Positions 1 to 64,000 of a DNA stretch of 64,000 nt are shown here, piece by piece; the first letter of the stretch is position 1; every line of letters starts with the position of its first letter. Below the pieces are notes generated by a model. The model ran no database searches and was not told the DNA's origin. It saw only the letters and a list, made by a program, of their open reading frames with translations. Origin of the DNA: an uncultured delta proteobacterium (GTDB lineage Bacteria > Desulfobacterota > Desulfobulbia > Desulfobulbales > JAGXFP01); assembly GCA_963807225.1 (NCBI GenBank), contig CAWEAD010000008.1, positions 200,586 through 264,585 of the forward strand. Direction: 5' to 3'. The translations under genes were made by a program, and so were the position numbers.

Positions 1-2
1 TA

Positions 3-242
3 AAAGATTTCGATCTGCCCGATGCGGTGCTGACCGCGGTGGAATCTCGCACCTCCTCGCCGCTTCGCATCACCCGCCACGACTCCGACCTGCAGAGCAT
101 TAACACCGGAGGGCTCTACCCTACCGGCGAAGGCGCCGGTTATGCGGGCGGGATCCTCTCCTCGGCTGTGGACGGAATCAAGGTTGCCGAAGCGGTGGCC
201 TTAAGCCTGCTGGCCGGTGCGGCTTCCGGTGAGCGGGTTTAG
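3..242 (+). CDS. FAD-dependent oxidoreductase, C-terminal fragment (gene begins upstream of window)
   Basis: Frame is open from nt 3. The tail SSPLRI...GLYPTGEGAGYAGGILSSAVDGIKVAE is typical of COG2509-type FAD-dependent dehydrogenases. Stop at 240-242. Confidence 0.6.
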   Translation, partial: KDFDLPDAVLTAVESRTSSPLRITRHDSDLQSINTGGLYPTGEGAGYAGGILSSAVDGIKVAEAVALSLLAGAASGERV

Positions 243-251
243 CCGCTAGCC

Positions 252-2261
252 ATGGTCAGTCTCGACTTGCAGACGCCAACCCTTGAGTCGCCAGCCGAAC
301 CGGCCAACGATTTCTACCTGATTTTTCCGCCCATGGCCGATCCGACCCAGGCCTATGTGGGGCTGCCCGTCCTCAAGGGCTATCTGCGCCGGCGCAACAT
401 CGATATACGCCTGCGGGATTACAATATCGAGGGTCTCTACTTCCTCCTGGCCGCGAAAACCCGGCAGGAATGGCAGCATAGGCTACGCGAGCGCTTGCAG
501 GTCTTGAACAACAGGAAGACCTTGAGTCTCTATGAGCAGATGGAGTACCACCGGCTGGCCGCAGCGTTGCCGCTCTGTCGCGATTTTTCCGATTGTCTCG
601 CCGTCATGCAGGACCCGCACCGGTTCTATCATAAGAAAACCTATCTCCGGGCTCGGGACGGTTTTGAGGATCTTTTTCAAGTGCTGGAAGCAGTCTATTT
701 CCCCTTCCGCTTCAGCTTCAACCGCGCCGACCACCTGGTGGCGCCCTGGGATTTCCAGCTGCTGGAACTATATCTGGCGGAGAGGCGCAGCCCCTTTGAC
801 CGGTTTTATCGGCAGCAACTGGATCAGCTCTCCGCTCCTGATTTTATCGGCCTCTCCCTTACCTTTGTCTCCCAGATCCCGGAAACCTTTTATCTCAGCC
901 GCTTAATCAAGCAGCGGTTCCCGGACTGCTTCGTGATGCTGGGCGGCCCCTGTATCGATCAGATCATCAGGAACTGCGACCGGGAGACAGTCAGCCGGAT
1001 TTTCGATTATGTCGATGCGGTGGGGTTGCAGGAAGGCGAAAAAACCCTGGAACAGCTGCTGCCGCTCTTGCAGGAGACTAGTCCCGGAGCAGAGCGCTTC
1101 GCCGCCATTCCAAACCTGATGATGAAGGGAGCGATGTCCGATACCCTGGTGCAAGGCCCCGGTGCGACCTTTGATCTGGGCGAGGCGGCCAGGCCCGACT
1201 ACGGTGATCTGGATTTGGACCGCTATCTGGCGCCGGAGCGGCTTCTGCTCTATAGCCCGACCCGGGGCTGTTATTGGAACAAATGCTCTTTCTGCAGCTA
1301 TGGCTTCAATCAGTCCGGCCGCCATGCCTATCGTGAGATCCCAGTAGCCCGGGCGGTTGCCGATCTGAAGGCTCTGCAGCAGGAATTCGGGGTCAGCAAT
1401 TTCTATCTCTCCGCCGATGTCCTCTCCCCCGCCTATACCATGGCCCTGGCCCAGGGGATAATCGAGGCGAACCTTTCGATGCACTGGTCCACCGACCTGC
1501 GCATCGAAGCCGCCTATACCCCGGAACGGTGTCGCCTCCTTTACCAGGCGGGCCTCCGTAGTGTGGCCTTCGGCATTGAAAGCGGCTCCGACCGGGTTTT
1601 AAAGCTGATGAACAAAGGGATAAACACGGAACTGATCCGCCATATCAACCGGAATTTCCATCAGGCCGGGATCTCCACCAGTTGGATGACCTTCCTCAAT
1701 CATCCCGGGGAAATGGGGCAGGAGGCGGCGGCGACCCTGGAGCTGATCGAACAAGAAAGCAGTCTGGTCGATCAATTTATCGCCGGCGAATTTAACCTGA
1801 CGCCGGGTTCCCTCATCTCCTGCCATCCCGAGCAATATGGCATCACCGCGGTCTTCCACACCCAAGGTGATGTTTTCCGACTTTTCCCGCTGTTCCGCGG
1901 GAGGGAAGAGGCTGCTCCGGATGCTGAGCACGACACCTTGGACGGCCAGATCGATAATCTCTCCCAGCGTTACCACCTGGATCATTACCCTTGGGCCGGA
2001 GCTATTTCCACCCATCACTCCTTTCTCTACCTGCTCGACTCCAACCCCAGGGTTTTTGCCCAGCCTTGGCCGCGCCCCGACCGAAAAGTGCGCCCGCAAA
2101 GCGGCAATCTCCCCTTCAAGCTGAAATTTTCCCAGGCGGATTGTCGGCGACGCGAGCAGTCCTTTATGAACCGATATCTTCGCGAGGCCTTGCAACCGAG
2201 CCCAAACGGTCGGGCTCCTTTAAGTTTCGAACACTTCCAAAAAGCCCTGCTGAAAAGCTGA
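252..2261 (+). CDS. B12-binding-domain radical SAM protein (class B rSAM), 669 aa
   Basis: CxxxCxxC cluster motif in RGCYWNKCSFCSYG. The N-terminal YLIFPPMADPTQAYVGLPVLKGYLRRRNIDIRL resembles the cobalamin-binding domain of class B rSAM enzymes. GIESGSDRVLKLMNKG is a typical rSAM core motif. Confidence 0.8.
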   Translation: MVSLDLQTPTLESPAEPANDFYLIFPPMADPTQAYVGLPVLKGYLRRRNIDIRLRDYNIEGLYFLLAAKTRQEWQHRLRERLQVLNNRKTLSLYEQMEYHRLAAALPLCRDFSDCLAVMQDPHRFYHKKTYLRARDGFEDLFQVLEAVYFPFRFSFNRADHLVAPWDFQLLELYLAERRSPFDRFYRQQLDQLSAPDFIGLSLTFVSQIPETFYLSRLIKQRFPDCFVMLGGPCIDQIIRNCDRETVSRIFDYVDAVGLQEGEKTLEQLLPLLQETSPGAERFAAIPNLMMKGAMSDTLVQGPGATFDLGEAARPDYGDLDLDRYLAPERLLLYSPTRGCYWNKCSFCSYGFNQSGRHAYREIPVARAVADLKALQQEFGVSNFYLSADVLSPAYTMALAQGIIEANLSMHWSTDLRIEAAYTPERCRLLYQAGLRSVAFGIESGSDRVLKLMNKGINTELIRHINRNFHQAGISTSWMTFLNHPGEMGQEAAATLELIEQESSLVDQFIAGEFNLTPGSLISCHPEQYGITAVFHTQGDVFRLFPLFRGREEAAPDAEHDTLDGQIDNLSQRYHLDHYPWAGAISTHHSFLYLLDSNPRVFAQPWPRPDRKVRPQSGNLPFKLKFSQADCRRREQSFMNRYLREALQPSPNGRAPLSFEHFQKALLKS

Positions 2262-2795
2262 GCGGGCTCAGAGGTTGCGTCCCGTGTTCCCGCGTGGGAC
2301 TTTGGTATCTGGTTTAACTTTCTGCTTTTTGCCTGGATCATATCCTCATGAAAACCTCGCAGCCATTATCCGGGAACATCTGGATGCCGTATGTGCCGAA
2401 GAGTTAGAGAAAAGTCCCTGTATCCGAGCCGATATCAGCTTCCTGTTCTACTGCCTCAGCGTTTGATTTGGTTACGCAATAGACCCGGATTACTGATTTT
2501 CAGCGGCATATACCCCTATCATGAAAATGAATTTTTATTGGTGTTGCGGATAAGTTAAAAATAAATTATGCAGAATCCTGTAAACCGGACTTTGCAGGTT
2601 AGAAGAGGCACAATGAAAAGTAAAGGTCTTGGTGCGCGCCTCCCTGAAGATAGAGATCGAGTTGAATGTTCTTCGCGAAATATCGACGAATATGGCTCGC
2701 GACTCAACTCAGCTGAATATTACTTGTTTCTCTGGAAATGTTAATGAATTAGCAGTATGAAACTAAGTTTGTTCTAGAAATGATGGGTTATTGGT

Positions 2796-3011
2796 ATGAT
2801 AAACAAGGGTTGCAATTGTGATTTGCCGAGAGATACATTGCATTGTAATAAATGCAATCATGTATTCTGTGGTTCATGCGAAGTAGTAATGAAACATATT
2901 AATTTTTCAGATATAAATAATGCTCCGAAAAAGTCGTGCCCGAATTGCTTTAGTACTGATCTGTATAGAAAAATGACGGTTAAGCAGAATAACGATTCTG
3001 CTGTGTCTTAG
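2796..3011 (+). CDS. hypothetical 71-aa eight-cysteine (zinc-finger-like) protein in an AT-rich islet
   Basis: ORF with Cys pairs C6xC8, C17xxC20, C25xxC28, C48xxC51 plus His16/22/34. It is followed by a strong bidirectional terminator. No family recognised, so coding status is uncertain. Confidence 0.35.
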   Translation: MINKGCNCDLPRDTLHCNKCNHVFCGSCEVVMKHINFSDINNAPKKSCPNCFSTDLYRKMTVKQNNDSAVS

Positions 3012-3121
3012 ATTAGAAGAATCTGTAAATATTCTCTGGAATAATTAAAGCATTGCCTCGGTGGGCGCGGGTGCCGCTAAATAATTTCAAGCGGCGGTAG
3101 CCGGAGCTCTTCTGGCAGTGG

Positions 3122-3170
3122 AATTAAACCAATGGCCTGCATCGATTCGCTGCAGGCCATTGGTTTAATT
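3122..3170. terminator. bidirectional intrinsic terminator between convergent genes
   Basis: Perfect 20-bp inverted repeat AATTAAACCAATGGCCTGCA / TGCAGGCCATTGGTTTAATT with a 9-nt loop. The GC-rich core is flanked by an A-tract on one side and a U-rich arm on the other. It lies 27 nt downstream of the GIY-YIG stop. Confidence 0.55.
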
Positions 3171-3197
3171 AGGGTTGAAAATTTGTGGAGGGGTCTG

Positions 3198-3464
3198 TTA
3201 TTTAAAGGCCTGCCCGGCAATCAGCGCCAGTTTGGCTGCTCGATCCAACTTTTTGAGCCGGTACTCGAAGCGGGCGGCGTTGGCGCGGTCGGGGAACTCT
3301 CGGCTGTACACCAAGGTCACCGGTCGACGGGTTCTGGTGTAGCGGGCACCGTCCCGGCCTTCGTTGTGTTCTCGCAAGCGGCGGGCGAGATCAGTGGTGA
3401 TGCCGCAGTAGAGGCTGCCGTCTTTACAGCGCAGCAGATAGGCATACCAAGTGTCTGCCGGCAT
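3198..3464 (-). CDS. GIY-YIG nuclease superfamily protein (UPF0213/YhbQ-like), 88 aa
   Basis: WYAYLLRCKDGSLYCGITTDLARRLREHNEG matches the GIY...YxG...R...H/N core of small GIY-YIG proteins. Confidence 0.8.
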   Translation of the reverse strand: MPADTWYAYLLRCKDGSLYCGITTDLARRLREHNEGRDGARYTRTRRPVTLVYSREFPDRANAARFEYRLKKLDRAAKLALIAGQAFK

Positions 3465-3474
3465 CGGTGGTTGC

Positions 3475-3903
3475 TTAGCCGATCTCGACCAGTTTGATTT
3501 CGAAATTCAGGTCTTGTCCGGCCAGCGGGGGGTTGGCGTCTAATGAGATGGTTTCGTCTCCGACGTCAACTACCTCGACCATGATAATCTCGCCATTGGG
3601 GCCGCCCATCTGCAGTTTCAGGCCTAGTTCCGGTTTAATATCCGGCGGGACCTGATCGCGGGGCACGGTGATGACCAGATCCTCGTTTCGGCGCCCGTAA
3701 GCCTTGTCCATCGGAATATTGACCTTCTTGCTCTCGCCCACAGTCATGCCCAGGACGGCCTCTTCGAAACCTGGAATCACCTGGCCGCCTCCCAGCTTGA
3801 AGCCGAGGGGGTCTCTGTCATTGGATGTGTCGAAGACACTGCCATCGTCGAGGGTGCCGGTGTAATGGATTTTTACGGTGTCGCCATTTTTGGCAGTAGT
3901 CAT
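3475..3903 (-). CDS. FKBP-type peptidyl-prolyl cis-trans isomerase (SlyD-like, with insert-in-flap)
   Basis: VKIHYTGTLDDGSVFDTS...GGGQVIPGFEEAVLGMTVGE...PLAGQDLNFEIKLVEI is a textbook FKBP/SlyD pattern. Confidence 0.9.
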   Translation of the reverse strand: MTTAKNGDTVKIHYTGTLDDGSVFDTSNDRDPLGFKLGGGQVIPGFEEAVLGMTVGESKKVNIPMDKAYGRRNEDLVITVPRDQVPPDIKPELGLKLQMGGPNGEIIMVEVVDVGDETISLDANPPLAGQDLNFEIKLVEIG

Positions 3904-4069
3904 TTTTTTCTCCTCTTGTTGGTCCGTACGCTTCCTGTTTAGGAAGGGCGGATGTTGACCGGTTAAAATTTAACTAAAGTTCGAAATATAACACAGGTGT
4001 CCGGCAATTGATACCCGGGATGGGATTTTTGGGGGTTTTTCGCGCAGATTGAGGTTCGGAGCTGGAGCG

Positions 4070-5104
4070 TTATTCCGCGCCATCATGTCTAGAGGTAAAG
4101 AACTGGCATTCCAGGGCCATGGTGAAAACCCCGACTGCCTGACGGGTTTTCTGGTCTTCCTCCAGCGGCAAAAGCAATTCCGGTTCAATTTCGAAAAACA
4201 GCCACGGCCTCAGGAAATTCCGCCGGTAACGGCTGGCTATCCGGTAGGTGGTGATCAGATCCGGTCTGGTTAGTCCGTAGACGCCCAGATCAAGTGATAA
4301 GGCGCTCTTTGGGGTAAGTTGCCGGAAAAAACTGGTTTCCACCCCCCAGTGCAGACCGCTTTCGTTTTCCAGATAACTGGCGAAAAAGCTGAGCCGCCCG
4401 GTGATATTGGCCGGCAGCACTCTTTCCAGATCGAGGAGCGAGGTTTCACCGGAACCGTGCAAGGTGTTCCAGTAGGCGGTTTCCGACAGACGGACGACGT
4501 TGAGCTTGCCTAGATGCATCAGACGGATATAGCGAATTCTGATATAGCTCTCCATGGGCCAGCCCACGGTCAGTCCGCCGCCGAAATGAAAACGATCCCG
4601 CAAGGTTTTATAGATCATGTAACGCAAGCCCAGTGAGGTTTGTTCCTGGTCGTCCTCGGTTAGAAGACTGGAATCTAAGTTGTCCGGTCTGGGCTCCAAG
4701 TCATCGTATCGATTGCCGCCAAAGGCGATCAGGCGCAGGCGCCTGTTGACCCTGGGCAGAATCACGTTGGCATTGACTCGCACCGGGAACTTGAAGCCTT
4801 CGCCTTCGGTGAATCGGGCGGAGGTGCGCAAGCGGACATAGGTTGCGGGTGGATCATCGTCTTCTAATCGCCGATCGCCAAAAAAATTGTCGAACCAGAG
4901 GGTAGGACCCCGTAGTTTGTCTTCCAAATAAGTGTGATAGGTGTCGAGAAAACTCATGATCCGTCCGGAAGATCGGGGTTGTTCCGCCGAGGCGAAGCTT
5001 TCCTCACCCCGGGCCCTCGGGGCGCCGAAGGCGAGAATCAGCGTCAGGAAAAACAGGAAGGTTGCGGGTGCCAGCTTAAAGCGAGTAAATGAGAAGTTTC
5101 GCAT
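4070..5104 (-). CDS. hypothetical exported protein, probably an outer-membrane beta-barrel
   Basis: N-terminal signal peptide FLFFLTLILAFGAPRARGEE. Alternating hydrophobic/polar strands with an aromatic-rich C-terminus. No family recognised. Confidence 0.55.
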   Translation of the reverse strand: MRNFSFTRFKLAPATFLFFLTLILAFGAPRARGEESFASAEQPRSSGRIMSFLDTYHTYLEDKLRGPTLWFDNFFGDRRLEDDDPPATYVRLRTSARFTEGEGFKFPVRVNANVILPRVNRRLRLIAFGGNRYDDLEPRPDNLDSSLLTEDDQEQTSLGLRYMIYKTLRDRFHFGGGLTVGWPMESYIRIRYIRLMHLGKLNVVRLSETAYWNTLHGSGETSLLDLERVLPANITGRLSFFASYLENESGLHWGVETSFFRQLTPKSALSLDLGVYGLTRPDLITTYRIASRYRRNFLRPWLFFEIEPELLLPLEEDQKTRQAVGVFTMALECQFFTSRHDGAE

Positions 5105-5304
5105 TTTGTTTATTTAAACATCCCGGGGAGATTGTCACCGCTTTTTTTATGGGGCATCATGGGTTGTAGCCAATTCGGCGCCTCTCTCGGCGGTGATTGA
5201 CTTTGCTCGAATAATCAAGCATCGTGCCGTGTTGAAGGAAGGCGGATGTTGCCGGCGGGGTTTCGGGCAATCTTAGCAGTAATTTGATCGAGGAGAGATT
5301 TGAC

Positions 5305-5934
5305 ATGGGCTGGTTCAAAAACATAAACCGCAAGTTTTTTGCCGGATTGCTGGCTGTGTTGCCTATTCTGGCGACGATATATCTGTTCTATTGGGGGGTT
5401 ACCGCCATCGAAGGTGGGCTGGCGGCGATACTGGGGATCTTTCTGCCGGAAGGGGCCTATCGTCCCGGTCTCGGACTGGTGGCCGGGGTGGTGATCATCT
5501 TTCTGGTCGGGAATCTGGTCGAGACCTTTATGGTTCGTGATCTCCTGGCCAAGGTTGAAGAACTGATCCTGAAAATTCCTGTGGTCAAGATTGTCTACGG
5601 AGCCACTCGCGATCTGCTCTCTTTTATCTCGCGGGGCAAGGAACGTGGCGGTGGACAAACAGTCTGGGTTTCCCTGGGGGTGGGTGAGCTGGTGCTGCTG
5701 GGATTTGTAACCGGTGATGACTTGAGCGATTTTGGTGAAGATTTCCGTGAGATGATCACTGTGTATCTGCCTTTCAGCTACCAGATCGGTGGTTACACCG
5801 TGGTCGTTCCGCGCCGACGGGTGGTCCCGGCCGGGATTCCGTTCGAAAAAGCGATGCGTTTTGTTATGACCGCCGGAGTAATGGAAAGCAAGTCGCACCG
5901 GAGCCGAATGAAAACGGCGATGGAGAAGCCTTAA
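5305..5934 (+). CDS. DUF502-family membrane protein
   Basis: MGWFKNINRKFFAGLLAVLPILATIYLFYW... and IPVVKIVYGATRDL are typical of DUF502. ATG at 5305 is preceded by GAGGAG. The ORF track starts at an upstream TTG (5284). Confidence 0.7.
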   Translation: MGWFKNINRKFFAGLLAVLPILATIYLFYWGVTAIEGGLAAILGIFLPEGAYRPGLGLVAGVVIIFLVGNLVETFMVRDLLAKVEELILKIPVVKIVYGATRDLLSFISRGKERGGGQTVWVSLGVGELVLLGFVTGDDLSDFGEDFREMITVYLPFSYQIGGYTVVVPRRRVVPAGIPFEKAMRFVMTAGVMESKSHRSRMKTAMEKP

Positions 5935-6040
5935 TTCCTTCAGCCTAGTCTATTTCCCTTGAAAAACCGGGGCGTGGTGGGCAGTTCATGCAATCGGTGG
6001 TAAGATTGGTTGATCGTCATCACCAACCTAAGGAGCTGAA

Positions 6041-7450
6041 ATGAAAATTACCTTCCATGGTGCGGCCCGGACCGTCACCGGTTCGCAGCATCTGCTCGAG
6101 GTCAACGGCAAAAGAATTCTGCTGGACTGCGGTCTCTTCCAAGGTAAGCGAAAAGAGGCCTTCGAGTTGAACCGCCATGGCTTCAGCGCCGGGGAAACTA
6201 TCGATGCCCTGGTGCTGTCGCATGCCCATATCGATCATTCCGGTAATATTCCCTGTCTGGTCAAAAACGGTTTCCGGGGCGATATCGTTTCCACTTCGGC
6301 CACCCGCGATCTCTGCGCCGTGATGCTGATGGATTCGGCCTACCTCCAGGAAAAAGACGTGGAATACGTCAACCGGAGACGGGCCCGTAATGGCCAGAAG
6401 CCTTTCGAGCCGCTTTACACCAAGGATGATGTGGCGGTGGCCATGAACCAGTTCACCGGCATCAGCTATAACCGGCCCCATCAGCTTTTTCCCGGCGCCG
6501 TCGTCACCCTGATCGATGCCGGTCATATGCTGGGCAGCGCCCATGTGCTGCTGGATCTCGACGACCGGGAAAAGAATCGTAAGATCCGGCTGATTTTCAG
6601 CGGCGATATCGGCCGGCCCGGCATCCCGATCATCCGCGATCCGGTGGCGCCGGTGGAAGGGTGTGAGGTTCTGATCATGGAGTCAACCTACGGCAACCGT
6701 TTGCATCCTCCTTACCCGGAATCAGAAAAAGAGTTGCAGCGGATCGTCAACGAAACCATCGAACGGGGCGGTTCGCTTTTGATTCCCGCTTTTGCCGTAG
6801 GACGGACCCAGCAAATAGTCTATGCCTTGCACAAACTGGTGATCGACGGGGCCATCCCGGAGATGCCGATTTACGTGGACAGCCCCCTGGCCACCCGCAC
6901 CACGGAGATCTTCCGCCTGCATCCTGAGGTCTATGATGCCGAGATCCGTGCCTTCATATACAACAACGGCCATGCCAACCCCTTCGGCTTCGATAATATG
7001 CATTATACCCAGTCGGTGGAGGAGTCTAAGGCCTTGAACGAGCTGAAAAAGCCAGCGGTGATCATCAGCGCCAGCGGTATGATGGAAGGCGGCCGGATCC
7101 TGCATCATTTGAAGAGCCGGATCGGCGACGCCCGCAATACCATTCTGGTTACCGGTTGGCAGGCCCCCAACACACTGGGCCGCAAGATTGTCGAGGGGGC
7201 CTCCGAGGTGAAGATCTTTGGCGAGGATTATCAGGTAGAGGCCCGAGTCGAAGTGATGACCGGCTTCAGCGGCCATGCCGACCGCGAGGGACTGCTGGCC
7301 TGGGCTGGGGCCATGCGCAATAAACCTTCTCGCACCTTTGTGGTGCATGGTGAAGAGGAGGTGGCCCTGGAGTTTGCCGGCACCCTAGAGCATCAACTGG
7401 GTTTCGCCGAGGTGCGGGTGCCGGCCCTCCACGAAAGCGTGGAAATCTAA
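6041..7450 (+). CDS. MBL-fold metallo-hydrolase with beta-CASP domain (RNA-metabolising ribonuclease family)
   Basis: HAHIDHSG metallo-beta-lactamase motif. ESTYGNR and C-terminal GFSGHAD are typical of the beta-CASP/CPSF-like family. AAGGAG SD precedes the ATG. Confidence 0.85.
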   Translation: MKITFHGAARTVTGSQHLLEVNGKRILLDCGLFQGKRKEAFELNRHGFSAGETIDALVLSHAHIDHSGNIPCLVKNGFRGDIVSTSATRDLCAVMLMDSAYLQEKDVEYVNRRRARNGQKPFEPLYTKDDVAVAMNQFTGISYNRPHQLFPGAVVTLIDAGHMLGSAHVLLDLDDREKNRKIRLIFSGDIGRPGIPIIRDPVAPVEGCEVLIMESTYGNRLHPPYPESEKELQRIVNETIERGGSLLIPAFAVGRTQQIVYALHKLVIDGAIPEMPIYVDSPLATRTTEIFRLHPEVYDAEIRAFIYNNGHANPFGFDNMHYTQSVEESKALNELKKPAVIISASGMMEGGRILHHLKSRIGDARNTILVTGWQAPNTLGRKIVEGASEVKIFGEDYQVEARVEVMTGFSGHADREGLLAWAGAMRNKPSRTFVVHGEEEVALEFAGTLEHQLGFAEVRVPALHESVEI

Positions 7451-7471
7451 GCGGATTCGGGAGGAATAGCG

Positions 7472-8557
7472 ATGTTCAAGCTCTGGCAACCGCAAGCGGA
7501 CAAGGCAGGGTTGCCGCCCGGCACCGCCATTCATATTGGCGAGATCAAAACCGACAAAGTCCGGATCAGCGTCATCGACTACAACCAGGAACAGGTGGAG
7601 AGTCGGACGGTTGAAGAAGTCGGAGAGTGCCGGCTGCTGGCCGGTCGCCGGGAGACGGTGACCTGGATCAACGTCAACGGTCTGCATCAGGTTGATATCC
7701 TGGAGAAGGTCGGGCAGTGCTTCCAGCTCCACTCTCTGACCATCGAGGACATTCTCAACACCAACCAGCGGCCAAAGTTGGACATCTTTGACGACTATAT
7801 CTATCTGGTCGTCCGTATGCCCTGGCTCGATCAGGAACAGGGCGGAATCGGTTTCGAGCAGGTTAGTTTCATCGTCTCCGGCACCCAGCTCATCACTTTC
7901 CAGGAAAGAGAAGGGGATACCTTCGATGCGGTGCGCAACAGGATCACCAAGGGCATGGGGCGGATCAGGAAAATGGGCACCGACTATCTTCTCTATGCTC
8001 TGGTCGATTCGGTGGTCGATAACTACTTCATCCAACTGGAAAGGATCGGCGAGGAGATTGAGGACCTGGAGCTGGAACTGGTTGAGAGCCCCGGGCCGAC
8101 CACCATGCGGAAAATTAACTACCTGAAGCGGGAGATGGTCATGATGCGCAAGTCGGTCTGGCCCCTGCGCGAGGTGATCAGCGGTCTGCAACGAGAGGAT
8201 GTGCCCTTCATCGGCGAGTCCATCCGCTTCTTCCTGAAGGACCTCTATGATCATACTATCCAGGTGATCGATACGGTGGAGACCTTTCGCGACGTGATCT
8301 CGGGGATGCTCGACATCTACCTCTCCTCGATCAGCAACCGGATGAACGAGATCATGAAGGTGTTGACCATCTTCGCGGCCCTGTTCATCCCCTTGACCTT
8401 TATCGCCGGTCTCTACGGCATGAATTTCAATCCGGCGGCCAGCCCCTACAATATGCCGGAACTAAGCTGGTATTACGGCTACCCGATGGCCTTGGGGATG
8501 ATGGTGGCGGTGGCCGTCGGCATGCTGTATTTCTTCAAGCGCAAGGGGTGGTTTTAG
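7472..8557 (+). CDS. corA: magnesium/cobalt transporter CorA
   Basis: YGMNF signature before the last TM helix (GLYGMNFNPAASPYNMPE), two C-terminal TM helices, 361 aa. Confidence 0.9.
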   Translation: MFKLWQPQADKAGLPPGTAIHIGEIKTDKVRISVIDYNQEQVESRTVEEVGECRLLAGRRETVTWINVNGLHQVDILEKVGQCFQLHSLTIEDILNTNQRPKLDIFDDYIYLVVRMPWLDQEQGGIGFEQVSFIVSGTQLITFQEREGDTFDAVRNRITKGMGRIRKMGTDYLLYALVDSVVDNYFIQLERIGEEIEDLELELVESPGPTTMRKINYLKREMVMMRKSVWPLREVISGLQREDVPFIGESIRFFLKDLYDHTIQVIDTVETFRDVISGMLDIYLSSISNRMNEIMKVLTIFAALFIPLTFIAGLYGMNFNPAASPYNMPELSWYYGYPMALGMMVAVAVGMLYFFKRKGWF

Positions 8558-8658
8558 AGAGCGTTAACTGAACGTGGTTATTCTCTGCAGGGCCGGTTCC
8601 GCCACTGCCAGCGACTGACATAAGACCAGTCCGCGCTAACCAGATTTGGAGGCCTGAC

Positions 8659-8895
8659 ATGATGAAAGTGAAAATGATCCTGGGCTTGATCCTGGTGATC
8701 CTGGTGGTCCTGTTTACCCTGCAGAACACTGAGGTGGTGGCGCTCCGCTTCCTCTGGTGGGAGTTCGCCATGTCAAGGATCTTGATGTTTCTCCTGGTCT
8801 TTGCGGTCGGGCTGCTGACCGGTTTCCTGCTCGGCTCCCATTTCCGCTCGCATCCGCCTGTTTCGCCGAGGCCGCCGGACACTCCGGACGCCTGA
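8659..8895 (+). CDS. LapA-domain (DUF1049) small inner-membrane protein
   Basis: Two TM helices with LFTLQNTEVVALRFLWWEF, typical of the LapA/DUF1049 domain. Pro-rich tail. Confidence 0.6.
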   Translation: MMKVKMILGLILVILVVLFTLQNTEVVALRFLWWEFAMSRILMFLLVFAVGLLTGFLLGSHFRSHPPVSPRPPDTPDA

Positions 8896-8924
8896 TTCCA
8901 ATTACTTCTTAGCACGGCGAGCCT

Positions 8925-9608
8925 TTATTTTTTCAGATTGAACAGATCCCTTAAAAGGTTGAGTCCCCCATAGACGACCATTCGGTCGCCGGCCAGGATT
9001 TCTTCGGTGGCCTTGGGGACCGGCAGCCATTTCCCTTCCCGTTCAATGCCCAGAACCAACAAGCCCTTGGCGGTCAGACGGCAGCCTGCCAGGGTCTTGC
9101 CGACTAATTCCGATTCGACGCCAATCGGCGCCTTAACCAATCCGTAACCTTCGATAAGGTGCAGGAGTTCTTCCGCCGGCGCCTCTTCGAAGGCGGGCGA
9201 TTTGATCAGCCGGGCCTCGATAAACCTTTCCCAGAGACCGATGATCTTCTGCCCGGTCATGAGCTTATAAATCAGGAACAGACCAAGCAACAGCAAGCCA
9301 CCGTTGAGCAGGGCGCCGGAACCGGTGCTGAAGATCATCGACGAGGTGGTGGTGACGATCACCGTCACCACCCCGGCGTTACCCAGAATCATCAGCCAGA
9401 TGATGATCTTGCGCCTGGTCGGGTGATTGATCACCGCTTCCGATTCCCGGGTCGTGAAGCCGGTGCCACTGAAAGCCGAAAGGGCCTGGAAGCGGGCGCG
9501 GTTCTCGTCCAGTCCGGTAAGCATCAGACCGATGGCGGCAGCCCGAACCACCAGAAATGAAACCAGGACGGTGACCAGAGTGGGAATGATAAAATAGATA
9601 CCGTTAAT
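8925..9608 (-). CDS. membrane protein with a TrkH/KtrB-like pore-loop motif and C-terminal TrkA-C (RCK_C) domain; probable non-canonical ATT start
   Basis: RFQALSAFSGTGFTT pore-loop-like motif between TM helices. The C-terminal segment GYGLVKAPIGVESELVGKTLAGCRLTAKGLLVLGIEREGKWLPVPKATEEILAGDRMVVYG is an RCK_C fold pattern. The first TM helix (INGIYFIIPTLVTVLVSFLVV) lies upstream of the first canonical start (GTG 9551). GGAGG plus a 6-nt spacer plus ATT is at 9608. Confidence 0.6.
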   Translation of the reverse strand: MNGIYFIIPTLVTVLVSFLVVRAAAIGLMLTGLDENRARFQALSAFSGTGFTTRESEAVINHPTRRKIIIWLMILGNAGVVTVIVTTTSSMIFSTGSGALLNGGLLLLGLFLIYKLMTGQKIIGLWERFIEARLIKSPAFEEAPAEELLHLIEGYGLVKAPIGVESELVGKTLAGCRLTAKGLLVLGIEREGKWLPVPKATEEILAGDRMVVYGGLNLLRDLFNLKK

Positions 9609-9841
9609 GGCACACCTCCGTTTTCGGTTATGGGGGCAATTTCCAGCCTTTCCCGATTCTAACTGAATTTGGCAGGGATTTCATCGATTCCCGAGGGCTG
9701 ACAGCAATGCCGGACCGTGTGCCGATCGCTGGCGCTCAGCATGAGAAACTTCTGGCGAAGATCAAGCCGGTTTTGCTTCTAAGCATTTCTTATCTCCTTG
9801 TTTTAAGTCGATAAAAAATATACCTACGGAAAATTTTTTTG

Positions 9842-9906
9842 TTGCAATCGGACTGACGGCTATTTATCATGGGGTGAAAGTGGAGCAAAAGGGTTTCTTT
9901 GTGGAA
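9842..9906 (+). promoter_or_regulatory. sigma70-type promoter plus phased G-rich repeats (candidate MraZ operator) for the mraZ-ftsA-ftsZ-like operon
   Basis: -35 TTGCAA (9842-9847), 17-nt spacer, -10 TATCAT (9865-9870), with an A/T-rich UP-like tract at 9811-9841. Pentamers TGGGG (9870), TGGAG (9881), GGGTT (9891) and TGGAA (9902) are phased at 10-11 bp. Confidence 0.5.
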
Positions 9907-9940
9907 TATATGCCCTGAGTAGGGTGGGAGATTGGCGGGA

Positions 9941-10408
9941 ATGGAACAATGCCTTTTCATCGGCACGCATAGTGCGGTACTGGACGAGAAGTCCAGGCTG
10001 GTGATGCCGGCAGGCTTCCGAAAGGACAATTCCGAGGCGGTGTTGAACGGCGATTTTTATATCACTTCACACCAAGAGGGTTTTCTTATTGTGCGTCCTG
10101 GGGTGGTCTGGGATGGTTATCTCCGTTCGATCGAGGCTGCCGTGGAGTTGGATGGGGTTCAGAAGCGCAAGTTCATCCGGCTGCTCTGTAATAATTCGGT
10201 CAAAATCAGGCTGGACAGCCAGTTCAGGGCGGTTCTCAGTCAGCCACTGCGCCGCAAACTGGCCTTCGATGACGAGGAACCGCGGCAGAAAGTGGTGGTG
10301 GTCGGTTGCGGTGATTTCCTGGAGGTTTGGCCGGAGAACCGTTACCGCGGCGAGGAAGATTCGACCCGTGAGCTGTCCGGCTTTATCAACGGCTTTGACG
10401 GCAGATGA
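9941..10408 (+). CDS. mraZ: MraZ-family transcriptional regulator (divergent), 155 aa
   Basis: Duplicated SpoVT/AbrB-type halves: FIGTHSAVLDEKSRLVMPAGFRK and RLDSQFRAVLSQPLRRKL...VVVVGCGDFLEVWPENRY. These align to E. coli MraZ [23 protein letters not shown] and MDGAGRLLIAPVLRQ...VMLVGQFNKFELWDETTW. Confidence 0.75.
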   Translation: MEQCLFIGTHSAVLDEKSRLVMPAGFRKDNSEAVLNGDFYITSHQEGFLIVRPGVVWDGYLRSIEAAVELDGVQKRKFIRLLCNNSVKIRLDSQFRAVLSQPLRRKLAFDDEEPRQKVVVVGCGDFLEVWPENRYRGEEDSTRELSGFINGFDGR

Positions 10409-10433
10409 AGGCTGATACTCGGGGAACAGTGAG

Positions 10434-11684
10434 ATGCTGACCAGACATACCAATATCACCACGGTCAACGTCGGTTCCGCCAATACCACGGCGGTGATCG
10501 CCGAGGTCGATAACGAAGGGCGGGCCGGCTTGCTGGGCTACGGGCAATGTGCCAGCGCCGGTTTGAGTGACGACTTGATCACCGATATCCGGGAACTGGG
10601 CAGGGCTATCGCGGAATGTGTCGGCCAGGCGGAAGAGATGGCGAAACAAAGCAGCGGACCTCTGATTCTGGCCATCGGCGGCGAACATGTTCGGATCTTG
10701 AACAGTCGGGACGGCATTGCCCTTAATCCGGGCGACGATGAACACCGCTCACGGAATATTACCCGGCAGGATATCAAAAAGGTTCTGGAAAAAGCCGGAA
10801 AGGTAATGCTGGCCATGGACTTGGAGCAGTTGCATGTCCTGCCGGTCAGTTTTCTGGTGGACGGCCGCCGGGTTAAAAATCCGGAAGGCATTGGCGGCAA
10901 CAGGCTGGATGTTGAGGTGCTGGTCATCGCCGGCCGGCAGACGATCATGCGGTCCCTGATGAAGGCTGCCGAATTTGGCGGCTACCGGGTGCGAAAGTTC
11001 TGTTATCGCCCATTGGCAACTTCCCGGGCCGTACTGAGTCTTGATGAACTTGACCGGGGAGCCTGTCTGATCGACATCGGCGGCCGCCATACCGATATTG
11101 CCCTTTTCAAGGAAAACCGGCTGCTTTATTCCTCGACCCTGGTACTGGGCGGCGCCAACATTACTTCGGATACCGGGCAGCTGCTGGCTATCAATCAGCA
11201 GGAAGCTGAAAAGATAAAATTGAAATATGGTTATTGCGGCACCCTGGCCGGAGAAGACCTGAAATTTCAGTTGAGCGGTGTGGGTGGCGATGGAGCCCTC
11301 TGGCGCCTGGTCCGAAAATCGGCCTTGGGAGTCGGCGTTATTCAGCCTCGGGTCGAGGAAATTTTCGACGAGTCGGTGGCGGCGCTGAAAGGCTACCTAG
11401 GCCGCGAACAGTGGACGGGCTGCGCGGCCTTGACGGGTGGAACTTCACAGCTTCCGGGAATCCGGGAACTGGCCAGGGCTAGATTACCGTTTATGGTAAA
11501 TGCCGGTAAAAATATCGTCTTTGACAATCTCGATGAAGAGTCCTCTCGGCCGGAATATGCCACGGTCCTGGGAATGGTGGCCTACGATACGGAGCAGCGT
11601 CTGAGCAGGCGTGAAGAGGTGCGTGATAATCCGATTACGCGCTGGTGCGACAAGATAATCAGACAAATCCACACGGTTTTGTAA
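10434..11684 (+). CDS. ftsA: FtsA-like actin-fold protein (divergent), 416 aa
   Basis: Actin/HSP70-fold phosphate motifs VNVGSANTTAVIAEV, LIDIGGRHTDIALF and LTGGTSQLPGIRELA. The C-terminal amphipathic tail ITRWCDKIIRQIHTVL is analogous to the FtsA membrane-targeting helix. Confidence 0.75.
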   Translation: MLTRHTNITTVNVGSANTTAVIAEVDNEGRAGLLGYGQCASAGLSDDLITDIRELGRAIAECVGQAEEMAKQSSGPLILAIGGEHVRILNSRDGIALNPGDDEHRSRNITRQDIKKVLEKAGKVMLAMDLEQLHVLPVSFLVDGRRVKNPEGIGGNRLDVEVLVIAGRQTIMRSLMKAAEFGGYRVRKFCYRPLATSRAVLSLDELDRGACLIDIGGRHTDIALFKENRLLYSSTLVLGGANITSDTGQLLAINQQEAEKIKLKYGYCGTLAGEDLKFQLSGVGGDGALWRLVRKSALGVGVIQPRVEEIFDESVAALKGYLGREQWTGCAALTGGTSQLPGIRELARARLPFMVNAGKNIVFDNLDEESSRPEYATVLGMVAYDTEQRLSRREEVRDNPITRWCDKIIRQIHTVL

Positions 11685-11706
11685 GCGTTTATTTGCGGGG
11701 GCCTCA

Positions 11707-13104
11707 ATGACGTCTGAAAACAACGGTTATAACTTCTCCCTGACCGAGTGCGGAAGTTCCACCAGGATGGTGGCTCTGGGCATCGGCGGTATGGGTAGCA
11801 ATGCCATGGAAAACCTGGCTCGGGCCGGTATCGATGGTATGGAACTTTTTTCCCTGAATACCGACCGTCAAGCCCTGGCTCATTGCCGGGGCAGCCAGCC
11901 GGTGCAGATTGGTGACAAGCGGACTGGCGGCAAGGGGGCCGGTGGCAACAGCGATGTGGGGCGGTTGTCGGCCGAAGACGATGTCGAGAAAATCCGCGGG
12001 ATCGTCAAGGGCGCCGAATTGGTCTTTATCGCCTCGGGTATGGGCGGAGGTACCGGTACCGGAGCGGCACCGGTAATCGCCAAGCTCTGCCGCGAACTCG
12101 GGATCATGTGTATCGGTACAGTGACTATGCCGCTCTCCTGTGAAGGTAGCAAAAGGAATGAGAAGGCAAGGGTCGGACTCGAAGAATTGCGGCAGCAAGT
12201 CGACTCTCTGTTGATAATTGAAAATGAAAACCTCCTGGCGGTTATGGGTGAGGAAGATGTCTCTATTAAGGAGGCTTTTCAGCAGGCCGATAACGTGCTG
12301 GTCAAATCGGTCAAGGCCATAACCACGATTATCGATGCCCACGGCTATATTAATCTGGACCTGGCCGACCTGCGCAACGTCCTGCAGCGGGGAGACAGTG
12401 AAAGAGGGGTCGATGCCTTTATCGGGATAGGAGAAGCCACCGGTGAAGACAGGGCCGTGCGGGCGGCGGATCTGGCCTTGCGCAATCCGCTGCTGCGACA
12501 GATCGATATCATGGGCGCTACCAACCTGCTGATCAATGTTGCCGGCAGCGAGGAGATGGGCCAGCGGGAGGCCATGCAGGCGGTTAAATGCGTGGTGGAT
12601 CGGGCCGGCGACCTGGATCGGGAAATATTCATGGGAGTTGTCACCGATAACTCCCTGGGAGATTCTCTCAGTGTCACTATCATAGCCACCGGTTTGCCTG
12701 ACGGCAATGGCCGGGTTATTCCCCTGGCCCGGGGGAATGCTGACCAATCGGAACTGATCATTGCGCCCGATAACCTTGAGATTCAGGCAACTGGTGCCAG
12801 TGCCTTGATGGGTCTGGTCGAAGAAGTAGCCGAGTCGGGTCATCCCTCGGCGATGGCGGAGATTGGCGGAGAAGTTGCATCATGCGCTCCGGATGGATTG
12901 GGGCGTTCCCCCTTGATCTGCAAAGTCGATTGGCAGACACCGGCCTATTTACGACGACGGAGTATAGCCAGGACGGCCGAAGCCGCGACCCCGGTTCCCA
13001 AGCTTAATAAAGCTGTCAGCCGCAATCGTGCTCCCGATAGCCATACCACATGCCTGGTAACGGGGAACCGCCCTTTTAGGCAACCCCTGTATAATCTAGC
13101 CTGA
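11707..13104 (+). CDS. ftsZ: FtsZ/tubulin-family GTPase (divergent), 465 aa
   Basis: Tubulin signature GMGGGTGTGAAP, T7 loop NLDLADL, NTDRQAL, VDSLLIIENENLL. Roughly 35-40% identity to E. coli FtsZ by eye. An internal PAYLRRR motif resembles the FtsA-binding C-terminal peptide. Confidence 0.85.
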   Translation: MTSENNGYNFSLTECGSSTRMVALGIGGMGSNAMENLARAGIDGMELFSLNTDRQALAHCRGSQPVQIGDKRTGGKGAGGNSDVGRLSAEDDVEKIRGIVKGAELVFIASGMGGGTGTGAAPVIAKLCRELGIMCIGTVTMPLSCEGSKRNEKARVGLEELRQQVDSLLIIENENLLAVMGEEDVSIKEAFQQADNVLVKSVKAITTIIDAHGYINLDLADLRNVLQRGDSERGVDAFIGIGEATGEDRAVRAADLALRNPLLRQIDIMGATNLLINVAGSEEMGQREAMQAVKCVVDRAGDLDREIFMGVVTDNSLGDSLSVTIIATGLPDGNGRVIPLARGNADQSELIIAPDNLEIQATGASALMGLVEEVAESGHPSAMAEIGGEVASCAPDGLGRSPLICKVDWQTPAYLRRRSIARTAEAATPVPKLNKAVSRNRAPDSHTTCLVTGNRPFRQPLYNLA

Positions 13105-13349
13105 GGCCAAATCCTCCTCCTCCTGGCTGCGTGGCCTGTTGCACCTATCTCTTAGTTGTCTCAGGCTACGCAGCCAGGCCTTACCCTCCAACACCAACAA
13201 CCGGCCGGCATTAGACCTTGGCAGATTGCTCGAACCGGTGTACGCCTGTCTTGAACAATTACACTTAAAAACGGTTCTGACCGGTTGCCAATGGCTTAAG
13301 GGATATAACCTTTCAGCTATTGATCGAGTCGGAAAGAGACGAAGTCGGT

Positions 13350-14657
13350 ATGCTAGAGAACCCCAGGACAGGATTGCTTAAAGCAATATTCAACCGGCGG
13401 ATGTTGATATGTCTGTTCAACGGACTGGCCGCGGGGATGCCGCTTTTCTTTCTCTACCATTTAATCCCGGCCTGGTTGCGGAGCGAGAATGTCGATCTGA
13501 AAACAATCGGTCTGTTTTCCCTGGTCGGTATCCCCTACACCTGGAAGTTTCTCTGGTCGCCGCTGATGGACCGGTTCTCGCTCCCCTTTCTTGGGCGGCG
13601 GCGCGGTTGGATGCTACTTACCCAACTGGTCCTGCTCGGTACCATGATGTCGATAGGACTTCTCCACCCTGCCCACCAGATTCTGTTGATTGCCGCCATG
13701 GCGGTGGTTGTGGCTTTTTTTTCGGCGAGCCAGGACATCGTTCTGGATGCCTACCGGCGGGAATTGTTACCGGATAACGAACTGGGGTTGGGTAATTCCA
13801 TGTACGTCAATGGATACCGGGCCGCAGTCTTCATTCCTGGCGGTCTGGGTCTGATTTTGGCCGATCATTTAAGCTGGCCGCTGGTCTTTATGGTTATCGG
13901 CGCCTTCATGCTGATCGCCATCGCAAAAACCCTATTGATCAAAGAAGCTTATACCAGCGTGGCCCAGCCGGTAACCCTGGCCGCGGCCGTGGTCAAACCT
14001 TTTCGGGAATTTTTCGGCCGGGAAGGGGGTGTCAGGCAGGCGCTCCTGATTCTGGCTTTTCTCTTCTTCTACAAGTTGGGCGACAACATGGCGACCGCCT
14101 TGTCAACTCCGTTTTATCTCGATTTGGGATTTTCTAAAACCATCATCGGATCAATGGTTAAATTAGTGAATTTCTGGGCGATGCTGGTTGGCTCTTTTAT
14201 CGGTGGCGCAATGATATATAGAATCGGCATCAACCGGTCGCTCTGGGCTTTCGGACTGGTACAGATGCTGTCTATTCTGGGTTTTGCCTGGTTGGCCGAG
14301 GTCGGCGACAATGTCGTGTTATTGGGAGGGGTGATCGGTTTTGAGTATTTGGGGGTCGGACTGGGGACGGCGGCCCTGGTAGCCTACATGGCCCGGTTAA
14401 CCAACAAGGATTTCACCGCCACCCAATTCGCCCTGCTTTCCAGCCTGGTTGCACTGCCCCGCAGTTTCGCTAATGCCAGCACAGGATTTCTGGTCGAAGG
14501 TATCAAGGCCGGTGATGGGATATACTTCAAGATTTTCGGAGCCTGGAATGGGCTGGGATATAGCCGGTTTTTCATCTTCTGCACCATTTGCGCCATTCCC
14601 GGAATGATATTGTTGAAGTGGGTCGCACCCTGGCCCGACAGGGGACAACGTAAATAA
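13350..14657 (+). CDS. ampG: AmpG-family MFS permease (muropeptide transporter)
   Basis: GLAAGMPLFFLYHLIPAWLRSENVDLKTIGLFSLVGIPYTWKFLWSPLMDRF is the hallmark AmpG N-terminus. About 12-14 TM helices. ATG at 13350 lies within an ORF that opens at TTG 13320. Confidence 0.85.
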   Translation: MLENPRTGLLKAIFNRRMLICLFNGLAAGMPLFFLYHLIPAWLRSENVDLKTIGLFSLVGIPYTWKFLWSPLMDRFSLPFLGRRRGWMLLTQLVLLGTMMSIGLLHPAHQILLIAAMAVVVAFFSASQDIVLDAYRRELLPDNELGLGNSMYVNGYRAAVFIPGGLGLILADHLSWPLVFMVIGAFMLIAIAKTLLIKEAYTSVAQPVTLAAAVVKPFREFFGREGGVRQALLILAFLFFYKLGDNMATALSTPFYLDLGFSKTIIGSMVKLVNFWAMLVGSFIGGAMIYRIGINRSLWAFGLVQMLSILGFAWLAEVGDNVVLLGGVIGFEYLGVGLGTAALVAYMARLTNKDFTATQFALLSSLVALPRSFANASTGFLVEGIKAGDGIYFKIFGAWNGLGYSRFFIFCTICAIPGMILLKWVAPWPDRGQRK

Positions 14658-15116
14658 GAGAGGATGGTCGCGATTTGCTGGTGTGGAGAAGAAGTAATAG
14701 CCTTCATGTTTTCAACTTCTACATCACACTGCAATGACACAGTTGCTTCATCAGTTAAATTACAGGTAATGACGAACTTATTGAAACGTTGCTTCCCTGA
14801 CAATTTTTTGTTATTATTCTAAGTGCTTAAAAAGTTGTTGATATCAATGCGTTAAGGGTAAAATCTCAGATGATGGCGAGATCCGATAACGGATTTTATA
14901 GCCTTTCCGGAGATCTTGATTCAAGCCTTAACTGACTGAAAAATTCAATGGTTAGTACAGGTTATGCTTTACTTGCTTCTGCGACGCTGTTATTGTCACT
15001 TTGATTGCAATAGCAGACAAATCCGCGACTAAACTACTGCTGTCAAGTAAAGCAACTACGTGGTTCAGCCGGCTGGATTTCAACCGGGTCCGCTTGTCGG
15101 GAGGGAGAGGGGGAAG

Positions 15117-17216
15117 ATGATCGGTAAAAGAATCAGTCAATGTTGTTATCTTGTTCTGGCCCTGGCACCATTTTTCTGGGGCTGTTCTGCCGGACAGGGA
15201 GACTTCGTTAAACATGTCGATAGTGAGACGGCCAACTATGTCATTTCTCCCTCAGACACCGGGTTTCTGGCTGACGGCCAATCGCGGGAGACTATCTATT
15301 TCAAGAAAGGGGAAGGTGAGCTCATCCGGCTTTCCCCATATCCTGCCTCGGAGCGTGTCGGCAAGACAACCAAGGAAGTTCTGACTCCGGTCCAGGCCGA
15401 CTTCAAGGCGGCCGATACGCCTGAAAAACTGGCAACCTTCATCGAGCGGTATGCCCCGGACGAGTTGGCTTTTGTGGCCGTGCAACGGTTGGCGCAATCG
15501 GCCCTGATGGCGAAAAAATGGAATGAAGCAAAGTCCATATTCACCTCCTTTCGTGACCGTTTTCCAAACAAGGCCTCGGATTTCAATACCATAATCTCTC
15601 TGCTGGAAGCACCGGATACCGAACTGGCTGTAGACAATCTTGGACCGAACATCAATACCGGTGAAGGCGAGTATGCACCTGTGCTTTCGGCCGATGGAAA
15701 GAAAATGCTCTTTGCCCGGGATTGCGGGGTATGTGATGGCGGTGAGGAGGTATACACCTCCAGTCTGGACCAATCGGGATTCTGGCGGCTGGCCACCCCT
15801 TTCGGGCCACCCTTGACCAGCAAAGGTAATGAAGTACCCCTGGCCCTGTCGGCGGACGGTAATACTCTGGCGGTTTATGGCAATTATCCGCAATCTCTGG
15901 GGCGGGGAGATATCTTCTACCTGAACAAGACTCAGGAAGGCTGGACCGGTCTTAAGCATTATCCGGCCCCACTTAACAGTGAATACTTTGATAGCAACGC
16001 CATGTATCCAGCCGACGGCAAGGCCATACTATTCGTCTCCGAACGTCCAGGTGGGGTCGGCGACCTGCACGAGAAGGGCAAATTCTTCCACGGCGGCTAC
16101 GACGGCAATACCGATATTTATGTTTACCTTCCGAAAGCGGATGGCGGCGGGGAGGTAATCAACCTGGGCCAGGTCATCAATACCCCCTATGCCGAGTATT
16201 CTCCCTTCCTCCATCCGGACGGCAAGACCCTTTATTTCAGTTCCGATGGCCATGCCGGCCTGGGAGGGTTGGATGTGTTCAAGTCCACCCGCTTAAGCAG
16301 CGATTCCTGGACCGAGTGGAGTGAACCGGTCAATCTGGGCAAGGAAATCAACACTCCGGATAACGATTGGGGATATCAGTTCCCCGCTGCCGGCGAAAAG
16401 GCTTATTTTGCCGTGAGTAACCGCTCGAACGGTTTTGGTGGCAGCGATATCTATTCGATCGAGCTGCCTCCTGCAGCTAAGCCCAGCACGGTCATTACAA
16501 TTTACGGCACGGTAACCGATCCCGACGGTAAGTTCCTGGCCGCCGATATCCGCTGGAACGATATCGATGCCGGCAAGGAAGTGGGTGAGGCCACCAGCGA
16601 TCCCCAGACCGGAGAGTTCGTCATCAATCTGCCGGGTGGCGGCATATATGGTTATTATGCCGAAAAACCAGGTTACATGGGAGAATCTGAACATGTCGAC
16701 CTGACCGAGGATCTCGGTTATCGCGAGTATGCCGTAGATATTGTGCTCTATCCCATTCCCCAACCAACGACCCCCGAAGTAGCAGCCGAAGAGCCGGCAC
16801 CGCCGCCCGAGGTCGCGCCGGTTGAGCCGAAGCCCGAGCCGGCTCCGGAAGTGGTGGCGGTGATCCGCATGAATAATATCTTTTTCGATTTCGACAAAGC
16901 CACTTTGCGCAATGAGTCGCGTATGGAGCTTGACCGATGGGTGAGGATGCTTAAGGAGAATCCGGCAATCAGCCTGGAAATCGCCGGCCATGCCGATAGT
17001 GTCGGCACCGAACCATACAACCAGAAGCTCTCCGAGCGTCGCGCTCAGGCCGTTTGCAACTATCTGGTCGAGCAGGGTATCGATCGTGGACGACTGGTGG
17101 CCAAGGGCTTTGGAGAGTTGCAGCCGGAGGCCTCCAATGACACCGAGGAGGGTAGGCAACGTAACCGGCGGGTCGAGGTGAAAATACTTAACAACGGTAA
17201 TGGACGGATGAAATAA
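15117..17216 (+). CDS. OmpA-family lipoprotein with TolB-like (PD40) beta-propeller repeats, CarboxypepD_reg-like domain, Pro-rich linker and C-terminal OmpA peptidoglycan-binding domain
   Basis: Lipoprotein-like signal LALAPFFWGCSAG. Repeated xxYAPVLSADGKKMLFAR / AEYSPFLHPDGKTLYFSSDG PD40 motifs. C-terminal NNIFFDFDKATL...GHADSVGTEPYNQKLSERRAQAV...NRRVEV is an OmpA_C signature. SD GGGAGAGGGGGAAG precedes ATG 15117. Confidence 0.85.
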   Translation: MIGKRISQCCYLVLALAPFFWGCSAGQGDFVKHVDSETANYVISPSDTGFLADGQSRETIYFKKGEGELIRLSPYPASERVGKTTKEVLTPVQADFKAADTPEKLATFIERYAPDELAFVAVQRLAQSALMAKKWNEAKSIFTSFRDRFPNKASDFNTIISLLEAPDTELAVDNLGPNINTGEGEYAPVLSADGKKMLFARDCGVCDGGEEVYTSSLDQSGFWRLATPFGPPLTSKGNEVPLALSADGNTLAVYGNYPQSLGRGDIFYLNKTQEGWTGLKHYPAPLNSEYFDSNAMYPADGKAILFVSERPGGVGDLHEKGKFFHGGYDGNTDIYVYLPKADGGGEVINLGQVINTPYAEYSPFLHPDGKTLYFSSDGHAGLGGLDVFKSTRLSSDSWTEWSEPVNLGKEINTPDNDWGYQFPAAGEKAYFAVSNRSNGFGGSDIYSIELPPAAKPSTVITIYGTVTDPDGKFLAADIRWNDIDAGKEVGEATSDPQTGEFVINLPGGGIYGYYAEKPGYMGESEHVDLTEDLGYREYAVDIVLYPIPQPTTPEVAAEEPAPPPEVAPVEPKPEPAPEVVAVIRMNNIFFDFDKATLRNESRMELDRWVRMLKENPAISLEIAGHADSVGTEPYNQKLSERRAQAVCNYLVEQGIDRGRLVAKGFGELQPEASNDTEEGRQRNRRVEVKILNNGNGRMK

Positions 17217-17245
17217 CCATCCCACGCTGAATTACCTGGCTCCAC

Positions 17246-17280
17246 GGGGGGCGGCGCTTCGGCGTCGGCCCCCTTTTTTT
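17246..17280 (+). terminator. intrinsic terminator after the OmpA-family gene
   Basis: GGGGGGCGGCGC-TTCG-GCGTCGGCCCCC stem (one mismatch, one wobble) followed by T7. It overlaps the stop codon of convergent trmL. Confidence 0.7.
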
Positions 17281-17758
17281 ATTTTGGGAGAAAGGGCAAC
17301 TGTTGGCGAATTGCCTCATAGAGGACAATGCCGCAGGACATAGCCAAGTTAAGGCTGCGGATATTCGGGTTGGCCATGGGGATCTGATAACAGCGCTCCG
17401 GGAGGTTTTCCAGGATATACGGTGGCAAACCTTTGGTTTCTTTGCCGAAAACCAGATAGTCGCCGGGAAGGAAACGACATTCAGGATAGGTTTTCGTGGC
17501 CTTCGTGCTGAGGAAGTGCAGGCGATCCAGATTCCGGGCGGCTAGAAAGCTCTCGATGTTGTCCCAGTAAACAATCCTGACGTGAGCCCAGTAATCCAGG
17601 CCGGCCCGCTTCAGAGAACGGTCGTCGGTTCGGAATCCCAGAGGATGGACCAAATGGAGAACGCTGTTGGTGGCACCGCAGAGCCGGGCGATACTGCCGG
17701 TGTTGGGAGGAATCTCCGGTTCGACCAGGACAATGTTGAAGGGGATCGTGGATTGCAA
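17279..17758 (-). CDS. trmL: tRNA (cytidine/uridine-34 2'-O)-methyltransferase TrmL (SpoU family)
   Basis: FNIVLVEPEIPPNTGSIARLCGATNSVLHLVHPLGF and C-terminal SLNLAMSCGIVLYEA are SPOUT/TrmL motifs. 159 aa. Confidence 0.9.
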   Translation of the reverse strand: MQSTIPFNIVLVEPEIPPNTGSIARLCGATNSVLHLVHPLGFRTDDRSLKRAGLDYWAHVRIVYWDNIESFLAARNLDRLHFLSTKATKTYPECRFLPGDYLVFGKETKGLPPYILENLPERCYQIPMANPNIRSLNLAMSCGIVLYEAIRQQLPFLPK

Positions 17759-17767
17759 AGGATGAAA

Positions 17768-19117
17768 TTAAAGCAGAGCTGGTTGCAGTTCGTCGCTTAA
17801 GATGATCGATCTGTCCGCGATCAGCTCATCCGTCTGACCTGTGCGCAGATTGTCTTCCAGTCCGGCGACAACCAAGCTTAGTGCCTGCAGATCAGCTCCG
17901 GCCAGAGTGGATTTCGGCTGAAATTTAAGGGCGAAGGGGTTTTTGAAGATCCCGTGGTGCTGCAGGCGGTAATCCAGATGCGGACCGGTGGCCAGGCCGG
18001 TCGAGCCGACGTAGCCGATTATCTGTTTTTGTTTGACCTGACTACCGACCTTGAGTCCTGATTTAAATTTCGAGAGGTGACCGTAATAGGTCCGGTAATC
18101 GCCGCCATGGGCCAAGACAAGCTGTTTACCGAACCCACCGTGATTGCCGATGGACACGACCCGGCCATCGGCGGCTGCCATGATCGGCGTGCCAGTGGGG
18201 GCGGCCAGATCGACTCCTAGGTGCTGCCTGACCACGCCGAGGATGGGATGCAGGCGATGATGGCTGAAGCGGGAGCTCACCCGTCCCATCGCGACCGGTG
18301 AGCGGATGAAGGAGGCACCGAGTTCATGACCTTCGGCGTCGTAATAGTTGAATTTTTTGCCGTCAGGGCTGAAGCGGAAGGCCTGCAGGATCTCGCCGTC
18401 GCTTTTCTCATAACGGGCCGCCAATATCGGGCCATAGCCGATAAACTCATTGGAGCGGTAATATTCTTCGATGATCAGGCTGAAAAGATCACCTTCTCTT
18501 GTTTCGGTATTGAAATCGAGCTTGGCGGCAAAGATATCGGCGAAGGCATAAATCGGTTTCGGGTTCTGCAAATCGTCGGGGAAGGCTGCGAACAGGGATG
18601 TGGTTATCCGCCCCTTTAACAGGATAGTTCGAACCTCAAGGTGAACTTCGTCGCGGGAGACTATCAGGCCGTCATCGGAGGGAATGGCGGTATAACTGGT
18701 AAACTGGTTCACCTGGTAATCGGCTTTGACGATCCGGCCCTCCGGATTCAGGATTATGGAATATCGGTCTCCCGGGTGAATCTTGTTGAAATCCAGGGAA
18801 TTCTTGAAAGCCTGCAAAAAACGGGCACGGATCTCGCCGGGAATGTCGTGGGCGCTGAAGGAGCGGTCCAGGGTGTCACCGGATTGGATGGTGCCCTGAA
18901 ATTCAATATATCCCGCTTGGGTAAGATCGGCCAAACTATCGGGAATCTGGTCGGGTATTTGGGTATTATGGGAGGATGGGATGGAGGCCTTGGCGTTGCG
19001 CGGATTTGCGTCACCGCCGGGTTCAGGTAAGTAGTTAATAAAAAGCAGTGTTAAACAGATGAAGAAGGTAATGGTCAGGAAGTGGAACGATTTTATGAAG
19101 TTTTTCAAAGACTGCAT
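17768..19117 (-). CDS. M23-family peptidoglycan metalloendopeptidase with N-terminal membrane anchor
   Basis: HLGVDLAAPTGTPIMAAADGRV (HxxxD) and GSTGLATGPHLDYRL (M23 C-terminal His motif). N-terminal TM FLTITFFICLTLLFI. ATG 19117 is preferred over the upstream TTG 19159. Confidence 0.85.
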   Translation of the reverse strand: MQSLKNFIKSFHFLTITFFICLTLLFINYLPEPGGDANPRNAKASIPSSHNTQIPDQIPDSLADLTQAGYIEFQGTIQSGDTLDRSFSAHDIPGEIRARFLQAFKNSLDFNKIHPGDRYSIILNPEGRIVKADYQVNQFTSYTAIPSDDGLIVSRDEVHLEVRTILLKGRITTSLFAAFPDDLQNPKPIYAFADIFAAKLDFNTETREGDLFSLIIEEYYRSNEFIGYGPILAARYEKSDGEILQAFRFSPDGKKFNYYDAEGHELGASFIRSPVAMGRVSSRFSHHRLHPILGVVRQHLGVDLAAPTGTPIMAAADGRVVSIGNHGGFGKQLVLAHGGDYRTYYGHLSKFKSGLKVGSQVKQKQIIGYVGSTGLATGPHLDYRLQHHGIFKNPFALKFQPKSTLAGADLQALSLVVAGLEDNLRTGQTDELIADRSIILSDELQPALL

Positions 19118-19552
19118 CGTTGTGGTACCTGGTTGACAGGTCAAGATTGTCGGCTGCAAGCCGAGTTAGATGTAAATCACCTTTTAACTGAATCGCCGCA
19201 TAAGTAAACACTTATTTTCCTACCTCGTACCCTCCGAGAGGCCGACAATCTTGGAACCAGGACAAATTTATCTAATGATTACAAATGGTTATTATATAAG
19301 CAAATTGGGATCACTTCCCGCTCGGGCAGACGAAGCTGAAAGTAAAGATATCACTGGGCTTTGCCGTTGATGGTTTAGTAACGGTCCGGATGTACCGGCC
19401 CAAAGTACCTGGGACGCCGGAAAATCTCCTAGTCATTTTCCGAAAATACTGTTAATAAATGGGGCTGTTTGCATGGTGCCCGGCCTGTCCGGCCTGGCCT
19501 GTACGGGGGTCCCCTTGGGACCGGCAAATCCGACGAACTGGTAAATGAAAAA

Positions 19553-20797
19553 ATGTCATTAATCGTACAAAAATTCGGCGGCACCTCCGTCGCCAACTGC
19601 GATAAGATCCGTAACGTGGTCCGGCGTGTATTGAAACAGGCCAGGGCCGGGCACCGGATGGTTGTGGTCCTGTCGGCCATGGCCGGCGAAACCAATCGTT
19701 TCGTGGATCTGGCCCGCCAGATGCAGCTGATTCCCGATCCGCGCGAGATGGACGTCCTCTTGTCCAGCGGCGAGCAGGTTACCGTGGCTTTATTCGCCAT
19801 GGCGGTCAAAGATGAAGGATATGATGCCGTTTCCTTGTTGGGCGATCAGGTTCGGATCACCACCGATAAACTGCACACCAAGGCGCGGATCAAGAATATC
19901 GACACCAATTTGATCAACCGCCATCTCGAAGCCGGCAAGGTTGTGGTAGTGGCCGGTTTTCAAGGCGTGACCGAAGAAGACGACATCACCACCCTGGGCC
20001 GGGGCGGTTCAGATACCACGGCCGTGGCTCTGGCCGCCGCCCTGAAGGCTGATACCTGCGAAATTTTCACCGATGTCGAAGGGATTTATACTACCGATCC
20101 CAACATCTGCCGCAACGCCCGTAAAATCTCCCGGATCAGTTATGATGAAATGCTGGAACTGGCCAGTCTCGGAGCCAAAGTCCTGGATATCCGCTCGGTC
20201 GGCCTGGCTAAAAGATACAAGGTGCCCGTCCATGTCCGGTCAACCTTTACCGAAACCGAAGGCACATGGGTTGTGGAGGAGGATAAAACTATGGAATCCA
20301 TGCTGGTATCCGGGGTAACTTACAATAAGAATGAAGCGCGAATAACCATGTCCCGGGTACCCGATACCCCAGGCATCGCTTCCCGTCTCTTTACCCCCAT
20401 TTCCGAGGCAGGGATCGTGGTCGACATGATCATTCAGAACACCAGGACCGGGGGTAACATCACCGATATGACTTTTACGGTTCCGCGCCCCGATTACGAA
20501 CGGGCCATGAAGATCGTCGAGAGCGTGGCTGGTGAGATTGGAGTCGAAAGGGTTACCGGCTCGGTGGATATCGCCAAGGTTTCCATCGTCGGGGTGGGGA
20601 TGCGCAACCATTCGGGCATTGCCACCAAAATGTTCGATGTTCTGGCCCGGGAGGGTATCAATATTCAGATGATCAGCACCTCGGAGATCAAGGTCTCTTG
20701 TGTGATCGAGGAAAAATACACCGAATTGGCGGTCCGGGCTCTGCACGACGCCTTCGGACTAAGCCAGGACAACCAGCCGGTTGCCCAGAGCAATTGA
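19553..20797 (+). CDS. lysC: aspartate kinase with C-terminal ACT domains
   Basis: [15 protein letters not shown] start, [27 protein letters not shown], and tandem ACT region. The upstream 28 codons of the ORF-track model look non-coding. Confidence 0.9.
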
Positions 20798-20815
20798 GGA
20801 ACGACCCAGAGGATC

Positions 20816-22402
20816 ATGGCCAGGATAACCATCTACGATACCACCCTGCGAGACGGGACCCAGGCCGAGAACTTCAACCTGTCGCCTGACGACAAGATCA
20901 GAATCACCCTGAAGCTTGACGAATTGGGGGTCGATTTTATCGAGGGCGGCTGGCCCGGGGCAAATCCCGCCACCGACGAGTTTTTCGCTGAGATCAAAAA
21001 CTACCGTCTGCGCCACGCTCAGCTTACGGCCTTCGGCAGTACCAGGAATTTCAAGAACCGTCCCGAAAACGATCCCAACCTCCAGGCCTTGGTGGCGGCC
21101 GGCACACCCGGAATAACCATCTTCGGCAAGAGCTGGGACGTGCACGTGCGCGACGCCCTGCAAATCGGTCTGGAAGACAATCTGGCCATCATCGGCGATT
21201 CATTGCAATATCTGCGCTCCCATGTACGGCATCTGTTTTATGATGCCGAACATTTTTTCGATGGTTTCAAGGCCGATCGCGATTATGCTCTGGCTACCAT
21301 CGCCCGGGCGGTGTCGGCCGGCGCCGAATGCCTGGTGCTTTGTGACACCAACGGCGGCACTCTGCCCATGGAGGTTGAGGAGATCGTCGGCCAGGTCCGA
21401 GAACATTTCCAGGGGGCCGGACAGGTTGTCGAAATCGGCATCCATGCCCACAATGACGGTGAAAGTGCTGTGGCCAATTCCCTGATTGCCGTGGCTCAAG
21501 GCGCCACACAGGTGCAGGGCACCATCAACGGAGTCGGCGAACGCTGCGGTAATGCCAATCTGACCTCGATCATGCCGGCTCTGGCCCTGAAGATGGGCTG
21601 CGAGTTTTCCGCCGCCGACCATCTGCATGAACTCAGCGAGACCTCCCGCTTCGTCTTTGAGTTGGCCAACCTGGCGCCGAACAAATTTCAGCCCTATGTC
21701 GGTGCCGCCGCCTTTGCCCATAAAGGAGGGATCCATGTCCACGCCGTCCAACGCAATCCCAGAACTTACGAGCATATCGAACCGGAGAAGGTCGGCAATA
21801 TCCGCCGCATCCTGATCTCCGATCAGTCGGGGCGCAGCAATGTCCTGCATAAGGCCAGGAAGTTCGGTATCGACTTGAACACCAACGATCCGGTGGTCAC
21901 CGCCATTTTGGCGCAACTGAAGGATCTGGAGAAACAGGGTTACCAGTACGAGGGAGCCGAAGCCTCTTTCGAGCTCTTGATGCGTAAGGCCTTGGGCCAG
22001 GCAAGGGACTTTTTCGATCTGCACGGTTTTCGAGTAATCTGCCAGAAAAGTGATGGCGGCCAGCCGCCCCAGGACGAGGCGACCATTATCATCGAGGTAG
22101 GGGGAAAGAAGGTCCATACCGCCGCCCTGGGGGAAGGACCGGTTAACGCTCTTGATAACGCCCTGCGTAAAGCTCTGACCCAGTTTTACCCCTCCCTGGC
22201 CGAAATGCAGCTGAAGGACTTCAAAGTCCGGGTTCTGGCCAGTGACCAGGGGACTGGTGCCCGGGTACGGGTCCTGATCGAATCAAGCGATCAGCAGAGC
22301 GAGTGGGGCACGGTCGGAGTCTCCCATGATATCATTGAAGCCAGCTGGCAGGCCCTGGTAGACAGCCTTACCTATAAGCTCTTGAAAGACGAGAGTCGCT
22401 GA
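20816..22402 (+). CDS. cimA: citramalate synthase (2-isopropylmalate synthase family, CimA type)
   Basis: ITIYDTTLRDGTQAENFNLSPDDKIRI..., HAHNDGESAVANSL, and C-terminal LeuA-dimer regulatory domain. lysC-cimA adjacency as in Geobacter-type genomes. Confidence 0.8.
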   Translation: MARITIYDTTLRDGTQAENFNLSPDDKIRITLKLDELGVDFIEGGWPGANPATDEFFAEIKNYRLRHAQLTAFGSTRNFKNRPENDPNLQALVAAGTPGITIFGKSWDVHVRDALQIGLEDNLAIIGDSLQYLRSHVRHLFYDAEHFFDGFKADRDYALATIARAVSAGAECLVLCDTNGGTLPMEVEEIVGQVREHFQGAGQVVEIGIHAHNDGESAVANSLIAVAQGATQVQGTINGVGERCGNANLTSIMPALALKMGCEFSAADHLHELSETSRFVFELANLAPNKFQPYVGAAAFAHKGGIHVHAVQRNPRTYEHIEPEKVGNIRRILISDQSGRSNVLHKARKFGIDLNTNDPVVTAILAQLKDLEKQGYQYEGAEASFELLMRKALGQARDFFDLHGFRVICQKSDGGQPPQDEATIIIEVGGKKVHTAALGEGPVNALDNALRKALTQFYPSLAEMQLKDFKVRVLASDQGTGARVRVLIESSDQQSEWGTVGVSHDIIEASWQALVDSLTYKLLKDESR

Positions 22403-22431
22403 AAAACTTGAGGAAGTGGAAAGATTCCGTC

Positions 22432-22457
22432 AAAGCCGGCCTCGAGCCGGTTTTTTT
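22432..22457 (+). terminator. intrinsic terminator after cimA
   Basis: AAAGCCGGC-CTCGA-GCCGGTTT hairpin followed by a T-run (T7 at 22451-22457). Confidence 0.65.
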
Positions 22458-22471
22458 ATGGAGGATCGGCG

Positions 22472-22981
22472 ATGTCGGTGCCGACGATGAAAGAAAATCG
22501 GAACGGAGATCGGCGTTGGCTGGTCCTGATGCTGGTGCTCCTGGTCATAGTCGTCTGTGCCCCGCTGAGCCGCTTTCCGGCCGAGATCCGGGCCTGGCGG
22601 CGCAGCGATGCACAACCCCAGGTGCCGTCCTGGGGCGAATTTGACTGGCGTTGGCGCAAGCAAGGTGCGGAGGGGGAGGGGCTTTACCCGGAGCCCGGAG
22701 GAAAGGCCATACCCGGCTCGGTTGCCGCTGCCAGGCCGACAGTGGTCGATCCGCGCCTGGCCATCTTTACTTACCGCCCCATTGACCTTAATCTGGCCGA
22801 CCCCGAGGTTCTGCAGAGCGTCAAGGGAATCGGCCCCAAGCTGGCTGGGGCCATCGTCGGTTATCGGCTGAGCCACGGCCCCTTTCACAGCCTGGATGAA
22901 CTTCTGAACATCAGGGGGGTCGGTCCCGCCAAGCTGGCCAAACTGCGAGGTCAGCTCAGGGTGGGAAAGAGGCCGGAATAA
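22472..22981 (+). CDS. ComEA-family helix-hairpin-helix DNA-binding protein
   Basis: N-terminal TM WLVLMLVLLVIVV. C-terminal IDLNLADPEVLQSVKGIGPKLAGAIVGYRLSHGPFHSLDELLNIRGVGPAKLAKL is a tandem HhH motif. Confidence 0.8.
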   Translation: MSVPTMKENRNGDRRWLVLMLVLLVIVVCAPLSRFPAEIRAWRRSDAQPQVPSWGEFDWRWRKQGAEGEGLYPEPGGKAIPGSVAAARPTVVDPRLAIFTYRPIDLNLADPEVLQSVKGIGPKLAGAIVGYRLSHGPFHSLDELLNIRGVGPAKLAKLRGQLRVGKRPE

Positions 22982-22993
22982 CCAGGGTGGATA

Positions 22994-24103
22994 TTGCCGG
23001 CAATTGTAGAGTGGGGAGGCGAGTTGAGCAAATTCAGCAAGAAAAAATTACTGGTTATCGGAAAAGTTGTCGCCATGACCATGTTGCTTGTCCTGATCGC
23101 GAATCAGGTGCATTGGCGTGATTATCAGGCTATTTCCCCACAGGGGGTGGAGGAGATCCGGCCGGGGTTGGTCTCTTGCCTGAAGGATATCCGGCTCTTG
23201 TTCTATATGGGGGCTCTGCTGTTGCAATTGGTCGCGGTCTCCTGCACCGCGATGCGCTGGCGTTTGCTGATGGTGGTTCAGCAGATCGTGCTGGATAAAC
23301 CCAGTGTGATCCGGCTGACTTTCCTGGGTGAATTTTTCAATCATTTTCTACCAGGGTCAGTGGGGGGAGATGCAGTCAAAGCCTATTACGTCATGCGGCG
23401 AACGGGTCGCAAAGGCGCTACCCTGGTCAGCGTTTTCGCCAATCGTTTTGTCGGCCTCTGTCTGCTGGCCTTCATGTCGCTGCTGATGTTGAGCTTTCTG
23501 TTAGCTGTCGGTTGGAGCGGCATCGACATCAAACGACCGATATTTTCCATCTATCTGATCAGTGGACTCATAGTTCTTATCCTGGTTTTTTCCCTCAGTA
23601 AAAAGTTGAATAAATCGGAGAGGCTGAACCGGATAGTCGGTTATCTTCCTTTCGCGCGGCAACTGAATGTCGTCCGGGAGGCCTTGCACCGTTATCGGGA
23701 GACGAAAGGGCTACTGGTTCCGGTGCTGATTTATTCAATCATGACCGTGGTTTGCTACATCCTCTCGGTCAGATTTATCGGCTTGAGTCTGGGCATTGAA
23801 ATTCCCTGGTATCATTACTTTCTCTACCTGCCGTTAATCTCCATTATGACTTCGGTACCAATAACTCCCGGCGGGGTGGGAGTCCTCGAAGAGTTGTTCC
23901 TCTATTTTTTCAGCCAGGCCGGAGAACCCAACAAGATTTTGGCCATGGCGCTTCTTTACCGGCTCTCTTTATTGCTGTGTTCTCTGCCCGGCGCCGTGAT
24001 CTTTCTCTCCGGCGAAAAAATCTCCCGGGATCGATTGCTCGGGGACTTGGAGGAATTTGAGATGGTCCTGGAAAAGGATGAAGACGGCGGTGCCTCGATA
24101 TAA
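22994..24103 (+). CDS. flippase-like (UPF0104 / lysylphosphatidylglycerol-synthase TM region) membrane protein
   Basis: Multi-TM protein with FFNHFLPGSVGGDAVKAYY and PITPGGVGVLEE motifs typical of this family. Alternative TTG start at 23024 follows GGGGAGG. Confidence 0.7.
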   Translation: MPAIVEWGGELSKFSKKKLLVIGKVVAMTMLLVLIANQVHWRDYQAISPQGVEEIRPGLVSCLKDIRLLFYMGALLLQLVAVSCTAMRWRLLMVVQQIVLDKPSVIRLTFLGEFFNHFLPGSVGGDAVKAYYVMRRTGRKGATLVSVFANRFVGLCLLAFMSLLMLSFLLAVGWSGIDIKRPIFSIYLISGLIVLILVFSLSKKLNKSERLNRIVGYLPFARQLNVVREALHRYRETKGLLVPVLIYSIMTVVCYILSVRFIGLSLGIEIPWYHYFLYLPLISIMTSVPITPGGVGVLEELFLYFFSQAGEPNKILAMALLYRLSLLLCSLPGAVIFLSGEKISRDRLLGDLEEFEMVLEKDEDGGASI

Positions 24104-24155
24104 TCGGCATCCCCGGTCCGAGATTCCGACTCCCGAGGTACCGGGCGATTACACT

Positions 24156-25289
24156 CTATAGTTTGCCCAGGACCGACCACATGATGCCGGCGGCGATAGC
24201 CGAGCCGATCACCCCGGCCACGTTGGGGGCCATGGCATGCATCAGCAGGAAGTTTTCCGGATCTTCTTTCTGGCCAACCATCTGCACCACCCGGGCCGAG
24301 TCTGGTACGGCCGAGACTCCGGCGGCGCCGATCAGCGGGTTGATCTTCTCTTTCAGGAAAAGATTCATGAATTTGGCGAAGAGCACTCCGCCCATGGTGG
24401 CTATCACGAAGGAGAAGGCGCCCAGTCCGAAGATCAACATCGACTTGGGGGTCAGGAAGGTCTGGGCCTGGGTGGAGGCGCCGACCGTGAAGCCCAGGAG
24501 GATGGTGACGATATCGATCAGGGCGTTGCGTGCGGTCTTGGCCAGCCGCTCGGTCACTGTGCTTTCCTTCAACAGGTTACCGAAGAAGAGCATGCCGAGC
24601 AGGGTCATCGAACCAGGGGCGATCAGGGCGCAGACCAGGAAGGCAACGATGGGGAAAATGACCTTCTCCCTCTTGGAGACGATCCGGGGGGGCTTCATCC
24701 TGATCAGCCGTTCCTCCTTGCTGGTCAGCAGGTACATGACCGGAGGCTGGATCACCGGCACCAGAGCCATATAAGAGTATGCTGCAATGGCAATAGGGCC
24801 CAGGAGATCCGGGGCCAGCATTGATGCCAGGAAGATGGCGGTCGGGCCGTCGGCCCCGCCGATGATGCCGATTGCCCCGGCCTGGGCGGCGGAAAAGCCC
24901 AGGAGCAGCGAACCCAGCAGGGTGATGAAGATGCCGAGCTGGGCGGCGGCCCCCAGCAGGATCAGCTTCGGGTTCGAAAGCATGGTGGAGAAATCGGTCA
25001 TCGCCCCGATACCAAGGAAAATCAGGGGCGGATAGATGCCCTTGACCACCCCGAAGTAGAGGTAGGAGAGGGCGCTGCCGGAGTCGTAAACACTCAGCGC
25101 CATACCGTTGATAGGCGGGATGTTGCCGACCAGGATGCCAAAGCCGATGGGCACCAGTAGGAGCGGCTCGTAATCCTTGGTGATGGCCAGGAAGATGAAG
25201 ATGATCCCGATCAGGATCATCATCCCGTTGCCCCATTCCAGGGAAGCGAAACCGGAGTTTTTAAGAAAGGACAGGCTTTCCAGATTCAC
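24156..25289 (-). CDS. mmdB: Na+-translocating decarboxylase beta subunit (OadB/MmdB/GcdB family)
   Basis: 377-aa polytopic membrane protein. GIGAMTDFSTMLSNPKLILLGAAAQLGIF and AAGVSAVPDSARV match the OadB family. It is the last gene of the methylmalonyl-CoA operon. Confidence 0.85.
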   Translation of the reverse strand: MNLESLSFLKNSGFASLEWGNGMMILIGIIFIFLAITKDYEPLLLVPIGFGILVGNIPPINGMALSVYDSGSALSYLYFGVVKGIYPPLIFLGIGAMTDFSTMLSNPKLILLGAAAQLGIFITLLGSLLLGFSAAQAGAIGIIGGADGPTAIFLASMLAPDLLGPIAIAAYSYMALVPVIQPPVMYLLTSKEERLIRMKPPRIVSKREKVIFPIVAFLVCALIAPGSMTLLGMLFFGNLLKESTVTERLAKTARNALIDIVTILLGFTVGASTQAQTFLTPKSMLIFGLGAFSFVIATMGGVLFAKFMNLFLKEKINPLIGAAGVSAVPDSARVVQMVGQKEDPENFLLMHAMAPNVAGVIGSAIAAGIMWSVLGKL

Positions 25290-25305
25290 GGTTTGACTGC
25301 CTCGC

Positions 25306-25740
25306 TCATTCGATGATCACCAGTTCCTGGCCCTGATTGACGGTATCGCCGTCGCGGACCAGGATCTTCTTGACGATGCCCTCGTGCTTGGCATTGATCT
25401 TATTTTCCAACTTCATGGCCTCCATGATCAGGAGCTTCTGGCCGGCGGCGACCCGGTCGCCTTCCCGCACGAAGATTGATTTGATCTGTCCGGGCATGGG
25501 CGCGGTGATGGCGCCGTCACCGGTTCGCGTCACCGGTTGGCGGTAGGTAGGGGGCTGCCGGGAAGGGGTTTCTGCGGCGCCAAGTTGCGAGATTGGTTGG
25601 GGCAGGGAAAGGTTTTTGATGGCCTGGATTTCGACCAGATGGTCGTGGCCGTTGACCTCAACCTGGATATCCCGGGGGGTGACGTTCTTGATCACCACTT
25701 CGTAGAGCCGCTCATTGATCTTCAATTCATATTTCTTCAT
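25306..25740 (-). CDS. mmdC: biotin carboxyl-carrier subunit (MmdC/OadA-C-terminal type)
   Basis: C-terminal biotinyl domain ITAPMPGQIKSIFVREGDRVAAGQKLLIMEAMKLENKI with the (E)AMK biotinylation motif. Confidence 0.85.
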   Translation of the reverse strand: MKKYELKINERLYEVVIKNVTPRDIQVEVNGHDHLVEIQAIKNLSLPQPISQLGAAETPSRQPPTYRQPVTRTGDGAITAPMPGQIKSIFVREGDRVAAGQKLLIMEAMKLENKINAKHEGIVKKILVRDGDTVNQGQELVIIE

Positions 25741-25746
25741 GACCTT

Positions 25747-26154
25747 CTATCTCCTGGGCGGGCTGAGCCGGCCGTGCAGGTTCATGGCTTCGAAGCGTCC
25801 GGCCCGCTGCCATGAGGAATCCCAGAGCTCGTGGCGCTTCCAGGTGATCTTCCGGTTGTCGTGGCTGCTGAACTGATGCAGGTGCAGGGCTACGGCTACC
25901 GCCAGCAGGGTCTCGGTGTCGAGCAGTTCTCCCGTCGGAGTTCCGCCTGCGGCATCAACCGGCCGAGCCCTAGGCAGGGCACTATTCTTCAGGTGGCTGG
26001 CCCAGAACAGCAGTTTGGGCAGCAGGGCGATATAGATGGCGATCACCCCCAGACCGATAAAGACGACAATCATTCCCACCAGGCTGAATTCCAGGGCATT
26101 GAAGCGGGAATCGACCAGACTGGCGAAATTCGGTTGTATAAAGTTGAAGTCCAC
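25747..26154 (-). CDS. OadG-like small membrane subunit of the decarboxylase (MmdD/OadG-type anchor)
   Basis: Single N-terminal TM LVGMIVVFIGLGVIAIYIALL as in the OadG family. It sits between the carboxyltransferase and biotin-carrier genes. The C-terminal half is not recognised. Confidence 0.55.
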   Translation of the reverse strand: MDFNFIQPNFASLVDSRFNALEFSLVGMIVVFIGLGVIAIYIALLPKLLFWASHLKNSALPRARPVDAAGGTPTGELLDTETLLAVAVALHLHQFSSHDNRKITWKRHELWDSSWQRAGRFEAMNLHGRLSPPRR

Positions 26155-26165
26155 GCGCTACTCCT

Positions 26166-27706
<1,541 letters not shown>

Positions 27707-27710
<4 letters not shown>

Positions 27711-28132
27711 TCGTCGTGCTCCTTATCTCTCCCGGCTGGAGAGCAGAATTCGGTCAGTACGCCGTGGCTGGACTTCGGGTGGAGAAAGGCCACTTGTTTA
27801 CCCCCGGCCCCGATAATCGGCGTTTCGTTGATCAGTCGACAGCCGGCCGCTGCCGCCCGGGACAGTTGCTCGTCGAGAGCATCGGTCCGGTAGGCCACGT
27901 GATGGATACCCTCGCCCCGAGTTTCCAAAAACTTGGCGATGGGGCTGTCCGGCGCGGTCGGCTCCAATAGTTCAATGTGTACCTCGCCGACCCGGTAAAA
28001 GGCGGTGCGCACCTTTTGGCTCGCCACCTCCTCGATTTTTTCGCAGACCAAACCTAGCACATTTTCATAAAATAGTCCGGCCTTTTCCAGACTGTGTACG
28101 GCGATTCCCAGATGATCGATCTTGGTCAGCAT
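27707..28132 (-). CDS. mce: methylmalonyl-CoA epimerase (VOC/glyoxalase fold)
   Basis: [27 protein letters not shown]...[12 protein letters not shown]...[14 protein letters not shown] is a typical epimerase pattern. 4-nt overlap with mmdA. Confidence 0.85.
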
Positions 28133-28144
28133 ATTCTTTCCTCG

Positions 28145-29797
28145 TTAATCCCGATATTCCCCAAAGACCTCTCTTAAAACTCCGCAGATCTCGCCCAGGC
28201 TGGCGTAAGTTCGCACCGCCGCCAGAATCGGTTCCATGAGATTGGTTTCACCGGTTGCCGCCTCTCTCAGTAAGGACAGGGACTCGGCCACTCTAACTTG
28301 GTCACGTTCACTCTTAACCCGGGTCAGCCCGGCCACCTGTTGTTCTTCCACCGCCGGTTCAATCTTCAATCGTGGCGGTCTTTTCCCCTCTTCGCTCTGA
28401 AAGCGGTTGACTCCTACGATGACGCGTTCACCGGACTCTATTTCCTGCTGGTAGTCGTAGGCGGCACTCTCAATCTGCCGCTTAATGAAACCGTCTTCGA
28501 TGCAGGGGATAACCCCGCCTTTCTCGTCGATTTTCCTGATCAGTTCACGGGCCTCGTTCTCGATCCGGTCGGTTAGTTGCTCGAGATAATAGGAGCCGGC
28601 CAGTGGGTCGATGGTATCGGCCACCCCGGACTCATGGGCGATAATCTGTTGGGTGCGCAGCGCGGTGCGCACCGAGTCCTCGGTCGGCAGGGACAGGGCC
28701 TCGTCGCGCGAATTGGTGTGCAACGACTGGGTGCCGCCCAAGACAGCGGCCAGGGCCTGAATAGTGACCCGGACAATGTTGTTGTCAATCTGTTGGGCGG
28801 TCAGGGTATGGCCGGCGGTCTGGGTATGGAAGCGCAGCATCAGGCTCGCCGGCTTGCGGGCTCCGAAGCGTTCTTTCATCAGCCGGGCCCAGAGGCGGCG
28901 GGCGGCCCTGAATTTGGCCACTTCCTCAAGAAGATTCGAGGAGGCGTTGAAGAAAAAGGCCAGACGCGGAGCGAAGAGATCTACGTCCAGTCCGGCGTCC
29001 ATGGCGGCCTGGACGTAGGTGCAGCCATTGGCAAGGGTCAGGGCCACCTCCTGGATGGCGGTGGCACCGGCCTCGCGGATATGGTAACCGGAGATGGAAA
29101 TGGTATTGAAGGTCGGGGTGTTGGCGGAACACCAGCGGAAGATGTCGGTGATCAGCCGCAGGCTGGGGCGCGGCGGGAAAATATAGGTGCCGCGGGCCAC
29201 GTATTCCTTGAGAATGTCGTTCTGGATAGTGCCGCTCAGTTTCTCCCTGGCCACCCCCTGTTTCTCCGCCACCGCCACATACATGGCCAGTAGTATGGCG
29301 GCCGGGGAGTTGATGGTCATGGAGGTGGAGACCTTGTCCAGCGGAATGTCGGCGAAGAGGTTTTCCAGGTCGGCCAGGGTATCAATGGCCACCCCGACCT
29401 TACCAACCTCGCCCGTGCTTTGCGGGGCATCAGAATCATAGCCGATCTGGGTCGGCAGATCGAAGGCCACCGACAGTCCGGTAGTTCCCTGGTCGAGTAG
29501 GAAACGGAAGCGGCGGTTGGTTTCGGCGGCGGTGGAAAAACCGGCATACTGGCGCATGGTCCAAAGCCGGCCCCGATGCATGGTCGGCTGAACTCCGCGG
29601 GTATAAGGGTACTGACCAGGGAATCCAAGTTGCTCCAGGTAACTCTCGTCAATTTCCGCGGGCACGGACAGTCTGGGCACCTCCGTGCCGCCATGGTAGG
29701 TAAATTTCTTCCGCCGTTCGGGGAAACGCTCAAGGCTTTTACGCAATTCGTTTTCGCGCCACTGGCGGTAGCGCTGGTGCTCACTCATCTTATTCAC
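28145..29797 (-). CDS. methylmalonyl-CoA mutase, large catalytic (TIM-barrel) subunit without B12 domain
   Basis: 550 aa. [44 protein letters not shown] and [13 protein letters not shown] are MCM N-terminal-domain motifs. Confidence 0.9.
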
Positions 29798-30732
29798 CTT
29801 TTCTGCCCGGTCAAACCGGCAACCAGATTACCGGCTAACTGCCGGGGATCTTCGCTGGTCCAGGATTCAGCCGGGCCCAGCATCTTTTCCAAGCGGGGTC
29901 GCAACATCTCCAAGGCCCAGTCCACCACCTCCAGACGTTGGGCGCGACTCCTTTTGGCCTGGTGTTCGCCGCTTTGCCGCCGACCGGCGTCAAGTCGGTC
30001 GAGGGTGGCGGCCAATTCGGCAACCCCGATATTTTCGCTGGCGGTGGTCATACTGACCCGGGGAAGTGAATCCGGTAGGGCAGGGCGGTCGCGAGTGGCG
30101 GTTTCCAAGTCCAGGGCCAGGGCTTCGGCGCCCGGACAATCCGCTTTGTTAATCACCAGCAGATCGGCCACTTCCAGCAGACCGGCCTTCATGGCCTGGA
30201 TATCATCGCCTTGGCCGGGTGCGACCACCAGGGCAGTGAGATCGGCCAGCCTGACAATGTCCATCTCCGACTGGCCGACACCAACCGTCTCGATGATAAT
30301 CACCGAGCAGCCGGCCGCGGCCAGCACCCGGACCGTAGCGCCGGCTGCGGCGCAGAGTCCGCCCAAGCGTCCTCGAGTTGCCATGGAGCGCATGACCACA
30401 TCATGATCAAGCGCGTGATCCATCATCCTGATCCGGTCGCCCAGCAAGGCGCCGCCGGAAAGCGGCGAACTGGGGTCGATGGCTACCACGCCGACCCGTT
30501 CGCCCTGACGGCGATAATGGCCGATGAGCCGGCCAGTCAGGGTAGACTTGCCGGCACCGGGAGGACCGGTTATCCCGTACACTCTGGCCTGAGCGATCAG
30601 CCCCCGGTCCAGGCCGGCCAGGATCTTTCCCGTCTCGGGGGCGCCGCTTTCGATCAGGGAGATGGCCCGGGCGATGGCTCGCGGATCGCGGCGCCGCACT
30701 CCGTCAATGAGGGTGGCAGGGGTTGGCATCAT
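29794..30732 (-). CDS. meaB: methylmalonyl-CoA mutase-associated GTPase MeaB (ArgK family)
   Basis: P-loop [27 protein letters not shown]. Located between the two mutase subunit genes. Confidence 0.9.
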
Positions 30733-30734
30733 TA

Positions 30735-31322
30735 CTACCGGGTCTGCCGGTGGTGTGCGGCGCAGGCCTCCCGGAAGGCAGCCAGGATGGTTTCGATGGG
30801 AGTGCCGGGGGTGAAGATCGCCCGGATGCCGGCCGCTAGCAGAACGTCGATTTCTTCCTCAGGGATGATGCCGCCACCGAGGACCGGGATGTCGGCAGCG
30901 CCGATGGCGCGCAAGGCTTCAATCACTGCAGGAAATAATCGGCTGTGCCCACCGGAAAGGGAAGAGAGGCCGACGGCCGCCACATCCTCCTGAACGGCGG
31001 CGGCGGCGATTTCCTCCGGGGTACGGCGAATGCCGGTATAGATCACCTCGAAGCCGGCGTCGCGCAGAGCCCGGGCAATGAACTTTGCCCCGCGGTCATG
31101 GCCGTCCAGGCCTGGTTTGCCGATCAGGACCCGATATCGAATGGGTTCGCCGGACGCCGAATCTGCTTCGTTATCGGGCCGGTCACATACCGGAGTATAG
31201 TGACCGGACCCCTGCCTCGCATCTTCAGCCCCCTGCGAGCCCATTCCGCTTTGCAGCTTTTCATTTTCGTCAGGGATATTATCCTGGGCAGCTTTATGAT
31301 ATTTACGGTTGGAATCTCTCAT
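30735..31322 (-). CDS. methylmalonyl-CoA mutase small subunit (cobalamin-binding domain) with an acidic N-terminal extension
   Basis: [34 protein letters not shown] carries the DxHxxG B12-binding motif. About 55 residues of low-complexity sequence precede it, with no closer canonical start. Confidence 0.85.
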
Positions 31323-31342
31323 GATGCTACTCCGTAAAGAGT

Positions 31343-32218
31343 TTAGGCCGGTTCAAAAATATCTTTACACATCCGACCCAGGCGGCCCAGGTCACGGCAG
31401 ACTTTAATGCCGGCCCCTTCCAGGGCTGCAATCTTGGCGGTGGCGGTGGTGGAGGCGCCGCTGACAATGGCCCCGGCATGGCCCATACGGCGGCCGGGCG
31501 GGGCGGTGAGTCCGGCGATGAAACCGACTACCGGCTTGCGCATCCGGGCGGCCACGAAGGCGGCGGCTTCTTCTTCGGCGTTGCCGCCGATTTCGCCGAC
31601 CAATACTACTCCGGTAGTCTCGGGATCTTCTTCAAAGGCGGCCAGGCAGTCGATGAAGCCGGTGCCGACCACCGGATCGCCGCCGATTCCGACGCAGGTC
31701 GATTGGCCCAGACCCTCGCGGGTTAGTTGATGCACTACCTCATAGGTCAAGGTGCCGGAGCGGGAAATCACCCCGATGCTACCCCGACTGTGGATGGCGC
31801 CGGGCATGATTCCGGCCTTGCTCAAGCCTGGCGAAATTAACCCGGGACAGTTGGGGCCGATAAGTCGAGATGGGGTCCCGGCCAGGAATTTTTTGACCTT
31901 AAGCATGTCGAGGATCGGGATGCCCTCGGTGATGGCGACGATTATGGGGATCTCCGCCGCCGCGGCCTCCAGGATGGCATCTGCGGCGAAGAGGGGTGGG
32001 ACGAAGATCAACGAGCAGTTGGCCCCTGTGGATGCAGCCGCCTCTTGCACGGTGTCGAATACCGGGATATCGTCCACCTCCTGACCGCCTTTGCCCGGGG
32101 TAACTCCGGCCACCACGCAGGTGCCGTAATCCCGGCATTGCCTGGAGTGGAACTGCCCCTCGCGTCCGGTGATGCCTTGGACCAGGAGGCGGGTCTGTTG
32201 ATCGATGAAAATGCTCAT
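31343..32218 (-). CDS. sucD: succinate--CoA ligase (ADP-forming) alpha subunit
   Basis: [24 protein letters not shown] start. [22 protein letters not shown] and MGHAGAIV (phosphohistidine loop). ATGA overlap with the sucC stop. The longer ORF-track model (to 32419) runs inside sucC. Confidence 0.9.
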
Positions 32219-33390
32219 GCCCGGCTCCCGGAGTTGACGATGTCGGCAATCTTGGCGGCCGCATCGGTCAGGTCGGCCGCGGTGATCAGGGCCAGGCCGG
32301 ACTCGGCCAGGATCCTGCGGCCCTCTTCGACGTTGGTGCCTTCCATGCGGATCACCACCGGCACGTTGATCTGGCTGTTTCGGGCGGCTTGGACAATCCC
32401 TTCGGCCAGGATATCGCAACGGAGGATACCGCCGAAGATGTTGATCAGAATCCCTTGCACTTTTGGGTCAGAGAGTATGATCCGGAAGCCCTCTTCGATC
32501 ATTGCGGCGCTGGCTCCGCCGCCCACATCCAGAAAATTGGCCGGTTCGCCGCCGGCCTGCTTGATCAGGTCCATGGTGGCCATGGCCAGACCGGCGCCGT
32601 TGACCATGTTGCCGATATTGCCGTCCAGGTTGATATAGTTGAGCCCGACCTTGGCGGCCGCCAGCTCCAAAGGGTCTTCCTCGGCCTCGTCGCGCCAGGC
32701 CGCCAGTTCCGGGTGGCGCGAAAGACCGTTGTCGTCCAGATCGATCTTGGCGTCCAGGGCGACCAGCTGTCCGCCACCGGTGACCACCAGGGGGTTGATC
32801 TCGATCAGTGAACAGTCGTTTTCCAGGAGGAGGCGAAAAAGCCCGGTCAGAATCGCGGCAAACTGGCGATGCAGGCTGGGCTGCAGACCCAGGGCGAAGG
32901 CGACCTGGCGGCAGTGAAAAGGTTGCAGGGAAAGCAGGGGGTCGACCCTGACCTTGACGATTTTATCCGGGGTGGCCTTGGCTACCGACTCGATGTCCAT
33001 GCCACCGGACTGGCTGGCCAAGATCAAGAGCGAGCCGGTGGCGCGTTCGGGAATAATACTCAAGTATAGTTCGCGGGCGAGATCCAGCCCTTGCTCGATC
33101 AGGAGGCGGCCGACTTTCTTGCCGGCTGGTCCGGTCTGGGCGGTAACCAGGGGCGAGGCCAGGATGGAGGCGGCGGCCTCCTCCGCTTCCATCTCGGTCG
33201 CGGCGATTCTAACCCCGCCGCCCTTGCCGCGGCCGCCGGCATGGATCTGGGCCTTGACCACAACCGGGTAGACCCCCAACTTTCGGGCGGCCTCCCTCGC
33301 CTCGGTAACGCTGGTGGCCGTGAAGCCCTCCGGTACCGGCAGCAAGTAGCGGCGGAAGAGTTCCTTGGCTTGATATTCGTGGAGCTTCAT
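32215..33390 (-). CDS. sucC: succinate--CoA ligase (ADP-forming) beta subunit
   Basis: [15 protein letters not shown]..., [41 protein letters not shown]. Confidence 0.9.
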
Positions 33391-33478
33391 TGATTTATCC
33401 CATTCAGGTGACCTGAGACCTGCTCCTTAAGCAGCCTCGATTACAGTTCCCTAGTTTCGCACGGTAAGGGAATCTGAC

Positions 33479-35377
33479 TCAACCTTTTTTGGGATAGCCC
33501 ATGCCTTTAAGAGTTTCGGTGATCTCGTCGATGATGGCCGGATCATCGATGGTCGAGGGCAGTCGGTACTCTTTGCCGTTGGAGATGGCGCGCATGGTGC
33601 CACGCAGGATCTTGCCGGATCGGGTTTTGGGCAGCCGGTGGATCTGGGCCGATTCACGGAAACAGGCGATGGGGCCGATCTGGTCGCGGACCATTTTGAC
33701 CAGTTCCTGCTTGATCTCCTCCGGATTTTTGTCTATCCCGGACTTGAGGACGAAAAAGCCCAGGGGCAGTTCGCCCTTGAGCTGGTCGTGGGTGCCGATC
33801 ACCGCGCACTCAGCGATGGCCGGGTGGGTGGCGATGATCTCCTCCATTTCCCCGGTCGAGAGGCGGTGGCCGGCGATGTTGATGACGTCATCCATCCGGC
33901 CCATGACATAGACGTAACCGTCAGCGTCGATGTAGCCGCCGTCGCTGGTCTCGTAGTAGCCGGGGAAATGGCTCATGTAGGAACTGATGAAACGGTCGTC
34001 GTTATGCCAGAGAGTGGCCAGGGTGCCGGGTGGCAGAGGCAGCCGAATGACGATGTTGCCTTCCTGGCCGGCCGGGAGTTCCTGGCCCTGGTTGTCGAGG
34101 ATTCTAACATCGTAGCCCGGCGCCGGTTTTGTGGGGGAGCCGGGTTTGACCGGGAATTCTTCGATGCCGCGGCAGTTGGCGACGATGGCCCAGCCGGTCT
34201 CGGTCTGCCACCAGTGGTCGATAACCGGGCGCTGTAAGAGGTTGCGAGCCCAGTGGTAAGTATCCGGGTCAAGACGTTCACCGGCCAGGTAGAGAGCCTC
34301 GAATTTGCCGAGGTCGTAGCGGCGACAGAAATCGCCGTTGGAGTCTTCCTTCTTGATGGCCCGGAAGGCGGTGGGGGCGGTGAACAGCACTTTGACGCCG
34401 TATTCGCTGATTACCCGCCAGAAAGCGCCGGCGTCCGGGGTGCCGATCGGTTTGCCTTCGTAGATAATGGTGGTGCAGCCCCGCAGCAGCGGACCGTAGA
34501 CGATATAGGAGTGACCGACCACCCAGCCCACGTCGGAGGCGGCCCAGAAGACATCGCCGGCCTCGACGTTGTAAATGTTCTTCATCGACCAGTGCAGGGC
34601 TACGGCGTGCCCGCCGTTGTCTCGCAGCACTCCCTTGGGCATACCGGTGGTGCCGGAGGTGTAAAGGATGTACAGCGGGTCAGTGGCCTTGACCGGTACA
34701 CAGGGGGCGGGCTGGGCGTTTTGTACCAACTCCTGCCAGTCCAGGTCGCGGCCGGGGATCAGGTCGGCGCGAACGAAGTCACGCTGGAAGACGATGCATT
34801 TTTCTGGTTGGTGCTGGGACTGTTCGATGGCCGAGTCGATCAGGGGTTTATAGGCCAGATGTTTCTTGCCTTCGATGGCTCCCGAGGCGATGACCAGCAG
34901 TTTGGGACGGGCATGGTCGATACGGATGGCCAATTCATGGGCGGCGAAACCGCCGAAGACCACCGAGTGGATGGCGCCGAGCCTGGCGCAGGCCAGCATG
35001 GCAACGGCCGCCTCGGGAATCATCGGCATATAGATGATCACCGTGTCACCCTTGGCTACTCCCTGGGCTTTCAGGCCGCCGGCGAAGGCGGCGACCTGGT
35101 CCCGTAGCTCGGTGTAAGTAATCTTGGCCTTGGTATCGGTGACCGGACTGTCGTAAATGATCGCAACCTGTTCGCCCCGGCCATTTTCGACGTGCCGATC
35201 GACGGCGTTGTAACAGGTATTCAACTCTCCGCCGGCGAACCAGTGGTAGAAGGGGGGATTGGCGCCATCCAGTACTTTGTCGAAAGGTCGGTGCCATTCG
35301 ATGCCTTCGGCGGCCCGGCTCCAAAACTGTTCAGGATTATAAATGCTTTCCCGGTATACTTCGTCGTACAGTCCCAT
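33479..35377 (-). CDS. prpE: AMP-forming acyl-CoA synthetase, propionate--CoA ligase type
   Basis: 632 aa. YTSGTTGMPKG AMP-binding motif. The N-terminus YDEVYRESIYNPEQFWSRAAEGIEWHRPF and C-terminal LPKTRSGKILR match the Acs/PrpE family. The PrpE assignment is partly from operon context. Confidence 0.75.
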   Translation of the reverse strand: MGLYDEVYRESIYNPEQFWSRAAEGIEWHRPFDKVLDGANPPFYHWFAGGELNTCYNAVDRHVENGRGEQVAIIYDSPVTDTKAKITYTELRDQVAAFAGGLKAQGVAKGDTVIIYMPMIPEAAVAMLACARLGAIHSVVFGGFAAHELAIRIDHARPKLLVIASGAIEGKKHLAYKPLIDSAIEQSQHQPEKCIVFQRDFVRADLIPGRDLDWQELVQNAQPAPCVPVKATDPLYILYTSGTTGMPKGVLRDNGGHAVALHWSMKNIYNVEAGDVFWAASDVGWVVGHSYIVYGPLLRGCTTIIYEGKPIGTPDAGAFWRVISEYGVKVLFTAPTAFRAIKKEDSNGDFCRRYDLGKFEALYLAGERLDPDTYHWARNLLQRPVIDHWWQTETGWAIVANCRGIEEFPVKPGSPTKPAPGYDVRILDNQGQELPAGQEGNIVIRLPLPPGTLATLWHNDDRFISSYMSHFPGYYETSDGGYIDADGYVYVMGRMDDVINIAGHRLSTGEMEEIIATHPAIAECAVIGTHDQLKGELPLGFFVLKSGIDKNPEEIKQELVKMVRDQIGPIACFRESAQIHRLPKTRSGKILRGTMRAISNGKEYRLPSTIDDPAIIDEITETLKGMGYPKKG

Positions 35378-35815
35378 AGGAGATCTCCCTGGTTTGCGGG
35401 TTGCGTTTCGTTATTCCGAACAGGGCTGAAGAAGAAGAGCAAAAAGGAGGGACATTACATTAACTAAACATATTCCCTCGTTATTAGGTGCTAGTCCAAA
35501 TATCACCGCCAAGGTCTTGAATATATTAAATAGTTATAACTGTCAACCGTTCTCGTTTAATTTAAGAATTACCACGTTGTGGCAGTTTGAGGGCAGTTGT
35601 TTTAAGCGTTGTTAGGTTGGCCGGGCCGGTCGCCGATCAGCAAACCCCGGCATTTTGTGGCTGTGGAAGCGGATGGTTGGAAAGGAAAAAGAGTTGGCAT
35701 TTGCATGGAGATTTGTCACATTGCGGTTGGATGACGCATGTCGCTACCCGCCGATTTTGACCGGGTGTCTTTAACTGTAAATTTTCCGGAGTTGAGCCTG
35801 GGAATGGGGCGATAG

Positions 35816-37033
35816 ATGACACGGAAAAAGATCCTGGTTCTTACCTCGACCTTCCCTCGTTGGGATAACGATTCCTCCCCGCCCTTTGTTTTCGAACTTT
35901 CTAAGAGGCTTACCCGGGATTTCGAAGTGACGGTCTTAGCGCCGAATTACCCTGGTTCCCTGACCAGGGAAATGGTTTCCGGGATGCGGGTCCGCAGATT
36001 TCGCTATTTCTGGCGGAGTTTCGAGACACTGGCCGGGGATAAGGCCATCCTGCCAGCCTTGCGCGACAATCCGCTAAAGTATCTTCTAATCCCCTTCTTC
36101 CTTCTGGGGGAGTTTCTCTCGGTCCTGTGGCTGATCAGAAGCCATAAAATTGAGGCAATACATGCCCACTGGCTGTTGCCACAGGGGCTGATCGCCGCCT
36201 TGGTCAAAATGCTCACCGGCACCCCCTTTCTAGTCACAGCCCATGGCGGGGATGTTTTCGGTCTGCAGGGTCGATTCGCCGTCGCCCTGAAGCGACTGGT
36301 ACTGGCCAAGGCGGCCGGGGTGACGGTGGTTAGCCGCGCCTTGGCCGCTAAGGTTAGGGAGTTGGCGCCTGCGACTCCGTTAGAGATCATTCCCATGGGA
36401 GTGGACGGGGAACTCTTCAAGCCGGAACATAAGGATCCCAACCTGCGCGAGAGACTCGGCATCTCAGGACCGTTCCTCCTCTTCGTAGGGCGGCTATCAG
36501 AGAAAAAAGGAGTGCGTTATCTTCTGGAGGCTATGCCTGCTGTACTGAGAAAATTTCCGGAGGCCAAGCTGGTGCTGATCGGCCAGGGCGAACTCGCTGA
36601 TAGTTTGCGCTTTCTGGTGCGGGAACTGGTAATTGCCGAACGGGTCATCTTTCTCGGTGCCGTCCCCAACCGGGAACTGCCAGGTTATTATGCCACGGCT
36701 GATCTATTTATCGGTCCGTCGGTGACCGCAGGTGGAGGCGATATGGAGGGGTTTGGTCTGACTTTCGTTGAGGCCGGTCTCTCCGGCGCCACCCTCGTCG
36801 GCACTGATAGCGGCGGGATTCGAGATATTATTGAATCAGGTGAGACCGGTTTCATGGTCCGGGAAAAGGATGCCGCAGACCTGGCGGCTACCCTCTTGCG
36901 GCTTATTGCTGATCCCTCTACTTGCGCCATGGTGGGCGCCGAAGCCCGCCGCCGGTTCCTGGCCAGTTTCGACTGGGTGGTTATCTCCGGTCGCTACCGG
37001 GACTTTCTCGTTCGTCTCTGGCCGGAATTATAG
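35816..37033 (+). CDS. glycosyltransferase family 4 (GT-B fold)
   Basis: KILVLTSTFPRW..., VTAHGGDVF, GGDMEGFGLTFVEAGLSGATLVGTDSGGIRDII (EX7E-type motif). Confidence 0.8.
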   Translation: MTRKKILVLTSTFPRWDNDSSPPFVFELSKRLTRDFEVTVLAPNYPGSLTREMVSGMRVRRFRYFWRSFETLAGDKAILPALRDNPLKYLLIPFFLLGEFLSVLWLIRSHKIEAIHAHWLLPQGLIAALVKMLTGTPFLVTAHGGDVFGLQGRFAVALKRLVLAKAAGVTVVSRALAAKVRELAPATPLEIIPMGVDGELFKPEHKDPNLRERLGISGPFLLFVGRLSEKKGVRYLLEAMPAVLRKFPEAKLVLIGQGELADSLRFLVRELVIAERVIFLGAVPNRELPGYYATADLFIGPSVTAGGGDMEGFGLTFVEAGLSGATLVGTDSGGIRDIIESGETGFMVREKDAADLAATLLRLIADPSTCAMVGAEARRRFLASFDWVVISGRYRDFLVRLWPEL

Positions 37034-37780
37034 CATTTGCGGATATCAGTGCTTTTCTCTTGAATCGGCTGTTGCTTCCTGCTATTTTGTTCACAAAAAG
37101 TGAACGTAATACAGGTTAAAAATTCCAGGAAATTGCTCCTATAAAGCACGCGTCAGCGACTTAACGTCTCTCTTCTTAAATCTTGAAATGAAGGGTATCT
37201 ATTTGAACTTAAGTGCTAATTTAGCTACTCACCCCAACCAGGTTAGGGAAGGATTGCACTAGTTGGGCGAGTCAGGCGTCTTTTCAGCGAGAAGAATGCC
37301 TGGTCGATCTATTTCAGCAATCAATCATTAACGCCTTATTTTTTACGTTTTAAATTCCATGGTCAGAAAGTACCTGGGGATGGATCGCATTATTGAGTTT
37401 ATTATAGAACAGCTGGATAATCTGGCAGCCGCCCTACCATTTTCGTAGGAGCCAGCAGAACCGAAAGCCGGTACACTGGCATGATAATTTGGCATTATCG
37501 CGATCTTTTCTATACCTGTTATTAAAAATTGATCCGGTGGGCTTGTCCTTCATGCCGCTTAATGAAGGACAGTTTTAATGTCCTGATATGATAGACTCCC
37601 GAAAGCCAAGGGCTTCTAATTGTGGGCATTTTAGGCTGTAGATTCCGCTTTGATCCCTGTGAGAATGCTTCGGTTCGATGGGTTTTTTCACGGAACACTA
37701 GAAGGGATGGTTAGTTAGTTTTTTGTTGTTGTGGCCATTCGCAACTACGTTGATGATTATTATAGAAGCAGTTTAGTGGC

Positions 37781-38788
37781 ATGAATCAATTTGCCAAGCT
37801 AAGCACCTCTTTTTTCAACCATTGGTGGTATTTTAGCGTGATGAACAATTCCAGAGGTCTTTTTGAGCAACTTCCTGCTGCACTGAAAGGCAGGAGCGGT
37901 TGGCCCTGGACTGAACATTCCCCTCTTGTGCCGGAGTCCATGCCGGACGGCTCTATGTGGCCACGAATCTCCATCGTAACACCCTCCCTTAACCAAGGAC
38001 AATTTATCGAAGAAACCATTCGTTCCGTACTCCTGCAAAATTATCCAAATCTTGAGTATATAATTATTGATGGTGGGAGCAACGATGATTCCGTAAATAT
38101 CATCGAAAAATATGATCCATGGATCAGTTACTGGGTCAGCGAGCCGGATCGGGGCCAGAGTCATGCCATCAACAAGGGATTACGGCGGTCCACCGGAGAT
38201 ATTTTATGCTGGCTCAATTCAGATGACTGGCTCATGCCAGGGGCTTTGAGATTGGCCGCGCAAAAAATAGAAATTCAAACAGCAGCTTGGTTGATCGGTT
38301 GTGCGGAAGTTACCACCAGTAAAGGGGGAAAAAAATATACCAAACAACTCAAGGAAGAAGTTTCGCTGAAGACCTTCCGAAATTGGAATCTTGACTGGAT
38401 TCCTCAACAGTCAACTTTCTGGAACCGTCGTATTATGGAAAGATGTGGGTATTTAGATGAGACCCTTCATTATGCCATGGATGTCGATTTCCTTTTTCGG
38501 CTTTTTGAAATTACCGTTCCATTGATATGCCACGATGTTTTGGCGAATTACCGAATACAGCCGGGTGCCAAAACACAGATACAGAGTGATAAGTCAATTC
38601 GTGAAACTGCCGATTGGATCACTAAAAATATTTTATTGAATCAGGATAAACCTGAAAAGATCATTGCCGAATATGTGACAGACACGATTGTTTTGCAAAA
38701 AAAGATGAACCAGATAAGACGTCATCCGGTCATTGGGAAGTGCATTTCATTTTGGGGAAGATTTGTCAATAGTAACTTCAATATCTAG
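37781..38788 (+). CDS. glycosyltransferase family 2
   Basis: ISIVTPSLNQGQFIEETIRSVLLQNYPNLEYIIIDGGSNDDS...LNSDD (DxD). The true start may be an internal ATG (37841 or 37940). AT-rich gene. Confidence 0.8.
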   Translation: MNQFAKLSTSFFNHWWYFSVMNNSRGLFEQLPAALKGRSGWPWTEHSPLVPESMPDGSMWPRISIVTPSLNQGQFIEETIRSVLLQNYPNLEYIIIDGGSNDDSVNIIEKYDPWISYWVSEPDRGQSHAINKGLRRSTGDILCWLNSDDWLMPGALRLAAQKIEIQTAAWLIGCAEVTTSKGGKKYTKQLKEEVSLKTFRNWNLDWIPQQSTFWNRRIMERCGYLDETLHYAMDVDFLFRLFEITVPLICHDVLANYRIQPGAKTQIQSDKSIRETADWITKNILLNQDKPEKIIAEYVTDTIVLQKKMNQIRRHPVIGKCISFWGRFVNSNFNI

Positions 38789-38807
38789 TAATGTGTGAAA
38801 GTTTATA

Positions 38808-39980
38808 ATGAAATTATTCATGGAATTGATAGGGAGAATTTTTTTATTATCAATTGTAATAATGTCCTCTGTTTTTTATTCTCTTCGCCGACGTTTGGGA
38901 TTTGCTGAAAAGGAGTGGGTCTGGTTGATTGGTGAGAATCGAGGTGATTGCGTCTGCGATAATGGTTACTTTTTTTACAGATATTGTCGCTTGAATCATT
39001 CCGAGAGAAAAAAAATATATTTTGTTGTCAAAAAAAGTTCTTCCCTTTTCAAGGAACTTTCAGTCAACGATGATCATGTATTAACATTTGGATCACTAAG
39101 GCATGCAATGGTGTTTTCCCGGACGATGATTGGTCTCTATACTCATACCTATTCTGATCTCATTTATCGGAGAATTTATGAGATATCCGGAGGGATTAAA
39201 AAGCTCGTATTTCTGCATCATGGTGTTTTGGGGTTTAAAAAATTTAACGATTTTTATAGAAAAAAACGAGCGGTTATGGATGTTTTTACTGTTGGTAACA
39301 AGCTCGAAGAGGAAATATTAAGGAATCAGGAAGGTGTGCCAGGCCATAAACTACGTCTAACTGGCTATGCACGTTATGATTACTTGTATAATACAGCGAG
39401 TTCCGGTTCCCCTAAAATTGTATATATCCCGACATACAGGGATTGGATACTGGAAGATTTTCAATCGTCCCAGTTTTACCATAAAGTGATGTCGCTTCTA
39501 AAAAATGATACTTTGGGGTTACTGCTTGATAAGTACAATATTTCTTTTTGTGTATATCTCCACAAGTATCACCAGCCCTATATTCATACTTTGAGTAGTC
39601 CATTCGATAACGTCAGGATTTTGCAACTTGGAGAATCTAGCCCATCTGAATTGATATCTACAGGAAATATGCTGATAACTGATTATTCAAGTGTTTCGTG
39701 GGATTTTTTTTATCTTTCCAAACCGGTACTTTTTTATCGTTTTGATATCAGTGAATATTTGCTGAGCAGAGGTTGTTATATTTCCCTTGACGAAGAAAAT
39801 CTTGGGGAGATTACTCAATGTGAAGATGATTTGGTTAATAAAATTGAAGAGTATTGTGAAAATGGTTTTCTGTTTAAACCCTGTTTCCAGCAATATCGAG
39901 AATCGATTTTACCTGCTTTTGATGGGAAGAATTGTTCCAGGATATATAACGAAGTCTTAAACATTGAAAGAGGTGAGTGA
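38808..39980 (+). CDS. CDP-glycerol glycerophosphotransferase family protein (TagF/TagB-like)
   Basis: N-terminal WLIGENRGDCVCDNGYFFYRY. IVYIPTYRDW and MLITDYSSVSWDFFYLSKPVLFYRFD are hallmark Glyphos_transf motifs. Confidence 0.8.
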   Translation: MKLFMELIGRIFLLSIVIMSSVFYSLRRRLGFAEKEWVWLIGENRGDCVCDNGYFFYRYCRLNHSERKKIYFVVKKSSSLFKELSVNDDHVLTFGSLRHAMVFSRTMIGLYTHTYSDLIYRRIYEISGGIKKLVFLHHGVLGFKKFNDFYRKKRAVMDVFTVGNKLEEEILRNQEGVPGHKLRLTGYARYDYLYNTASSGSPKIVYIPTYRDWILEDFQSSQFYHKVMSLLKNDTLGLLLDKYNISFCVYLHKYHQPYIHTLSSPFDNVRILQLGESSPSELISTGNMLITDYSSVSWDFFYLSKPVLFYRFDISEYLLSRGCYISLDEENLGEITQCEDDLVNKIEEYCENGFLFKPCFQQYRESILPAFDGKNCSRIYNEVLNIERGE

Positions 39981-40369
39981 TGGCTAGGGTAATCACTTTT
40001 GGTACCTTCGATGTGTTTCATATAGGGCATCTGCGTATTCTGGAACGCGCCCGAAATATGGGTGATTATCTGTTGGTAGGAGTTTCCTCAGATCGTCTGA
40101 ACTATTTGAAAAAAGGACGAAACCCGGTTTATGGGCAAGATGAGCGGATAATGATCGTTAAAGCACTTCGTTGCGTTGACGAGGTGTTTTGGGAAGAATC
40201 CCTTGAATTGAAACGTCACTATATTGAAATGCATCAAGCCGATATCCTGGTGATGGGTGATGATTGGGGCGGTAAGTTCGATCATTATCAGGACATCTGT
40301 GAAGTCGTGTATCTGCCTCGGACGCCGTCCATTTCCACCACAGAAGTTATTGAGAAGATCCGGCGATAA
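39980..40369 (+). CDS. tagD: glycerol-3-phosphate cytidylyltransferase
   Basis: MARVITFGTFDVFHIGHLRILERARNMGDYLLVGVSSD (HxGH) and RTPSISTTEVIEKI. ATG overlaps the upstream stop (TGATG). Confidence 0.9.
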   Translation: MARVITFGTFDVFHIGHLRILERARNMGDYLLVGVSSDRLNYLKKGRNPVYGQDERIMIVKALRCVDEVFWEESLELKRHYIEMHQADILVMGDDWGGKFDHYQDICEVVYLPRTPSISTTEVIEKIRR

Positions 40370-40371
40370 TC

Positions 40372-47960: not shown

Positions 47961-49427
47961 TCAGTCTTTTTTCACCTGCCAGGAGGTTCCTGCCGGCCCA
48001 TCCTGCAATTCTATACCGGCTTCGAGCAATAAATCCCTGATCTCGTCGGCTCGTTGCCAGTTTCGATTCTTTCTGGCTTCCCGGCGCTCCTCGATCAACT
48101 GTTCGATCTTTTCCGGGGAGATGGAGAGGGTGGTCAGTTCCTGCTCTCTGAGGCGTTGCAGAAAAGATTCCGGGGGCTCGGTCAGCAGTCCCATGATGGA
48201 GCAGAGAAGTTTGATCCGTTCCGCTTTATTCTTGAGGAATATGACATCTTCCGAAGCTGGAGGAGAAGGCAGCTGTTGCCGGAGGCGATTCAGATCTTTG
48301 ACGCTTTCGAAAATTACCCCCAAAGCCTGGGCGGTATTGAAATCGTTGTCCATGGCCTCCTGGAAACGTGCGCTCAGGCTGGAAAGCCGGTCTTTTTCCG
48401 CCTCGGTCAGGATCGGATCGGCACCGGTCACGGCCATGGGCAGGTTCTCCACCGCGGCGATGCAGCTGTACAATCTTTCCAAGCCGGCGGCGCTGTCCTT
48501 CAGGGCCGCCTCGGAATAATCAAGCGGGTTGCGGTAATGGGTGGAGAAGACAAAGAAGCGCAGAACTTCCTGATGGTGCTGGGCCAAGACCTCGCGGATG
48601 GTGAGAAAGTTGCCCAGGGATTTGGACATCTTTTCATCCTTGATGGTGACGAAACCGTGATGAATCCAGTTCCGGGCGAAGGGCCGGCCGGTGGCGCCCT
48701 CGCTTTGGGCGATCTCGTTTTCGTGATGCGGGAAAACCAGATCCTTGCCGCCGCCGTGGATGTCGAAGGTGTCGCCCAAGTATTCGCGGCTCATGGCCGA
48801 GCATTCGATGTGCCAGCCGGGGCGGCCCGGGCCCCAAGGGCTCTCCCAGGTAGGCTCGCCCGGTTTACTGCCTTTCCAGAGTGCAAAATCCAGCGGGTTC
48901 TCTTTTTCCTCGTTAACCGAGATTCTGGCGCCAGCCTGCATGTCCTCAAGCTGGCGTCCCGAAAGTTTGCCGTAATCGGGAAATCTTGTCACCCGGTAGT
49001 AGACATCGTTCCCGACCTGATAGGCCAACCCCTTTTCGACAAGTTCCCGGATCAACTCGATGATCTGGGCCACATGCTCGGTGGCCTTTGGCTCCAGATC
49101 GGGAGGCAAAGTCTTCAAGGCCTGCATGTCGGCATGAAACTCACGGATAAATCTCTCCGACAGTTCTTCGCAGGTGGTTTGCTGTTCCGCCGCCCTTTTG
49201 ATGATTTTGTCATCGATGTCAGTGAAGTTGCGGATAAAAGTTACCTGGTAGCCGCGATACTTCAGGTAGCGGACCACCATGTCGAAGACCAGAGCCGAGC
49301 GGGCGTGGCCGATGTGACAAAAATCGTAGGCGGTGATCCCGCAGACATAGAGTTTGACCCGCCCCGGCTCGATGGTTTCGAGTGGGACTTTCTTGCCGGC
49401 CAGGGTGTTGAATATATTAATGGTCAT
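47961..49427 (-). CDS. cysS: cysteine--tRNA ligase
   Basis: MTINIFNTL start, [18 protein letters not shown] (HIGH), KMSKSLGN (KMSKS), WHIECSAM zinc site. Confidence 0.95.
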
Positions 49428-49633
49428 GTCTTCGCTGGTTATCAAGTTGGTCTAATAGGGTCGTAAAACCCGTGAAAGTGTGATATATAACCGTTTCGGC
49501 TCCGTGGGGCAAGCCAAGTTGCGGCTTCGTAAGAGTTTACTTTAACAATCTGTCAATCCCATATTCCAATAAATTCAACGTGGCCCGACTACGAAGTCGG
49601 CCGCCACTGTCCCGGGAAGCAAGGAGAACCGCT

Positions 49634-50083
49634 GTGCGTGTTATCGCTGAAAAAATCCTGTCGAATGGGCTTAAGCTTTCGATTATCGATCATTCCCGGG
49701 CGGTTGCCGCCGATCGTTGGTATGTCAAGGTTGTCTGCAGTCTGGTCATGCCGGTGCGGCCCGAAGCTTATGCCGGCCTGGACTCAGGTGACTCGGAACT
49801 TGACCGTTTGACCAGGGATCGCCTGGGGGATTGTCTGGAGTACCAGATAATCAGGGAACGCAACTTTGTCGATCAAGCAGTCAAGGATGAGTTGATCGGG
49901 CATCTGACCGATCAGCTGCAGGAGCTCGTCGGCCAATATCTGGAAGACGAGGCTTTCCCGGCCCGCCTGGTTGCTGCCAAGTACCGTGAAATTGGCAAGC
50001 TTTGCGCGATGGAGAGGGCCAATAACTCTACGGTTCGGGAGGAGGATGATGAACCGGTCGATTTCTCCCATTGTTTTAGGTAA
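49634..50083 (+). CDS. hypothetical cytoplasmic protein (149 aa), acidic C-terminus
   Basis: The ORF has coding-like composition. GTG 49634 is preceded by AAGGAGAACCGCT. No family recognised. Confidence 0.5.
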   Translation: MRVIAEKILSNGLKLSIIDHSRAVAADRWYVKVVCSLVMPVRPEAYAGLDSGDSELDRLTRDRLGDCLEYQIIRERNFVDQAVKDELIGHLTDQLQELVGQYLEDEAFPARLVAAKYREIGKLCAMERANNSTVREEDDEPVDFSHCFR

Positions 50084-50120
50084 ACGTCGTCGGAGACCGC
50101 CTTACTAGTCCCGATATCTC

Positions 50121-50149
50121 TTGACAAAGCGCATTCTTGGCATCATATT
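50121..50149 (+). promoter_or_regulatory. candidate sigma70 promoter for serA
   Basis: Perfect -35 TTGACA (50121-50126), 17-nt spacer, -10 CATATT (50144-50149). This leaves a leader of about 135 nt. Confidence 0.4.
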
Positions 50150-50291
50150 TCCTCTTTTCCGTATCAGCCTGACCAGCCTTGAAACCACCGACTTCAACAG
50201 ATCCGAGATGGCTTAATCCGGAATCGTCCCGGATCATTTATAATGATTTTGCCGACCGCCAACGAGTCGGCCCGTCCGCTAAGGAGAACCG

Positions 50292-51887
50292 ATGAAAGTT
50301 CTGATCAGTGACAATCTGGCCCCGGTCGGGGCTAAGATTCTGCAAGACGCCGGTCTCGAGGTTGAGATCAACACCGGGCTCCCCCCGGAGGAATTGAAAA
50401 AAATCATTGGTGGTTATGATGGTCTGGTGATTCGCAGCGCGACCAAGGTAACCGCGGAAATTATTGAAGCCGCCGACCATCTCAAGGTCGTGGGGCGGGC
50501 CGGCATCGGTCTGGATAATGTCGATATCCCCGCCGCCAGCAAACGGGGAATCGTGGTGATGAATGCCCCGGACGGCAATTCCACCACCGCGGCCGAACAT
50601 GCCATCGCCATGATGATGTCCTTGAGCCGTAAAATTCCCCAGGCCACCGCCTCGATGAAAGCAGGCAAGTGGGAAAAGAAGAAATTTTCCGGCCGGGAAG
50701 TTACCGGCAAAACCCTGGGAATAGTCGGGATTGGCCGGATCGGCAGCATCGTCGCCGACCGGGCGCAGGGACTGCGGATGACGGTTATCGCTTTCGACCC
50801 CCACATGCCCAAGGATCTGGTCGATAAACTGGGAGTTGAACTTGTATCCATGGACGAACTGTGTCGGCGTTCAGATTTTATTTCCGTGCATGTGCCCTTT
50901 ACCAAGGAAACCAAGCACAGCCTGTCCACCGAGCAATTCAAGCTCATGAAAAATGATGCGATGTTAATCGATTGCGCCCGTGGCGGCGTAGTGGACGAAG
51001 AAGCCCTTTTTGAGGCCCTCAAAAGCGGGGAGATCGCCGGCGCCGCTCTGGATGTTTTTGCCGTGGAACCGACCACCCAGGAGAATTGTCCCCTGCTGGG
51101 CTTGGATAATTTTATCTGCACCCCTCACTTGGGCGCCTCCACCGCCGAGGCCCAGGAGAATGTGGCGGTGGCCATCGCCAAGCAGATGTCCGAGTACCTC
51201 CTGAAGGGCACCGTGACTAATGCGGTAAATGTACCCTCGGTCAGCGCCGAGGTCCTTTCCAAGGTCGGACCGTTCGTGAAACTGGCGGAAATGCTGGGTG
51301 CCATGCATATGCAGCTTGCCACCGGCGGGGTCGAGGAAGTCGGGTTGGAGTTCAGCGGCGACTTGGCCGAATTGGAAACCGGTCCTGTCACGGTGGCTTT
51401 CCTGAAGGGTTTGTTTACTCCGATCCTGAAGGATGCGGTCAACTATGTGAATGCACCGGTGATTGCCAAAGAAAGAGGGATCAAGGTCATCGAATCCCGC
51501 ACCAGCCAATCGGATGATTTCACCAATCTCATCAAGATCCGGGTGAAGACCACCGAGACCGACAACCTTCTGGTCGGCACAGTGTTCGGTAAGAGTGAAC
51601 CCAGGTTGGTCCGCTTCAACACTTTTCGGCTCGAAGCCCTGCCGTCGGGCCCCATGCTTTTTGTGGTCAACAAGGATGTGCCGGGCGTTATCGGCGCCCT
51701 TGGAACTACCCTGGGTAATATGGGTATCAATATTGCCCGGATGACAGTGGGTAATGAAGAGGAGAAAGGGCGCAATATCATTCTGCTTAATACCAATACC
51801 TTGCCCGGCAAGGAGGATTTGCAGACGATAATGGAACTGGACAGCATCGAAAACGCCATGGCGCTGGATTTACCGTTGTTAAATTGA
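50292..51887 (+). CDS. serA: D-3-phosphoglycerate dehydrogenase (long form with ASB and ACT domains)
   Basis: MKVLISDNL..., NAD-binding GIVGIGRIGSIVA, catalytic CARGGVVDE...HLGAST. 531 aa with a C-terminal ACT region. Confidence 0.9.
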   Translation: MKVLISDNLAPVGAKILQDAGLEVEINTGLPPEELKKIIGGYDGLVIRSATKVTAEIIEAADHLKVVGRAGIGLDNVDIPAASKRGIVVMNAPDGNSTTAAEHAIAMMMSLSRKIPQATASMKAGKWEKKKFSGREVTGKTLGIVGIGRIGSIVADRAQGLRMTVIAFDPHMPKDLVDKLGVELVSMDELCRRSDFISVHVPFTKETKHSLSTEQFKLMKNDAMLIDCARGGVVDEEALFEALKSGEIAGAALDVFAVEPTTQENCPLLGLDNFICTPHLGASTAEAQENVAVAIAKQMSEYLLKGTVTNAVNVPSVSAEVLSKVGPFVKLAEMLGAMHMQLATGGVEEVGLEFSGDLAELETGPVTVAFLKGLFTPILKDAVNYVNAPVIAKERGIKVIESRTSQSDDFTNLIKIRVKTTETDNLLVGTVFGKSEPRLVRFNTFRLEALPSGPMLFVVNKDVPGVIGALGTTLGNMGINIARMTVGNEEEKGRNIILLNTNTLPGKEDLQTIMELDSIENAMALDLPLLN

Positions 51888-51924
51888 CTCTCGGCAGTCA
51901 AAGAAAATTTCAGAGGAAGAAAAG

Positions 51925-52239
51925 ATGACCGATCAGGAAAAAGAGAGTGGTAGATGTCCGGAAGGACAAGTCCTGAAGGACGGCAAGTGCGTAATGCCGG
52001 AGGTGACTTTTACGGCCTTTGTGATGTCCTTGAACACTGCTGCTCTCTACCATTTTGGCGAGCTGGCCGACCCTGAAACGGGGCGGACCGGCCAGGATCT
52101 GATGCTGGCCAAGCATACCATCGATACCTTGAAACTATTGCAGGAGAAATCGGTGGGCAATTTGACCAGAGATGAACAGAACCTCCTGGAAACCGTGCTT
52201 TACGACTTAAAGCTGAGGTATGTTAAAGCGGTCGGTTGA
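51925..52239 (+). CDS. DUF1844-domain protein
   Basis: VTFTAFVMSLNTAALYHFGELADPETGRTGQDLMLAKHTIDTLKLLQEKSVGNLTRDEQNLLETVLYDLKLRY matches the DUF1844 pattern. Confidence 0.7.
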   Translation: MTDQEKESGRCPEGQVLKDGKCVMPEVTFTAFVMSLNTAALYHFGELADPETGRTGQDLMLAKHTIDTLKLLQEKSVGNLTRDEQNLLETVLYDLKLRYVKAVG

Positions 52240-52265
52240 ACCTGCCAACAGATTGATTATAAGCG

Positions 52266-52304
52266 GCCTGATTTTCCCTTTGAGAATCAGGCTGTTTTGT
52301 TTTT
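52266..52304 (+). terminator. intrinsic terminator
   Basis: GCCTGATT...AATCAGGC 8-bp stem followed by TGTTTTGTTTTT. Confidence 0.6.
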
Positions 52305-52373
52305 GGTCACCCTGGCAGTCGGATTGGTTGTTGGAACAGCCGACCAAACCATAGAGCGCCTGATTTTGCGAGT

Positions 52374-53267
52374 ATGAGCCTAGCTAACCAGACTATTGAA
52401 GCCCCGGCCAAGATCAATTTATTTCTGCAAGTCACCGGCAGGCGTCCTGACGGATATCACGAGCTGGTTTCGCTGATGCAGAAACTGCGGCTGGCTGATA
52501 CTCTCAACGTACAGCTTGTTGACGGCGCCATCTCCTTGACTTGTACCGACCCTGCGCTGCCGGTCGATGATGGTAACCTGGCCTGGCGGGCGGCCGAACA
52601 TTTTTTTCGTCATACCGGTTGCCGGGGCGGGGCCAGAATCACCCTCGAGAAGAAAATTCCCGTGGCGGCCGGACTGGGCGGTGGCAGCAGCGATGCCGCC
52701 GCGGTACTTCTGGCCCTCAACCACCTATGTCGTGCCGGATTGACCGAAGATGAACTGGCTGACCTGGGCCTGACTCTGGGAGCCGACGTCCCCTTTTTTG
52801 TCAGAACTGCGCCGGCGGCCCTGGCCCGGGGAATCGGTGAACGACTGACCCCGGCCCGGGGTTTATCGCTTGGGACGGTTCTGCTGGTCAACCCCGGATT
52901 CCCCGTTTCCACCAAGTGGGTATACGAGAATTTAGCGTTGACATCGGAGGGTAATCCTTATATTCTAGCGCCCGGTTCGGCCACTCTAAATAGTGGATAT
53001 TTCGGATCCGGATCGATTGATCTCAAAGCGGCCGAGACCGCCTTTTTCGTCAACGATCTGGAATCGGTTACTATCAACAATTATCCCGAGATCGGCCGGA
53101 TCAAAGAGTCGCTGCTGGATTTTGGAGCACGGGTTGCCTTGATGTCCGGCAGCGGTCCTACAGTCTTCGGTCTTTTTGTCCAGGAACATGAAGCGCAAAC
53201 CGCTTTCCGGCATTTCCGGGCTATCTATTCCGATGCAGTTTTCCTGACCGAGCCTCGGCCCGCCTGA
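52374..53267 (+). CDS. ispE: 4-diphosphocytidyl-2-C-methyl-D-erythritol kinase
   Basis: APAKINLFLQVTGRRPDGYHEL, GHMP motif KKIPVAAGLGGGSSDAAAVL, MSGSGPTVFG. Confidence 0.9.
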   Translation: MSLANQTIEAPAKINLFLQVTGRRPDGYHELVSLMQKLRLADTLNVQLVDGAISLTCTDPALPVDDGNLAWRAAEHFFRHTGCRGGARITLEKKIPVAAGLGGGSSDAAAVLLALNHLCRAGLTEDELADLGLTLGADVPFFVRTAPAALARGIGERLTPARGLSLGTVLLVNPGFPVSTKWVYENLALTSEGNPYILAPGSATLNSGYFGSGSIDLKAAETAFFVNDLESVTINNYPEIGRIKESLLDFGARVALMSGSGPTVFGLFVQEHEAQTAFRHFRAIYSDAVFLTEPRPA

Positions 53268-53309
53268 TGCGTCCGCCCAAAGACAACAGGCGGAAATGAG
53301 ATTTTATAC

Positions 53310-53384
53310 TGGGGCGTAACCGAGCGGTTCAGGTATGTGGCTTTGACCCACAGTACGAAGGTTCGAATCCTTCCGCCCCAGCCA
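53310..53384 (+). tRNA. tRNA-Gln (anticodon TTG)
   Basis: Manual cloverleaf: acceptor TGGGGCG/CGCCCCA, D-arm ACC-GAGCGGTTCA-GGT, anticodon arm TGTGG-CTTTGAC-CCACA, T-arm GAAGG-TTCGAAT-CCTTC, G73, encoded CCA. 75 nt. Confidence 0.85.
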
Positions 53385-53413
53385 TCAAGCCAAATCAAAA
53401 TCCGGGTGATGAA

Positions 53414-54355
53414 ATGAAAGACACTATGAAGCTGTTCACCGGCAACGCCAACCCGGAATTGGCCCGGGAAATCTGCAAAAGTCTCGGGGTTGAACTGTCA
53501 TCCGCCGAAGTCAGGCGCTTCAGCGACGGAGAGATCTTTGTCGAGATCGGCGAGAATGTTCGAGGCTGCGATGTCTTCGTGATTCAGCCCACCTGCCCGC
53601 CGGTTAACGACCATCTCATGGAACTGGTGATCATGGTCGATGCCTTACGCCGTGCTTCGGCCCGCCGCATCACCGCCGTGGTTCCCTACTATGGCTATGC
53701 CCGGCAGGATCGCAAGGTGGCGCCGCGGGTCCCGATTACCGCCAAGGTCGTGGCCGAGATGATGATGGTGGTAGGTGTCCGCCGAGTTCTGGCCATGGAT
53801 CTGCATGCCGCCCAAATCCAGGGCTTCTTCAACATCCCCGTCGATCATCTCTACGCCGCCCCGGTGCTGGTCAAGTATATCCGGGATGAGTTGCGCGATA
53901 ATATTATAATGGTCTCGCCGGACGCCGGCGGCGTGGAGCGGACCCGGGCTTACGCCAAAAGGCTGGACGCCGATCTGGCCATAATCGATAAACGGCGGGA
54001 ACGGGCCAATGTGGCCCAGGCCATGAATGTCATTGGCGATGTCAAAGGCAAGACCTGCATCATGCTTGATGACATGGTTGACACCGCCGGTACTCTCTGC
54101 GCCGCCGCTGAGATTCTAATGAAGGCCAGCGCCAAGGATGTCTATGCCTGTTGCTCTCATGGCGTGCTCTCCGGCCCGGCTATCGATCGCCTGGAAAAAT
54201 CGCAGATCAAGCAATTGGTGGTAACCGACAGCATCCCGCTACGCGGGGCCGCCGCCGAATGTAAGAAAATCAAGGTTCTTTCCGTGGCCGGTCTGTTGGG
54301 CGAAGCCATTAAACGAATCCACCTGGATGACTCGGTCAGCTCACTTTTTGTTTGA
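53414..54355 (+). CDS. prs: ribose-phosphate pyrophosphokinase
   Basis: [44 protein letters not shown]. Confidence 0.95.
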
Positions 54356-54451
54356 AAGTTTCGACAAGTTGTATTAAGAGGCATGTTTCAATAAATTTTC
54401 ACGCTATTTCTCGGACCTATCTTTTCACTATATATTTGGAGGCGAGCAGCA

Positions 54452-55048
54452 ATGTTACAGGTAAATTTGAATGCGAACGTCAGAACCGGTCACGGTAAAG
54501 GCGCGGCCCGGACCTTGAGGAGAAGCGGTCAGACTCCGGCCGTCCTCTATGGGCAGGGCGCCGAACCGGTATCTCTGGCTCTGAATACCAAGAATCTGAC
54601 CAAGGAACTTTTGGCGATTCATCATCGGAATGCCATCGTCAATCTGGAAGTCGAGGAAGATGGCAAGAAATTCACCAAACACGTGCTGATCAAGGAAGTA
54701 CAGGTCGATCCTCTGAAGGAAATTCCGGTGCATGCCGACTTTTGTGAAATCTCCATGGAAAAACCCATGACCCTCATCGTCCCCCTTGAGTATACCGGCA
54801 AGGCCAAGGGCGTAGACCTGGGCGGAGAAATGGTGATCAGCGCCACCAAGGTCAAAGTAAAAGCCAAACCACTGGATATTCCGGATACTATTGTTGTGGA
54901 CGTCACCAGCCTTAATATCGGTGACAGTTTCTCCTTCACCGAACTACCGATTCCGGCTGGGGTTACCATGGTGGACACCAGCACCAAACCCTGTGTGGCC
55001 GTTACCGCCGCCACCATCAAAAAAGAGGGTGGCGAGGAGGAAGCCTGA
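54452..55048 (+). CDS. rplY: 50S ribosomal protein L25 / general stress protein Ctc (long form)
   Basis: GKGAARTLRRSGQTPAVLYG and LIKEVQVDPLKEIPVHADF. Conserved position between prs and pth. Confidence 0.9.
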   Translation: MLQVNLNANVRTGHGKGAARTLRRSGQTPAVLYGQGAEPVSLALNTKNLTKELLAIHHRNAIVNLEVEEDGKKFTKHVLIKEVQVDPLKEIPVHADFCEISMEKPMTLIVPLEYTGKAKGVDLGGEMVISATKVKVKAKPLDIPDTIVVDVTSLNIGDSFSFTELPIPAGVTMVDTSTKPCVAVTAATIKKEGGEEEA

Positions 55049-55097
55049 GCAGCAGCTAAGCAATGGCTTCAGTCGCTCAACCTGTCAATGGTTGGCT

Positions 55098-55136
55098 AAC
55101 CGGAAAATGATCCTTCATTTTCCGGTTTTTTATTTT
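55098..55136 (+). terminator. intrinsic terminator after rplY
   Basis: AACCGGAAAATGA-TCCT-TCATTTTCCGGTT perfect 13-bp stem followed by TTTTATTTT. Confidence 0.8.
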
Positions 55137-55150
55137 CTGGAGATAAAACT

Positions 55151-55717
55151 ATGCTTTTGGTGGTCGGCCTGGGTAATCCCGGCGACAAATACGAGAAAAC
55201 CAGACATAATGTCGGTTTCATGTTCCTTGACTATCTGGCCCGTGAGGTCGGGGTTGAGTTCAAGGAGAGTCGCTGGGAGGCTTTGGTGGCTAAGGCCGGT
55301 CTCGAATCAGGGCCAGCCCTGCTGGTCAAACCCCAGACTTTCATGAATCTCAGCGGCAGGGCTGTGGCCAGGATTGCCTCGTATCATAAGATTGAGCCCG
55401 GACGGATCATTGTGGTTCACGACGATCTGGATTTGGAGCCGGGACGCCTAAAGGTTGTTCAAGATCGGGGGCCGGGCGGACATAACGGTATCCGCTCGAT
55501 CATCGAATGTTTGGGAACCAGGCAATTCGTCCGGCTTCGAATCGGGATCGGCCGTCCCCCTGAATTCATGCGCCCGGCCGACTTTGTCTTGTCCAGATTC
55601 AGCGAAGCGGAAAGGCAGTTGATCGATCAGGGCTTCACTGAAATGGCCAAGGCGGTTTCCATAATTGATCTTCAAGGGGTCTCGGCGGCCATGAATTTTT
55701 TCAACCGTCGGGAATAA
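55151..55717 (+). CDS. pth: peptidyl-tRNA hydrolase
   Basis: LLVVGLGNPGDKYEKTRHNVGF, VVHDDLDLEPGRLKV, GGHNGIRS. Confidence 0.95.
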   Translation: MLLVVGLGNPGDKYEKTRHNVGFMFLDYLAREVGVEFKESRWEALVAKAGLESGPALLVKPQTFMNLSGRAVARIASYHKIEPGRIIVVHDDLDLEPGRLKVVQDRGPGGHNGIRSIIECLGTRQFVRLRIGIGRPPEFMRPADFVLSRFSEAERQLIDQGFTEMAKAVSIIDLQGVSAAMNFFNRRE

Positions 55718-55820
55718 TTTTTTTCAGCTGTAACTACCAATAACTAAAGGGAAATCCTGGCTCCCATCTGCTTAACCTGTTAATTTCTTGAAACATTTTC
55801 GCCTTTCTTGGGCCGGTTTA

Positions 55821-55829
55821 TGTTATAAT
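55821..55829 (+). promoter_or_regulatory. candidate extended -10 promoter element for carD
   Basis: TGTTATAAT (TGnTATAAT) lies about 60 nt upstream of the GTG start. No good -35 hexamer. Confidence 0.35.
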
Positions 55830-55887
55830 TGTATTTTCCAATAGAACCAGCCGGTTAAATGATCAGGTGAATTAGAGAGGTTGACAA

Positions 55888-56364
55888 GTGTTCAAATGCG
55901 GCGACATGGCAGTTTATCCTGCCCACGGAGTTGGTAAAATCGAGTCCATCGAGCAAAAAAAAATTGGAGATCTGGAACAATCTTTTTACATCATGAAAAT
56001 TGTCGATACCGGGATGGTGGTCATGATTCCCACTTCGGCCAGCAGCACTGGGTTGCGTAATATCATCGCATCCGATCAAGTCGAAAAAGTTTACGACATT
56101 CTGCGCGAAAAGAAAGTTACCATCTCCTCACAACCCTGGAATCAACGCTACCGGGATTATATGCAGAAAATTAAAACCGGTTCCGTTTATGAGATTGCCG
56201 CGGTCTTGCGAGATCTAAATGTCCTGAGTGCCGACAAGACCCTGTCGTTCGGTGAACGAAAAATGATGGATACCGCCCGGAATCTACTGATCAAGGAAAT
56301 CGCCATTGCCAAGAAGACCAAGGAAAAAATGGTCGAGGAGAAACTGGACGAAATCTTTTCCTGA
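55888..56364 (+). CDS. carD: CarD/CdnL-family RNA-polymerase-binding transcription factor
   Basis: FKCGDMAVYPAHGVGKIESIEQKKIGDLEQSFYIMKI (Tudor-like RID) and C-terminal helical domain. GTG start after GAGAGG. Confidence 0.85.
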   Translation: MFKCGDMAVYPAHGVGKIESIEQKKIGDLEQSFYIMKIVDTGMVVMIPTSASSTGLRNIIASDQVEKVYDILREKKVTISSQPWNQRYRDYMQKIKTGSVYEIAAVLRDLNVLSADKTLSFGERKMMDTARNLLIKEIAIAKKTKEKMVEEKLDEIFS

Positions 56365-56387
56365 GTAAATTCGAGCTCATGAAGTTA

Positions 56388-56418
56388 AAGCCTGCCGGGA
56401 TTCCGGGAGGCTTTTTTT
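56388..56418 (+). terminator. intrinsic terminator after carD
   Basis: AAGCCTGCCGGGA-TT-CCGGGAGGCTT hairpin (one mismatch) followed by T7. Confidence 0.7.
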
Positions 56419-56534
56419 ATGTCCCGTCGGCTCAACCGAGATCCTGTCTTTCGGATATCCTGCTTGCCGGCGGCGTATCCCGAGGGTTATCTTATTCCGG
56501 TCTTGTTACGGATCGATAAATCCGAGTTAAAAGG

Positions 56535-57494
56535 TTGAACGTGAAAGTGGCTTTACATCAATTAACGGTCGACAACAGCCATCAACGACAACGACTGGAT
56601 ACTTATCTGGCTGACGTCTTGTGCGACTCAGATCTGAGTCGTTCGCGGATCAAGAACCTGATCGAATCCGCTGCGGTTCTGGTCAATGGGGTTCAGGTTA
56701 AAACCTCTTACCGGCTCCGGGAGCTTGACCGAATAATGATTACGGTCCCGGAACCGGCGCCGAGCGAGCTCCGTCCCGAGGCAATTGAATTTCCCATCCT
56801 CCATGAAGATGAAGATCTGCTGGTCATTTCTAAACCGCCGGGCCTGGTGGTTCATCCCGGGTGCGGGCACCAGAACGGGACCCTGGTGCACGGGCTTCTT
56901 TTCCATTGCGATGACCTGGCCGGGGTCGGTGGTGAGGAGCGTCCGGGTATAGTGCATCGGCTGGATAAGGACACCTCCGGCATCCTGGTGGTGGCCAAGA
57001 ATGACAGGGCCCATCAAGATTTACTGGGGCAATTCAAGGAACGACAGGTTACCAAGATCTACCGAGCCTTGGTTAATGGTCGGCCAGTGGGAGAAAAAGG
57101 CAGGATCGATCGACCAATCGGCCGCCATCCCGTCCAGCGCCGGAAGATGGCAATCAACGAGCGCCAGGGCCGGACGGCGACCACCAACTGGCGGGTGTTG
57201 GAAAGCTTTGCCGAAGGTTATACCTATCTGGAACTGGAACTGGAAACCGGCCGCACCCACCAGATCAGAGTCCATCTGGCGGCCCTCGGTCACCCGGTGA
57301 CCGGGGATGAAATTTATGGGCGGCAAAACCGGCAGCTCTTAAGCGAACTGGGAGTGAAGCGACATTGTCTCCATTCCTACCGCCTGGGATTCAGACACCC
57401 GAGGAGTGGCGAGAATTTGCTCTTTACCGCCCCTCTTTGGCCGGACTTCCAGGCGGTGTTGGAATCGTTACGGCAAAGGGCGGGAGCGGCTTGA
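56535..57494 (+). CDS. rluD: RluA-family 23S rRNA pseudouridine synthase (RluD-like) with N-terminal S4 domain
   Basis: QRLDTYLA...SRSRIKNLI (S4), catalytic HRLDKDTSGILVVAK, THQIRVHLA. Confidence 0.85.
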   Translation: MNVKVALHQLTVDNSHQRQRLDTYLADVLCDSDLSRSRIKNLIESAAVLVNGVQVKTSYRLRELDRIMITVPEPAPSELRPEAIEFPILHEDEDLLVISKPPGLVVHPGCGHQNGTLVHGLLFHCDDLAGVGGEERPGIVHRLDKDTSGILVVAKNDRAHQDLLGQFKERQVTKIYRALVNGRPVGEKGRIDRPIGRHPVQRRKMAINERQGRTATTNWRVLESFAEGYTYLELELETGRTHQIRVHLAALGHPVTGDEIYGRQNRQLLSELGVKRHCLHSYRLGFRHPRSGENLLFTAPLWPDFQAVLESLRQRAGAA

Positions 57495-57495
57495 G

Positions 57496-58146
57496 ATGGA
57501 ACGGCAAAAACCATTGGTGATCGCTCTTACCGGCGGCATCGGTACGGGTAAGAGCACCTTGGGCGAGTTGTTCCGGCAACATGGGGCCAGACTGATCAGT
57601 GCCGATCAACTCAGCCGGGAACTGCTGGCACCGGGCGCCGAAGGGGCTGAATTAATACGACGGCAATTCGGGGAACGATTCTTTGCCGCTGATGGGGAGA
57701 TCGATCGCGCCGGCCTGCGGCGGGCCATCTTTTTCGAACCTGAATTGCGCCGACAGCTTGATTCTTTGCTTCATCCCCTGATCCGAAAAAGAATCTTCGA
57801 GTTGCTTGCCCAACCCAAACGGACTTGGGATGAAGCCGTCCAGCCCCCTTTTTTCCAGGGGACAGTGGTGGAAGTCCCATTGCTTTTTGAAGTGGGCTGG
57901 CAGGATGATTTCGATCGGGTGGTGGTGGTGCTGGCCGATGATCAACAGGCCCTCGCACGGTTGCGACAGCGAGACGGGGTGAGCCGCGCCGAGGCCGAGG
58001 CGGCCATTTCCGCCCAGATGCCGTTGCGCGAAAAGCTTACCCGGGCCGATTATGTCATCGATAACCGTGGCTCCCTGGCCGAAACGGCTCGGCAGGTTGC
58101 CGAGTTGATCGTTCTTCTCCAAGGTGGTGATTCCAACCCGGCCTAA
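57496..58146 (+). CDS. coaE: dephospho-CoA kinase
   Basis: VIALTGGIGTGKST P-loop 8 residues after ATG 57496, which lies 1 nt after the rluD stop. The ORF-track start at 57406 lies inside rluD. Confidence 0.85.
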   Translation: MERQKPLVIALTGGIGTGKSTLGELFRQHGARLISADQLSRELLAPGAEGAELIRRQFGERFFAADGEIDRAGLRRAIFFEPELRRQLDSLLHPLIRKRIFELLAQPKRTWDEAVQPPFFQGTVVEVPLLFEVGWQDDFDRVVVVLADDQQALARLRQRDGVSRAEAEAAISAQMPLREKLTRADYVIDNRGSLAETARQVAELIVLLQGGDSNPA

Positions 58147-59147
58147 AAATCCCAACCCCAGAATTTGAGAAACTGCGGAAAATTCCAGATATTCGAGTCA
58201 TTTCTGGACCAGAATTTAAGACTGGTATAGAAGTTCACCCCGGTCTCCTCCGGCGGTCCCAAAGCCTTGTCCTGGCCGACTTCCGGGTCCAGAGCCCACC
58301 AGCTCATGAACAGCAGTTCCAGTGGTTTGCTGTTGCCCTTGACGTATCCCCGACGGCGACCCTCCCGTTCGAAAAAGGATACCTTGCGGTCGCCCAGTGG
58401 CAAAGCCTCGAGGTCGGCCATTGGCGCCAGCCCGGTGGGTGGATCGACTGCCCCCGCCGTCTCGCTTCCCTGGCGGAATTCGATCTTCATCACCCGGTGG
58501 GTTCTCCCTTTGATGGAGATTACCAGCCGGCCGTAAGGTTCTTGCTCCGGCAGATTCAGCCGGCCTGGCAGCATTTCCCCGTATATGTTCTGACCGTTCG
58601 ACGGCCAGCCGGCCGGCCAGTATTCCCGGGGCAGTTTGTTGGTCGGAATCATGGCCAGGTAACAGCCGCAGGTATGCAGCGTGGTGATCAGCACCGGTTC
58701 TTCGCGGGCATTGAGAGTAACATAGACCAGTAATCCGACATTATTGCCCCAGGTCAGATGGGGCCAAGGGACTGCCGGAAAATGAATCCGGTAGATCAGA
58801 TTGGTGTACTCACCCTTCTCTGTGGTGAATTTCTGCGTCAGGGTATAGATGGTCGGCCGGGATGTATCGATGAAGACTTCGTAATCATCGGTCGCTGTAG
58901 GGCGGGCCGTGGCGGCTCCGATGCGGTTATAGTCGAACTGATAGTCCCGCACCTCGAAGTGCGGGGCATAGCGCTGGAGCAGGATATTTTCACCCTCCTC
59001 GGCCAGCGGTCGATAGAGAGCCAGGTTCGATACCCGATCCGGTGCCGGTTCCCCGACAAGAGCGCACCCCCCCTGCAGACTCAGGAAGGAAATGAGCACA
59101 AAAGGCAAGGGCAATAATTTAATGATATTAAACATGGTTGATCTCAT
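58143..59147 (-). CDS. conserved-looking hypothetical lipoprotein
   Basis: Lipobox LSLQGG|C after a hydrophobic signal. Trp/aromatic-rich C-terminus (FLKFWGWDF). No family recognised. Confidence 0.6.
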   Translation of the reverse strand: MRSTMFNIIKLLPLPFVLISFLSLQGGCALVGEPAPDRVSNLALYRPLAEEGENILLQRYAPHFEVRDYQFDYNRIGAATARPTATDDYEVFIDTSRPTIYTLTQKFTTEKGEYTNLIYRIHFPAVPWPHLTWGNNVGLLVYVTLNAREEPVLITTLHTCGCYLAMIPTNKLPREYWPAGWPSNGQNIYGEMLPGRLNLPEQEPYGRLVISIKGRTHRVMKIEFRQGSETAGAVDPPTGLAPMADLEALPLGDRKVSFFEREGRRRGYVKGNSKPLELLFMSWWALDPEVGQDKALGPPEETGVNFYTSLKFWSRNDSNIWNFPQFLKFWGWDF

Positions 59148-59179
59148 TTCTCATGAAATGATCTGTATTATTGGCGGCA

Positions 59180-60340
59180 TCAGCCTTTAACCACGGCCAA
59201 GGGAGTCAGTTCGAGTACTACTTCGACCAGATCTTCCTGGGCGTGGATCACCTGACCGATGTCCTTGTAGGCACCCGGGGCTTCGTCCAGGTCGCGGCGG
59301 CCCCGAAGGGCGTGAATGACTCCCAGCCGGTCGAGTTTGGTTTTCTCCTGTTCCAGATCGAGGCTTCGCTGGGCCTCCTTGCGGCCCATCAGCCGGCCGG
59401 CGCCATGGGAGCAGGAGCGAAAGCTTTCCGGATTGCCCTGGCCGCGAACGATATAACTCTTACTGCCCTGGGAACCAGGGATGATCCCCAGTTCACCCTT
59501 GGCGGCACTGGTTGCCCCCTTGCGGTGGATGACGACCTCACGGCCGAAGTGGTTTTCCATGGCCGCGTAGTTATGGGCGATATTGATCATCTCTCCGAAG
59601 ATCACCTCGCCCAGCACCTCGGTCAGGGCCTCCTCGACGCGCTCCATCATCAACATCCGGTTACGAAGAGCAAACTCGACACAATAGCGCATCTCCGCCA
59701 GATAAATCCGGCCTACCGCCGAGTCCAGTTCCAGATGGGCCAGTTGCCAGGCCTTGGGAATCGGACTGTGGGTCTTGCGGTTGATCTCGATGGCCAAATG
59801 GTTGTAGTGATTCGCCACCCGAAAGCCGAGGTTGCGGCTGCCGGAATGGACCATCAGCCATATTCGGCCATCGCTGCCCCGCTGGATTTCGATGAAATGG
59901 TTGCCGCCGCCCAGGGTGCCGACCTGATAGAGGGCGTTCCGGTACTCCTGTTCCACCATCGGCAGCTTACCCTGTGGAATGGGCAGCCGGCTTTGATCCT
60001 GGGCTGACTTGTGATGGTTGAAGCCCAAAGGAATTTTTTTCCTGATCGCCTCAAGGATCTTTTTCAGATCATTTCGGTCTATGGCGGTCAGTGAGGTGGG
60101 AACCGCGCACATGCCGCAGCCGATGTCAACTCCGACCGCGTTGGGGATAATGACCCCGGAGGTGGCCAGTACCCCGCCGATGGGCATGCCGTATCCCTGG
60201 TGGGCGTCGGGCATGATCGCTACATGATGGAAGACGAAAGGCAGGTTGGCCAGGTTCTTGGCCTGGGCCAGGGCTCCAGGCTCGATATCATCAAGCCAGA
60301 GCTTAATCGGGGTCTTTTCTGATTTGATTGTCTTTTGCAT
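59180..60340 (-). CDS. rtcB: RtcB-family RNA 3'-phosphate ligase (short, 386 aa form)
   Basis: HVAIMPDAHQGYGMPIGGV, DIGCGM, GGGNHFIEIQ, HSGSRNLG, SCSHGAGR. Confidence 0.9.
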   Translation of the reverse strand: MQKTIKSEKTPIKLWLDDIEPGALAQAKNLANLPFVFHHVAIMPDAHQGYGMPIGGVLATSGVIIPNAVGVDIGCGMCAVPTSLTAIDRNDLKKILEAIRKKIPLGFNHHKSAQDQSRLPIPQGKLPMVEQEYRNALYQVGTLGGGNHFIEIQRGSDGRIWLMVHSGSRNLGFRVANHYNHLAIEINRKTHSPIPKAWQLAHLELDSAVGRIYLAEMRYCVEFALRNRMLMMERVEEALTEVLGEVIFGEMINIAHNYAAMENHFGREVVIHRKGATSAAKGELGIIPGSQGSKSYIVRGQGNPESFRSCSHGAGRLMGRKEAQRSLDLEQEKTKLDRLGVIHALRGRRDLDEAPGAYKDIGQVIHAQEDLVEVVLELTPLAVVKG

Positions 60341-60410
60341 GGAGTCGCCGCCGGCCGGTTTTTTTATATTCGTCCCGGCTCCGTTCTCCAGATTCTATGG
60401 CAGGATCAAC

Positions 60411-60449
60411 CATAAAGCAACGGCCTGTTCCGGGTGGGGAGCAGGCCGT
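60411..60449 (-). terminator. candidate intrinsic terminator after valS
   Basis: The minus strand carries ACGGCCTG...CAGGCCGT, an 8-bp stem, followed by TGCTTTAT (weak U-tract). Confidence 0.45.
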
Positions 60450-60497
60450 GCGGATGATTTTCCCAGGGACTGACGTCGGAGTTGATAAGTGCCGGGA

Positions 60498-63170
60498 TCA
60501 GGCCAGCTCCTCCAGACGCGCCAGGCCTTCTGCGATTTTAACCAGTGAGGACTTGAGCAGGGTGATCTTTTCCCGTTCCTTCTCCACCACCTCGGGGGGG
60601 GCGTTTTTGACGAATTTCTCGTTCTGCAGCTTACCTTCGGTGCGCTGCAGGTCCTGGCTGAGCTTGTCGCGATCCCGGGTCAGTCGGGTGGTTTCCTTGG
60701 CGATATCAACCAGTCCCTGCATCGGAATGAAAATCTCCAGATCCTCATAGAGCCCGGCGGCGGCGCCCTTGGGGCGGATACCTTCCGTGACTATGGTCAG
60801 GTCGGCGCAACGGGCCAGATTGATCACGGTGGCTGACTCGCCTTCAATCAGCTTGGCCCGATCAGGATCGGGGCAGATCAGGGTTGCCTCGATCCGGGCC
60901 GAGGGGGGCACCATCATCTCGCTGCGGATATTGCGAATTACCCCGATCAACCCCATCAGGAGGGTGGCGGTGCGCTCGGCTTCCTGATCCTCGCGGATGG
61001 CGAGAGCCTCCGGAAATGACTCGGTCATCAGCGAACTCCGCTCGCCGGGGAGAACGCTCCAGATTTCTTCACTGACGAACGGGGTGAGGGGATGGAGCAG
61101 CTTCAGGATTGTCTCCAAGACTTCCAGCAGTACCCGCCTGGTTTGTTTCTTGCGTGGTTGATCGTCGCCGTAGAGGTCGCCTTTGATCCACTCCAGATAC
61201 CAGTCGCAGAACTCATGCCAGATGAACTGGTACAAGGTCGAAGCGACATCGTTGAAACGGTACTCGTCCAGCGCGTTGCGGACCTCGCTCACCGCCTGGT
61301 TGGTGCGGCTGGTAATCCAGCGATTGGGCAAAGTAAGAGCCTCTTGCGCGTGGTGCTCGTCGAGATCATCTTCGGTGATATGCATCAAGGCGAAGCGGGC
61401 GGCGTTCCAGATCTTGTTGATGAAGAATCGGTAGCCCTCGATCCGTTCCTCGTCCAGGCGGATTTCTCGGCCCTGGGCGGCGAAGGCGGCCAGAGTGAAG
61501 CGCAGGGCGTCGGTGCCGTAGGTGGCCATAACCTCCAGGGGGTCAATGACGTTGCCGGTGGATTTTGACATCTTCTTACCGTGCTTATCGCGGACCAGGG
61601 CGTGCAGGTAAACGTCGCGGAAGGGCACTTCATTCATGAAATGCAACCCCATCATCATCATCCTGGCGACCCAGAAGAAGAGGATATCGAAGCTGGTGAT
61701 CAGCACCGAGGTGGGGTAGAAGGTCTTCAGTTCCGGGGTCTCCTCCGGCCAGCCCAGGGTCGAGAAGGGCCAGAGGGCCGAGGAGAACCAGGTGTCCAGA
61801 ACATCGGTCTCCTGGGTCAACTCGGTACTGCCGCATTTGGGGCAGACGGTCGGATCGGTGGCGGCGACGATCAGTTCGCCGCACTTGTCGCAGGTCCAGG
61901 CGGGGATACGATGTCCCCACCAGATCTGCCTGGAGATACACCAGTCGCGGATGTTGTCCATCCAACTGTAAAAGGTGTTGTACCAGGTCTTGGGGTAAAT
62001 GTTGATCCTTCCCTCGCGCACCGCGTTTACTGCCGCGTCGGCCAGGGGCCGCACCGAGACGAACCACTGTTCGGAGGTGATCGACTCGGCCACGGTATGG
62101 CAGCGGTAGCAGTGGCCGACCCCGTGCTGGTAAGGTTCGATCTTTTCCAAAAAGCCCAGGGCCTCGAGATCGGCAACGATCTGCCTGCGGCAGGCAAAAC
62201 GCTCGAGACCGGCGTACTTGCCGGCGTTTTCGTTCATCACCCCGTGGCTGTCCATGACCTTCAGGCGCGGCAGATTGTGGCGGTTGCCGATCTCGTAGTC
62301 ATTGCGATCATGCGAGGGGGTAACCTTCAGGGCCCCGGTGCCGAAGTCCTTCTGCACGTAAGGATCAGTGATCACAGGGATGATTCGGTCGGTGAGCGGC
62401 AGTCTGACCGTCATCGCCGGCAGATTTTGATAGCGCTCATCCTCGGGATGGACCGCCACGGCGGTATCGCCCAGCATGGTTTCGGGCCTGGTAGTGGCGA
62501 CCACCAGGTAGCGGTCGCCTTCGGTCAGGGGATAGCGGATGTGATAAAGCTTGCCGTCGGTGGGTTCGTGTTCCACCTCGTCGTCGGCCAGGGCGGTGTG
62601 GCAGCGCGGGCACCAGTTGACGATGTAGTCGCCCTTGTAGATCAGCCCTTCTTGGTAAAGGCGGACGAAGACTTCGCGCACCGCCTTCGACAAGCCCTCG
62701 TCCATGGTAAAGCGTTCCCGTTCCCAGTCGCAGGAACTGCCCAGTTTCTTGAGCTGGTTAACAATGGTGCCGCCCTTTTCGGCCCGCCAGTCCCAGACCC
62801 GATCGATGAACTGTTCGCGGCCCAGGTCGTGACGCGTCTTCCCTTCGCTGGCCAGCTGTCGCTCCACCACGTTCTGGGTGGCGATGCCGGCATGGTCGGT
62901 GCCGGGCACCCAGAGGGTATTGTAGCCGTCCATGCGTTTGTAGCGGACCAGGATGTCCTGCAGGGTATTGTTAAGGGCATGGCCGACATGCAGGACCCCG
63001 GTGACATTGGGGGGCGGAATGACGATGCTGAAGGATTCGCGGTCGGGATGGAGAGTGGCCGCCGCCTTGTTTTCCCGCTCCCAGACCGAAAGCCATTTTT
63101 CCTCGACTTCCTTGAATTCATAGCCTTTGGCCAGCTCCGGCTTGGTGGGCGGGGTGCTTTGACTTGACAT
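60498..63170 (-). CDS. valS: valine--tRNA ligase
   Basis: PPNVTGVLHVGHAL (HIGH), KKMSKSTGN (KMSKS), CP1 editing domain, C-terminal coiled coil. ATG 63170 (MSSQSTPP...) is preferred over the upstream ORF start. Confidence 0.95.
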   Translation of the reverse strand: MSSQSTPPTKPELAKGYEFKEVEEKWLSVWERENKAAATLHPDRESFSIVIPPPNVTGVLHVGHALNNTLQDILVRYKRMDGYNTLWVPGTDHAGIATQNVVERQLASEGKTRHDLGREQFIDRVWDWRAEKGGTIVNQLKKLGSSCDWERERFTMDEGLSKAVREVFVRLYQEGLIYKGDYIVNWCPRCHTALADDEVEHEPTDGKLYHIRYPLTEGDRYLVVATTRPETMLGDTAVAVHPEDERYQNLPAMTVRLPLTDRIIPVITDPYVQKDFGTGALKVTPSHDRNDYEIGNRHNLPRLKVMDSHGVMNENAGKYAGLERFACRRQIVADLEALGFLEKIEPYQHGVGHCYRCHTVAESITSEQWFVSVRPLADAAVNAVREGRINIYPKTWYNTFYSWMDNIRDWCISRQIWWGHRIPAWTCDKCGELIVAATDPTVCPKCGSTELTQETDVLDTWFSSALWPFSTLGWPEETPELKTFYPTSVLITSFDILFFWVARMMMMGLHFMNEVPFRDVYLHALVRDKHGKKMSKSTGNVIDPLEVMATYGTDALRFTLAAFAAQGREIRLDEERIEGYRFFINKIWNAARFALMHITEDDLDEHHAQEALTLPNRWITSRTNQAVSEVRNALDEYRFNDVASTLYQFIWHEFCDWYLEWIKGDLYGDDQPRKKQTRRVLLEVLETILKLLHPLTPFVSEEIWSVLPGERSSLMTESFPEALAIREDQEAERTATLLMGLIGVIRNIRSEMMVPPSARIEATLICPDPDRAKLIEGESATVINLARCADLTIVTEGIRPKGAAAGLYEDLEIFIPMQGLVDIAKETTRLTRDRDKLSQDLQRTEGKLQNEKFVKNAPPEVVEKEREKITLLKSSLVKIAEGLARLEELA

Positions 63171-63171
63171 G

Positions 63172-64000
63172 TTATTTAACGCTCCAGGGTTTAGGCAGAA
63201 ATATATAGGTGTAAAGATCCAGGGCATAATGGTCGGTCATACCGGCGATGAAATCGCAGACCTTGCGCGCCCGGCTGGTGTCTTCACCGTAGTCGATGGA
63301 ATTGTCGAAATAGTCGTCGTGATCCAGATAATAATCGTATAGTTCCCGGAGGATCTTCTCGCCCTTGACGAAGTCGTTGTGGACCCGGTGTGCCTCGTAG
63401 ACATTCTCATAAAGAAAGGCGCGCAAATCGGTAACGGCGGTCAGCACCGGCGGGCTCATCACCAGGCGGGCGCCGCCGGCGTCCAGGGTATTGACGACCA
63501 GGTCGCGGACCATGGCCCCGAGCCGCGCCGAGTGAGTGTCGCCCAAGAGACGGCGGATATCGGCCGGGACGCTTTTTTCATCAAGAATGCCGGCCCGGAT
63601 GGCGTCGTCCAGGTCGTGATTGACGTAGGCGATGATATCGGCCATTCGCACTAGCTGGCCTTCCTGGGTTATCGGCATTCCCTCTGGGGCGTCGGAGAGG
63701 ATATCGCTTTTACCCTTGGAATGATTGATGATACCGTCGCGAACCTCGAAGGTCAGGTTGAGGCCGCGACCCTTTTTTTCCAGGATGTCCACCACTCGCA
63801 GACTCTGTTCGTAATGGCGGAAGCCATCCGGGTACAGTTCGTTCAGCACCGATTCCCCGGCGTGGCCGAAGGGGGTGTGGCCGAGATCGTGGGCCAGAGC
63901 TATGGCCTCGGCCAGATGCTCGTTTAGGCGCAAGGCACTGGCGACGGTTCGGGCAATTTGGGACACTTCCAGGACATGGGTCAGGCGGGTCCGGTAATGA
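63172..64000 (-). CDS. dGTP triphosphohydrolase-like HD-domain protein (N-terminus beyond window end)
   Basis: RLTHVLEVSQIARTV...LAHDLGHTPFGHAGE is the HD motif. The frame stays open to the window edge. Its stop lies 1 nt before the valS start. Confidence 0.85.
   Translation of the reverse strand, partial: HYRTRLTHVLEVSQIARTVASALRLNEHLAEAIALAHDLGHTPFGHAGESVLNELYPDGFRHYEQSLRVVDILEKKGRGLNLTFEVRDGIINHSKGKSDILSDAPEGMPITQEGQLVRMADIIAYVNHDLDDAIRAGILDEKSVPADIRRLLGDTHSARLGAMVRDLVVNTLDAGGARLVMSPPVLTAVTDLRAFLYENVYEAHRVHNDFVKGEKILRELYDYYLDHDDYFDNSIDYGEDTSRARKVCDFIAGMTDHYALDLYTYIFLPKPWSVK

Follow-up and report, generated by a model that had tools for sequence, protein, structure and literature searches.

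In a 64-kb stretch of DNA (hereafter the window) from an uncultured Desulfobulbales bacterium, we find an mraZ-ftsA-ftsZ trio that is a real and conserved variant of a known system and had probably not been described before; our literature search found no account of such an arrangement. Its sequence features support a discrete, self-contained transcription unit with its own MraZ-type regulator, and in an uncultured lineage of Desulfobulbales the trio appears to be fixed. At about even odds (roughly 0.5), it is the principal, and possibly the only, FtsA/FtsZ pair of this lineage, which we consider slightly likelier than a second pair.

Organization of the locus

The three genes are co-directional and separated by 25 nt (mraZ/ftsA) and 22 nt (ftsA/ftsZ), as claimed in the initial annotation and borne out by the ORF list (Table 1). 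The mraZ ORF can start at a TTG at 9932 (158 aa) or at an ATG at 9941 (155 aa), the latter being the start used by all homologues. The trio had also been described as standing alone between a TrkA-C protein gene and ampG, and this holds across the window: Pfam scans of the remaining ~45 genes detected no rsmH, ftsL, ftsI, mur, mraY, ftsW, ddl or ftsQ. Genes related to peptidoglycan are close by, encoding AmpG, an M23 peptidase and an OmpA-family protein. A sequence scan found no terminator-like sites within the unit. The short gaps, the lack of an internal terminator, the conserved promoter and boxes, and the hairpin after ftsZ together argue for a single unit, in agreement with the earlier proposal of a self-contained operon under its own MraZ-type regulator.

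Table 1. Features of the mraZ-ftsA-ftsZ locus and its flanks (window coordinates)
Feature	Position	Strand	Basis or remark
TrkA_C protein gene, upstream flank	8925-9551	-	neighbour
Sigma-70-like promoter	9834-9870	+	consensus scan
Putative MraZ operator, four boxes ~10 bp apart	9871-9906	+	directly after -10; pattern search
mraZ-like gene	9941-10408	+	155 aa; ORF list, Pfam, NCBIfam
ftsA-like gene	10434-11684	+	416 aa; Pfam, NCBIfam
FtsA C-terminal amphipathic helix ITRWCDKIIRQIHTVL, putative membrane-targeting sequence	11634-11681	+	alignment, hydrophobic moment
ftsZ-like gene	11707-13104	+	465 aa; Pfam, NCBIfam
FtsZ conserved C-terminal peptide region GRSPLICKVDWQTPAYLRRR, variant of the FtsA-binding peptide	12901-12960	+	alignment
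Extra conserved peptide FRQPLYNLA, extreme FtsZ C-terminus	13075-13101	+	alignment
3' hairpin, 17-bp stem	13122-13178	+	closes operon; without U-tract
ampG, downstream flank	13320-14657	+	TIGR00901, 474 bits

Promoter, putative operator and 3' hairpin

The promoter is composed of a T-tract (9834-9840), a -35 element TTGCAA (9842-9847), a 17-nt spacer and a -10 element TATCAT (9865-9870), and the boxes read GGGGTG (9871-9876), GTGGAG (9880-9885), AGGGTT (9890-9895) and GTGGAA (9901-9906). The bounds that the initial annotation gave for the operon, 9842 and 13177, match the promoter-like -35 and the 3' hairpin, respectively. A T-tract, TTGCAw, a spacer of ~17 nt and TAxxAT precede mraZ in all 14 trio loci covering the region, L023 included, and the layout of promoter plus box array is kept in 14/14 trio loci that include sequence upstream of mraZ. 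GTGGN7GGGKN6KTGG has a single match in the window, where 0.07 are expected, and none in the 7 loci without the trio. Of 13 trio loci that cover the region and were searched with this pattern, 10 have it exactly once, 5' of mraZ; because the pattern was built from the same loci, its presence in them is partly circular, but its uniqueness in each locus is not. The boxes resemble published MraZ binding repeats, namely three GTGG[A/T]G repeats of B. subtilis, set 4 nt apart (bioRxiv 10.1101/2022.02.09.479790), and four GTG(T/G) repeats in M. genitalium (PMC12957436), and on this resemblance we regard them as a putative MraZ operator.

The hairpin has a free energy of -45.8 kcal/mol (z = -8.0 against shuffles). 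The same stem recurs with compensatory changes in locus L009, and in L001, L002, L005 and L014 a hairpin with a T-run behind it occupies this position; a hairpin or terminator lies 3' of ftsZ in most trio loci.

The three proteins

The MraZ-like protein matches the Pfam MraZ model in two stretches (47 bits; cut-off 23) and scores 51 bits with NCBIfam TIGR00242, below the cut-off of 98. It has both DXXXR motifs for DNA binding (D15-EKS-R19 and D92-SQF-R96). An alignment of 22 clade members shows a mean column identity of 68% and no variation at D15, K17, R19, D92, Q94 and R96. Among solved structures, MraZ of M. genitalium and M. pneumoniae come closest (E 1e-4), and dN/dS against L009 is 0.028.

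The FtsA-like protein carries the SHS2 (1C) insertion and scores 95 bits with Pfam FtsA, 55 bits with SHS2_FTSA and 256 bits with TIGR01174 (cut-off 176); its best PDB matches are FtsA chains (E 6e-45), and dN/dS is 0.086. The phosphate-1 motif, VNVGS, has Asn where Asp or Glu is expected, and this state is found in the window's sub-clade. The C-terminal helix is conserved across all clade FtsA sequences, and its hydrophobic moment of 0.75-0.81 exceeds that of the FtsA tail of E. coli (0.57).

The FtsZ-like protein matches Pfam Tubulin (129 bits) and FtsZ_C (71 bits) and barely exceeds the TIGR00065 cut-off (299.3 versus 295.2 bits). It consists of a globular GTPase core (residues 17-331) with the motifs GGGTGTG and NxDxxD, a disordered linker (332 to ~398), a C-terminal peptide and an extra tail. 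In the AlphaFold model pLDDT is ~90 in the core and below 50 in the linker, and FtsZ structures match the fold best (target-normalised TM 0.9). The dN/dS is 0.059 in the core, 0.455 in the linker and 0.045 in the C-terminal peptide region, where 32 clade members all share W409, P412 and R416. [EDNQ]WxxPAxxR is present in most of the 59 clade FtsZs versus 0/61 canonical FtsZs listed. The extra terminal peptide has two sub-clade consensus forms, [YF]RQ[PA]LYxMA[GS] and I[YF]REPALR[LM]AC(G), and is absent from canonical FtsZs and from the deepest clade branches. The ~59 clade FtsZs form a tight and rare group (6 of 5030 FtsZ representative clusters at E<=1e-30) with the signatures GGMG, NLDLAD, [ED]WxxPAY and the extra C-terminal peptide; all 59 have GGMG rather than GGGG/GGAG in the T1 loop and NLDLAD rather than NLDFAD in the T7 loop. 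One clade member, P0026, is short (371 aa).

The motifs quoted in the initial annotation, GMGGGTGTGAAP, NLDLADL and the FtsA tail, are all present. Its view that the trio proteins have diverged from canonical ones more than their neighbours have is upheld: the FtsZ core shares 35-49% identity with canonical FtsZs, versus 49-61% among canonical FtsZs across phyla, and PGAP labels the MraZ 'hypothetical protein'.

Conservation in an uncultured lineage

Wherever a related locus is complete in this region, the trio recurs together with the promoter and operator layout, so that it is conserved across a lineage. Its carriers are uncultured and bear the labels Desulfobulbaceae, Desulfurivibrionaceae or Thermodesulfobacteriota; the named relatives are Desulfobulbales and not Desulfuromonadales, the order to which the initial annotation had pointed. 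No cultured Desulfobulbales species is among the clade matches, and the families on the labels of the trio-carrying MAGs include cultured members. The clade comprises ~59 FtsZ, 57 MraZ and ~60 AmpG clusters (the last at identities of at least 68%). The downstream order ampG, PD40-OmpA, SpoU, M23, aspartate kinase and LeuA is common to the window, L001, L002 and L023, and housekeeping synteny downstream spans 10 kb or more in four members of the lineage; in L011 ampG follows the trio and the record then ends. Deep branches differ in the flanks, and in L005 the trio adjoins toxin-antitoxin genes. The G+C content of the trio follows that of its host, from 0.46 to 0.57. Purifying selection acts on each of the three genes. 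Among relatives, FtsZ core and FtsA are 68% and 60% identical, versus 84% for LeuA and aspartate kinase, a divergence ~2-fold greater.

Proposed working of the operon

From what is known of these protein families, the locus may be viewed as a self-contained, autoregulated cytokinesis operon. The sigma-70-type promoter would drive one mraZ-ftsA-ftsZ transcript ending at the hairpin. The MraZ-like protein is predicted to bind the four GTGG/GGGT boxes just past the -10 through its two DXXXR motifs and to repress its own operon, and this negative feedback would set FtsA and FtsZ levels jointly. FtsZ would polymerise with GTP and dock on FtsA through its C-terminal peptide (EWxxPAYLRR), the amphipathic helix of FtsA would tether the polymer to the membrane, and the 1C domain could recruit later division proteins. 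The extra FtsZ peptide may bind a lineage-specific partner or act as a turnover signal.

Comparison with known systems

The trio has the order of the canonical dcw cluster, in which mraZ comes first and ftsA-ftsZ last, and its products are alike, FtsZ having a C-terminal peptide and FtsA a 1C domain and membrane helix. Its promoter also resembles the canonical Pmra: GTGG-type direct repeats at ~10-bp spacing come after it, similar to the MraZ binding repeats of B. subtilis, E. coli and Mycoplasma. However, neither the locus nor the window contains any of the ~13 genes that lie in between; in the canonical contrast, L016, the order is murG-murC-ddl-ftsQ-ftsA-ftsZ-lpxC. Since these genes are missing, we propose that MraZ directly controls ftsA-ftsZ here, whereas the reported effect of B. 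subtilis MraZ runs through ftsL (bioRxiv 10.1101/2022.02.09.479790).

The reduced Mollicutes cluster is mraZ-mraW/rsmH-ftsA or MG_223-ftsZ and is autoregulated through four GTG(T/G) boxes (PMC12957436; PMC8475190; bioRxiv 10.1101/2025.09.01.673419). The trio is similarly a short operon starting with mraZ and ending with ftsZ, with four boxes and putative autoregulation. Mollicutes have kept rsmH and lost all wall genes, whereas the trio operon lacks rsmH and has peptidoglycan-related genes next door, and there is no specific kinship between the MraZ sequences (E 1e-4 against Mycoplasma MraZ).

Extra FtsZs also include FtsZm of magnetotactic bacteria and FtsZ1/FtsZ2 of Rhizobiales, and such copies often lack the linker and C-terminal peptide. 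Annotated ftsZ genes were found on Bradyrhizobium plasmids by tblastn. Like these, the trio's ftsZ lies away from the other dcw genes, none of which is in the 64-kb window, at a conserved locus, and has diverged beyond the housekeeping type; unlike them, single genes without their own ftsA and mraZ, it encodes a full-length FtsZ and has partner genes. Outside dcw, divergent second copies are described in some CPR genomes and extra copies in Bipolaricaulota, and second copies of ftsZ are reported to be rare (PMC9871819).

Alternative interpretations

It is most unlikely that the trio lacks a specific role, whether as a remnant that is decaying or no longer functional or as genes brought together by chance. 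The FtsZ that barely reaches its NCBIfam cut-off, the MraZ that falls below its own and the short P0026 might hint at decay, but the selection and conservation data contradict this: dN/dS is 0.03-0.09 in all three genes, reading frames are intact at all loci, and gene order, promoter and operator are kept down to identities of 48% (MraZ), 31% (FtsA) and 49% (FtsZ core). It is also very unlikely that the trio is a recently acquired mobile, plasmid- or phage-borne cytoskeletal cassette. Such a cassette would fit the differing flanks of the deep branches and the toxin-antitoxin genes in L005, but not the G+C content that tracks each host or the long downstream synteny in four lineage members. Nor did tblastn detect anything of this kind in 72,556 plasmids, among which FtsZ finds no match of 43% identity or more and the best MraZ matches (26-34%) are canonical genes. 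No integrase or transposase genes adjoin the trio in the window.

A more serious contender, with a somewhat less than even chance, is the reading of the initial annotation, in which the genome also has a canonical dcw cluster with its own mraZ, ftsA and ftsZ, and the trio forms a second, specialised MraZ/FtsA/FtsZ module beside it. Conceivably the cluster ends were duplicated, or acquired by an old transfer, and the copy diverged in its polymer interfaces and C-terminal peptides so as not to mix with the housekeeping ring; with a MraZ feedback loop of its own, the module might then have a separate job in membrane remodelling or in an alternative mode of division. The clade-wide T1, T7 and C-terminal peptide changes (59/59 for the loops) and the added peptide resemble insulation from a co-resident canonical FtsZ. 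They count against a principal pair, as do the distance of the clade from any canonical FtsZ, the ~2-fold faster divergence of FtsA and the FtsZ core, the lack of cultured Desulfobulbales among the matches in spite of cultured members in the labelled families, the toxin-antitoxin genes in L005 and the phosphate-1 Asp to Asn change. A second module would also suit an MraZ that keeps its DNA-contact residues and is otherwise divergent, the tiny size of the clade and its variable flanks. However, joint duplicates of mraZ, ftsA and ftsZ have no described precedent, and the acceleration within the clade is only ~2-fold. The module retains everything needed for housekeeping (C-terminal peptide, 1C domain and membrane helix), is under purifying selection, and appears fixed and long resident in the lineage, all of which favour the principal-pair reading. 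So do the Pmra-like promoter with MraZ repeats, the reported rarity of second ftsZ copies, and the usual lack of the C-terminal peptide in described accessory FtsZ paralogues. A single translocation would be enough to yield a principal pair so arranged: the rsmH-to-ftsQ block would have left an ancestral dcw cluster, bringing mraZ and its promoter directly 5' of ftsA.

A stand-alone mraZ-ftsA-ftsZ locus

The mraZ-like, ftsA-like and ftsZ-like genes (the trio) are co-directional and separated by gaps of 25 and 22 nt, a layout first read from the sequence and now borne out by the ORF list and the Pfam and NCBIfam matches. The ATG used as the mraZ-like start is common to all homologues; a TTG at 9932 is an alternative and gives 158 aa. 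It is also evident from Pfam scans of the other genes in the 64-kb window that rsmH, ftsL, ftsI, murE/F/D/G/C/B, mraY, ftsW and ftsQ are absent and that the trio is flanked by a TrkA_C gene and ampG, as the initial annotation had stated. The same dcw genes are missing within 10 kb of the trio in four related loci (L001, L002, L005 and L023) and from the shorter trio flanks of two others (L007 and L021), and the gene directly after mraZ is ftsA, not rsmH (mraW), in every locus seen.

Features of the trio locus and other parts of the window (window coordinates)
Feature	Position	Strand	Remarks
Divergent TrkA_C membrane protein	8925-9551	-	Trio flank
Sigma-70-like promoter	9842-9870	+	TTGCAA, 17 nt, TATCAT; T-tract before
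Putative MraZ operator	9871-9906	+	GGGGTG, GTGGAG, AGGGTT, GTGGAA; about 10 bp apart, directly after the -10 element
mraZ-like	9941-10408	+	155 aa
ftsA-like	10434-11684	+	416 aa
FtsA phosphate-1 motif	10464-10478		VNVGS, FtsA residues 11-15
ftsZ-like	11707-13104	+	465 aa
FtsZ terminal peptide	13075-13101		FRQPLYNLA, FtsZ residues 457-465
Hairpin 3' of ftsZ	13122-13178	+	17-bp stem; -45.8 kcal/mol; z = -8
AmpG	13320-14657	+	Trio flank
PD40-OmpA protein	15060-17216		718 aa
Csd3-like M23 peptidase	17768-19159	-
Methylmalonyl-CoA block	24156-35377	-
Low-G+C island	37781-42312 and 42738-43709 (the latter on the - strand)	

Downstream of ampG, the PD40-OmpA gene is conserved in the lineage, and its product has TolB-like beta-propeller repeats (PD40) together with a proline-rich linker and, at the C-terminus, an OmpA domain of the peptidoglycan-binding type. 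It is followed by genes for a SpoU methylase and the M23 peptidase, and these three neighbours place the trio in an envelope-remodelling neighbourhood.

The canonical dcw cluster, whose promoter is MraZ-repressed, begins and ends with the genes of the trio and shares its type of operator, but its middle genes are absent here. The mraZ-rsmH-ftsA-ftsZ operon of Mollicutes is similar in shape but keeps rsmH, belongs to wall-less hosts and is unrelated in sequence. Because rsmH is absent, the trio does not fall under the minimal operon of the Mollicutes type, and a peptidoglycan wall is indicated by its neighbours, which encode the muropeptide permease AmpG, an M23 peptidase and a protein of the OmpA family. 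Extra ftsZ copies outside dcw are single genes that, unlike the trio, lack their own ftsA and mraZ. MraZ, FtsA and FtsZ are each a well-known family and nothing in the three proteins is categorically new, but the mraZ-ftsA-ftsZ arrangement appears to be undescribed. Literature searches on the trio, and on second ftsZ copies in Desulfobulbales or Desulfobacterota, gave no description of the trio; the initial annotation likewise knew of no characterised system with this architecture outside the wall-less Mollicutes.

Distribution of the trio

An FtsZ search returned 59 clusters (P0001-P0059, hereafter the clade) that carry common signature motifs at identities down to about 40%, beyond which there is a clear fall to generic FtsZ (about 260-295 bits, with the core alone aligned). 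The best identity shown in this search is 83%, because clustering at 90% files the window FtsZ under a 215-aa fragment (P0303). In a HMMER search of 1.84 billion representatives, the clade signatures were present in 6 of the best 150 of 5030 FtsZ-like proteins at E<=1e-30. The named clade members are all MAGs, labelled Desulfobulbaceae, Desulfurivibrionaceae, Desulfobulbales, Thermodesulfobacteriota or 'Proteobacteria', with no cultured organism among them; assemblies with the trio include GCA_013335025.1, GCA_039714535.1, GCA_945787445.1 and GCA_054043525.1. Since NCBI taxonomy places Desulfurivibrionaceae within Desulfobulbales, the named relatives belong to Desulfobulbales families, and the origin in Desulfuromonadales that had been guessed at the outset is rejected on these labels. 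Rfam detected no rRNA in the window and two tRNAs only.

The order mraZ-ftsA-ftsZ is intact in nine related loci (L001, L002, L005, L007, L009-L011, L014 and L023), and in six more (L006, L008, L012, L013, L015 and L021) the trio reaches the end of the record. The window shares its downstream genes (ampG, PD40-OmpA, SpoU, M23 peptidase, aspartate kinase and LeuA) with L001, L002 and L023, and in L011 ampG follows the trio before the record ends; toxin-antitoxin genes are found downstream in L005 and a histidine kinase in L021. L007 (4091-5929) is the trio locus that diverges most, and there the ftsZ stop codon lies within a 26-nt overlap with a gene for a RecD-like helicase, which suggests that the two lie in the same operon. 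A metagenome scan with the MraZ alignment brought in eight of the trio loci, none of them in a context of a new kind. The G+C content of the trio follows that of each host over a range of 0.46-0.57 and synteny is conserved, and a recent horizontal transfer of the trio is therefore rejected.

Outside the clade, the nearest FtsZ (P0071) sits in a murG-murC-ddl-ftsQ-ftsA-ftsZ-lpxC cluster, a canonical contrast to the trio, and a scan of the genome collection with peptide patterns specific to the window FtsZ returned only two unrelated canonical loci, one of Chlorobium and one of Myxococcales. Three AmpG homologues with 66-71% identity, examined as candidate empty sites, have no synteny in common with the trio locus. 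A tblastn search of plasmids found no trio-type genes. Large Bradyrhizobium replicons with plasmid records (H3-H8, 212-573 kb) do have an annotated ftsZ, which is an example of an extra copy.

Predicted promoter and candidate MraZ operator

Each of the 14 related loci that cover the stretch before mraZ, the most divergent ones included, has one layout there: a T-tract, TTGCAw, about 17 nt of spacer, a -10 element and the box array. The pattern GTGGN7GGGKN6KTGG, derived from the trio loci themselves, has a single match in the 64-kb window, where 0.07 would be expected. Of 13 trio loci that were checked and cover the region (L023 was not yet among them), 10 have exactly one match, in every case upstream of mraZ, and seven loci without the trio have none. 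No terminator-like site is present inside the trio unit. The hairpin 3' of ftsZ in L009, the closest relative, matches that of the window with compensatory changes, and hairpins followed by T-runs are found 3' of ftsZ in L001, L002, L005 and L014. As read from the sequence, the trio is a putative discrete transcription unit with its own predicted promoter, box array and hairpin.

In B. subtilis the MraZ operator is a set of three GTGG[A/T]G repeats, spaced by 4 nt, that are required for repression (bioRxiv 10.1101/2022.02.09.479790), and in M. genitalium four GTG(T/G) boxes are contacted by Lys13, Arg15 and Arg86 of MraZ (PMC12957436). The trio boxes resemble both of these published operators. 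The counterparts of the M. genitalium contact residues (D15, K17, R19, D92, Q94 and R96) do not vary among the 22 clade MraZ sequences aligned, and neither does the DXXXR motif in both SpoVT/AbrB-like halves (DEKSR and DSQFR, 22/22). We infer that the MraZ-like protein would bind the four trio boxes.

Sequence features of the three proteins

The MraZ-like protein matches the Pfam MraZ family (PF02381) in two stretches (47 bits, cut-off 23), falls below TIGR00242 (51 bits, cut-off 98) and is far below the cut-offs of the other NCBIfam MraZ models; by TIGR00242 it thus lacks equivalog-level likeness to characterised MraZ. In the plasmid tblastn it shares 26-34% identity with canonical MraZ genes, PGAP names the clade MraZ 'hypothetical protein', and every one of the 57 proteins returned by an MraZ search is of the trio type.

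The FtsA-like protein is assigned with more room (Pfam FtsA 95 bits and SHS2_FTSA, the 1C insertion in the actin fold, 55 bits; TIGR01174 256 bits, cut-off 176), and the PDB entries that it matches best are FtsA chains. All clade FtsA share a C-terminal helix that is strongly amphipathic (hydrophobic moment 0.75-0.81) and putatively targets the membrane. The phosphate-1 motif of the window protein has Asn at the acidic position: VN(V/I)G is found in the window, L009, L002, L011 and L010, whereas the remaining clade FtsA have LDIG with Asp. The window's sub-clade therefore lacks the acidic residue of the usual form (D/E-I-G-T/S), and the replacement of Asp by Asn may affect ATP hydrolysis.

The FtsZ-like protein matches Tubulin (PF00091, 129 bits) and FtsZ_C (PF12327, 71 bits) and lies marginally above the TIGR00065 cut-off (299.3 against 295.2 bits); for one clade member, P0051, the NCBI name is only 'FtsZ family protein'. 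The window protein has the nucleotide-binding signature GMGGGTGTGAAP and a T7 loop, INLDLAD, with both acidic residues. All 59 clade FtsZ have GGMG in the T1 loop, where canonical FtsZ have GGGG or GGAG, all but 2 have NLDLAD in T7 against the canonical NLDFAD, and most have a C-terminal peptide (CTP) of the form [ED]WxxPA[YF]xR preceded by SPL; none of the canonical FtsZ among those listed combines GGMG, NLDLAD and the clade CTP. In the window protein the Met of T1 is residue 29 and the Leu of T7 residue 219. The window CTP, DWQTPAYLRRR, is conserved in the clade and resembles D-x-x-IPAFLRK, and is a putative FtsA/ZipA-binding peptide. AlphaFold gives a core with pLDDT of about 90, a disordered linker (pLDDT <50) between core and CTP, and a low-confidence helix over the CTP, and the top 50 Foldseek matches in the PDB are all FtsZ (target TM 0.9, rmsd 2-2.7 A).

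Moreover, a tail of 30-45 residues extends beyond the CTP and ends in a second conserved peptide. The window's sub-clade has the consensus [YF]RQ[PA]LYxMA[GS], another sub-clade has I[YF]REPALR[LM]AC(G), and the deepest branches of the clade lack the peptide. Whether the trio is a sole or a second pair, this terminal peptide is a concrete, testable candidate for a new interaction motif. Three other proteins of 744-840 aa (P0328, P0329 and P0330) have two tandem FtsZ cores and scores between clade and canonical FtsZ; these may be fusions, or artefacts of assembly or gene calling.

Selective constraint and divergence

Low dN/dS values between the window and L009 indicate purifying selection on mraZ, ftsA and ftsZ, so all three are functional, and a pseudogene or remnant is rejected. 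In comparisons with the more distant L002 and L001, divergence is faster in the ring genes than in the genes around them, at roughly twice that of LeuA. The identity of FtsZ cores is 35-49% (median 42.5%) between clade and canonical FtsZ and 43-97% (median 63%) within the clade, whereas canonical FtsZ from several phyla, among the matches listed, share 49-100% (median 60%) with one another, and six named cross-phylum canonical matches 50-61%.

Constraint and identity of the trio products and neighbouring proteins
Protein	dN/dS, window vs L009	Identity to window, L002	Identity to window, L001
MraZ	0.028	79%	66%
FtsA	0.086	60%	45%
FtsZ		55%	50%
FtsZ core	0.059	68%	60%
FtsZ CTP	0.045
FtsZ linker	0.455
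CorA (neighbour)	0.080
TrkA_C (neighbour)	0.084
AmpG		75%	68%
Aspartate kinase		84%	82%
LeuA		84%	78%

Sole or second FtsA/FtsZ pair

Our leading reading, to which we give a probability of about one half, is that the trio is the sole or principal FtsA/FtsZ pair of the lineage. Every functional determinant is kept, all three genes are under purifying selection, the trio has long been resident in the lineage, and its cluster counts are about 1:1 with the lineage AmpG. The trio promoter resembles the ancestral Pmra, and therefore a single relocation of rsmH-ftsQ would give the trio; moreover, second ftsZ copies are reported to be rare (PMC9871819). Against these points stand the changes that the whole clade shows in the CTP and on either face of the nucleotide pocket, the extra peptide at the FtsZ C-terminus, the large stem divergence of all three proteins, and an evolution about 2-fold faster than that of the neighbour genes. 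These features, together with the variable flanks and a tiny, wholly uncultured distribution inside families that have cultured members, argue for a second pair beside a canonical dcw cluster, as initially proposed, which we regard as quite possible without favouring it. The same tentative weight goes to its fuller form, a complete second module of repressor, anchor and tubulin homologue that would be insulated from the housekeeping ring by co-varying changes in T1, T7 and the C-terminal peptides and whose terminal peptide would recruit a partner. Other readings take the rest of the probability.

If the trio is the sole pair, it is a natural case of MraZ feedback acting directly and only on the ring-forming genes, in which the long-debated role of MraZ would be unusually easy to study, and it would show that full separation of ftsAZ from the genes for wall synthesis is possible in a walled diderm. 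As a second pair, the trio would be the first duplicated, insulated division module of regulator, anchor and polymer, with the role of a second Z-ring-like system in question, and the complete module would be the first paralogous MraZ-FtsA-FtsZ system.

From established knowledge on the MraZ, FtsA and FtsZ families, the MraZ-like protein would occupy the four boxes overlapping the transcription start region and repress its own operon, and thereby exert joint negative feedback on FtsA and FtsZ. The FtsZ-like protein would polymerise with GTP, its CTP would dock onto FtsA, and the C-terminal helix of FtsA would tether the polymer to the membrane, and the terminal FtsZ peptide may bind either an additional partner or a protease.

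Other genes of the window

The rest of the window holds housekeeping genes, a methylmalonyl-CoA (propionate) block and a low-G+C island of glycan-synthesis genes. The block comprises genes for the oxaloacetate decarboxylase beta subunit, carboxyltransferase, succinyl-CoA synthetase beta and acyl-CoA synthetase, and for methylmalonyl-CoA mutase, its B12-binding subunit and MeaB. The methylmalonyl-CoA propionate route is typical of Desulfobulbus-like organisms, and its presence agrees with the placement in Desulfobulbales. In the island, G+C falls to 0.377 at 38-40 kb, where other parts of the window have about 0.55, and the genes encode GT2 and GT4 glycosyltransferases, two CDP-glycerol glycerophosphotransferase-like proteins and a cytidylyltransferase. 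The island has the look of a cluster for a teichoic-acid-like polyol-phosphate glycan that a diderm gained by horizontal transfer.

Follow-up and report, generated by a model that had tools for sequence, protein, structure and literature searches.

The physiological role of MraZ is debated. In model organisms mraZ lies 10–15 genes upstream of ftsZ, and the effects of the protein on division are indirect, running through FtsL in B. subtilis and through read-through in E. coli. The DNA sites to which MraZ binds have been described in several bacteria. B. subtilis MraZ binds three GTGG[A/T]G repeats separated by 4-nt spacers; these are required for repression, and the triple repeat is unique in the genome (bioRxiv 10.1101/2022.02.09.479790). 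The repeats precede the full mra operon, and repression acts via FtsL levels. The MraZ box of M. genitalium consists of GTG(G/T) followed by six further nucleotides and takes the form AAAGTG(T/G); in cryo-EM structures it is contacted by K13, R15 and R86, which are held in place by D11 and D82, and mutation of the boxes leads to a stepwise loss of repression (PMC12957436). For E. coli K-12 we read Pmra directly: TTGACA and TAAACT are separated by 18 nt, GTGGG follows at positions 291, 301 and 311 and AGGGG at 320, and mraZ starts at 335. A preliminary description of the locus reported here had cited both the E. coli repeats at 10 bp and the mollicute motif AAAGTG(G/T); the former are seen in this direct reading and the latter is as published (PMC12957436).

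The locus and its likeness to described MraZ operators

We analysed a stretch of 64,000 nucleotides (64 kb), referred to below as the window, together with 22 related loci. Alignment A2 comprises 21 upstream regions and alignment A4 comprises 18; the classes named in the list are defined in the following section. The elements upstream of the first gene of interest, and that gene itself, are as follows.

9790–9804, plus strand: conserved upstream block TTATCTCCTTGTTTT; columns at least 70% conserved in A4 (18 upstream regions)
9810–9822, plus strand: A-rich tract GATAAAAAATATA, candidate distal UP-element subsite; A/T-rich in 18/18 orthologues (A4)
9834–9840, plus strand: T-run adjoining the -35 hexamer, candidate proximal UP-like element; T in all sequences of A2 at five columns (2.0 bits)
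9842–9847, plus strand: -35 hexamer TTGCAA, from the promoter scan; TTGC invariant in 21 sequences
9865–9870, plus strand: -10 hexamer TATCAT, from the promoter scan; TA...T at 2.0 bits among class A orthologues
9870–9873, plus strand: box 1, TGGG; GG at 9872–9873 invariant; about -7 from the estimated transcription start site (TSS)
9877, plus strand: estimated TSS (A, 7 nt past the -10), from the geometry of the conserved -10
9877–9883, plus strand: box 2, AAAGTGG, core GTGG at 9880–9883; about +4; GG invariant, GT in at least 90%; 1.5–2.0 bits
9888–9894, plus strand: box 3, AAAGGGT, core AGGG at 9890–9893; about +14; AA and G invariant, GG in at least 90%; 1.2–2.0 bits
9901–9905, plus strand: box 4, GTGGA; about +25; TGG invariant, G in at least 90%; 1.4–2.0 bits
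9913–9915, plus strand: conserved CCC, about one helical turn past box 4; CC in at least 90% of sequences, 1.4–1.7 bits
9926–9930, plus strand: probable Shine-Dalgarno sequence GGGAG, 10 nt before the ATG; GGAG(G) precedes the start codon in orthologues
9941–10408, plus strand: divergent mraZ-like gene, 155 aa; Pfam PF02381, 47.4 bits, in two stretches

The pair TTGCAA and TATCAT, 17 nt apart, scores 9 of 12 matches in a consensus promoter scan, which returned exactly the hexamers and spacer given in the preliminary description. That the promoter is strong, as it was called there, is a presumption. A -35/-10 spacing of 16–18 nt, as in sigma-70-type promoters, was found in 21/21 sequences (with a TAnnnT hexamer; AATAAT in L010). 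Of the UP-like tract that had also been proposed, the T-run at 9834–9840 is invariant across orthologues and is a candidate proximal element, and the A-rich tract at 9810–9822 may serve as the distal subsite of such an element. Still further upstream, the block at 9790–9804 has the family consensus TTA(A/T)CTCC(C/T)TGTTTT and spans roughly -87 to -73 relative to the estimated TSS; conservation is absent upstream of it in the 18 regions of A4. Two other readings were discarded by inspection: a small divergent ORF starting at this block, the ATG of which differs between the window and locus L003, and a sigma-54 reading of TTGCA, for which the GG 10 nt upstream of GC is absent. Judged from the geometry of the -10, transcription would start near 9877.

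The four boxes are direct repeats arranged head-to-tail (TGGG 9870, GTGG 9880, AGGG 9890, GTGG 9901). Their period of 10/10/11 bp places them on one face of the helix and corresponds to the roughly 10-bp period, a 4-mer plus a spacer of about 6 nt, of MraZ operators. Three of the repeats have a GTG(G/T) or TGGG core, and the array sits at the promoter of an operon in which mraZ comes first, by the -10 and the predicted TSS: box 1 begins on the final -10 base and reaches into the discriminator, and the mraZ-like start codon follows 36 nt past the end of box 4 (9905). The preliminary description had framed the repeats as pentamers, TGGGG at 9870, TGGAG at 9881, GGGTT at 9891 and TGGAA at 9902, with AAAGTGG at 9877–9883. 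These coordinates are correct and the phasing is real, but a one-base shift to GTGG/AGGG/TGGG 4-mers, spaced 10/10/11, fits better. The further GTGGG that it noted does occur at 9924–9928; as a member of the array it does not hold, with about 0–0.4 bits and an overlap with the probable Shine-Dalgarno sequence. No conservation was seen in columns 9917–9926 of the upstream-region alignment. The conserved CCC at 9913–9915, for which no supporting RNA covariation was found, may belong to the leader or represent a G-rich element in inverted orientation.

How does this arrangement compare with those described? Like Pmra of E. coli, the window has a sigma-70 promoter followed at once by direct repeats of 10-bp period, which in E. 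coli set in a few bases past the -10, and which run into the leader, with mraZ first, and the fourth E. coli repeat, AGGGG, is degenerate like box 3 (AGGG). E. coli has three exact GTGGG repeats, whereas here only two of four boxes carry an exact GTGG, at a period of 10/10/11, the others being TGGG (box 1) and the degenerate AGGG (box 3). In E. coli the next genes of the operon are rsmH, ftsL, ftsI and the mur genes, whereas here ftsA-ftsZ come straight after mraZ. The GTGG core and the 10-bp period are shared with B. subtilis, and the array is unique in the window; relative to GTGG[A/T]G, box 2 (GTGGAG) is exact and box 4 (GTGGAA) agrees at 5/6 positions, the family consensus of this box being GTGGAT. 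Like M. genitalium, the window has four boxes, A-rich 5' flanks (AAAGTGT/G) and a TSS, here a predicted one, in or beside a box; the A-rich flank is seen at box 2. The cores differ, GTGT in mollicutes against GTGG/AGGG in the window. The reduced operon of M. genitalium, mraZ-mraW-ftsA homologue-ftsZ, is short and ends in ftsA/ftsZ, as here, but it keeps mraW (rsmH), which the operon in the window is without. Mycoplasmas, moreover, are wall-less and have reduced genomes, whereas the host here is a walled Desulfobulbales-type bacterium.

Occurrence and conservation of the box array

A box detector that chains GTGG or [AT]GGG at 10–11 bp was run on both strands of the 64-kb window. It found exactly one array of at least three boxes, which is also the sole one of at least four: the site at 9870. 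The chance expectation per window, as the mean of 100 dinucleotide-preserving shuffles, is 0.03 for at least four boxes and 1.7 for at least three, figures to be taken as a guide and not as a probability, since the definition of a box was partly chosen after viewing the site. The same detector recovers the experimentally defined operator of E. coli. Across 167 kb, comprising the window and the related loci on both strands, every array of at least three boxes stands upstream of the mraZ-like gene, and under a strict box definition the array was found in 18/23 sequences, in each case upstream of the mraZ-like gene.

Conservation upstream of orthologous operons, on which the preliminary description had made its proposal depend, is evident: across 21 regions the spacers vary, and the box cores show little or no change. 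The invariant columns of A2 are the T-run, TTGC, GG in each of boxes 1 and 2, AA and G in box 3, and TGG in box 4; at least 90% of sequences also keep the other core positions and the CC about 10 nt past box 4. Information content averages 1.82 bits in the box cores versus 0.90 in the spacers, most of which lie at 0.2–0.8 bits. Autocorrelation of the conservation profile is +0.32/+0.26 at lag 10–11 and negative at lags 4–7. Conserved in this way over evolutionary time, the G-rich repeats are a genuine array of four boxes of the MraZ-operator kind.

The array occurs in two registers relative to the promoter. Class A comprises 14 sequences, that of the window included, with -10 hexamers TATCAT, TATTAT, TATGAT and similar; the best -10 lies at 17 nt in 12/14 loci and at 16 or 18 nt in the two remaining loci. 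Its boxes are found near -7, +4, +14 and +25 relative to the estimated start, and box 1 is weak (A/C/T-TGG). In class B (7 sequences, e.g. L001 and L019) a 10-nt deletion moves the -35 one helical turn closer. The -10, TATAGT (AATAAT in L010), is then situated between boxes 1 and 2, at 18 nt, and the boxes lie near -18, -8, +3 and +14. In either class the -10 adjoins a box on its downstream side and the predicted start falls within the array, which is the geometry required of a repressor operator.

The array extends to a more distant relative. Upstream of the outgroup protein P0060 (41% identical), encoded at locus L024 on a GC-rich metagenome contig, TTGACA-17-TATCTT is followed by five boxes, TGGGG 284, GTGGG 295, AGGGG 305, GTGGT 315 and GTGGA 325. 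The first three boxes of L024 and their spacers closely resemble those of the window (TGGGGGTGAAAGTGGGAGGAAAGGGG versus TGGGGTGAAAGTGGAGCAAAAGGGT). At the locus of a second outgroup protein, P0067 (L025), boxes are absent and the gene context is different, so that this locus is uninformative.

The MraZ-like protein and its operon

The 155-aa product of the first gene has tandem MraZ (SpoVT/AbrB-like) domains, scoring 47.4 bits against a cut-off of 23 for PF02381. It scores 51.2 bits on TIGR00242, below the equivalog cut-off of 98.35 (E. coli MraZ reaches 227). An exhaustive search of representatives placed its family in a single 50%-identity cluster. The protein thus belongs to a divergent subfamily and is not an equivalog of MraZ. 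We found 57 relatives at 53–97% identity, all from metagenomes or MAGs, and those with a name are labelled Desulfobulbaceae, Desulfurivibrionaceae, Proteobacteria or Pseudomonadota. The next full-length relatives of the family are 35–41% identical, typical MraZ proteins about 30%, and E. coli MraZ 22%.

The MraZ fold is nevertheless retained. An AlphaFold (AF2) model of the 155-aa protein has a pLDDT of 91 and a pTM of 0.83, and when it was searched against the PDB with Foldseek, 15/15 significant matches were MraZ, DNA-bound complexes included, at TM scores of 0.63–0.70 (query) and 0.69–0.76 (target). Aligned with the PDB chains of M. genitalium MraZ, D15/K17/R19 correspond to D11/K13/R15, and D92/R96 to D82/R86. 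The protein accordingly carries the two DXXXR motifs with a conserved lysine (D15-x-K17-x-R19; D92-xxx-R96), and these five contact residues are invariant in the 22-member family alignment.

The neighbouring genes are listed below.

8925–9551, minus strand: gene with a TrkA_C domain, divergently oriented; the array lies in the 390-nt gap between it and the ORF at 9941–10408
10434–11684, plus strand: ftsA (divergent), 25 nt past the mraZ-like gene; TIGR01174, 256 bits against a cut-off of 175.85
11707–13104, plus strand: ftsZ (divergent), 22 nt past ftsA; TIGR00065, 299.3 bits against a cut-off of 295.2
13320–14657, plus strand: ampG-family muropeptide permease, 215 nt past ftsZ; TIGR00901, 474 bits

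The order mraZ-like, ftsA, ftsZ holds in every contig that is long enough, and ampG is often next; it lies downstream in L002, L004, L005, L006, L009, L012, L013 and L020. Neither a consensus promoter nor a terminator was found in the 215-nt gap between ftsZ and ampG, and co-transcription of ampG with mraZ-ftsA-ftsZ is uncertain. The mraZ-like gene does not lead a dcw cluster in which rsmH would come second, as ftsA takes that place. Neither rsmH, ftsL, ftsI and mur genes nor ftsW and ftsQ are present in the 64-kb window, the rest of which holds housekeeping and methylmalonyl-CoA-pathway genes, and rsmH, ftsL, ftsI and mur genes are also absent from the flanks of the related loci (up to 8.5 kb covered per contig). 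With ftsQ, mur and rsmH missing from the window, the remaining dcw cluster should lie elsewhere in the genome.

Both division proteins are themselves divergent. FtsA exceeds its NCBIfam equivalog cut-off and FtsZ does so only just; FtsA scores 256–301 bits on TIGR01174, against 536 for E. coli, and FtsZ 299–317 bits on TIGR00065 in three members, against 472 for E. coli. The FtsZ clade is isolated, with about 57 matches at 47–83% identity on the same uncultured contigs; beyond this clade identity falls to about 40–46%, in the GTPase core only and in unrelated phyla, and no FtsZ of a cultured Desulfobulbales member was among the search matches. When the window is compared with the syntenic loci L006 and L020, the beta-CASP, CorA and AmpG proteins are 70–79% identical and the MraZ-like protein 78–79%, as against 59–62% for FtsA and 54–55% for FtsZ (68% in its core). 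The MraZ-like protein is therefore the most conserved of the operon, and FtsA and FtsZ evolve faster than the proteins encoded beside them. The GGGTGTG and NxDxxD motifs, aligned with E. coli, and a C-terminal QTPAYLRRR peptide are kept in FtsZ, which by these motifs looks functional. Our search of the literature found nothing on a mraZ-ftsA-ftsZ operon or a second FtsZ in Desulfobulbales.

Proposed autorepression and competing readings

We propose that region 9834–9905 combines a sigma-70-type promoter with a MraZ operator of four boxes, through which the operon's own MraZ autorepresses mraZ-ftsA-ftsZ, and we put the probability of this reading at roughly three in four. The preliminary description had already proposed autoregulation by occlusion of the transcription start region, and the computational tests agree with it. 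The divergent MraZ would bind one box per subunit through a beta-sheet 'cradle' formed around D15/K17/R19 and D92/R96, as an opened oligomer whose contacts with the four phased boxes may be cooperative, on the model of the M. genitalium structures. Once bound, it would cover the edge of the -10, the start site and the early leader to about +28, and this cover would block open-complex formation or promoter escape. The outcome would be negative autoregulation of mraZ-ftsA-ftsZ, with the dosage of FtsA and FtsZ tied to MraZ occupancy. Binding to the array, and the local protein as its ligand, are in this scheme predictions from the fold, the contact residues and the boxes. The effect would probably be repression, to judge by the geometry and by the box-dependent repression measured in E. 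coli, B. subtilis and M. genitalium.

Which protein would occupy this operator, and to what effect? The local protein lies far below the equivalog cut-off (51 versus 98 bits), so its DNA specificity could have drifted. The main ligand of a true MraZ operator might be a canonical MraZ encoded elsewhere, at the head of the rest of the dcw cluster, or both might bind, with cross-regulation as the result. Such a reading is helped by the GTGG/TGGG core, which is generic and common to E. coli, Bacillus and mollicutes, and by the position of the rest of the dcw cluster, which is outside the window and could carry its own mraZ; Desulfobulbus species are said to retain an E. coli-like dcw cluster (PMC7873302). 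No canonical MraZ, however, was recovered from these MAGs: a genome scan for one in the same genomes gave only two loci of the same divergent family, and a profile search that started from outgroup MraZ proteins yielded none from Desulfobulbales. The text of a paper on division in cable bacteria nowhere mentions mraZ. The contacts of the local protein are invariant and its conservation is the highest of the operon (78–79% versus 54–62% for FtsA/FtsZ), a pattern to be expected of a protein co-evolving with the operator beside it, and we consider a canonical MraZ as ligand, the most serious of the alternatives, rather unlikely. Binding by MraZ could also activate, and activation on overexpression is reported for M. 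gallisepticum (PMC12957436). Yet the boxes of both classes cover the predicted +1 together with the -10 edge and the early leader, which is repressor geometry, and this geometry is shared by E. coli, B. subtilis and M. genitalium, in all of which MraZ has been measured to repress; activation appears improbable to us.

Autorepression by MraZ further has to be weighed against readings in which the repeats are not protein-binding operators of this kind. The G-rich elements might act in the leader RNA, as CsrA-type GGA sites or as structure, given that class A boxes 2–4 fall within the predicted transcribed leader, that boxes 2 and 4 contain GGA, and that GTGGAUG at box 4 resembles RGGAUG. The leader nevertheless folds no better than shuffled sequences (z = -0.54), the alifold consensus of 12 sequences reaches only -0.36 kcal/mol, with no conserved structure or covariation, and the only Rfam matches in the window at gathering thresholds are two tRNAs; on these grounds a function at the RNA level was rejected. 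Class B boxes 1 and 2, moreover, precede the predicted TSS and yet keep the same sequence and phase, the best-conserved box, AAAGGG, is without GGA, and a strict 10–11-bp period is a property of the DNA helix, all of which makes this reading highly unlikely. Nor can much be said for a regulatory G-quadruplex, such as the conserved one claimed downstream of S. aureus PmraZ (PMC11796246). The G4Hunter score here, 1.24, is just over the threshold of 1.2 used in that work, but 715 other 25-nt windows in the 64 kb reach 1.2 as well, and family members score between 0.88 and 1.48. Since boxes 2 and 4 contain just two Gs each, there is no G3+ motif except in L011, and the conserved T of GTGG, the A-rich flanks and the exact period are left unexplained; the quadruplex, borderline in score and lacking a G3 motif, was rejected and seems most improbable. 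The boxes are, finally, short and low in information, so could they be chance, residual similarity among close relatives, or DnaA boxes? L010 does contain a perfect DnaA box, TGTGGATAA, and the window sequence TGTGGAATA is one mismatch from TGTGNAWAA. These DnaA-like matches, however, fall in different boxes from genome to genome, most with at least two mismatches, and DnaA boxes were rejected for this shifting. With the shuffle figure as a guide, 0.03 arrays are expected by chance; the cores stay invariant at 53–97% protein identity while spacers and flanks have diverged, and the array is present in the 41% identical outgroup. We give this last group of explanations next to no credence.

The cis-element in itself is a MraZ operator of standard type and already familiar. 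What is unusual, in these uncultured sulfur bacteria, is a divergent mraZ directly before ftsA-ftsZ, without rsmH and apart from the remaining dcw cluster. More tentatively, and with the odds somewhat against it, the trio may form a self-contained division module that evolves separately in one uncultured Desulfobulbales lineage, either paralogous and equipped with a dedicated repressor or holding the sole FtsAZ pair. In the paralogous version, a second FtsA/FtsZ pair with its own MraZ-type repressor would exist beside a canonical dcw cluster; in the other, a fast-evolving FtsAZ pair would have split from the dcw cluster and come under exclusive MraZ control. Either version, if true, would mean that MraZ gates FtsZ/FtsA expression directly, and the shift of the operator by one helical turn between subclades would then be a natural experiment in repressor-promoter geometry.

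The two registers offer ready variants with which the position of the boxes could be tested against repression, and phased repeats of the GTGG type may be used to annotate the operators of divergent MraZ proteins that fail equivalog models. To specialists the operator alone would be unsurprising; it is the direct connection of MraZ to ftsAZ, the register shift and the divergent FtsA and FtsZ that make the locus worth experiment. A MraZ-type repressor and its four-box operator appear to be wired directly onto ftsA-ftsZ here. If this is confirmed, the locus would provide a simple natural system in which to ask whether the core task of MraZ is to set the dosage of FtsZ and FtsA.

Register of the putative operator relative to the promoter

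How closely is the array of G-rich MraZ-type repeats (boxes) tied to its promoter? In seven loci with orthologous mraZ-like genes, L001 (3912-3965), L002, L009, L010, L019, L021 and L022, a deletion has removed 10 nt from the interval that separates the -35 element from the array, with window 9842-9905 as the reference. In these orthologues the entire operator is shifted one helical turn upstream relative to the promoter, and the -10 element, TATAGT, falls between boxes 1 and 2. The outgroup locus L024, which stems from a GC-rich metagenome and whose MraZ-like gene is 41% identical, displays TTGACA-17-TATCTT followed by five boxes at spacings of 11, 10, 10 and 10 bp (256-329). An unusually long GC-rich stretch (~170 nt) precedes the start codon annotated at 460, and the short contig does not reach the downstream gene.

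Some boxes resemble binding sites for DnaA. Box 1 and the -10 element of L010 together make a perfect DnaA box, TGTGGATAA (933-941), and box 4 of the window differs from TGTGNAWAA by one mismatch (9900-9908). Because the position of these matches is not conserved across the family, the likeness is probably incidental in both.

Conserved elements flanking the promoter and the boxes

Window 9790-9822: conserved block TTATCTCCTTGTTTT and A-rich tract, ~55-90 nt upstream of the estimated transcription start, in 18 orthologues
Window 9913-9915: CCC, following box 4 at a distance of roughly one helical turn, CC kept in at least 90% of sequences

The family consensus of the upstream block is TTA(A/T)CTCC(C/T)TGTTTT, and no conservation was found further upstream among the 18 orthologues. 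The block was considered as the start of an open reading frame and rejected, as that start is not conserved; no clear second promoter was observed at 9790-9822. Block and tract may act as an UP element or bind a different regulator. The CCC could represent an inverted G-rich element or, alternatively, an RNA pairing partner of the GG in box 4; covariation supporting an RNA structure at 9913-9915 is absent.

The ftsZ-ampG gap and the wider window

Between ftsZ and ampG, two 11-bp arms, CCTGGCTGCGT and ACGCAGCCAGG, form a perfect inverted repeat around a 35-nt loop, without a T-run (13122-13178). Since neither a consensus promoter nor a terminator was found in this gap, ampG is only a possible member of the operon. 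Elsewhere, the window encodes a methylmalonyl-CoA pathway gene cluster, consistent with a propionate-metabolising Desulfobulbales-type organism.

24156-35377, minus strand: oxaloacetate decarboxylase beta subunit, carboxyltransferase, methylmalonyl-CoA mutase, MeaB, succinyl-CoA ligase, acyl-CoA synthetase

Divergent FtsA and FtsZ

The FtsZ C-terminus (window 12700-13104) contains an FtsA-binding-type peptide, QTPAYLRRR, separated from the stop codon by an unusually long extension of ~45 further residues; this tail is weakly conserved (27-58% identity among orthologues). FtsA and FtsZ of the operon (10434-13104) and of L001-L022 form an isolated, fast-evolving clade. FtsZ scores 299-317 bits, barely above the TIGR00065 equivalog cut-off of 295.2, whereas E. 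coli FtsZ reaches 472, and none of the FtsZ matches comes from cultured Desulfobulbales. In genome pairs whose neighbouring genes share 70-79% identity, FtsA is 59-62% identical and FtsZ 54-55% overall (68% in its core). The two genes could constitute a paralogous division module or else an accelerated sole copy.

What the first reader, a model, noticed from the sequence alone, without database searches (positions are those of the whole stretch)
11707..13104. FtsZ-like protein with altered nucleotide-binding loops and an internal, not terminal, FtsA-binding-like peptide
Seen: the T1 loop reads IGGMGSNAM (canonical VGGGG(G/S)NAV). The next loop reads GGKGAGGNSDVG (canonical KGLGAGANPEVG). TKPFxFEG is TMPLSCEG. 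There is a ~6-aa insertion (RGDSERGVD) before the IGIGEATGEDRA segment. A PAYLRRR motif at 12940-12960 resembles the conserved C-terminal peptide D/E-I/L-PAFLR-K/R that binds FtsA/ZipA. Here it is followed by 47 further residues, where a canonical FtsZ has about 10 or fewer. The T7 catalytic residues (NLDLADL) are retained, so GTPase-driven polymerisation is plausible.
Basis: partly seen in the sequence, partly recalled or inferred. Interest (0 to 1): 0.55.

Follow-up and report, generated by a model that had tools for sequence, protein, structure and literature searches.

The report
Divergent FtsZ in mini mraZ-ftsA-ftsZ operon
This is a real, working-looking member of a small, previously undescribed branch of the cell-division protein FtsZ, found only in uncultured sulfur bacteria, which sits in its own three-gene operon and carries an unusual extra tail; whether it is the cell's only FtsZ or a second one could not be settled.

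Summary
ORF 11707-13104 encodes a 465-aa protein with a confident FtsZ fold, an intact G-box and intact T7 catalytic residues.

The gene is third in a compact operon: mraZ-like, ftsA-like, ftsZ-like. A sigma-70-like promoter with four MraZ-type boxes drives it. This trio, with no mur or ftsQ genes, is conserved in every related locus examined.

PAYLRR is homologous to the canonical C-terminal peptide. One relative still ends just after it. The extension beyond it keeps a constant length of 47-51 aa and ends in a conserved (Y/F)RQPLYxMA(G/S) motif. In 126 canonical FtsZ the tail is 19 aa or less, apart from one 142-aa outlier that looks like a false motif match.

The core is under purifying selection (dN/dS 0.06). 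Even so, FtsZ and FtsA diverge much faster than neighbouring housekeeping genes.

The nearest cultured relative lacks the block at the syntenic site. I could not test whether the same genomes also carry a canonical ftsQAZ. I lean slightly towards a second, lineage-specific FtsA/FtsZ module (0.5) over a sole, fast-evolving FtsZ (0.4).

The parts
9842..9870 (+). sigma-70-like promoter TTGCAA-17 nt-TATCAT, preceded by a T-run
   Evidence: Found by the consensus scan. The T-run, TTGCA and -10 element are conserved in L081, L082, L084 and L088.
9870..9904 (+). four MraZ-box-like repeats (TGGG, GTGG, AGGG, GTGG) with a 10-11 nt period, immediately after the -10 element
   Evidence: Sequence read. 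The repeats are conserved in the relatives. They match the published operator of three or four GTG(G/T) boxes with 6-nt spacers (PMC12957436). Binding was not tested.
9932..10408 (+). mraZ-like gene (probable true start is the ATG at 9941)
   Evidence: Pfam MraZ 47.4 bits against a cut-off of 23. TIGR00242 scores 51 against a cut-off of 98, so it fails the equivalog threshold. Both DxxxR motifs are present (LDEKSR, LDSQFR). dN/dS is 0.028 against L215.
10434..11684 (+). ftsA-like gene
   Evidence: TIGR01174 scores 256 against 176, and the SHS2 (1C) domain is present. It forms its own family at 45-100% identity, then drops to 33% or less against canonical FtsA.
11637..11681 (+). C-terminal amphipathic helix of the FtsA-like protein (TRWCDKIIRQIHTVL), a probable membrane-targeting sequence
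   Evidence: Highly conserved across the family. Hydrophobic moment is 0.78, reached by 0.3% of shuffles.
11707..13104 (+). ftsZ-like gene (the finding itself)
   Evidence: Pfam Tubulin and FtsZ_C domains. TIGR00065 scores 299.3 against a cut-off of 295.2. PDB FtsZ hits reach E 7e-73. AF2 core pLDDT is about 90, and the best structural matches are all FtsZ.
11779..11802 (+). T1 loop GIGGMGSN, with family-specific Met29
   Evidence: Invariant across the 28 aligned family sequences. Met at this position occurs only in the family and its sisters among 181 cores.
12352..12369 (+). T7 loop NLDLAD, with the catalytic Asp residues retained and a family-specific Phe-to-Leu change
   Evidence: N216, D218 and D221 are invariant. 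Canonical FtsZ reads NLDFAD in 135 of 181 cores, and NLDLAD occurs only in the family.
12385..12408 (+). 5-6 residue insertion (QRGDSERG) between helix H8 and the next strand
   Evidence: Seen in the alignments, and modelled as a loop by AF2. 22 of 28 relatives have Cys where the window has G234.
12700..12900 (+). disordered C-terminal linker (residues 332-398)
   Evidence: pLDDT is below 50. dN/dS is 0.57, close to neutral.
12901..12960 (+). conserved segment GRSPLICKVDWQTPAYLRRR, the internalised homologue of the FtsZ C-terminal peptide
   Evidence: G399, S401, P402, W409, P412 and R416 are invariant. dN/dS is 0.083. AF2 predicts a helix at 413-427. The motif is still terminal in P0055.
12961..13101 (+). 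47-residue basic tail (in the 50 residues from R416: 10 K/R against 2 D/E), held at constant length across the family
   Evidence: Tail length is 47-51 residues in almost all members, against 19 or fewer in 125 of 126 canonical FtsZ. dN/dS is 0.20. AF2 models it as disordered. Charge counted.
13075..13101 (+). terminal motif FRQPLYNLA, family consensus (Y/F)(R/Q)(Q/E)(P/A)(L/V)(Y/L)x(M/L)A(G/S/C) at the C-terminus
   Evidence: Conserved at the extreme C-terminus of almost all members. dN/dS is about 0.11 over 10 codons.
13320..17216 (+). ampG and a PD40/OmpA-domain gene, which follow the trio within the window's own clade only
   Evidence: Identified. Conserved downstream in L081, L082 and L215, but not in L084 or L088.

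Best explanation
The ORF encodes a functional FtsZ of a distinct subfamily, which I call 'GGMG-type'. It is restricted to a clade of uncultured Desulfobulbales that NCBI labels Desulfurivibrionaceae or Desulfobulbaceae.

It is made from a self-contained operon. A sigma-70-like promoter is overlapped by four MraZ boxes, followed by mraZ-like, ftsA-like and ftsZ-like genes. The MraZ-like protein therefore probably autoregulates the trio.

The FtsZ-like protein keeps everything needed for GTP-dependent head-to-tail polymerisation. Its internal SPLxxKxEWxxPAYLRR segment is the old C-terminal peptide. I infer that it docks onto the co-evolving FtsA-like protein, whose conserved C-terminal amphipathic helix would tether the filaments to the membrane.

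The family has added a basic spacer of constant length, about 47 residues, ending in a new conserved motif, (Y/F)RQPLYxMA. The constant spacing suggests a second docking site for another partner. An ssrA-like C-terminal degron that sets protein level is an alternative. Both are inferences.

I commit, narrowly, to the view that this trio is an additional lineage-specific FtsA/FtsZ module and not the housekeeping divisome core.
For: Shown:
- FtsZ fold and catalytic motifs.
- The trio is conserved in all six independent contexts examined.
- Promoter and boxes are conserved and match published MraZ operators.
- Purifying selection acts on the core (dN/dS 0.059), the C-terminal-peptide segment (0.083) and the terminal motif (about 0.11), while the linker is nearly neutral at 0.57.
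- The FtsA-like C-terminal helix is amphipathic and conserved.
- The tail has constant length and a conserved end.

Evidence for 'additional module':
- Window against L081: AspK 82%, CimA 78% and AmpG 68% identity, but FtsZ only 50% (core 60%) and FtsA 45%.
- Window against L215: FtsZ is the least conserved of six genes. In canonical loci FtsZ is usually among the best conserved.
- FtsA-like and MraZ-like proteins are also far from canonical.
- No ftsQ, mur or other dcw genes lie in the 64-kb window.
- The sister trios sit in different contexts, next to two toxin-antitoxin pairs in L084 and a RecD-like helicase in L088.
- Thiovibrio frasassiensis (AspK 80%) and Desulfobulbaceae DB1 have SpoU-M23-AspK-CimA at the syntenic site but no block.
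- No Thiovibrio protein appears among the 120 best FtsZ hits, although that genome's proteins are named in the database.
- Cultured Desulfobulbus species keep an E. coli-like dcw cluster (PMC7873302).
Against: No genome was shown to contain both this trio and a canonical ftsQAZ, so the same-genome test could not be run.

Several observations fit an essential single-copy operon equally well:
- By the AspK tree, contigs carrying the trio form one clade, and the branching order agrees with FtsZ-like divergence, which indicates long vertical inheritance.
- The trio's GC content tracks each host locus.
- The trio combines exactly the 5' end (Pmra and mraZ) and the 3' end (ftsA-ftsZ) of a dcw cluster. 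A single rearrangement of the only copy could produce that.
- A second MraZ recognising GTGG-type boxes would be expected to cross-talk with a resident dcw promoter.

The rate argument rests partly on general knowledge of how conserved FtsZ is, and the in-session calibration is noisy. FtsA binding, MraZ binding and the tail's function are all untested.
Confidence: 0.5

Rival explanations
1. It is simply the only FtsZ of this clade. One rearrangement separated rsmH...ftsQ from the dcw cluster and left Pmra-mraZ fused to ftsA-ftsZ. The division pair then evolved quickly together. On this view the trio is the housekeeping divisome core, and the loop variants and tail are lineage quirks of an orthologue.
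For: All functional hallmarks are retained and under purifying selection. The CTP, the FtsA membrane helix and canonical-type MraZ boxes are present. The carriers form a monophyletic, vertically inherited group with host-like GC. TIGR00065 is passed, and NCBI names most members 'cell division protein FtsZ'. No canonical FtsZ labelled Desulfurivibrionaceae was seen. Mollicutes show that an mraZ-(mraW)-ftsA-ftsZ mini-cluster can be the sole one (PMC8475190).
Against: Divergence is unusually fast for an essential FtsZ/FtsA pair relative to its neighbours. The trio occupies several different genomic contexts, including next to toxin-antitoxin genes. It is absent from the syntenic site of the nearest cultured relative, whose own FtsZ is not of this type. 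These organisms are walled (AmpG and an M23 peptidase are present), unlike Mollicutes.
Confidence: 0.4
2. It is a cytoskeletal module belonging to a mobile element, a plasmid or phage segregation or defence function, similar in role to TubZ or PhuZ.
For: The sister trios lie beside toxin-antitoxin pairs and a RecD-like helicase. The block is an insertion or deletion relative to Thiovibrio and DB1.
Against: There is no relative in IMG/VR. Plasmid hits are all below 60% identity and are ordinary FtsZ copies. No PADLOC hits were found for the trio. The structure matches FtsZ, not TubZ. The flanks are syntenic housekeeping genes within the clade, and GC is host-like. No integrase or repeat boundaries were seen.
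Confidence: 0.05
3. It is a degenerating or non-polymerising FtsZ relic whose loop changes have abolished GTPase activity.
For: There are substitutions in the T1, T3, T5 and T7 regions, and the TIGR00065 score is marginal.
Against: Core dN/dS is 0.059. The G-box and T7 Asp residues are invariant in 28 of 28 sequences. The substitutions themselves are conserved rather than scattered, and the operon partners are also constrained.
Confidence: 0.03

Closest known systems
Canonical bacterial FtsZ (TIGR00065; E. coli, B. subtilis, S. aureus)
   Same: The two-domain fold, the G-box GGGTGTG, the T7 NxDxxD loop, a disordered linker, a PAFLR-type conserved peptide, and a position immediately downstream of an ftsA gene.
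   Different: About 40-44% core identity and only just above the equivalog cut-off. It has family-specific GGMG, GKGAGGNS, T(M/T)P(M/L)xCEG and NLDLAD motifs, a 5-6 residue insertion after H8, and three or four conserved cysteines. The conserved peptide is internal and followed by about 47 residues and a second conserved terminal motif. No ftsQ or mur genes lie upstream.
Mollicute minimal dcw operon mraZ-mraW-ftsA-ftsZ with MraZ boxes (Mycoplasma genitalium; PMC8475190, PMC12957436)
   Same: A short operon that begins with mraZ, is preceded by three or four GTG(G/T) boxes with a 10-nt period, and ends in ftsA-ftsZ.
   Different: Here mraW/rsmH is absent. The host is a walled Desulfobulbales bacterium with peptidoglycan-recycling genes next door. 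The FtsZ also has the extended tail.
Known extra FtsZ copies: FtsZm of Magnetospirillum, FtsZ2/FtsZ1/FtsZ3 of rhizobia and Agrobacterium, plasmid-borne ftsZ, archaeal FtsZ1/FtsZ2 (from general knowledge; plasmid copies seen)
   Same: If it is a paralogue, it would be another lineage-specific extra FtsZ that retains the GTPase core.
   Different: As I recall them, those paralogues usually lack the C-terminal peptide, a dedicated FtsA, or both. This one keeps the peptide, has its own co-evolving FtsA and its own MraZ-type regulator, and gains a tail.
C-terminal variable region (CTV) of FtsZ, which tunes lateral interactions in B. subtilis and E. coli (from general knowledge, not checked here)
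   Same: The sequence after the conserved peptide is basic here, as in the B. subtilis CTV.
   Different: It is 47 residues long rather than 4-19, has fixed length, and ends in a conserved hydrophobic motif. That suggests a specific docking or degradation signal and not only a charge effect.
TubZ, PhuZ, CetZ and FtsZl-1/FtsZl-2 (distant tubulin-superfamily members)
   Same: They share the superfamily GTPase fold.
   Different: It is not a member of these groups. All of the top 50 structural matches and all sequence matches are bona fide FtsZ, and the FtsZ_C domain is present.

Membership tests
FtsZ (TIGR00065 / Pfam Tubulin + FtsZ_C) | Tubulin/FtsZ GTPase domain with the G-box GGGTG(T/S)G | tested here: met
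   PF00091 at E 3e-37. GMGGGTGTG is invariant in the family.
FtsZ (TIGR00065 / Pfam Tubulin + FtsZ_C) | FtsZ C-terminal subdomain | tested here: met
   PF12327 at 70.9 bits against a cut-off of 27. The AF2 model superposes on solved FtsZ at TM 0.92.
FtsZ (TIGR00065 / Pfam Tubulin + FtsZ_C) | T7 synergy loop NxDxxD with the catalytic Asp residues | tested here: met
   NLDLAD, with N216, D218 and D221 invariant.
FtsZ (TIGR00065 / Pfam Tubulin + FtsZ_C) | Score above the curated equivalog cut-off | tested here: met
   299.3 against 295.2 bits, which is marginal. NCBI names member P0051 only 'FtsZ family protein'.
FtsZ (TIGR00065 / Pfam Tubulin + FtsZ_C) | Conserved peptide (PAFLR-type) at the extreme C-terminus, with a tail of about 20 residues or fewer | tested here: not met
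   The motif is present but internal, with 47 residues after it. Of 126 canonical FtsZ, 125 have 19 or fewer and the median is 5.
FtsZ (TIGR00065 / Pfam Tubulin + FtsZ_C) | Encoded at the 3' end of a dcw cluster, after ftsQ-ftsA | tested here: not met
   ftsA is upstream, but mraZ directly precedes it, and no ftsQ, mur or rsmH genes occur in the window or in related loci.
FtsZ (TIGR00065 / Pfam Tubulin + FtsZ_C) | GTP-dependent polymerisation and a role in the Z-ring | not testable with these tools
   Needs biochemistry and localisation experiments.
FtsZ as the sole or housekeeping copy | No other FtsZ in the same genome | not tested
FtsA (TIGR01174), for the partner protein | Actin-like fold with the SHS2/1C domain, and a score above the cut-off | tested here: met
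   256 against 176 bits. PF02491 and PF14450 are both hit.
FtsA (TIGR01174), for the partner protein | C-terminal amphipathic membrane-targeting helix | tested here: met
   The last 15 residues have a hydrophobic moment of 0.78, reached by 0.3% of shuffles, and are conserved across the family. Membrane binding itself was not tested.
FtsA (TIGR01174), for the partner protein | Binds the FtsZ conserved peptide | not testable with these tools
   Inferred only from gene adjacency and parallel divergence.
MraZ (TIGR00242 / PF02381), for the regulator | Two MraZ/AbrB-type repeats with DxxxR motifs | tested here: met
   PF02381 at 47.4 bits against 23, matched in two stretches. LDEKSR and LDSQFR are present.
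MraZ (TIGR00242 / PF02381), for the regulator | Equivalog score | tested here: not met
   51.1 against 98.35 bits.
MraZ (TIGR00242 / PF02381), for the regulator | First gene of the operon, preceded by three or four GTG(G/T) repeats with a 10-nt period | tested here: met
   Boxes at 9870-9904, after the -10 element, conserved in the relatives. The operator definition is from PMC12957436.

The most novel reading that the evidence does not exclude
A clade of free-living, walled Desulfobulbales carries a second, autonomous division-type cytoskeleton alongside the ordinary divisome. It has its own MraZ-family repressor, its own membrane-tethering FtsA, and an FtsZ with two C-terminal docking or degradation signals held at fixed spacing. 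Its four conserved cysteines might add redox control. Such a module could drive a conditional or alternative mode of membrane constriction.
Probability: 0.45. Interest if true: 0.65.

Novelty: new variant of a known kind. Interest (0 to 1): 0.45.

Why it matters
FtsZ, FtsA and MraZ are among the most studied bacterial cell-biology proteins. Natural variants that rearrange their interaction modules are useful test cases.

This family offers three things:
- A natural experiment in which the FtsA/ZipA-binding peptide is internal and followed by a second conserved terminal motif at fixed distance. This allows a direct test of how C-terminal architecture controls tethering, bundling or turnover.
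- A minimal MraZ-controlled ftsA-ftsZ operon in a walled bacterium, which is useful for studying MraZ regulation without the mur genes.
- If it is a paralogue, a rare case of a complete duplicated regulator-tether-filament set.

If it turns out to be the sole FtsZ, it still shows that the supposedly ultra-conserved FtsZ/FtsA pair can evolve as fast as average proteins in a free-living lineage.

Tried and rejected
- **Metagenome scan wasted.** My pattern for GYINLDLAD used YTN for Leu, which also encodes Phe. It matched ordinary NLDFAD FtsZ, and only L129 was a family member.
- **Window source not retrievable.** Look-ups of the window's own FtsZ and FtsA returned 'not on record', so the source assembly could not be searched for a second FtsZ.
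- **Canonical FtsA lead failed.** Looking up the best canonical FtsA hit, P0172, to reach a Desulfobulbales dcw cluster gave an unrelated compact dcw with a PASTA-domain PBP.
- **Contig-length matching failed.** Matching contig lengths between hit lists to find a canonical FtsZ or FtsA on a trio-bearing contig gave no matches.
- **Tail-only search.** A search of 1.84 billion representatives with the tail alone found only two family fragments, so there is no evidence that the motif occurs in other proteins.
- **Mobile-element checks.** Viral, plasmid and defence origins were checked and rejected.
- **Rfam.** It found only two tRNAs.
- **Literature.** Searches for a second FtsZ in Desulfobulbaceae or Desulfurivibrionaceae found nothing. 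Cable-bacteria papers discuss only an ordinary ftsA-ftsZ.
- **Rate calibration.** The dN/dS calibration on canonical loci is contaminated by shadow ORFs and by linker regions, so I use it only qualitatively.
Full report
**Observation**

It hits Pfam Tubulin/FtsZ (E 3e-37) and FtsZ_C. It passes the NCBIfam FtsZ equivalog only marginally, at 299.3 bits against a cut-off of 295.2. It matches solved FtsZ structures at E 7e-73 over residues 20-330.

An AlphaFold2 model built with 28 family sequences is confident over the core. Most 10-residue blocks between residues 21 and 330 have pLDDT of 80-95. The top 50 PDB matches are all bacterial FtsZ, at TM 0.92 and rmsd 2.2 A.

All quoted motifs and coordinates check out. 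PAYLRRR is residues 412-418 (nt 12940-12960), and 47 residues follow it. The 379-aa ORF on the opposite strand (11704-12843) is a shadow of this gene.

**A family, not a one-off**

A search of 5.8 billion proteins found about 55 clusters with 45-83% full-length identity. After that, hits drop sharply to ordinary FtsZ, at about 45% identity over the core only. Named members are all MAG proteins labelled Desulfobulbaceae, Desulfurivibrionaceae, Desulfobulbales or Thermodesulfobacteriota.

The family shares the following features:
- GGMG in the T1 loop
- GKGAGGNS
- T(M/T)P(M/L)xCEG
- NLDLAD in T7
- a 5-6 residue insertion after helix H8
- a conserved segment, G-x-SPL-x-x-K-x-E-W-x-x-PAY-x-R

Among 181 FtsZ cores extracted from fetched loci, Met at the T1 position and Leu in NLDLAD occur only in this family and its sisters. 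The G-box and the T7 residues N216, D218 and D221 are invariant.

**The C-terminus**

The internal PAYLRR is the homologue of the canonical C-terminal peptide. It aligns with the PAFLR-type motif of ordinary FtsZ. In the sister protein P0055 the protein still ends 8 residues after PAFLRR.

In nearly all other members the motif is followed by 47-51 residues. The protein then ends in (Y/F)(R/Q)(Q/E)(P/A)(L/V)(Y/L)x(M/L)A(G/S/C), which reads FRQPLYNLA in the window. In 126 ordinary FtsZ with a recognisable peptide the tail has a median of 5 residues. 125 of them have 19 or fewer, and the one 142-residue value looks like a chance internal match of the pattern.

AF2 predicts a helix at 413-427 and disorder elsewhere. 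Counted from R416, the last 50 residues hold 10 K/R against 2 D/E. A search of 1.84 billion representatives with the tail alone found nothing outside the family.

**Operon and regulation**

The gene is third in a tightly packed trio: mraZ-like (9932/9941-10408), ftsA-like (10434-11684) and ftsZ-like. The same trio, with no rsmH, mur or ftsQ genes, occurs in every related locus examined:
- L081, L082 and L215, from the window's own clade
- L084 and L088, from sister lineages

L086 is cut off at the ftsA gene, so it shows only ftsA-ftsZ.

Upstream lies a sigma-70-like promoter, TTGCAA-17-TATCAT, at 9842-9870. Immediately after it come four GTGG/GGG boxes with a 10-11 nt period (9870-9904), conserved in the relatives. 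This matches the published MraZ operator of three or four GTG(G/T) boxes with 6-nt spacers (PMC12957436). The MraZ-like protein keeps both DxxxR motifs but fails the equivalog cut-off.

The FtsA-like protein forms its own family too, at 45-100% identity before a drop to 33% or less. It ends in a highly conserved, strongly amphipathic helix. The likely mechanism is therefore an autoregulated operon that makes a GTP-dependent filament, tethered to the membrane through FtsA-like protein bound at the internal peptide. The binding steps are inferred, not shown.

**Selection and rate**

Against the collinear relative L215 (dS 0.4-0.8), dN/dS values are:

| Region or gene | dN/dS |
|---|---|
| FtsZ core | 0.059 |
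| FtsZ linker | 0.57 |
| FtsZ peptide segment | 0.083 |
| FtsZ tail | 0.20 |
| FtsZ terminal motif | about 0.11 |
| FtsA | 0.085 |
| MraZ | 0.028 |
| CorA | 0.080 |
| AmpG | 0.068 |

The gene is clearly functional.

FtsZ is nevertheless the least conserved of the six genes overall. Against the most distant clade member, L081, identities are:

| Gene | Identity to window |
|---|---|
| AspK | 82% |
| CimA | 78% |
| AmpG | 68% |
| MraZ-like | 66% |
| FtsZ | 50% (core 60%) |
| FtsA | 45% |

In ordinary dcw loci FtsZ is usually among the best conserved genes (noisy). From general knowledge its core changes far more slowly than this.

**Distribution**

An aspartokinase search and tree show that trio-linked contigs form one clade, whose branching agrees with FtsZ-like divergence. 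The nearest cultured organism is Thiovibrio frasassiensis (AspK 80%), which falls outside that clade.

The syntenic site in Thiovibrio, and that of Desulfobulbaceae DB1, has SpoU-M23-AspK-CimA. Neither has the mraZ-ftsA-ftsZ-ampG-PD40/OmpA block. No Thiovibrio protein appears among the best 120 FtsZ hits.

Sister trios sit in other contexts, beside two toxin-antitoxin pairs (L084) or a RecD-like helicase (L088). The trio's GC content tracks each host locus. No relative was found in IMG/VR or on plasmids, and there are no defence-system hits for the trio. Cultured Desulfobulbus species keep an E. coli-like dcw cluster, and cable bacteria have an ordinary adjacent ftsA-ftsZ (PMC7873302).

**What remains open**

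The decisive question is whether these genomes also contain a canonical ftsQAZ. I could not answer it. Both large-collection scans were lost to unspecific patterns, and the window's own proteins are not retrievable.

Evidence favouring a second, lineage-specific module:
- the fast rate of divergence
- the divergence of all three proteins from their canonical counterparts
- the varied genomic contexts
- the absence of the block from the nearest cultured relative

Evidence favouring a sole, rearranged and accelerated orthologue:
- the clean vertical inheritance
- the full set of functional hallmarks
- the fact that the trio is exactly the two ends of a dcw cluster

I put these at about 0.5 and 0.4.

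**Verdict**

This is a genuine, selected FtsZ of a distinct, apparently undescribed subfamily. It has an internalised FtsA-binding-type peptide and a new fixed-length tail with a conserved end, and it sits in a minimal MraZ-controlled operon. I class it as a new variant of a known kind. It is of moderate interest now, and would be more interesting if the same-genome census shows that it coexists with a canonical divisome.

Noticed in passing
window 11707-13104 (residues C60, C128, C145; G234 in the insertion): The family has four conserved cysteine positions: C60 in 28/28 sequences, C128 in 27/28, C145 in 23/28, and a Cys in the H8 insertion in 22/28 (Gly in the window). Family and sister cores carry 3-6 Cys, while ordinary FtsZ cores have a median of 1. 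A redox or metal site is possible. Distances in the model could not be measured.
   Followed up: partly
window 37781-42312: A low-GC stretch (37.7% at 38-40 kb against about 55% elsewhere) encodes glycosyltransferases and CDP-glycerol glycerophosphotransferase-like proteins. It looks like an acquired surface-polysaccharide island.
   Followed up: no
window 24156-35377 (- strand): A cluster for the methylmalonyl-CoA pathway: OAD beta subunit, carboxyltransferase, methylmalonyl-CoA mutase, MeaB, a B12-binding subunit, succinyl-CoA synthetase and an acetyl-CoA-synthetase-like enzyme. It is consistent with propionate metabolism of the Desulfobulbus type.
   Followed up: no
L082 13205-17104 compared with window 56535-58146: In the P0036 genome the trio-ampG-PD40/OmpA block is followed directly by a pseudouridine synthase and CoaE. 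In the window those two genes lie about 40 kb downstream. A large rearrangement has therefore moved the AspK region relative to the block.
   Followed up: partly
L111 250-2710, L160 7519-9983, L128 2551-4478: Unrelated metagenome contigs carry two tandem FtsZ genes. Adjacent FtsZ duplicates therefore do occur in other bacteria.
   Followed up: no
P0026 (ENA contig of 71,014 bp): One family member is only 371 aa long and ends shortly after the core, without the conserved peptide or tail. It could be a frameshift, a pseudogene or an assembly error.
   Followed up: no
L091 (GCA_000315315.2, contig AMWB02141024.1): The same aspartokinase protein (P0291) and the same neighbouring gene order as in Desulfobulbaceae DB1 also occur in a second assembly. 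Its contig numbering (AMWB02141024) suggests a very large, probably non-bacterial assembly, so contamination or a symbiont is possible.
   Followed up: no
window 4070-5104 (-), 5215-5898 (-), 58143-59147 (-): Three sizeable ORFs have no Pfam family at E 1e-4 or better.
   Followed up: no
window 15060-17216 and 17768-19159: Directly downstream of the trio and ampG lie a PD40 (TolB-like) / OmpA-domain protein and an M23 peptidase with a Csd3-like domain. This gives the neighbourhood a cell-envelope and septum-remodelling theme. The M23-SpoU pair is also present in relatives that lack the trio.
   Followed up: partly
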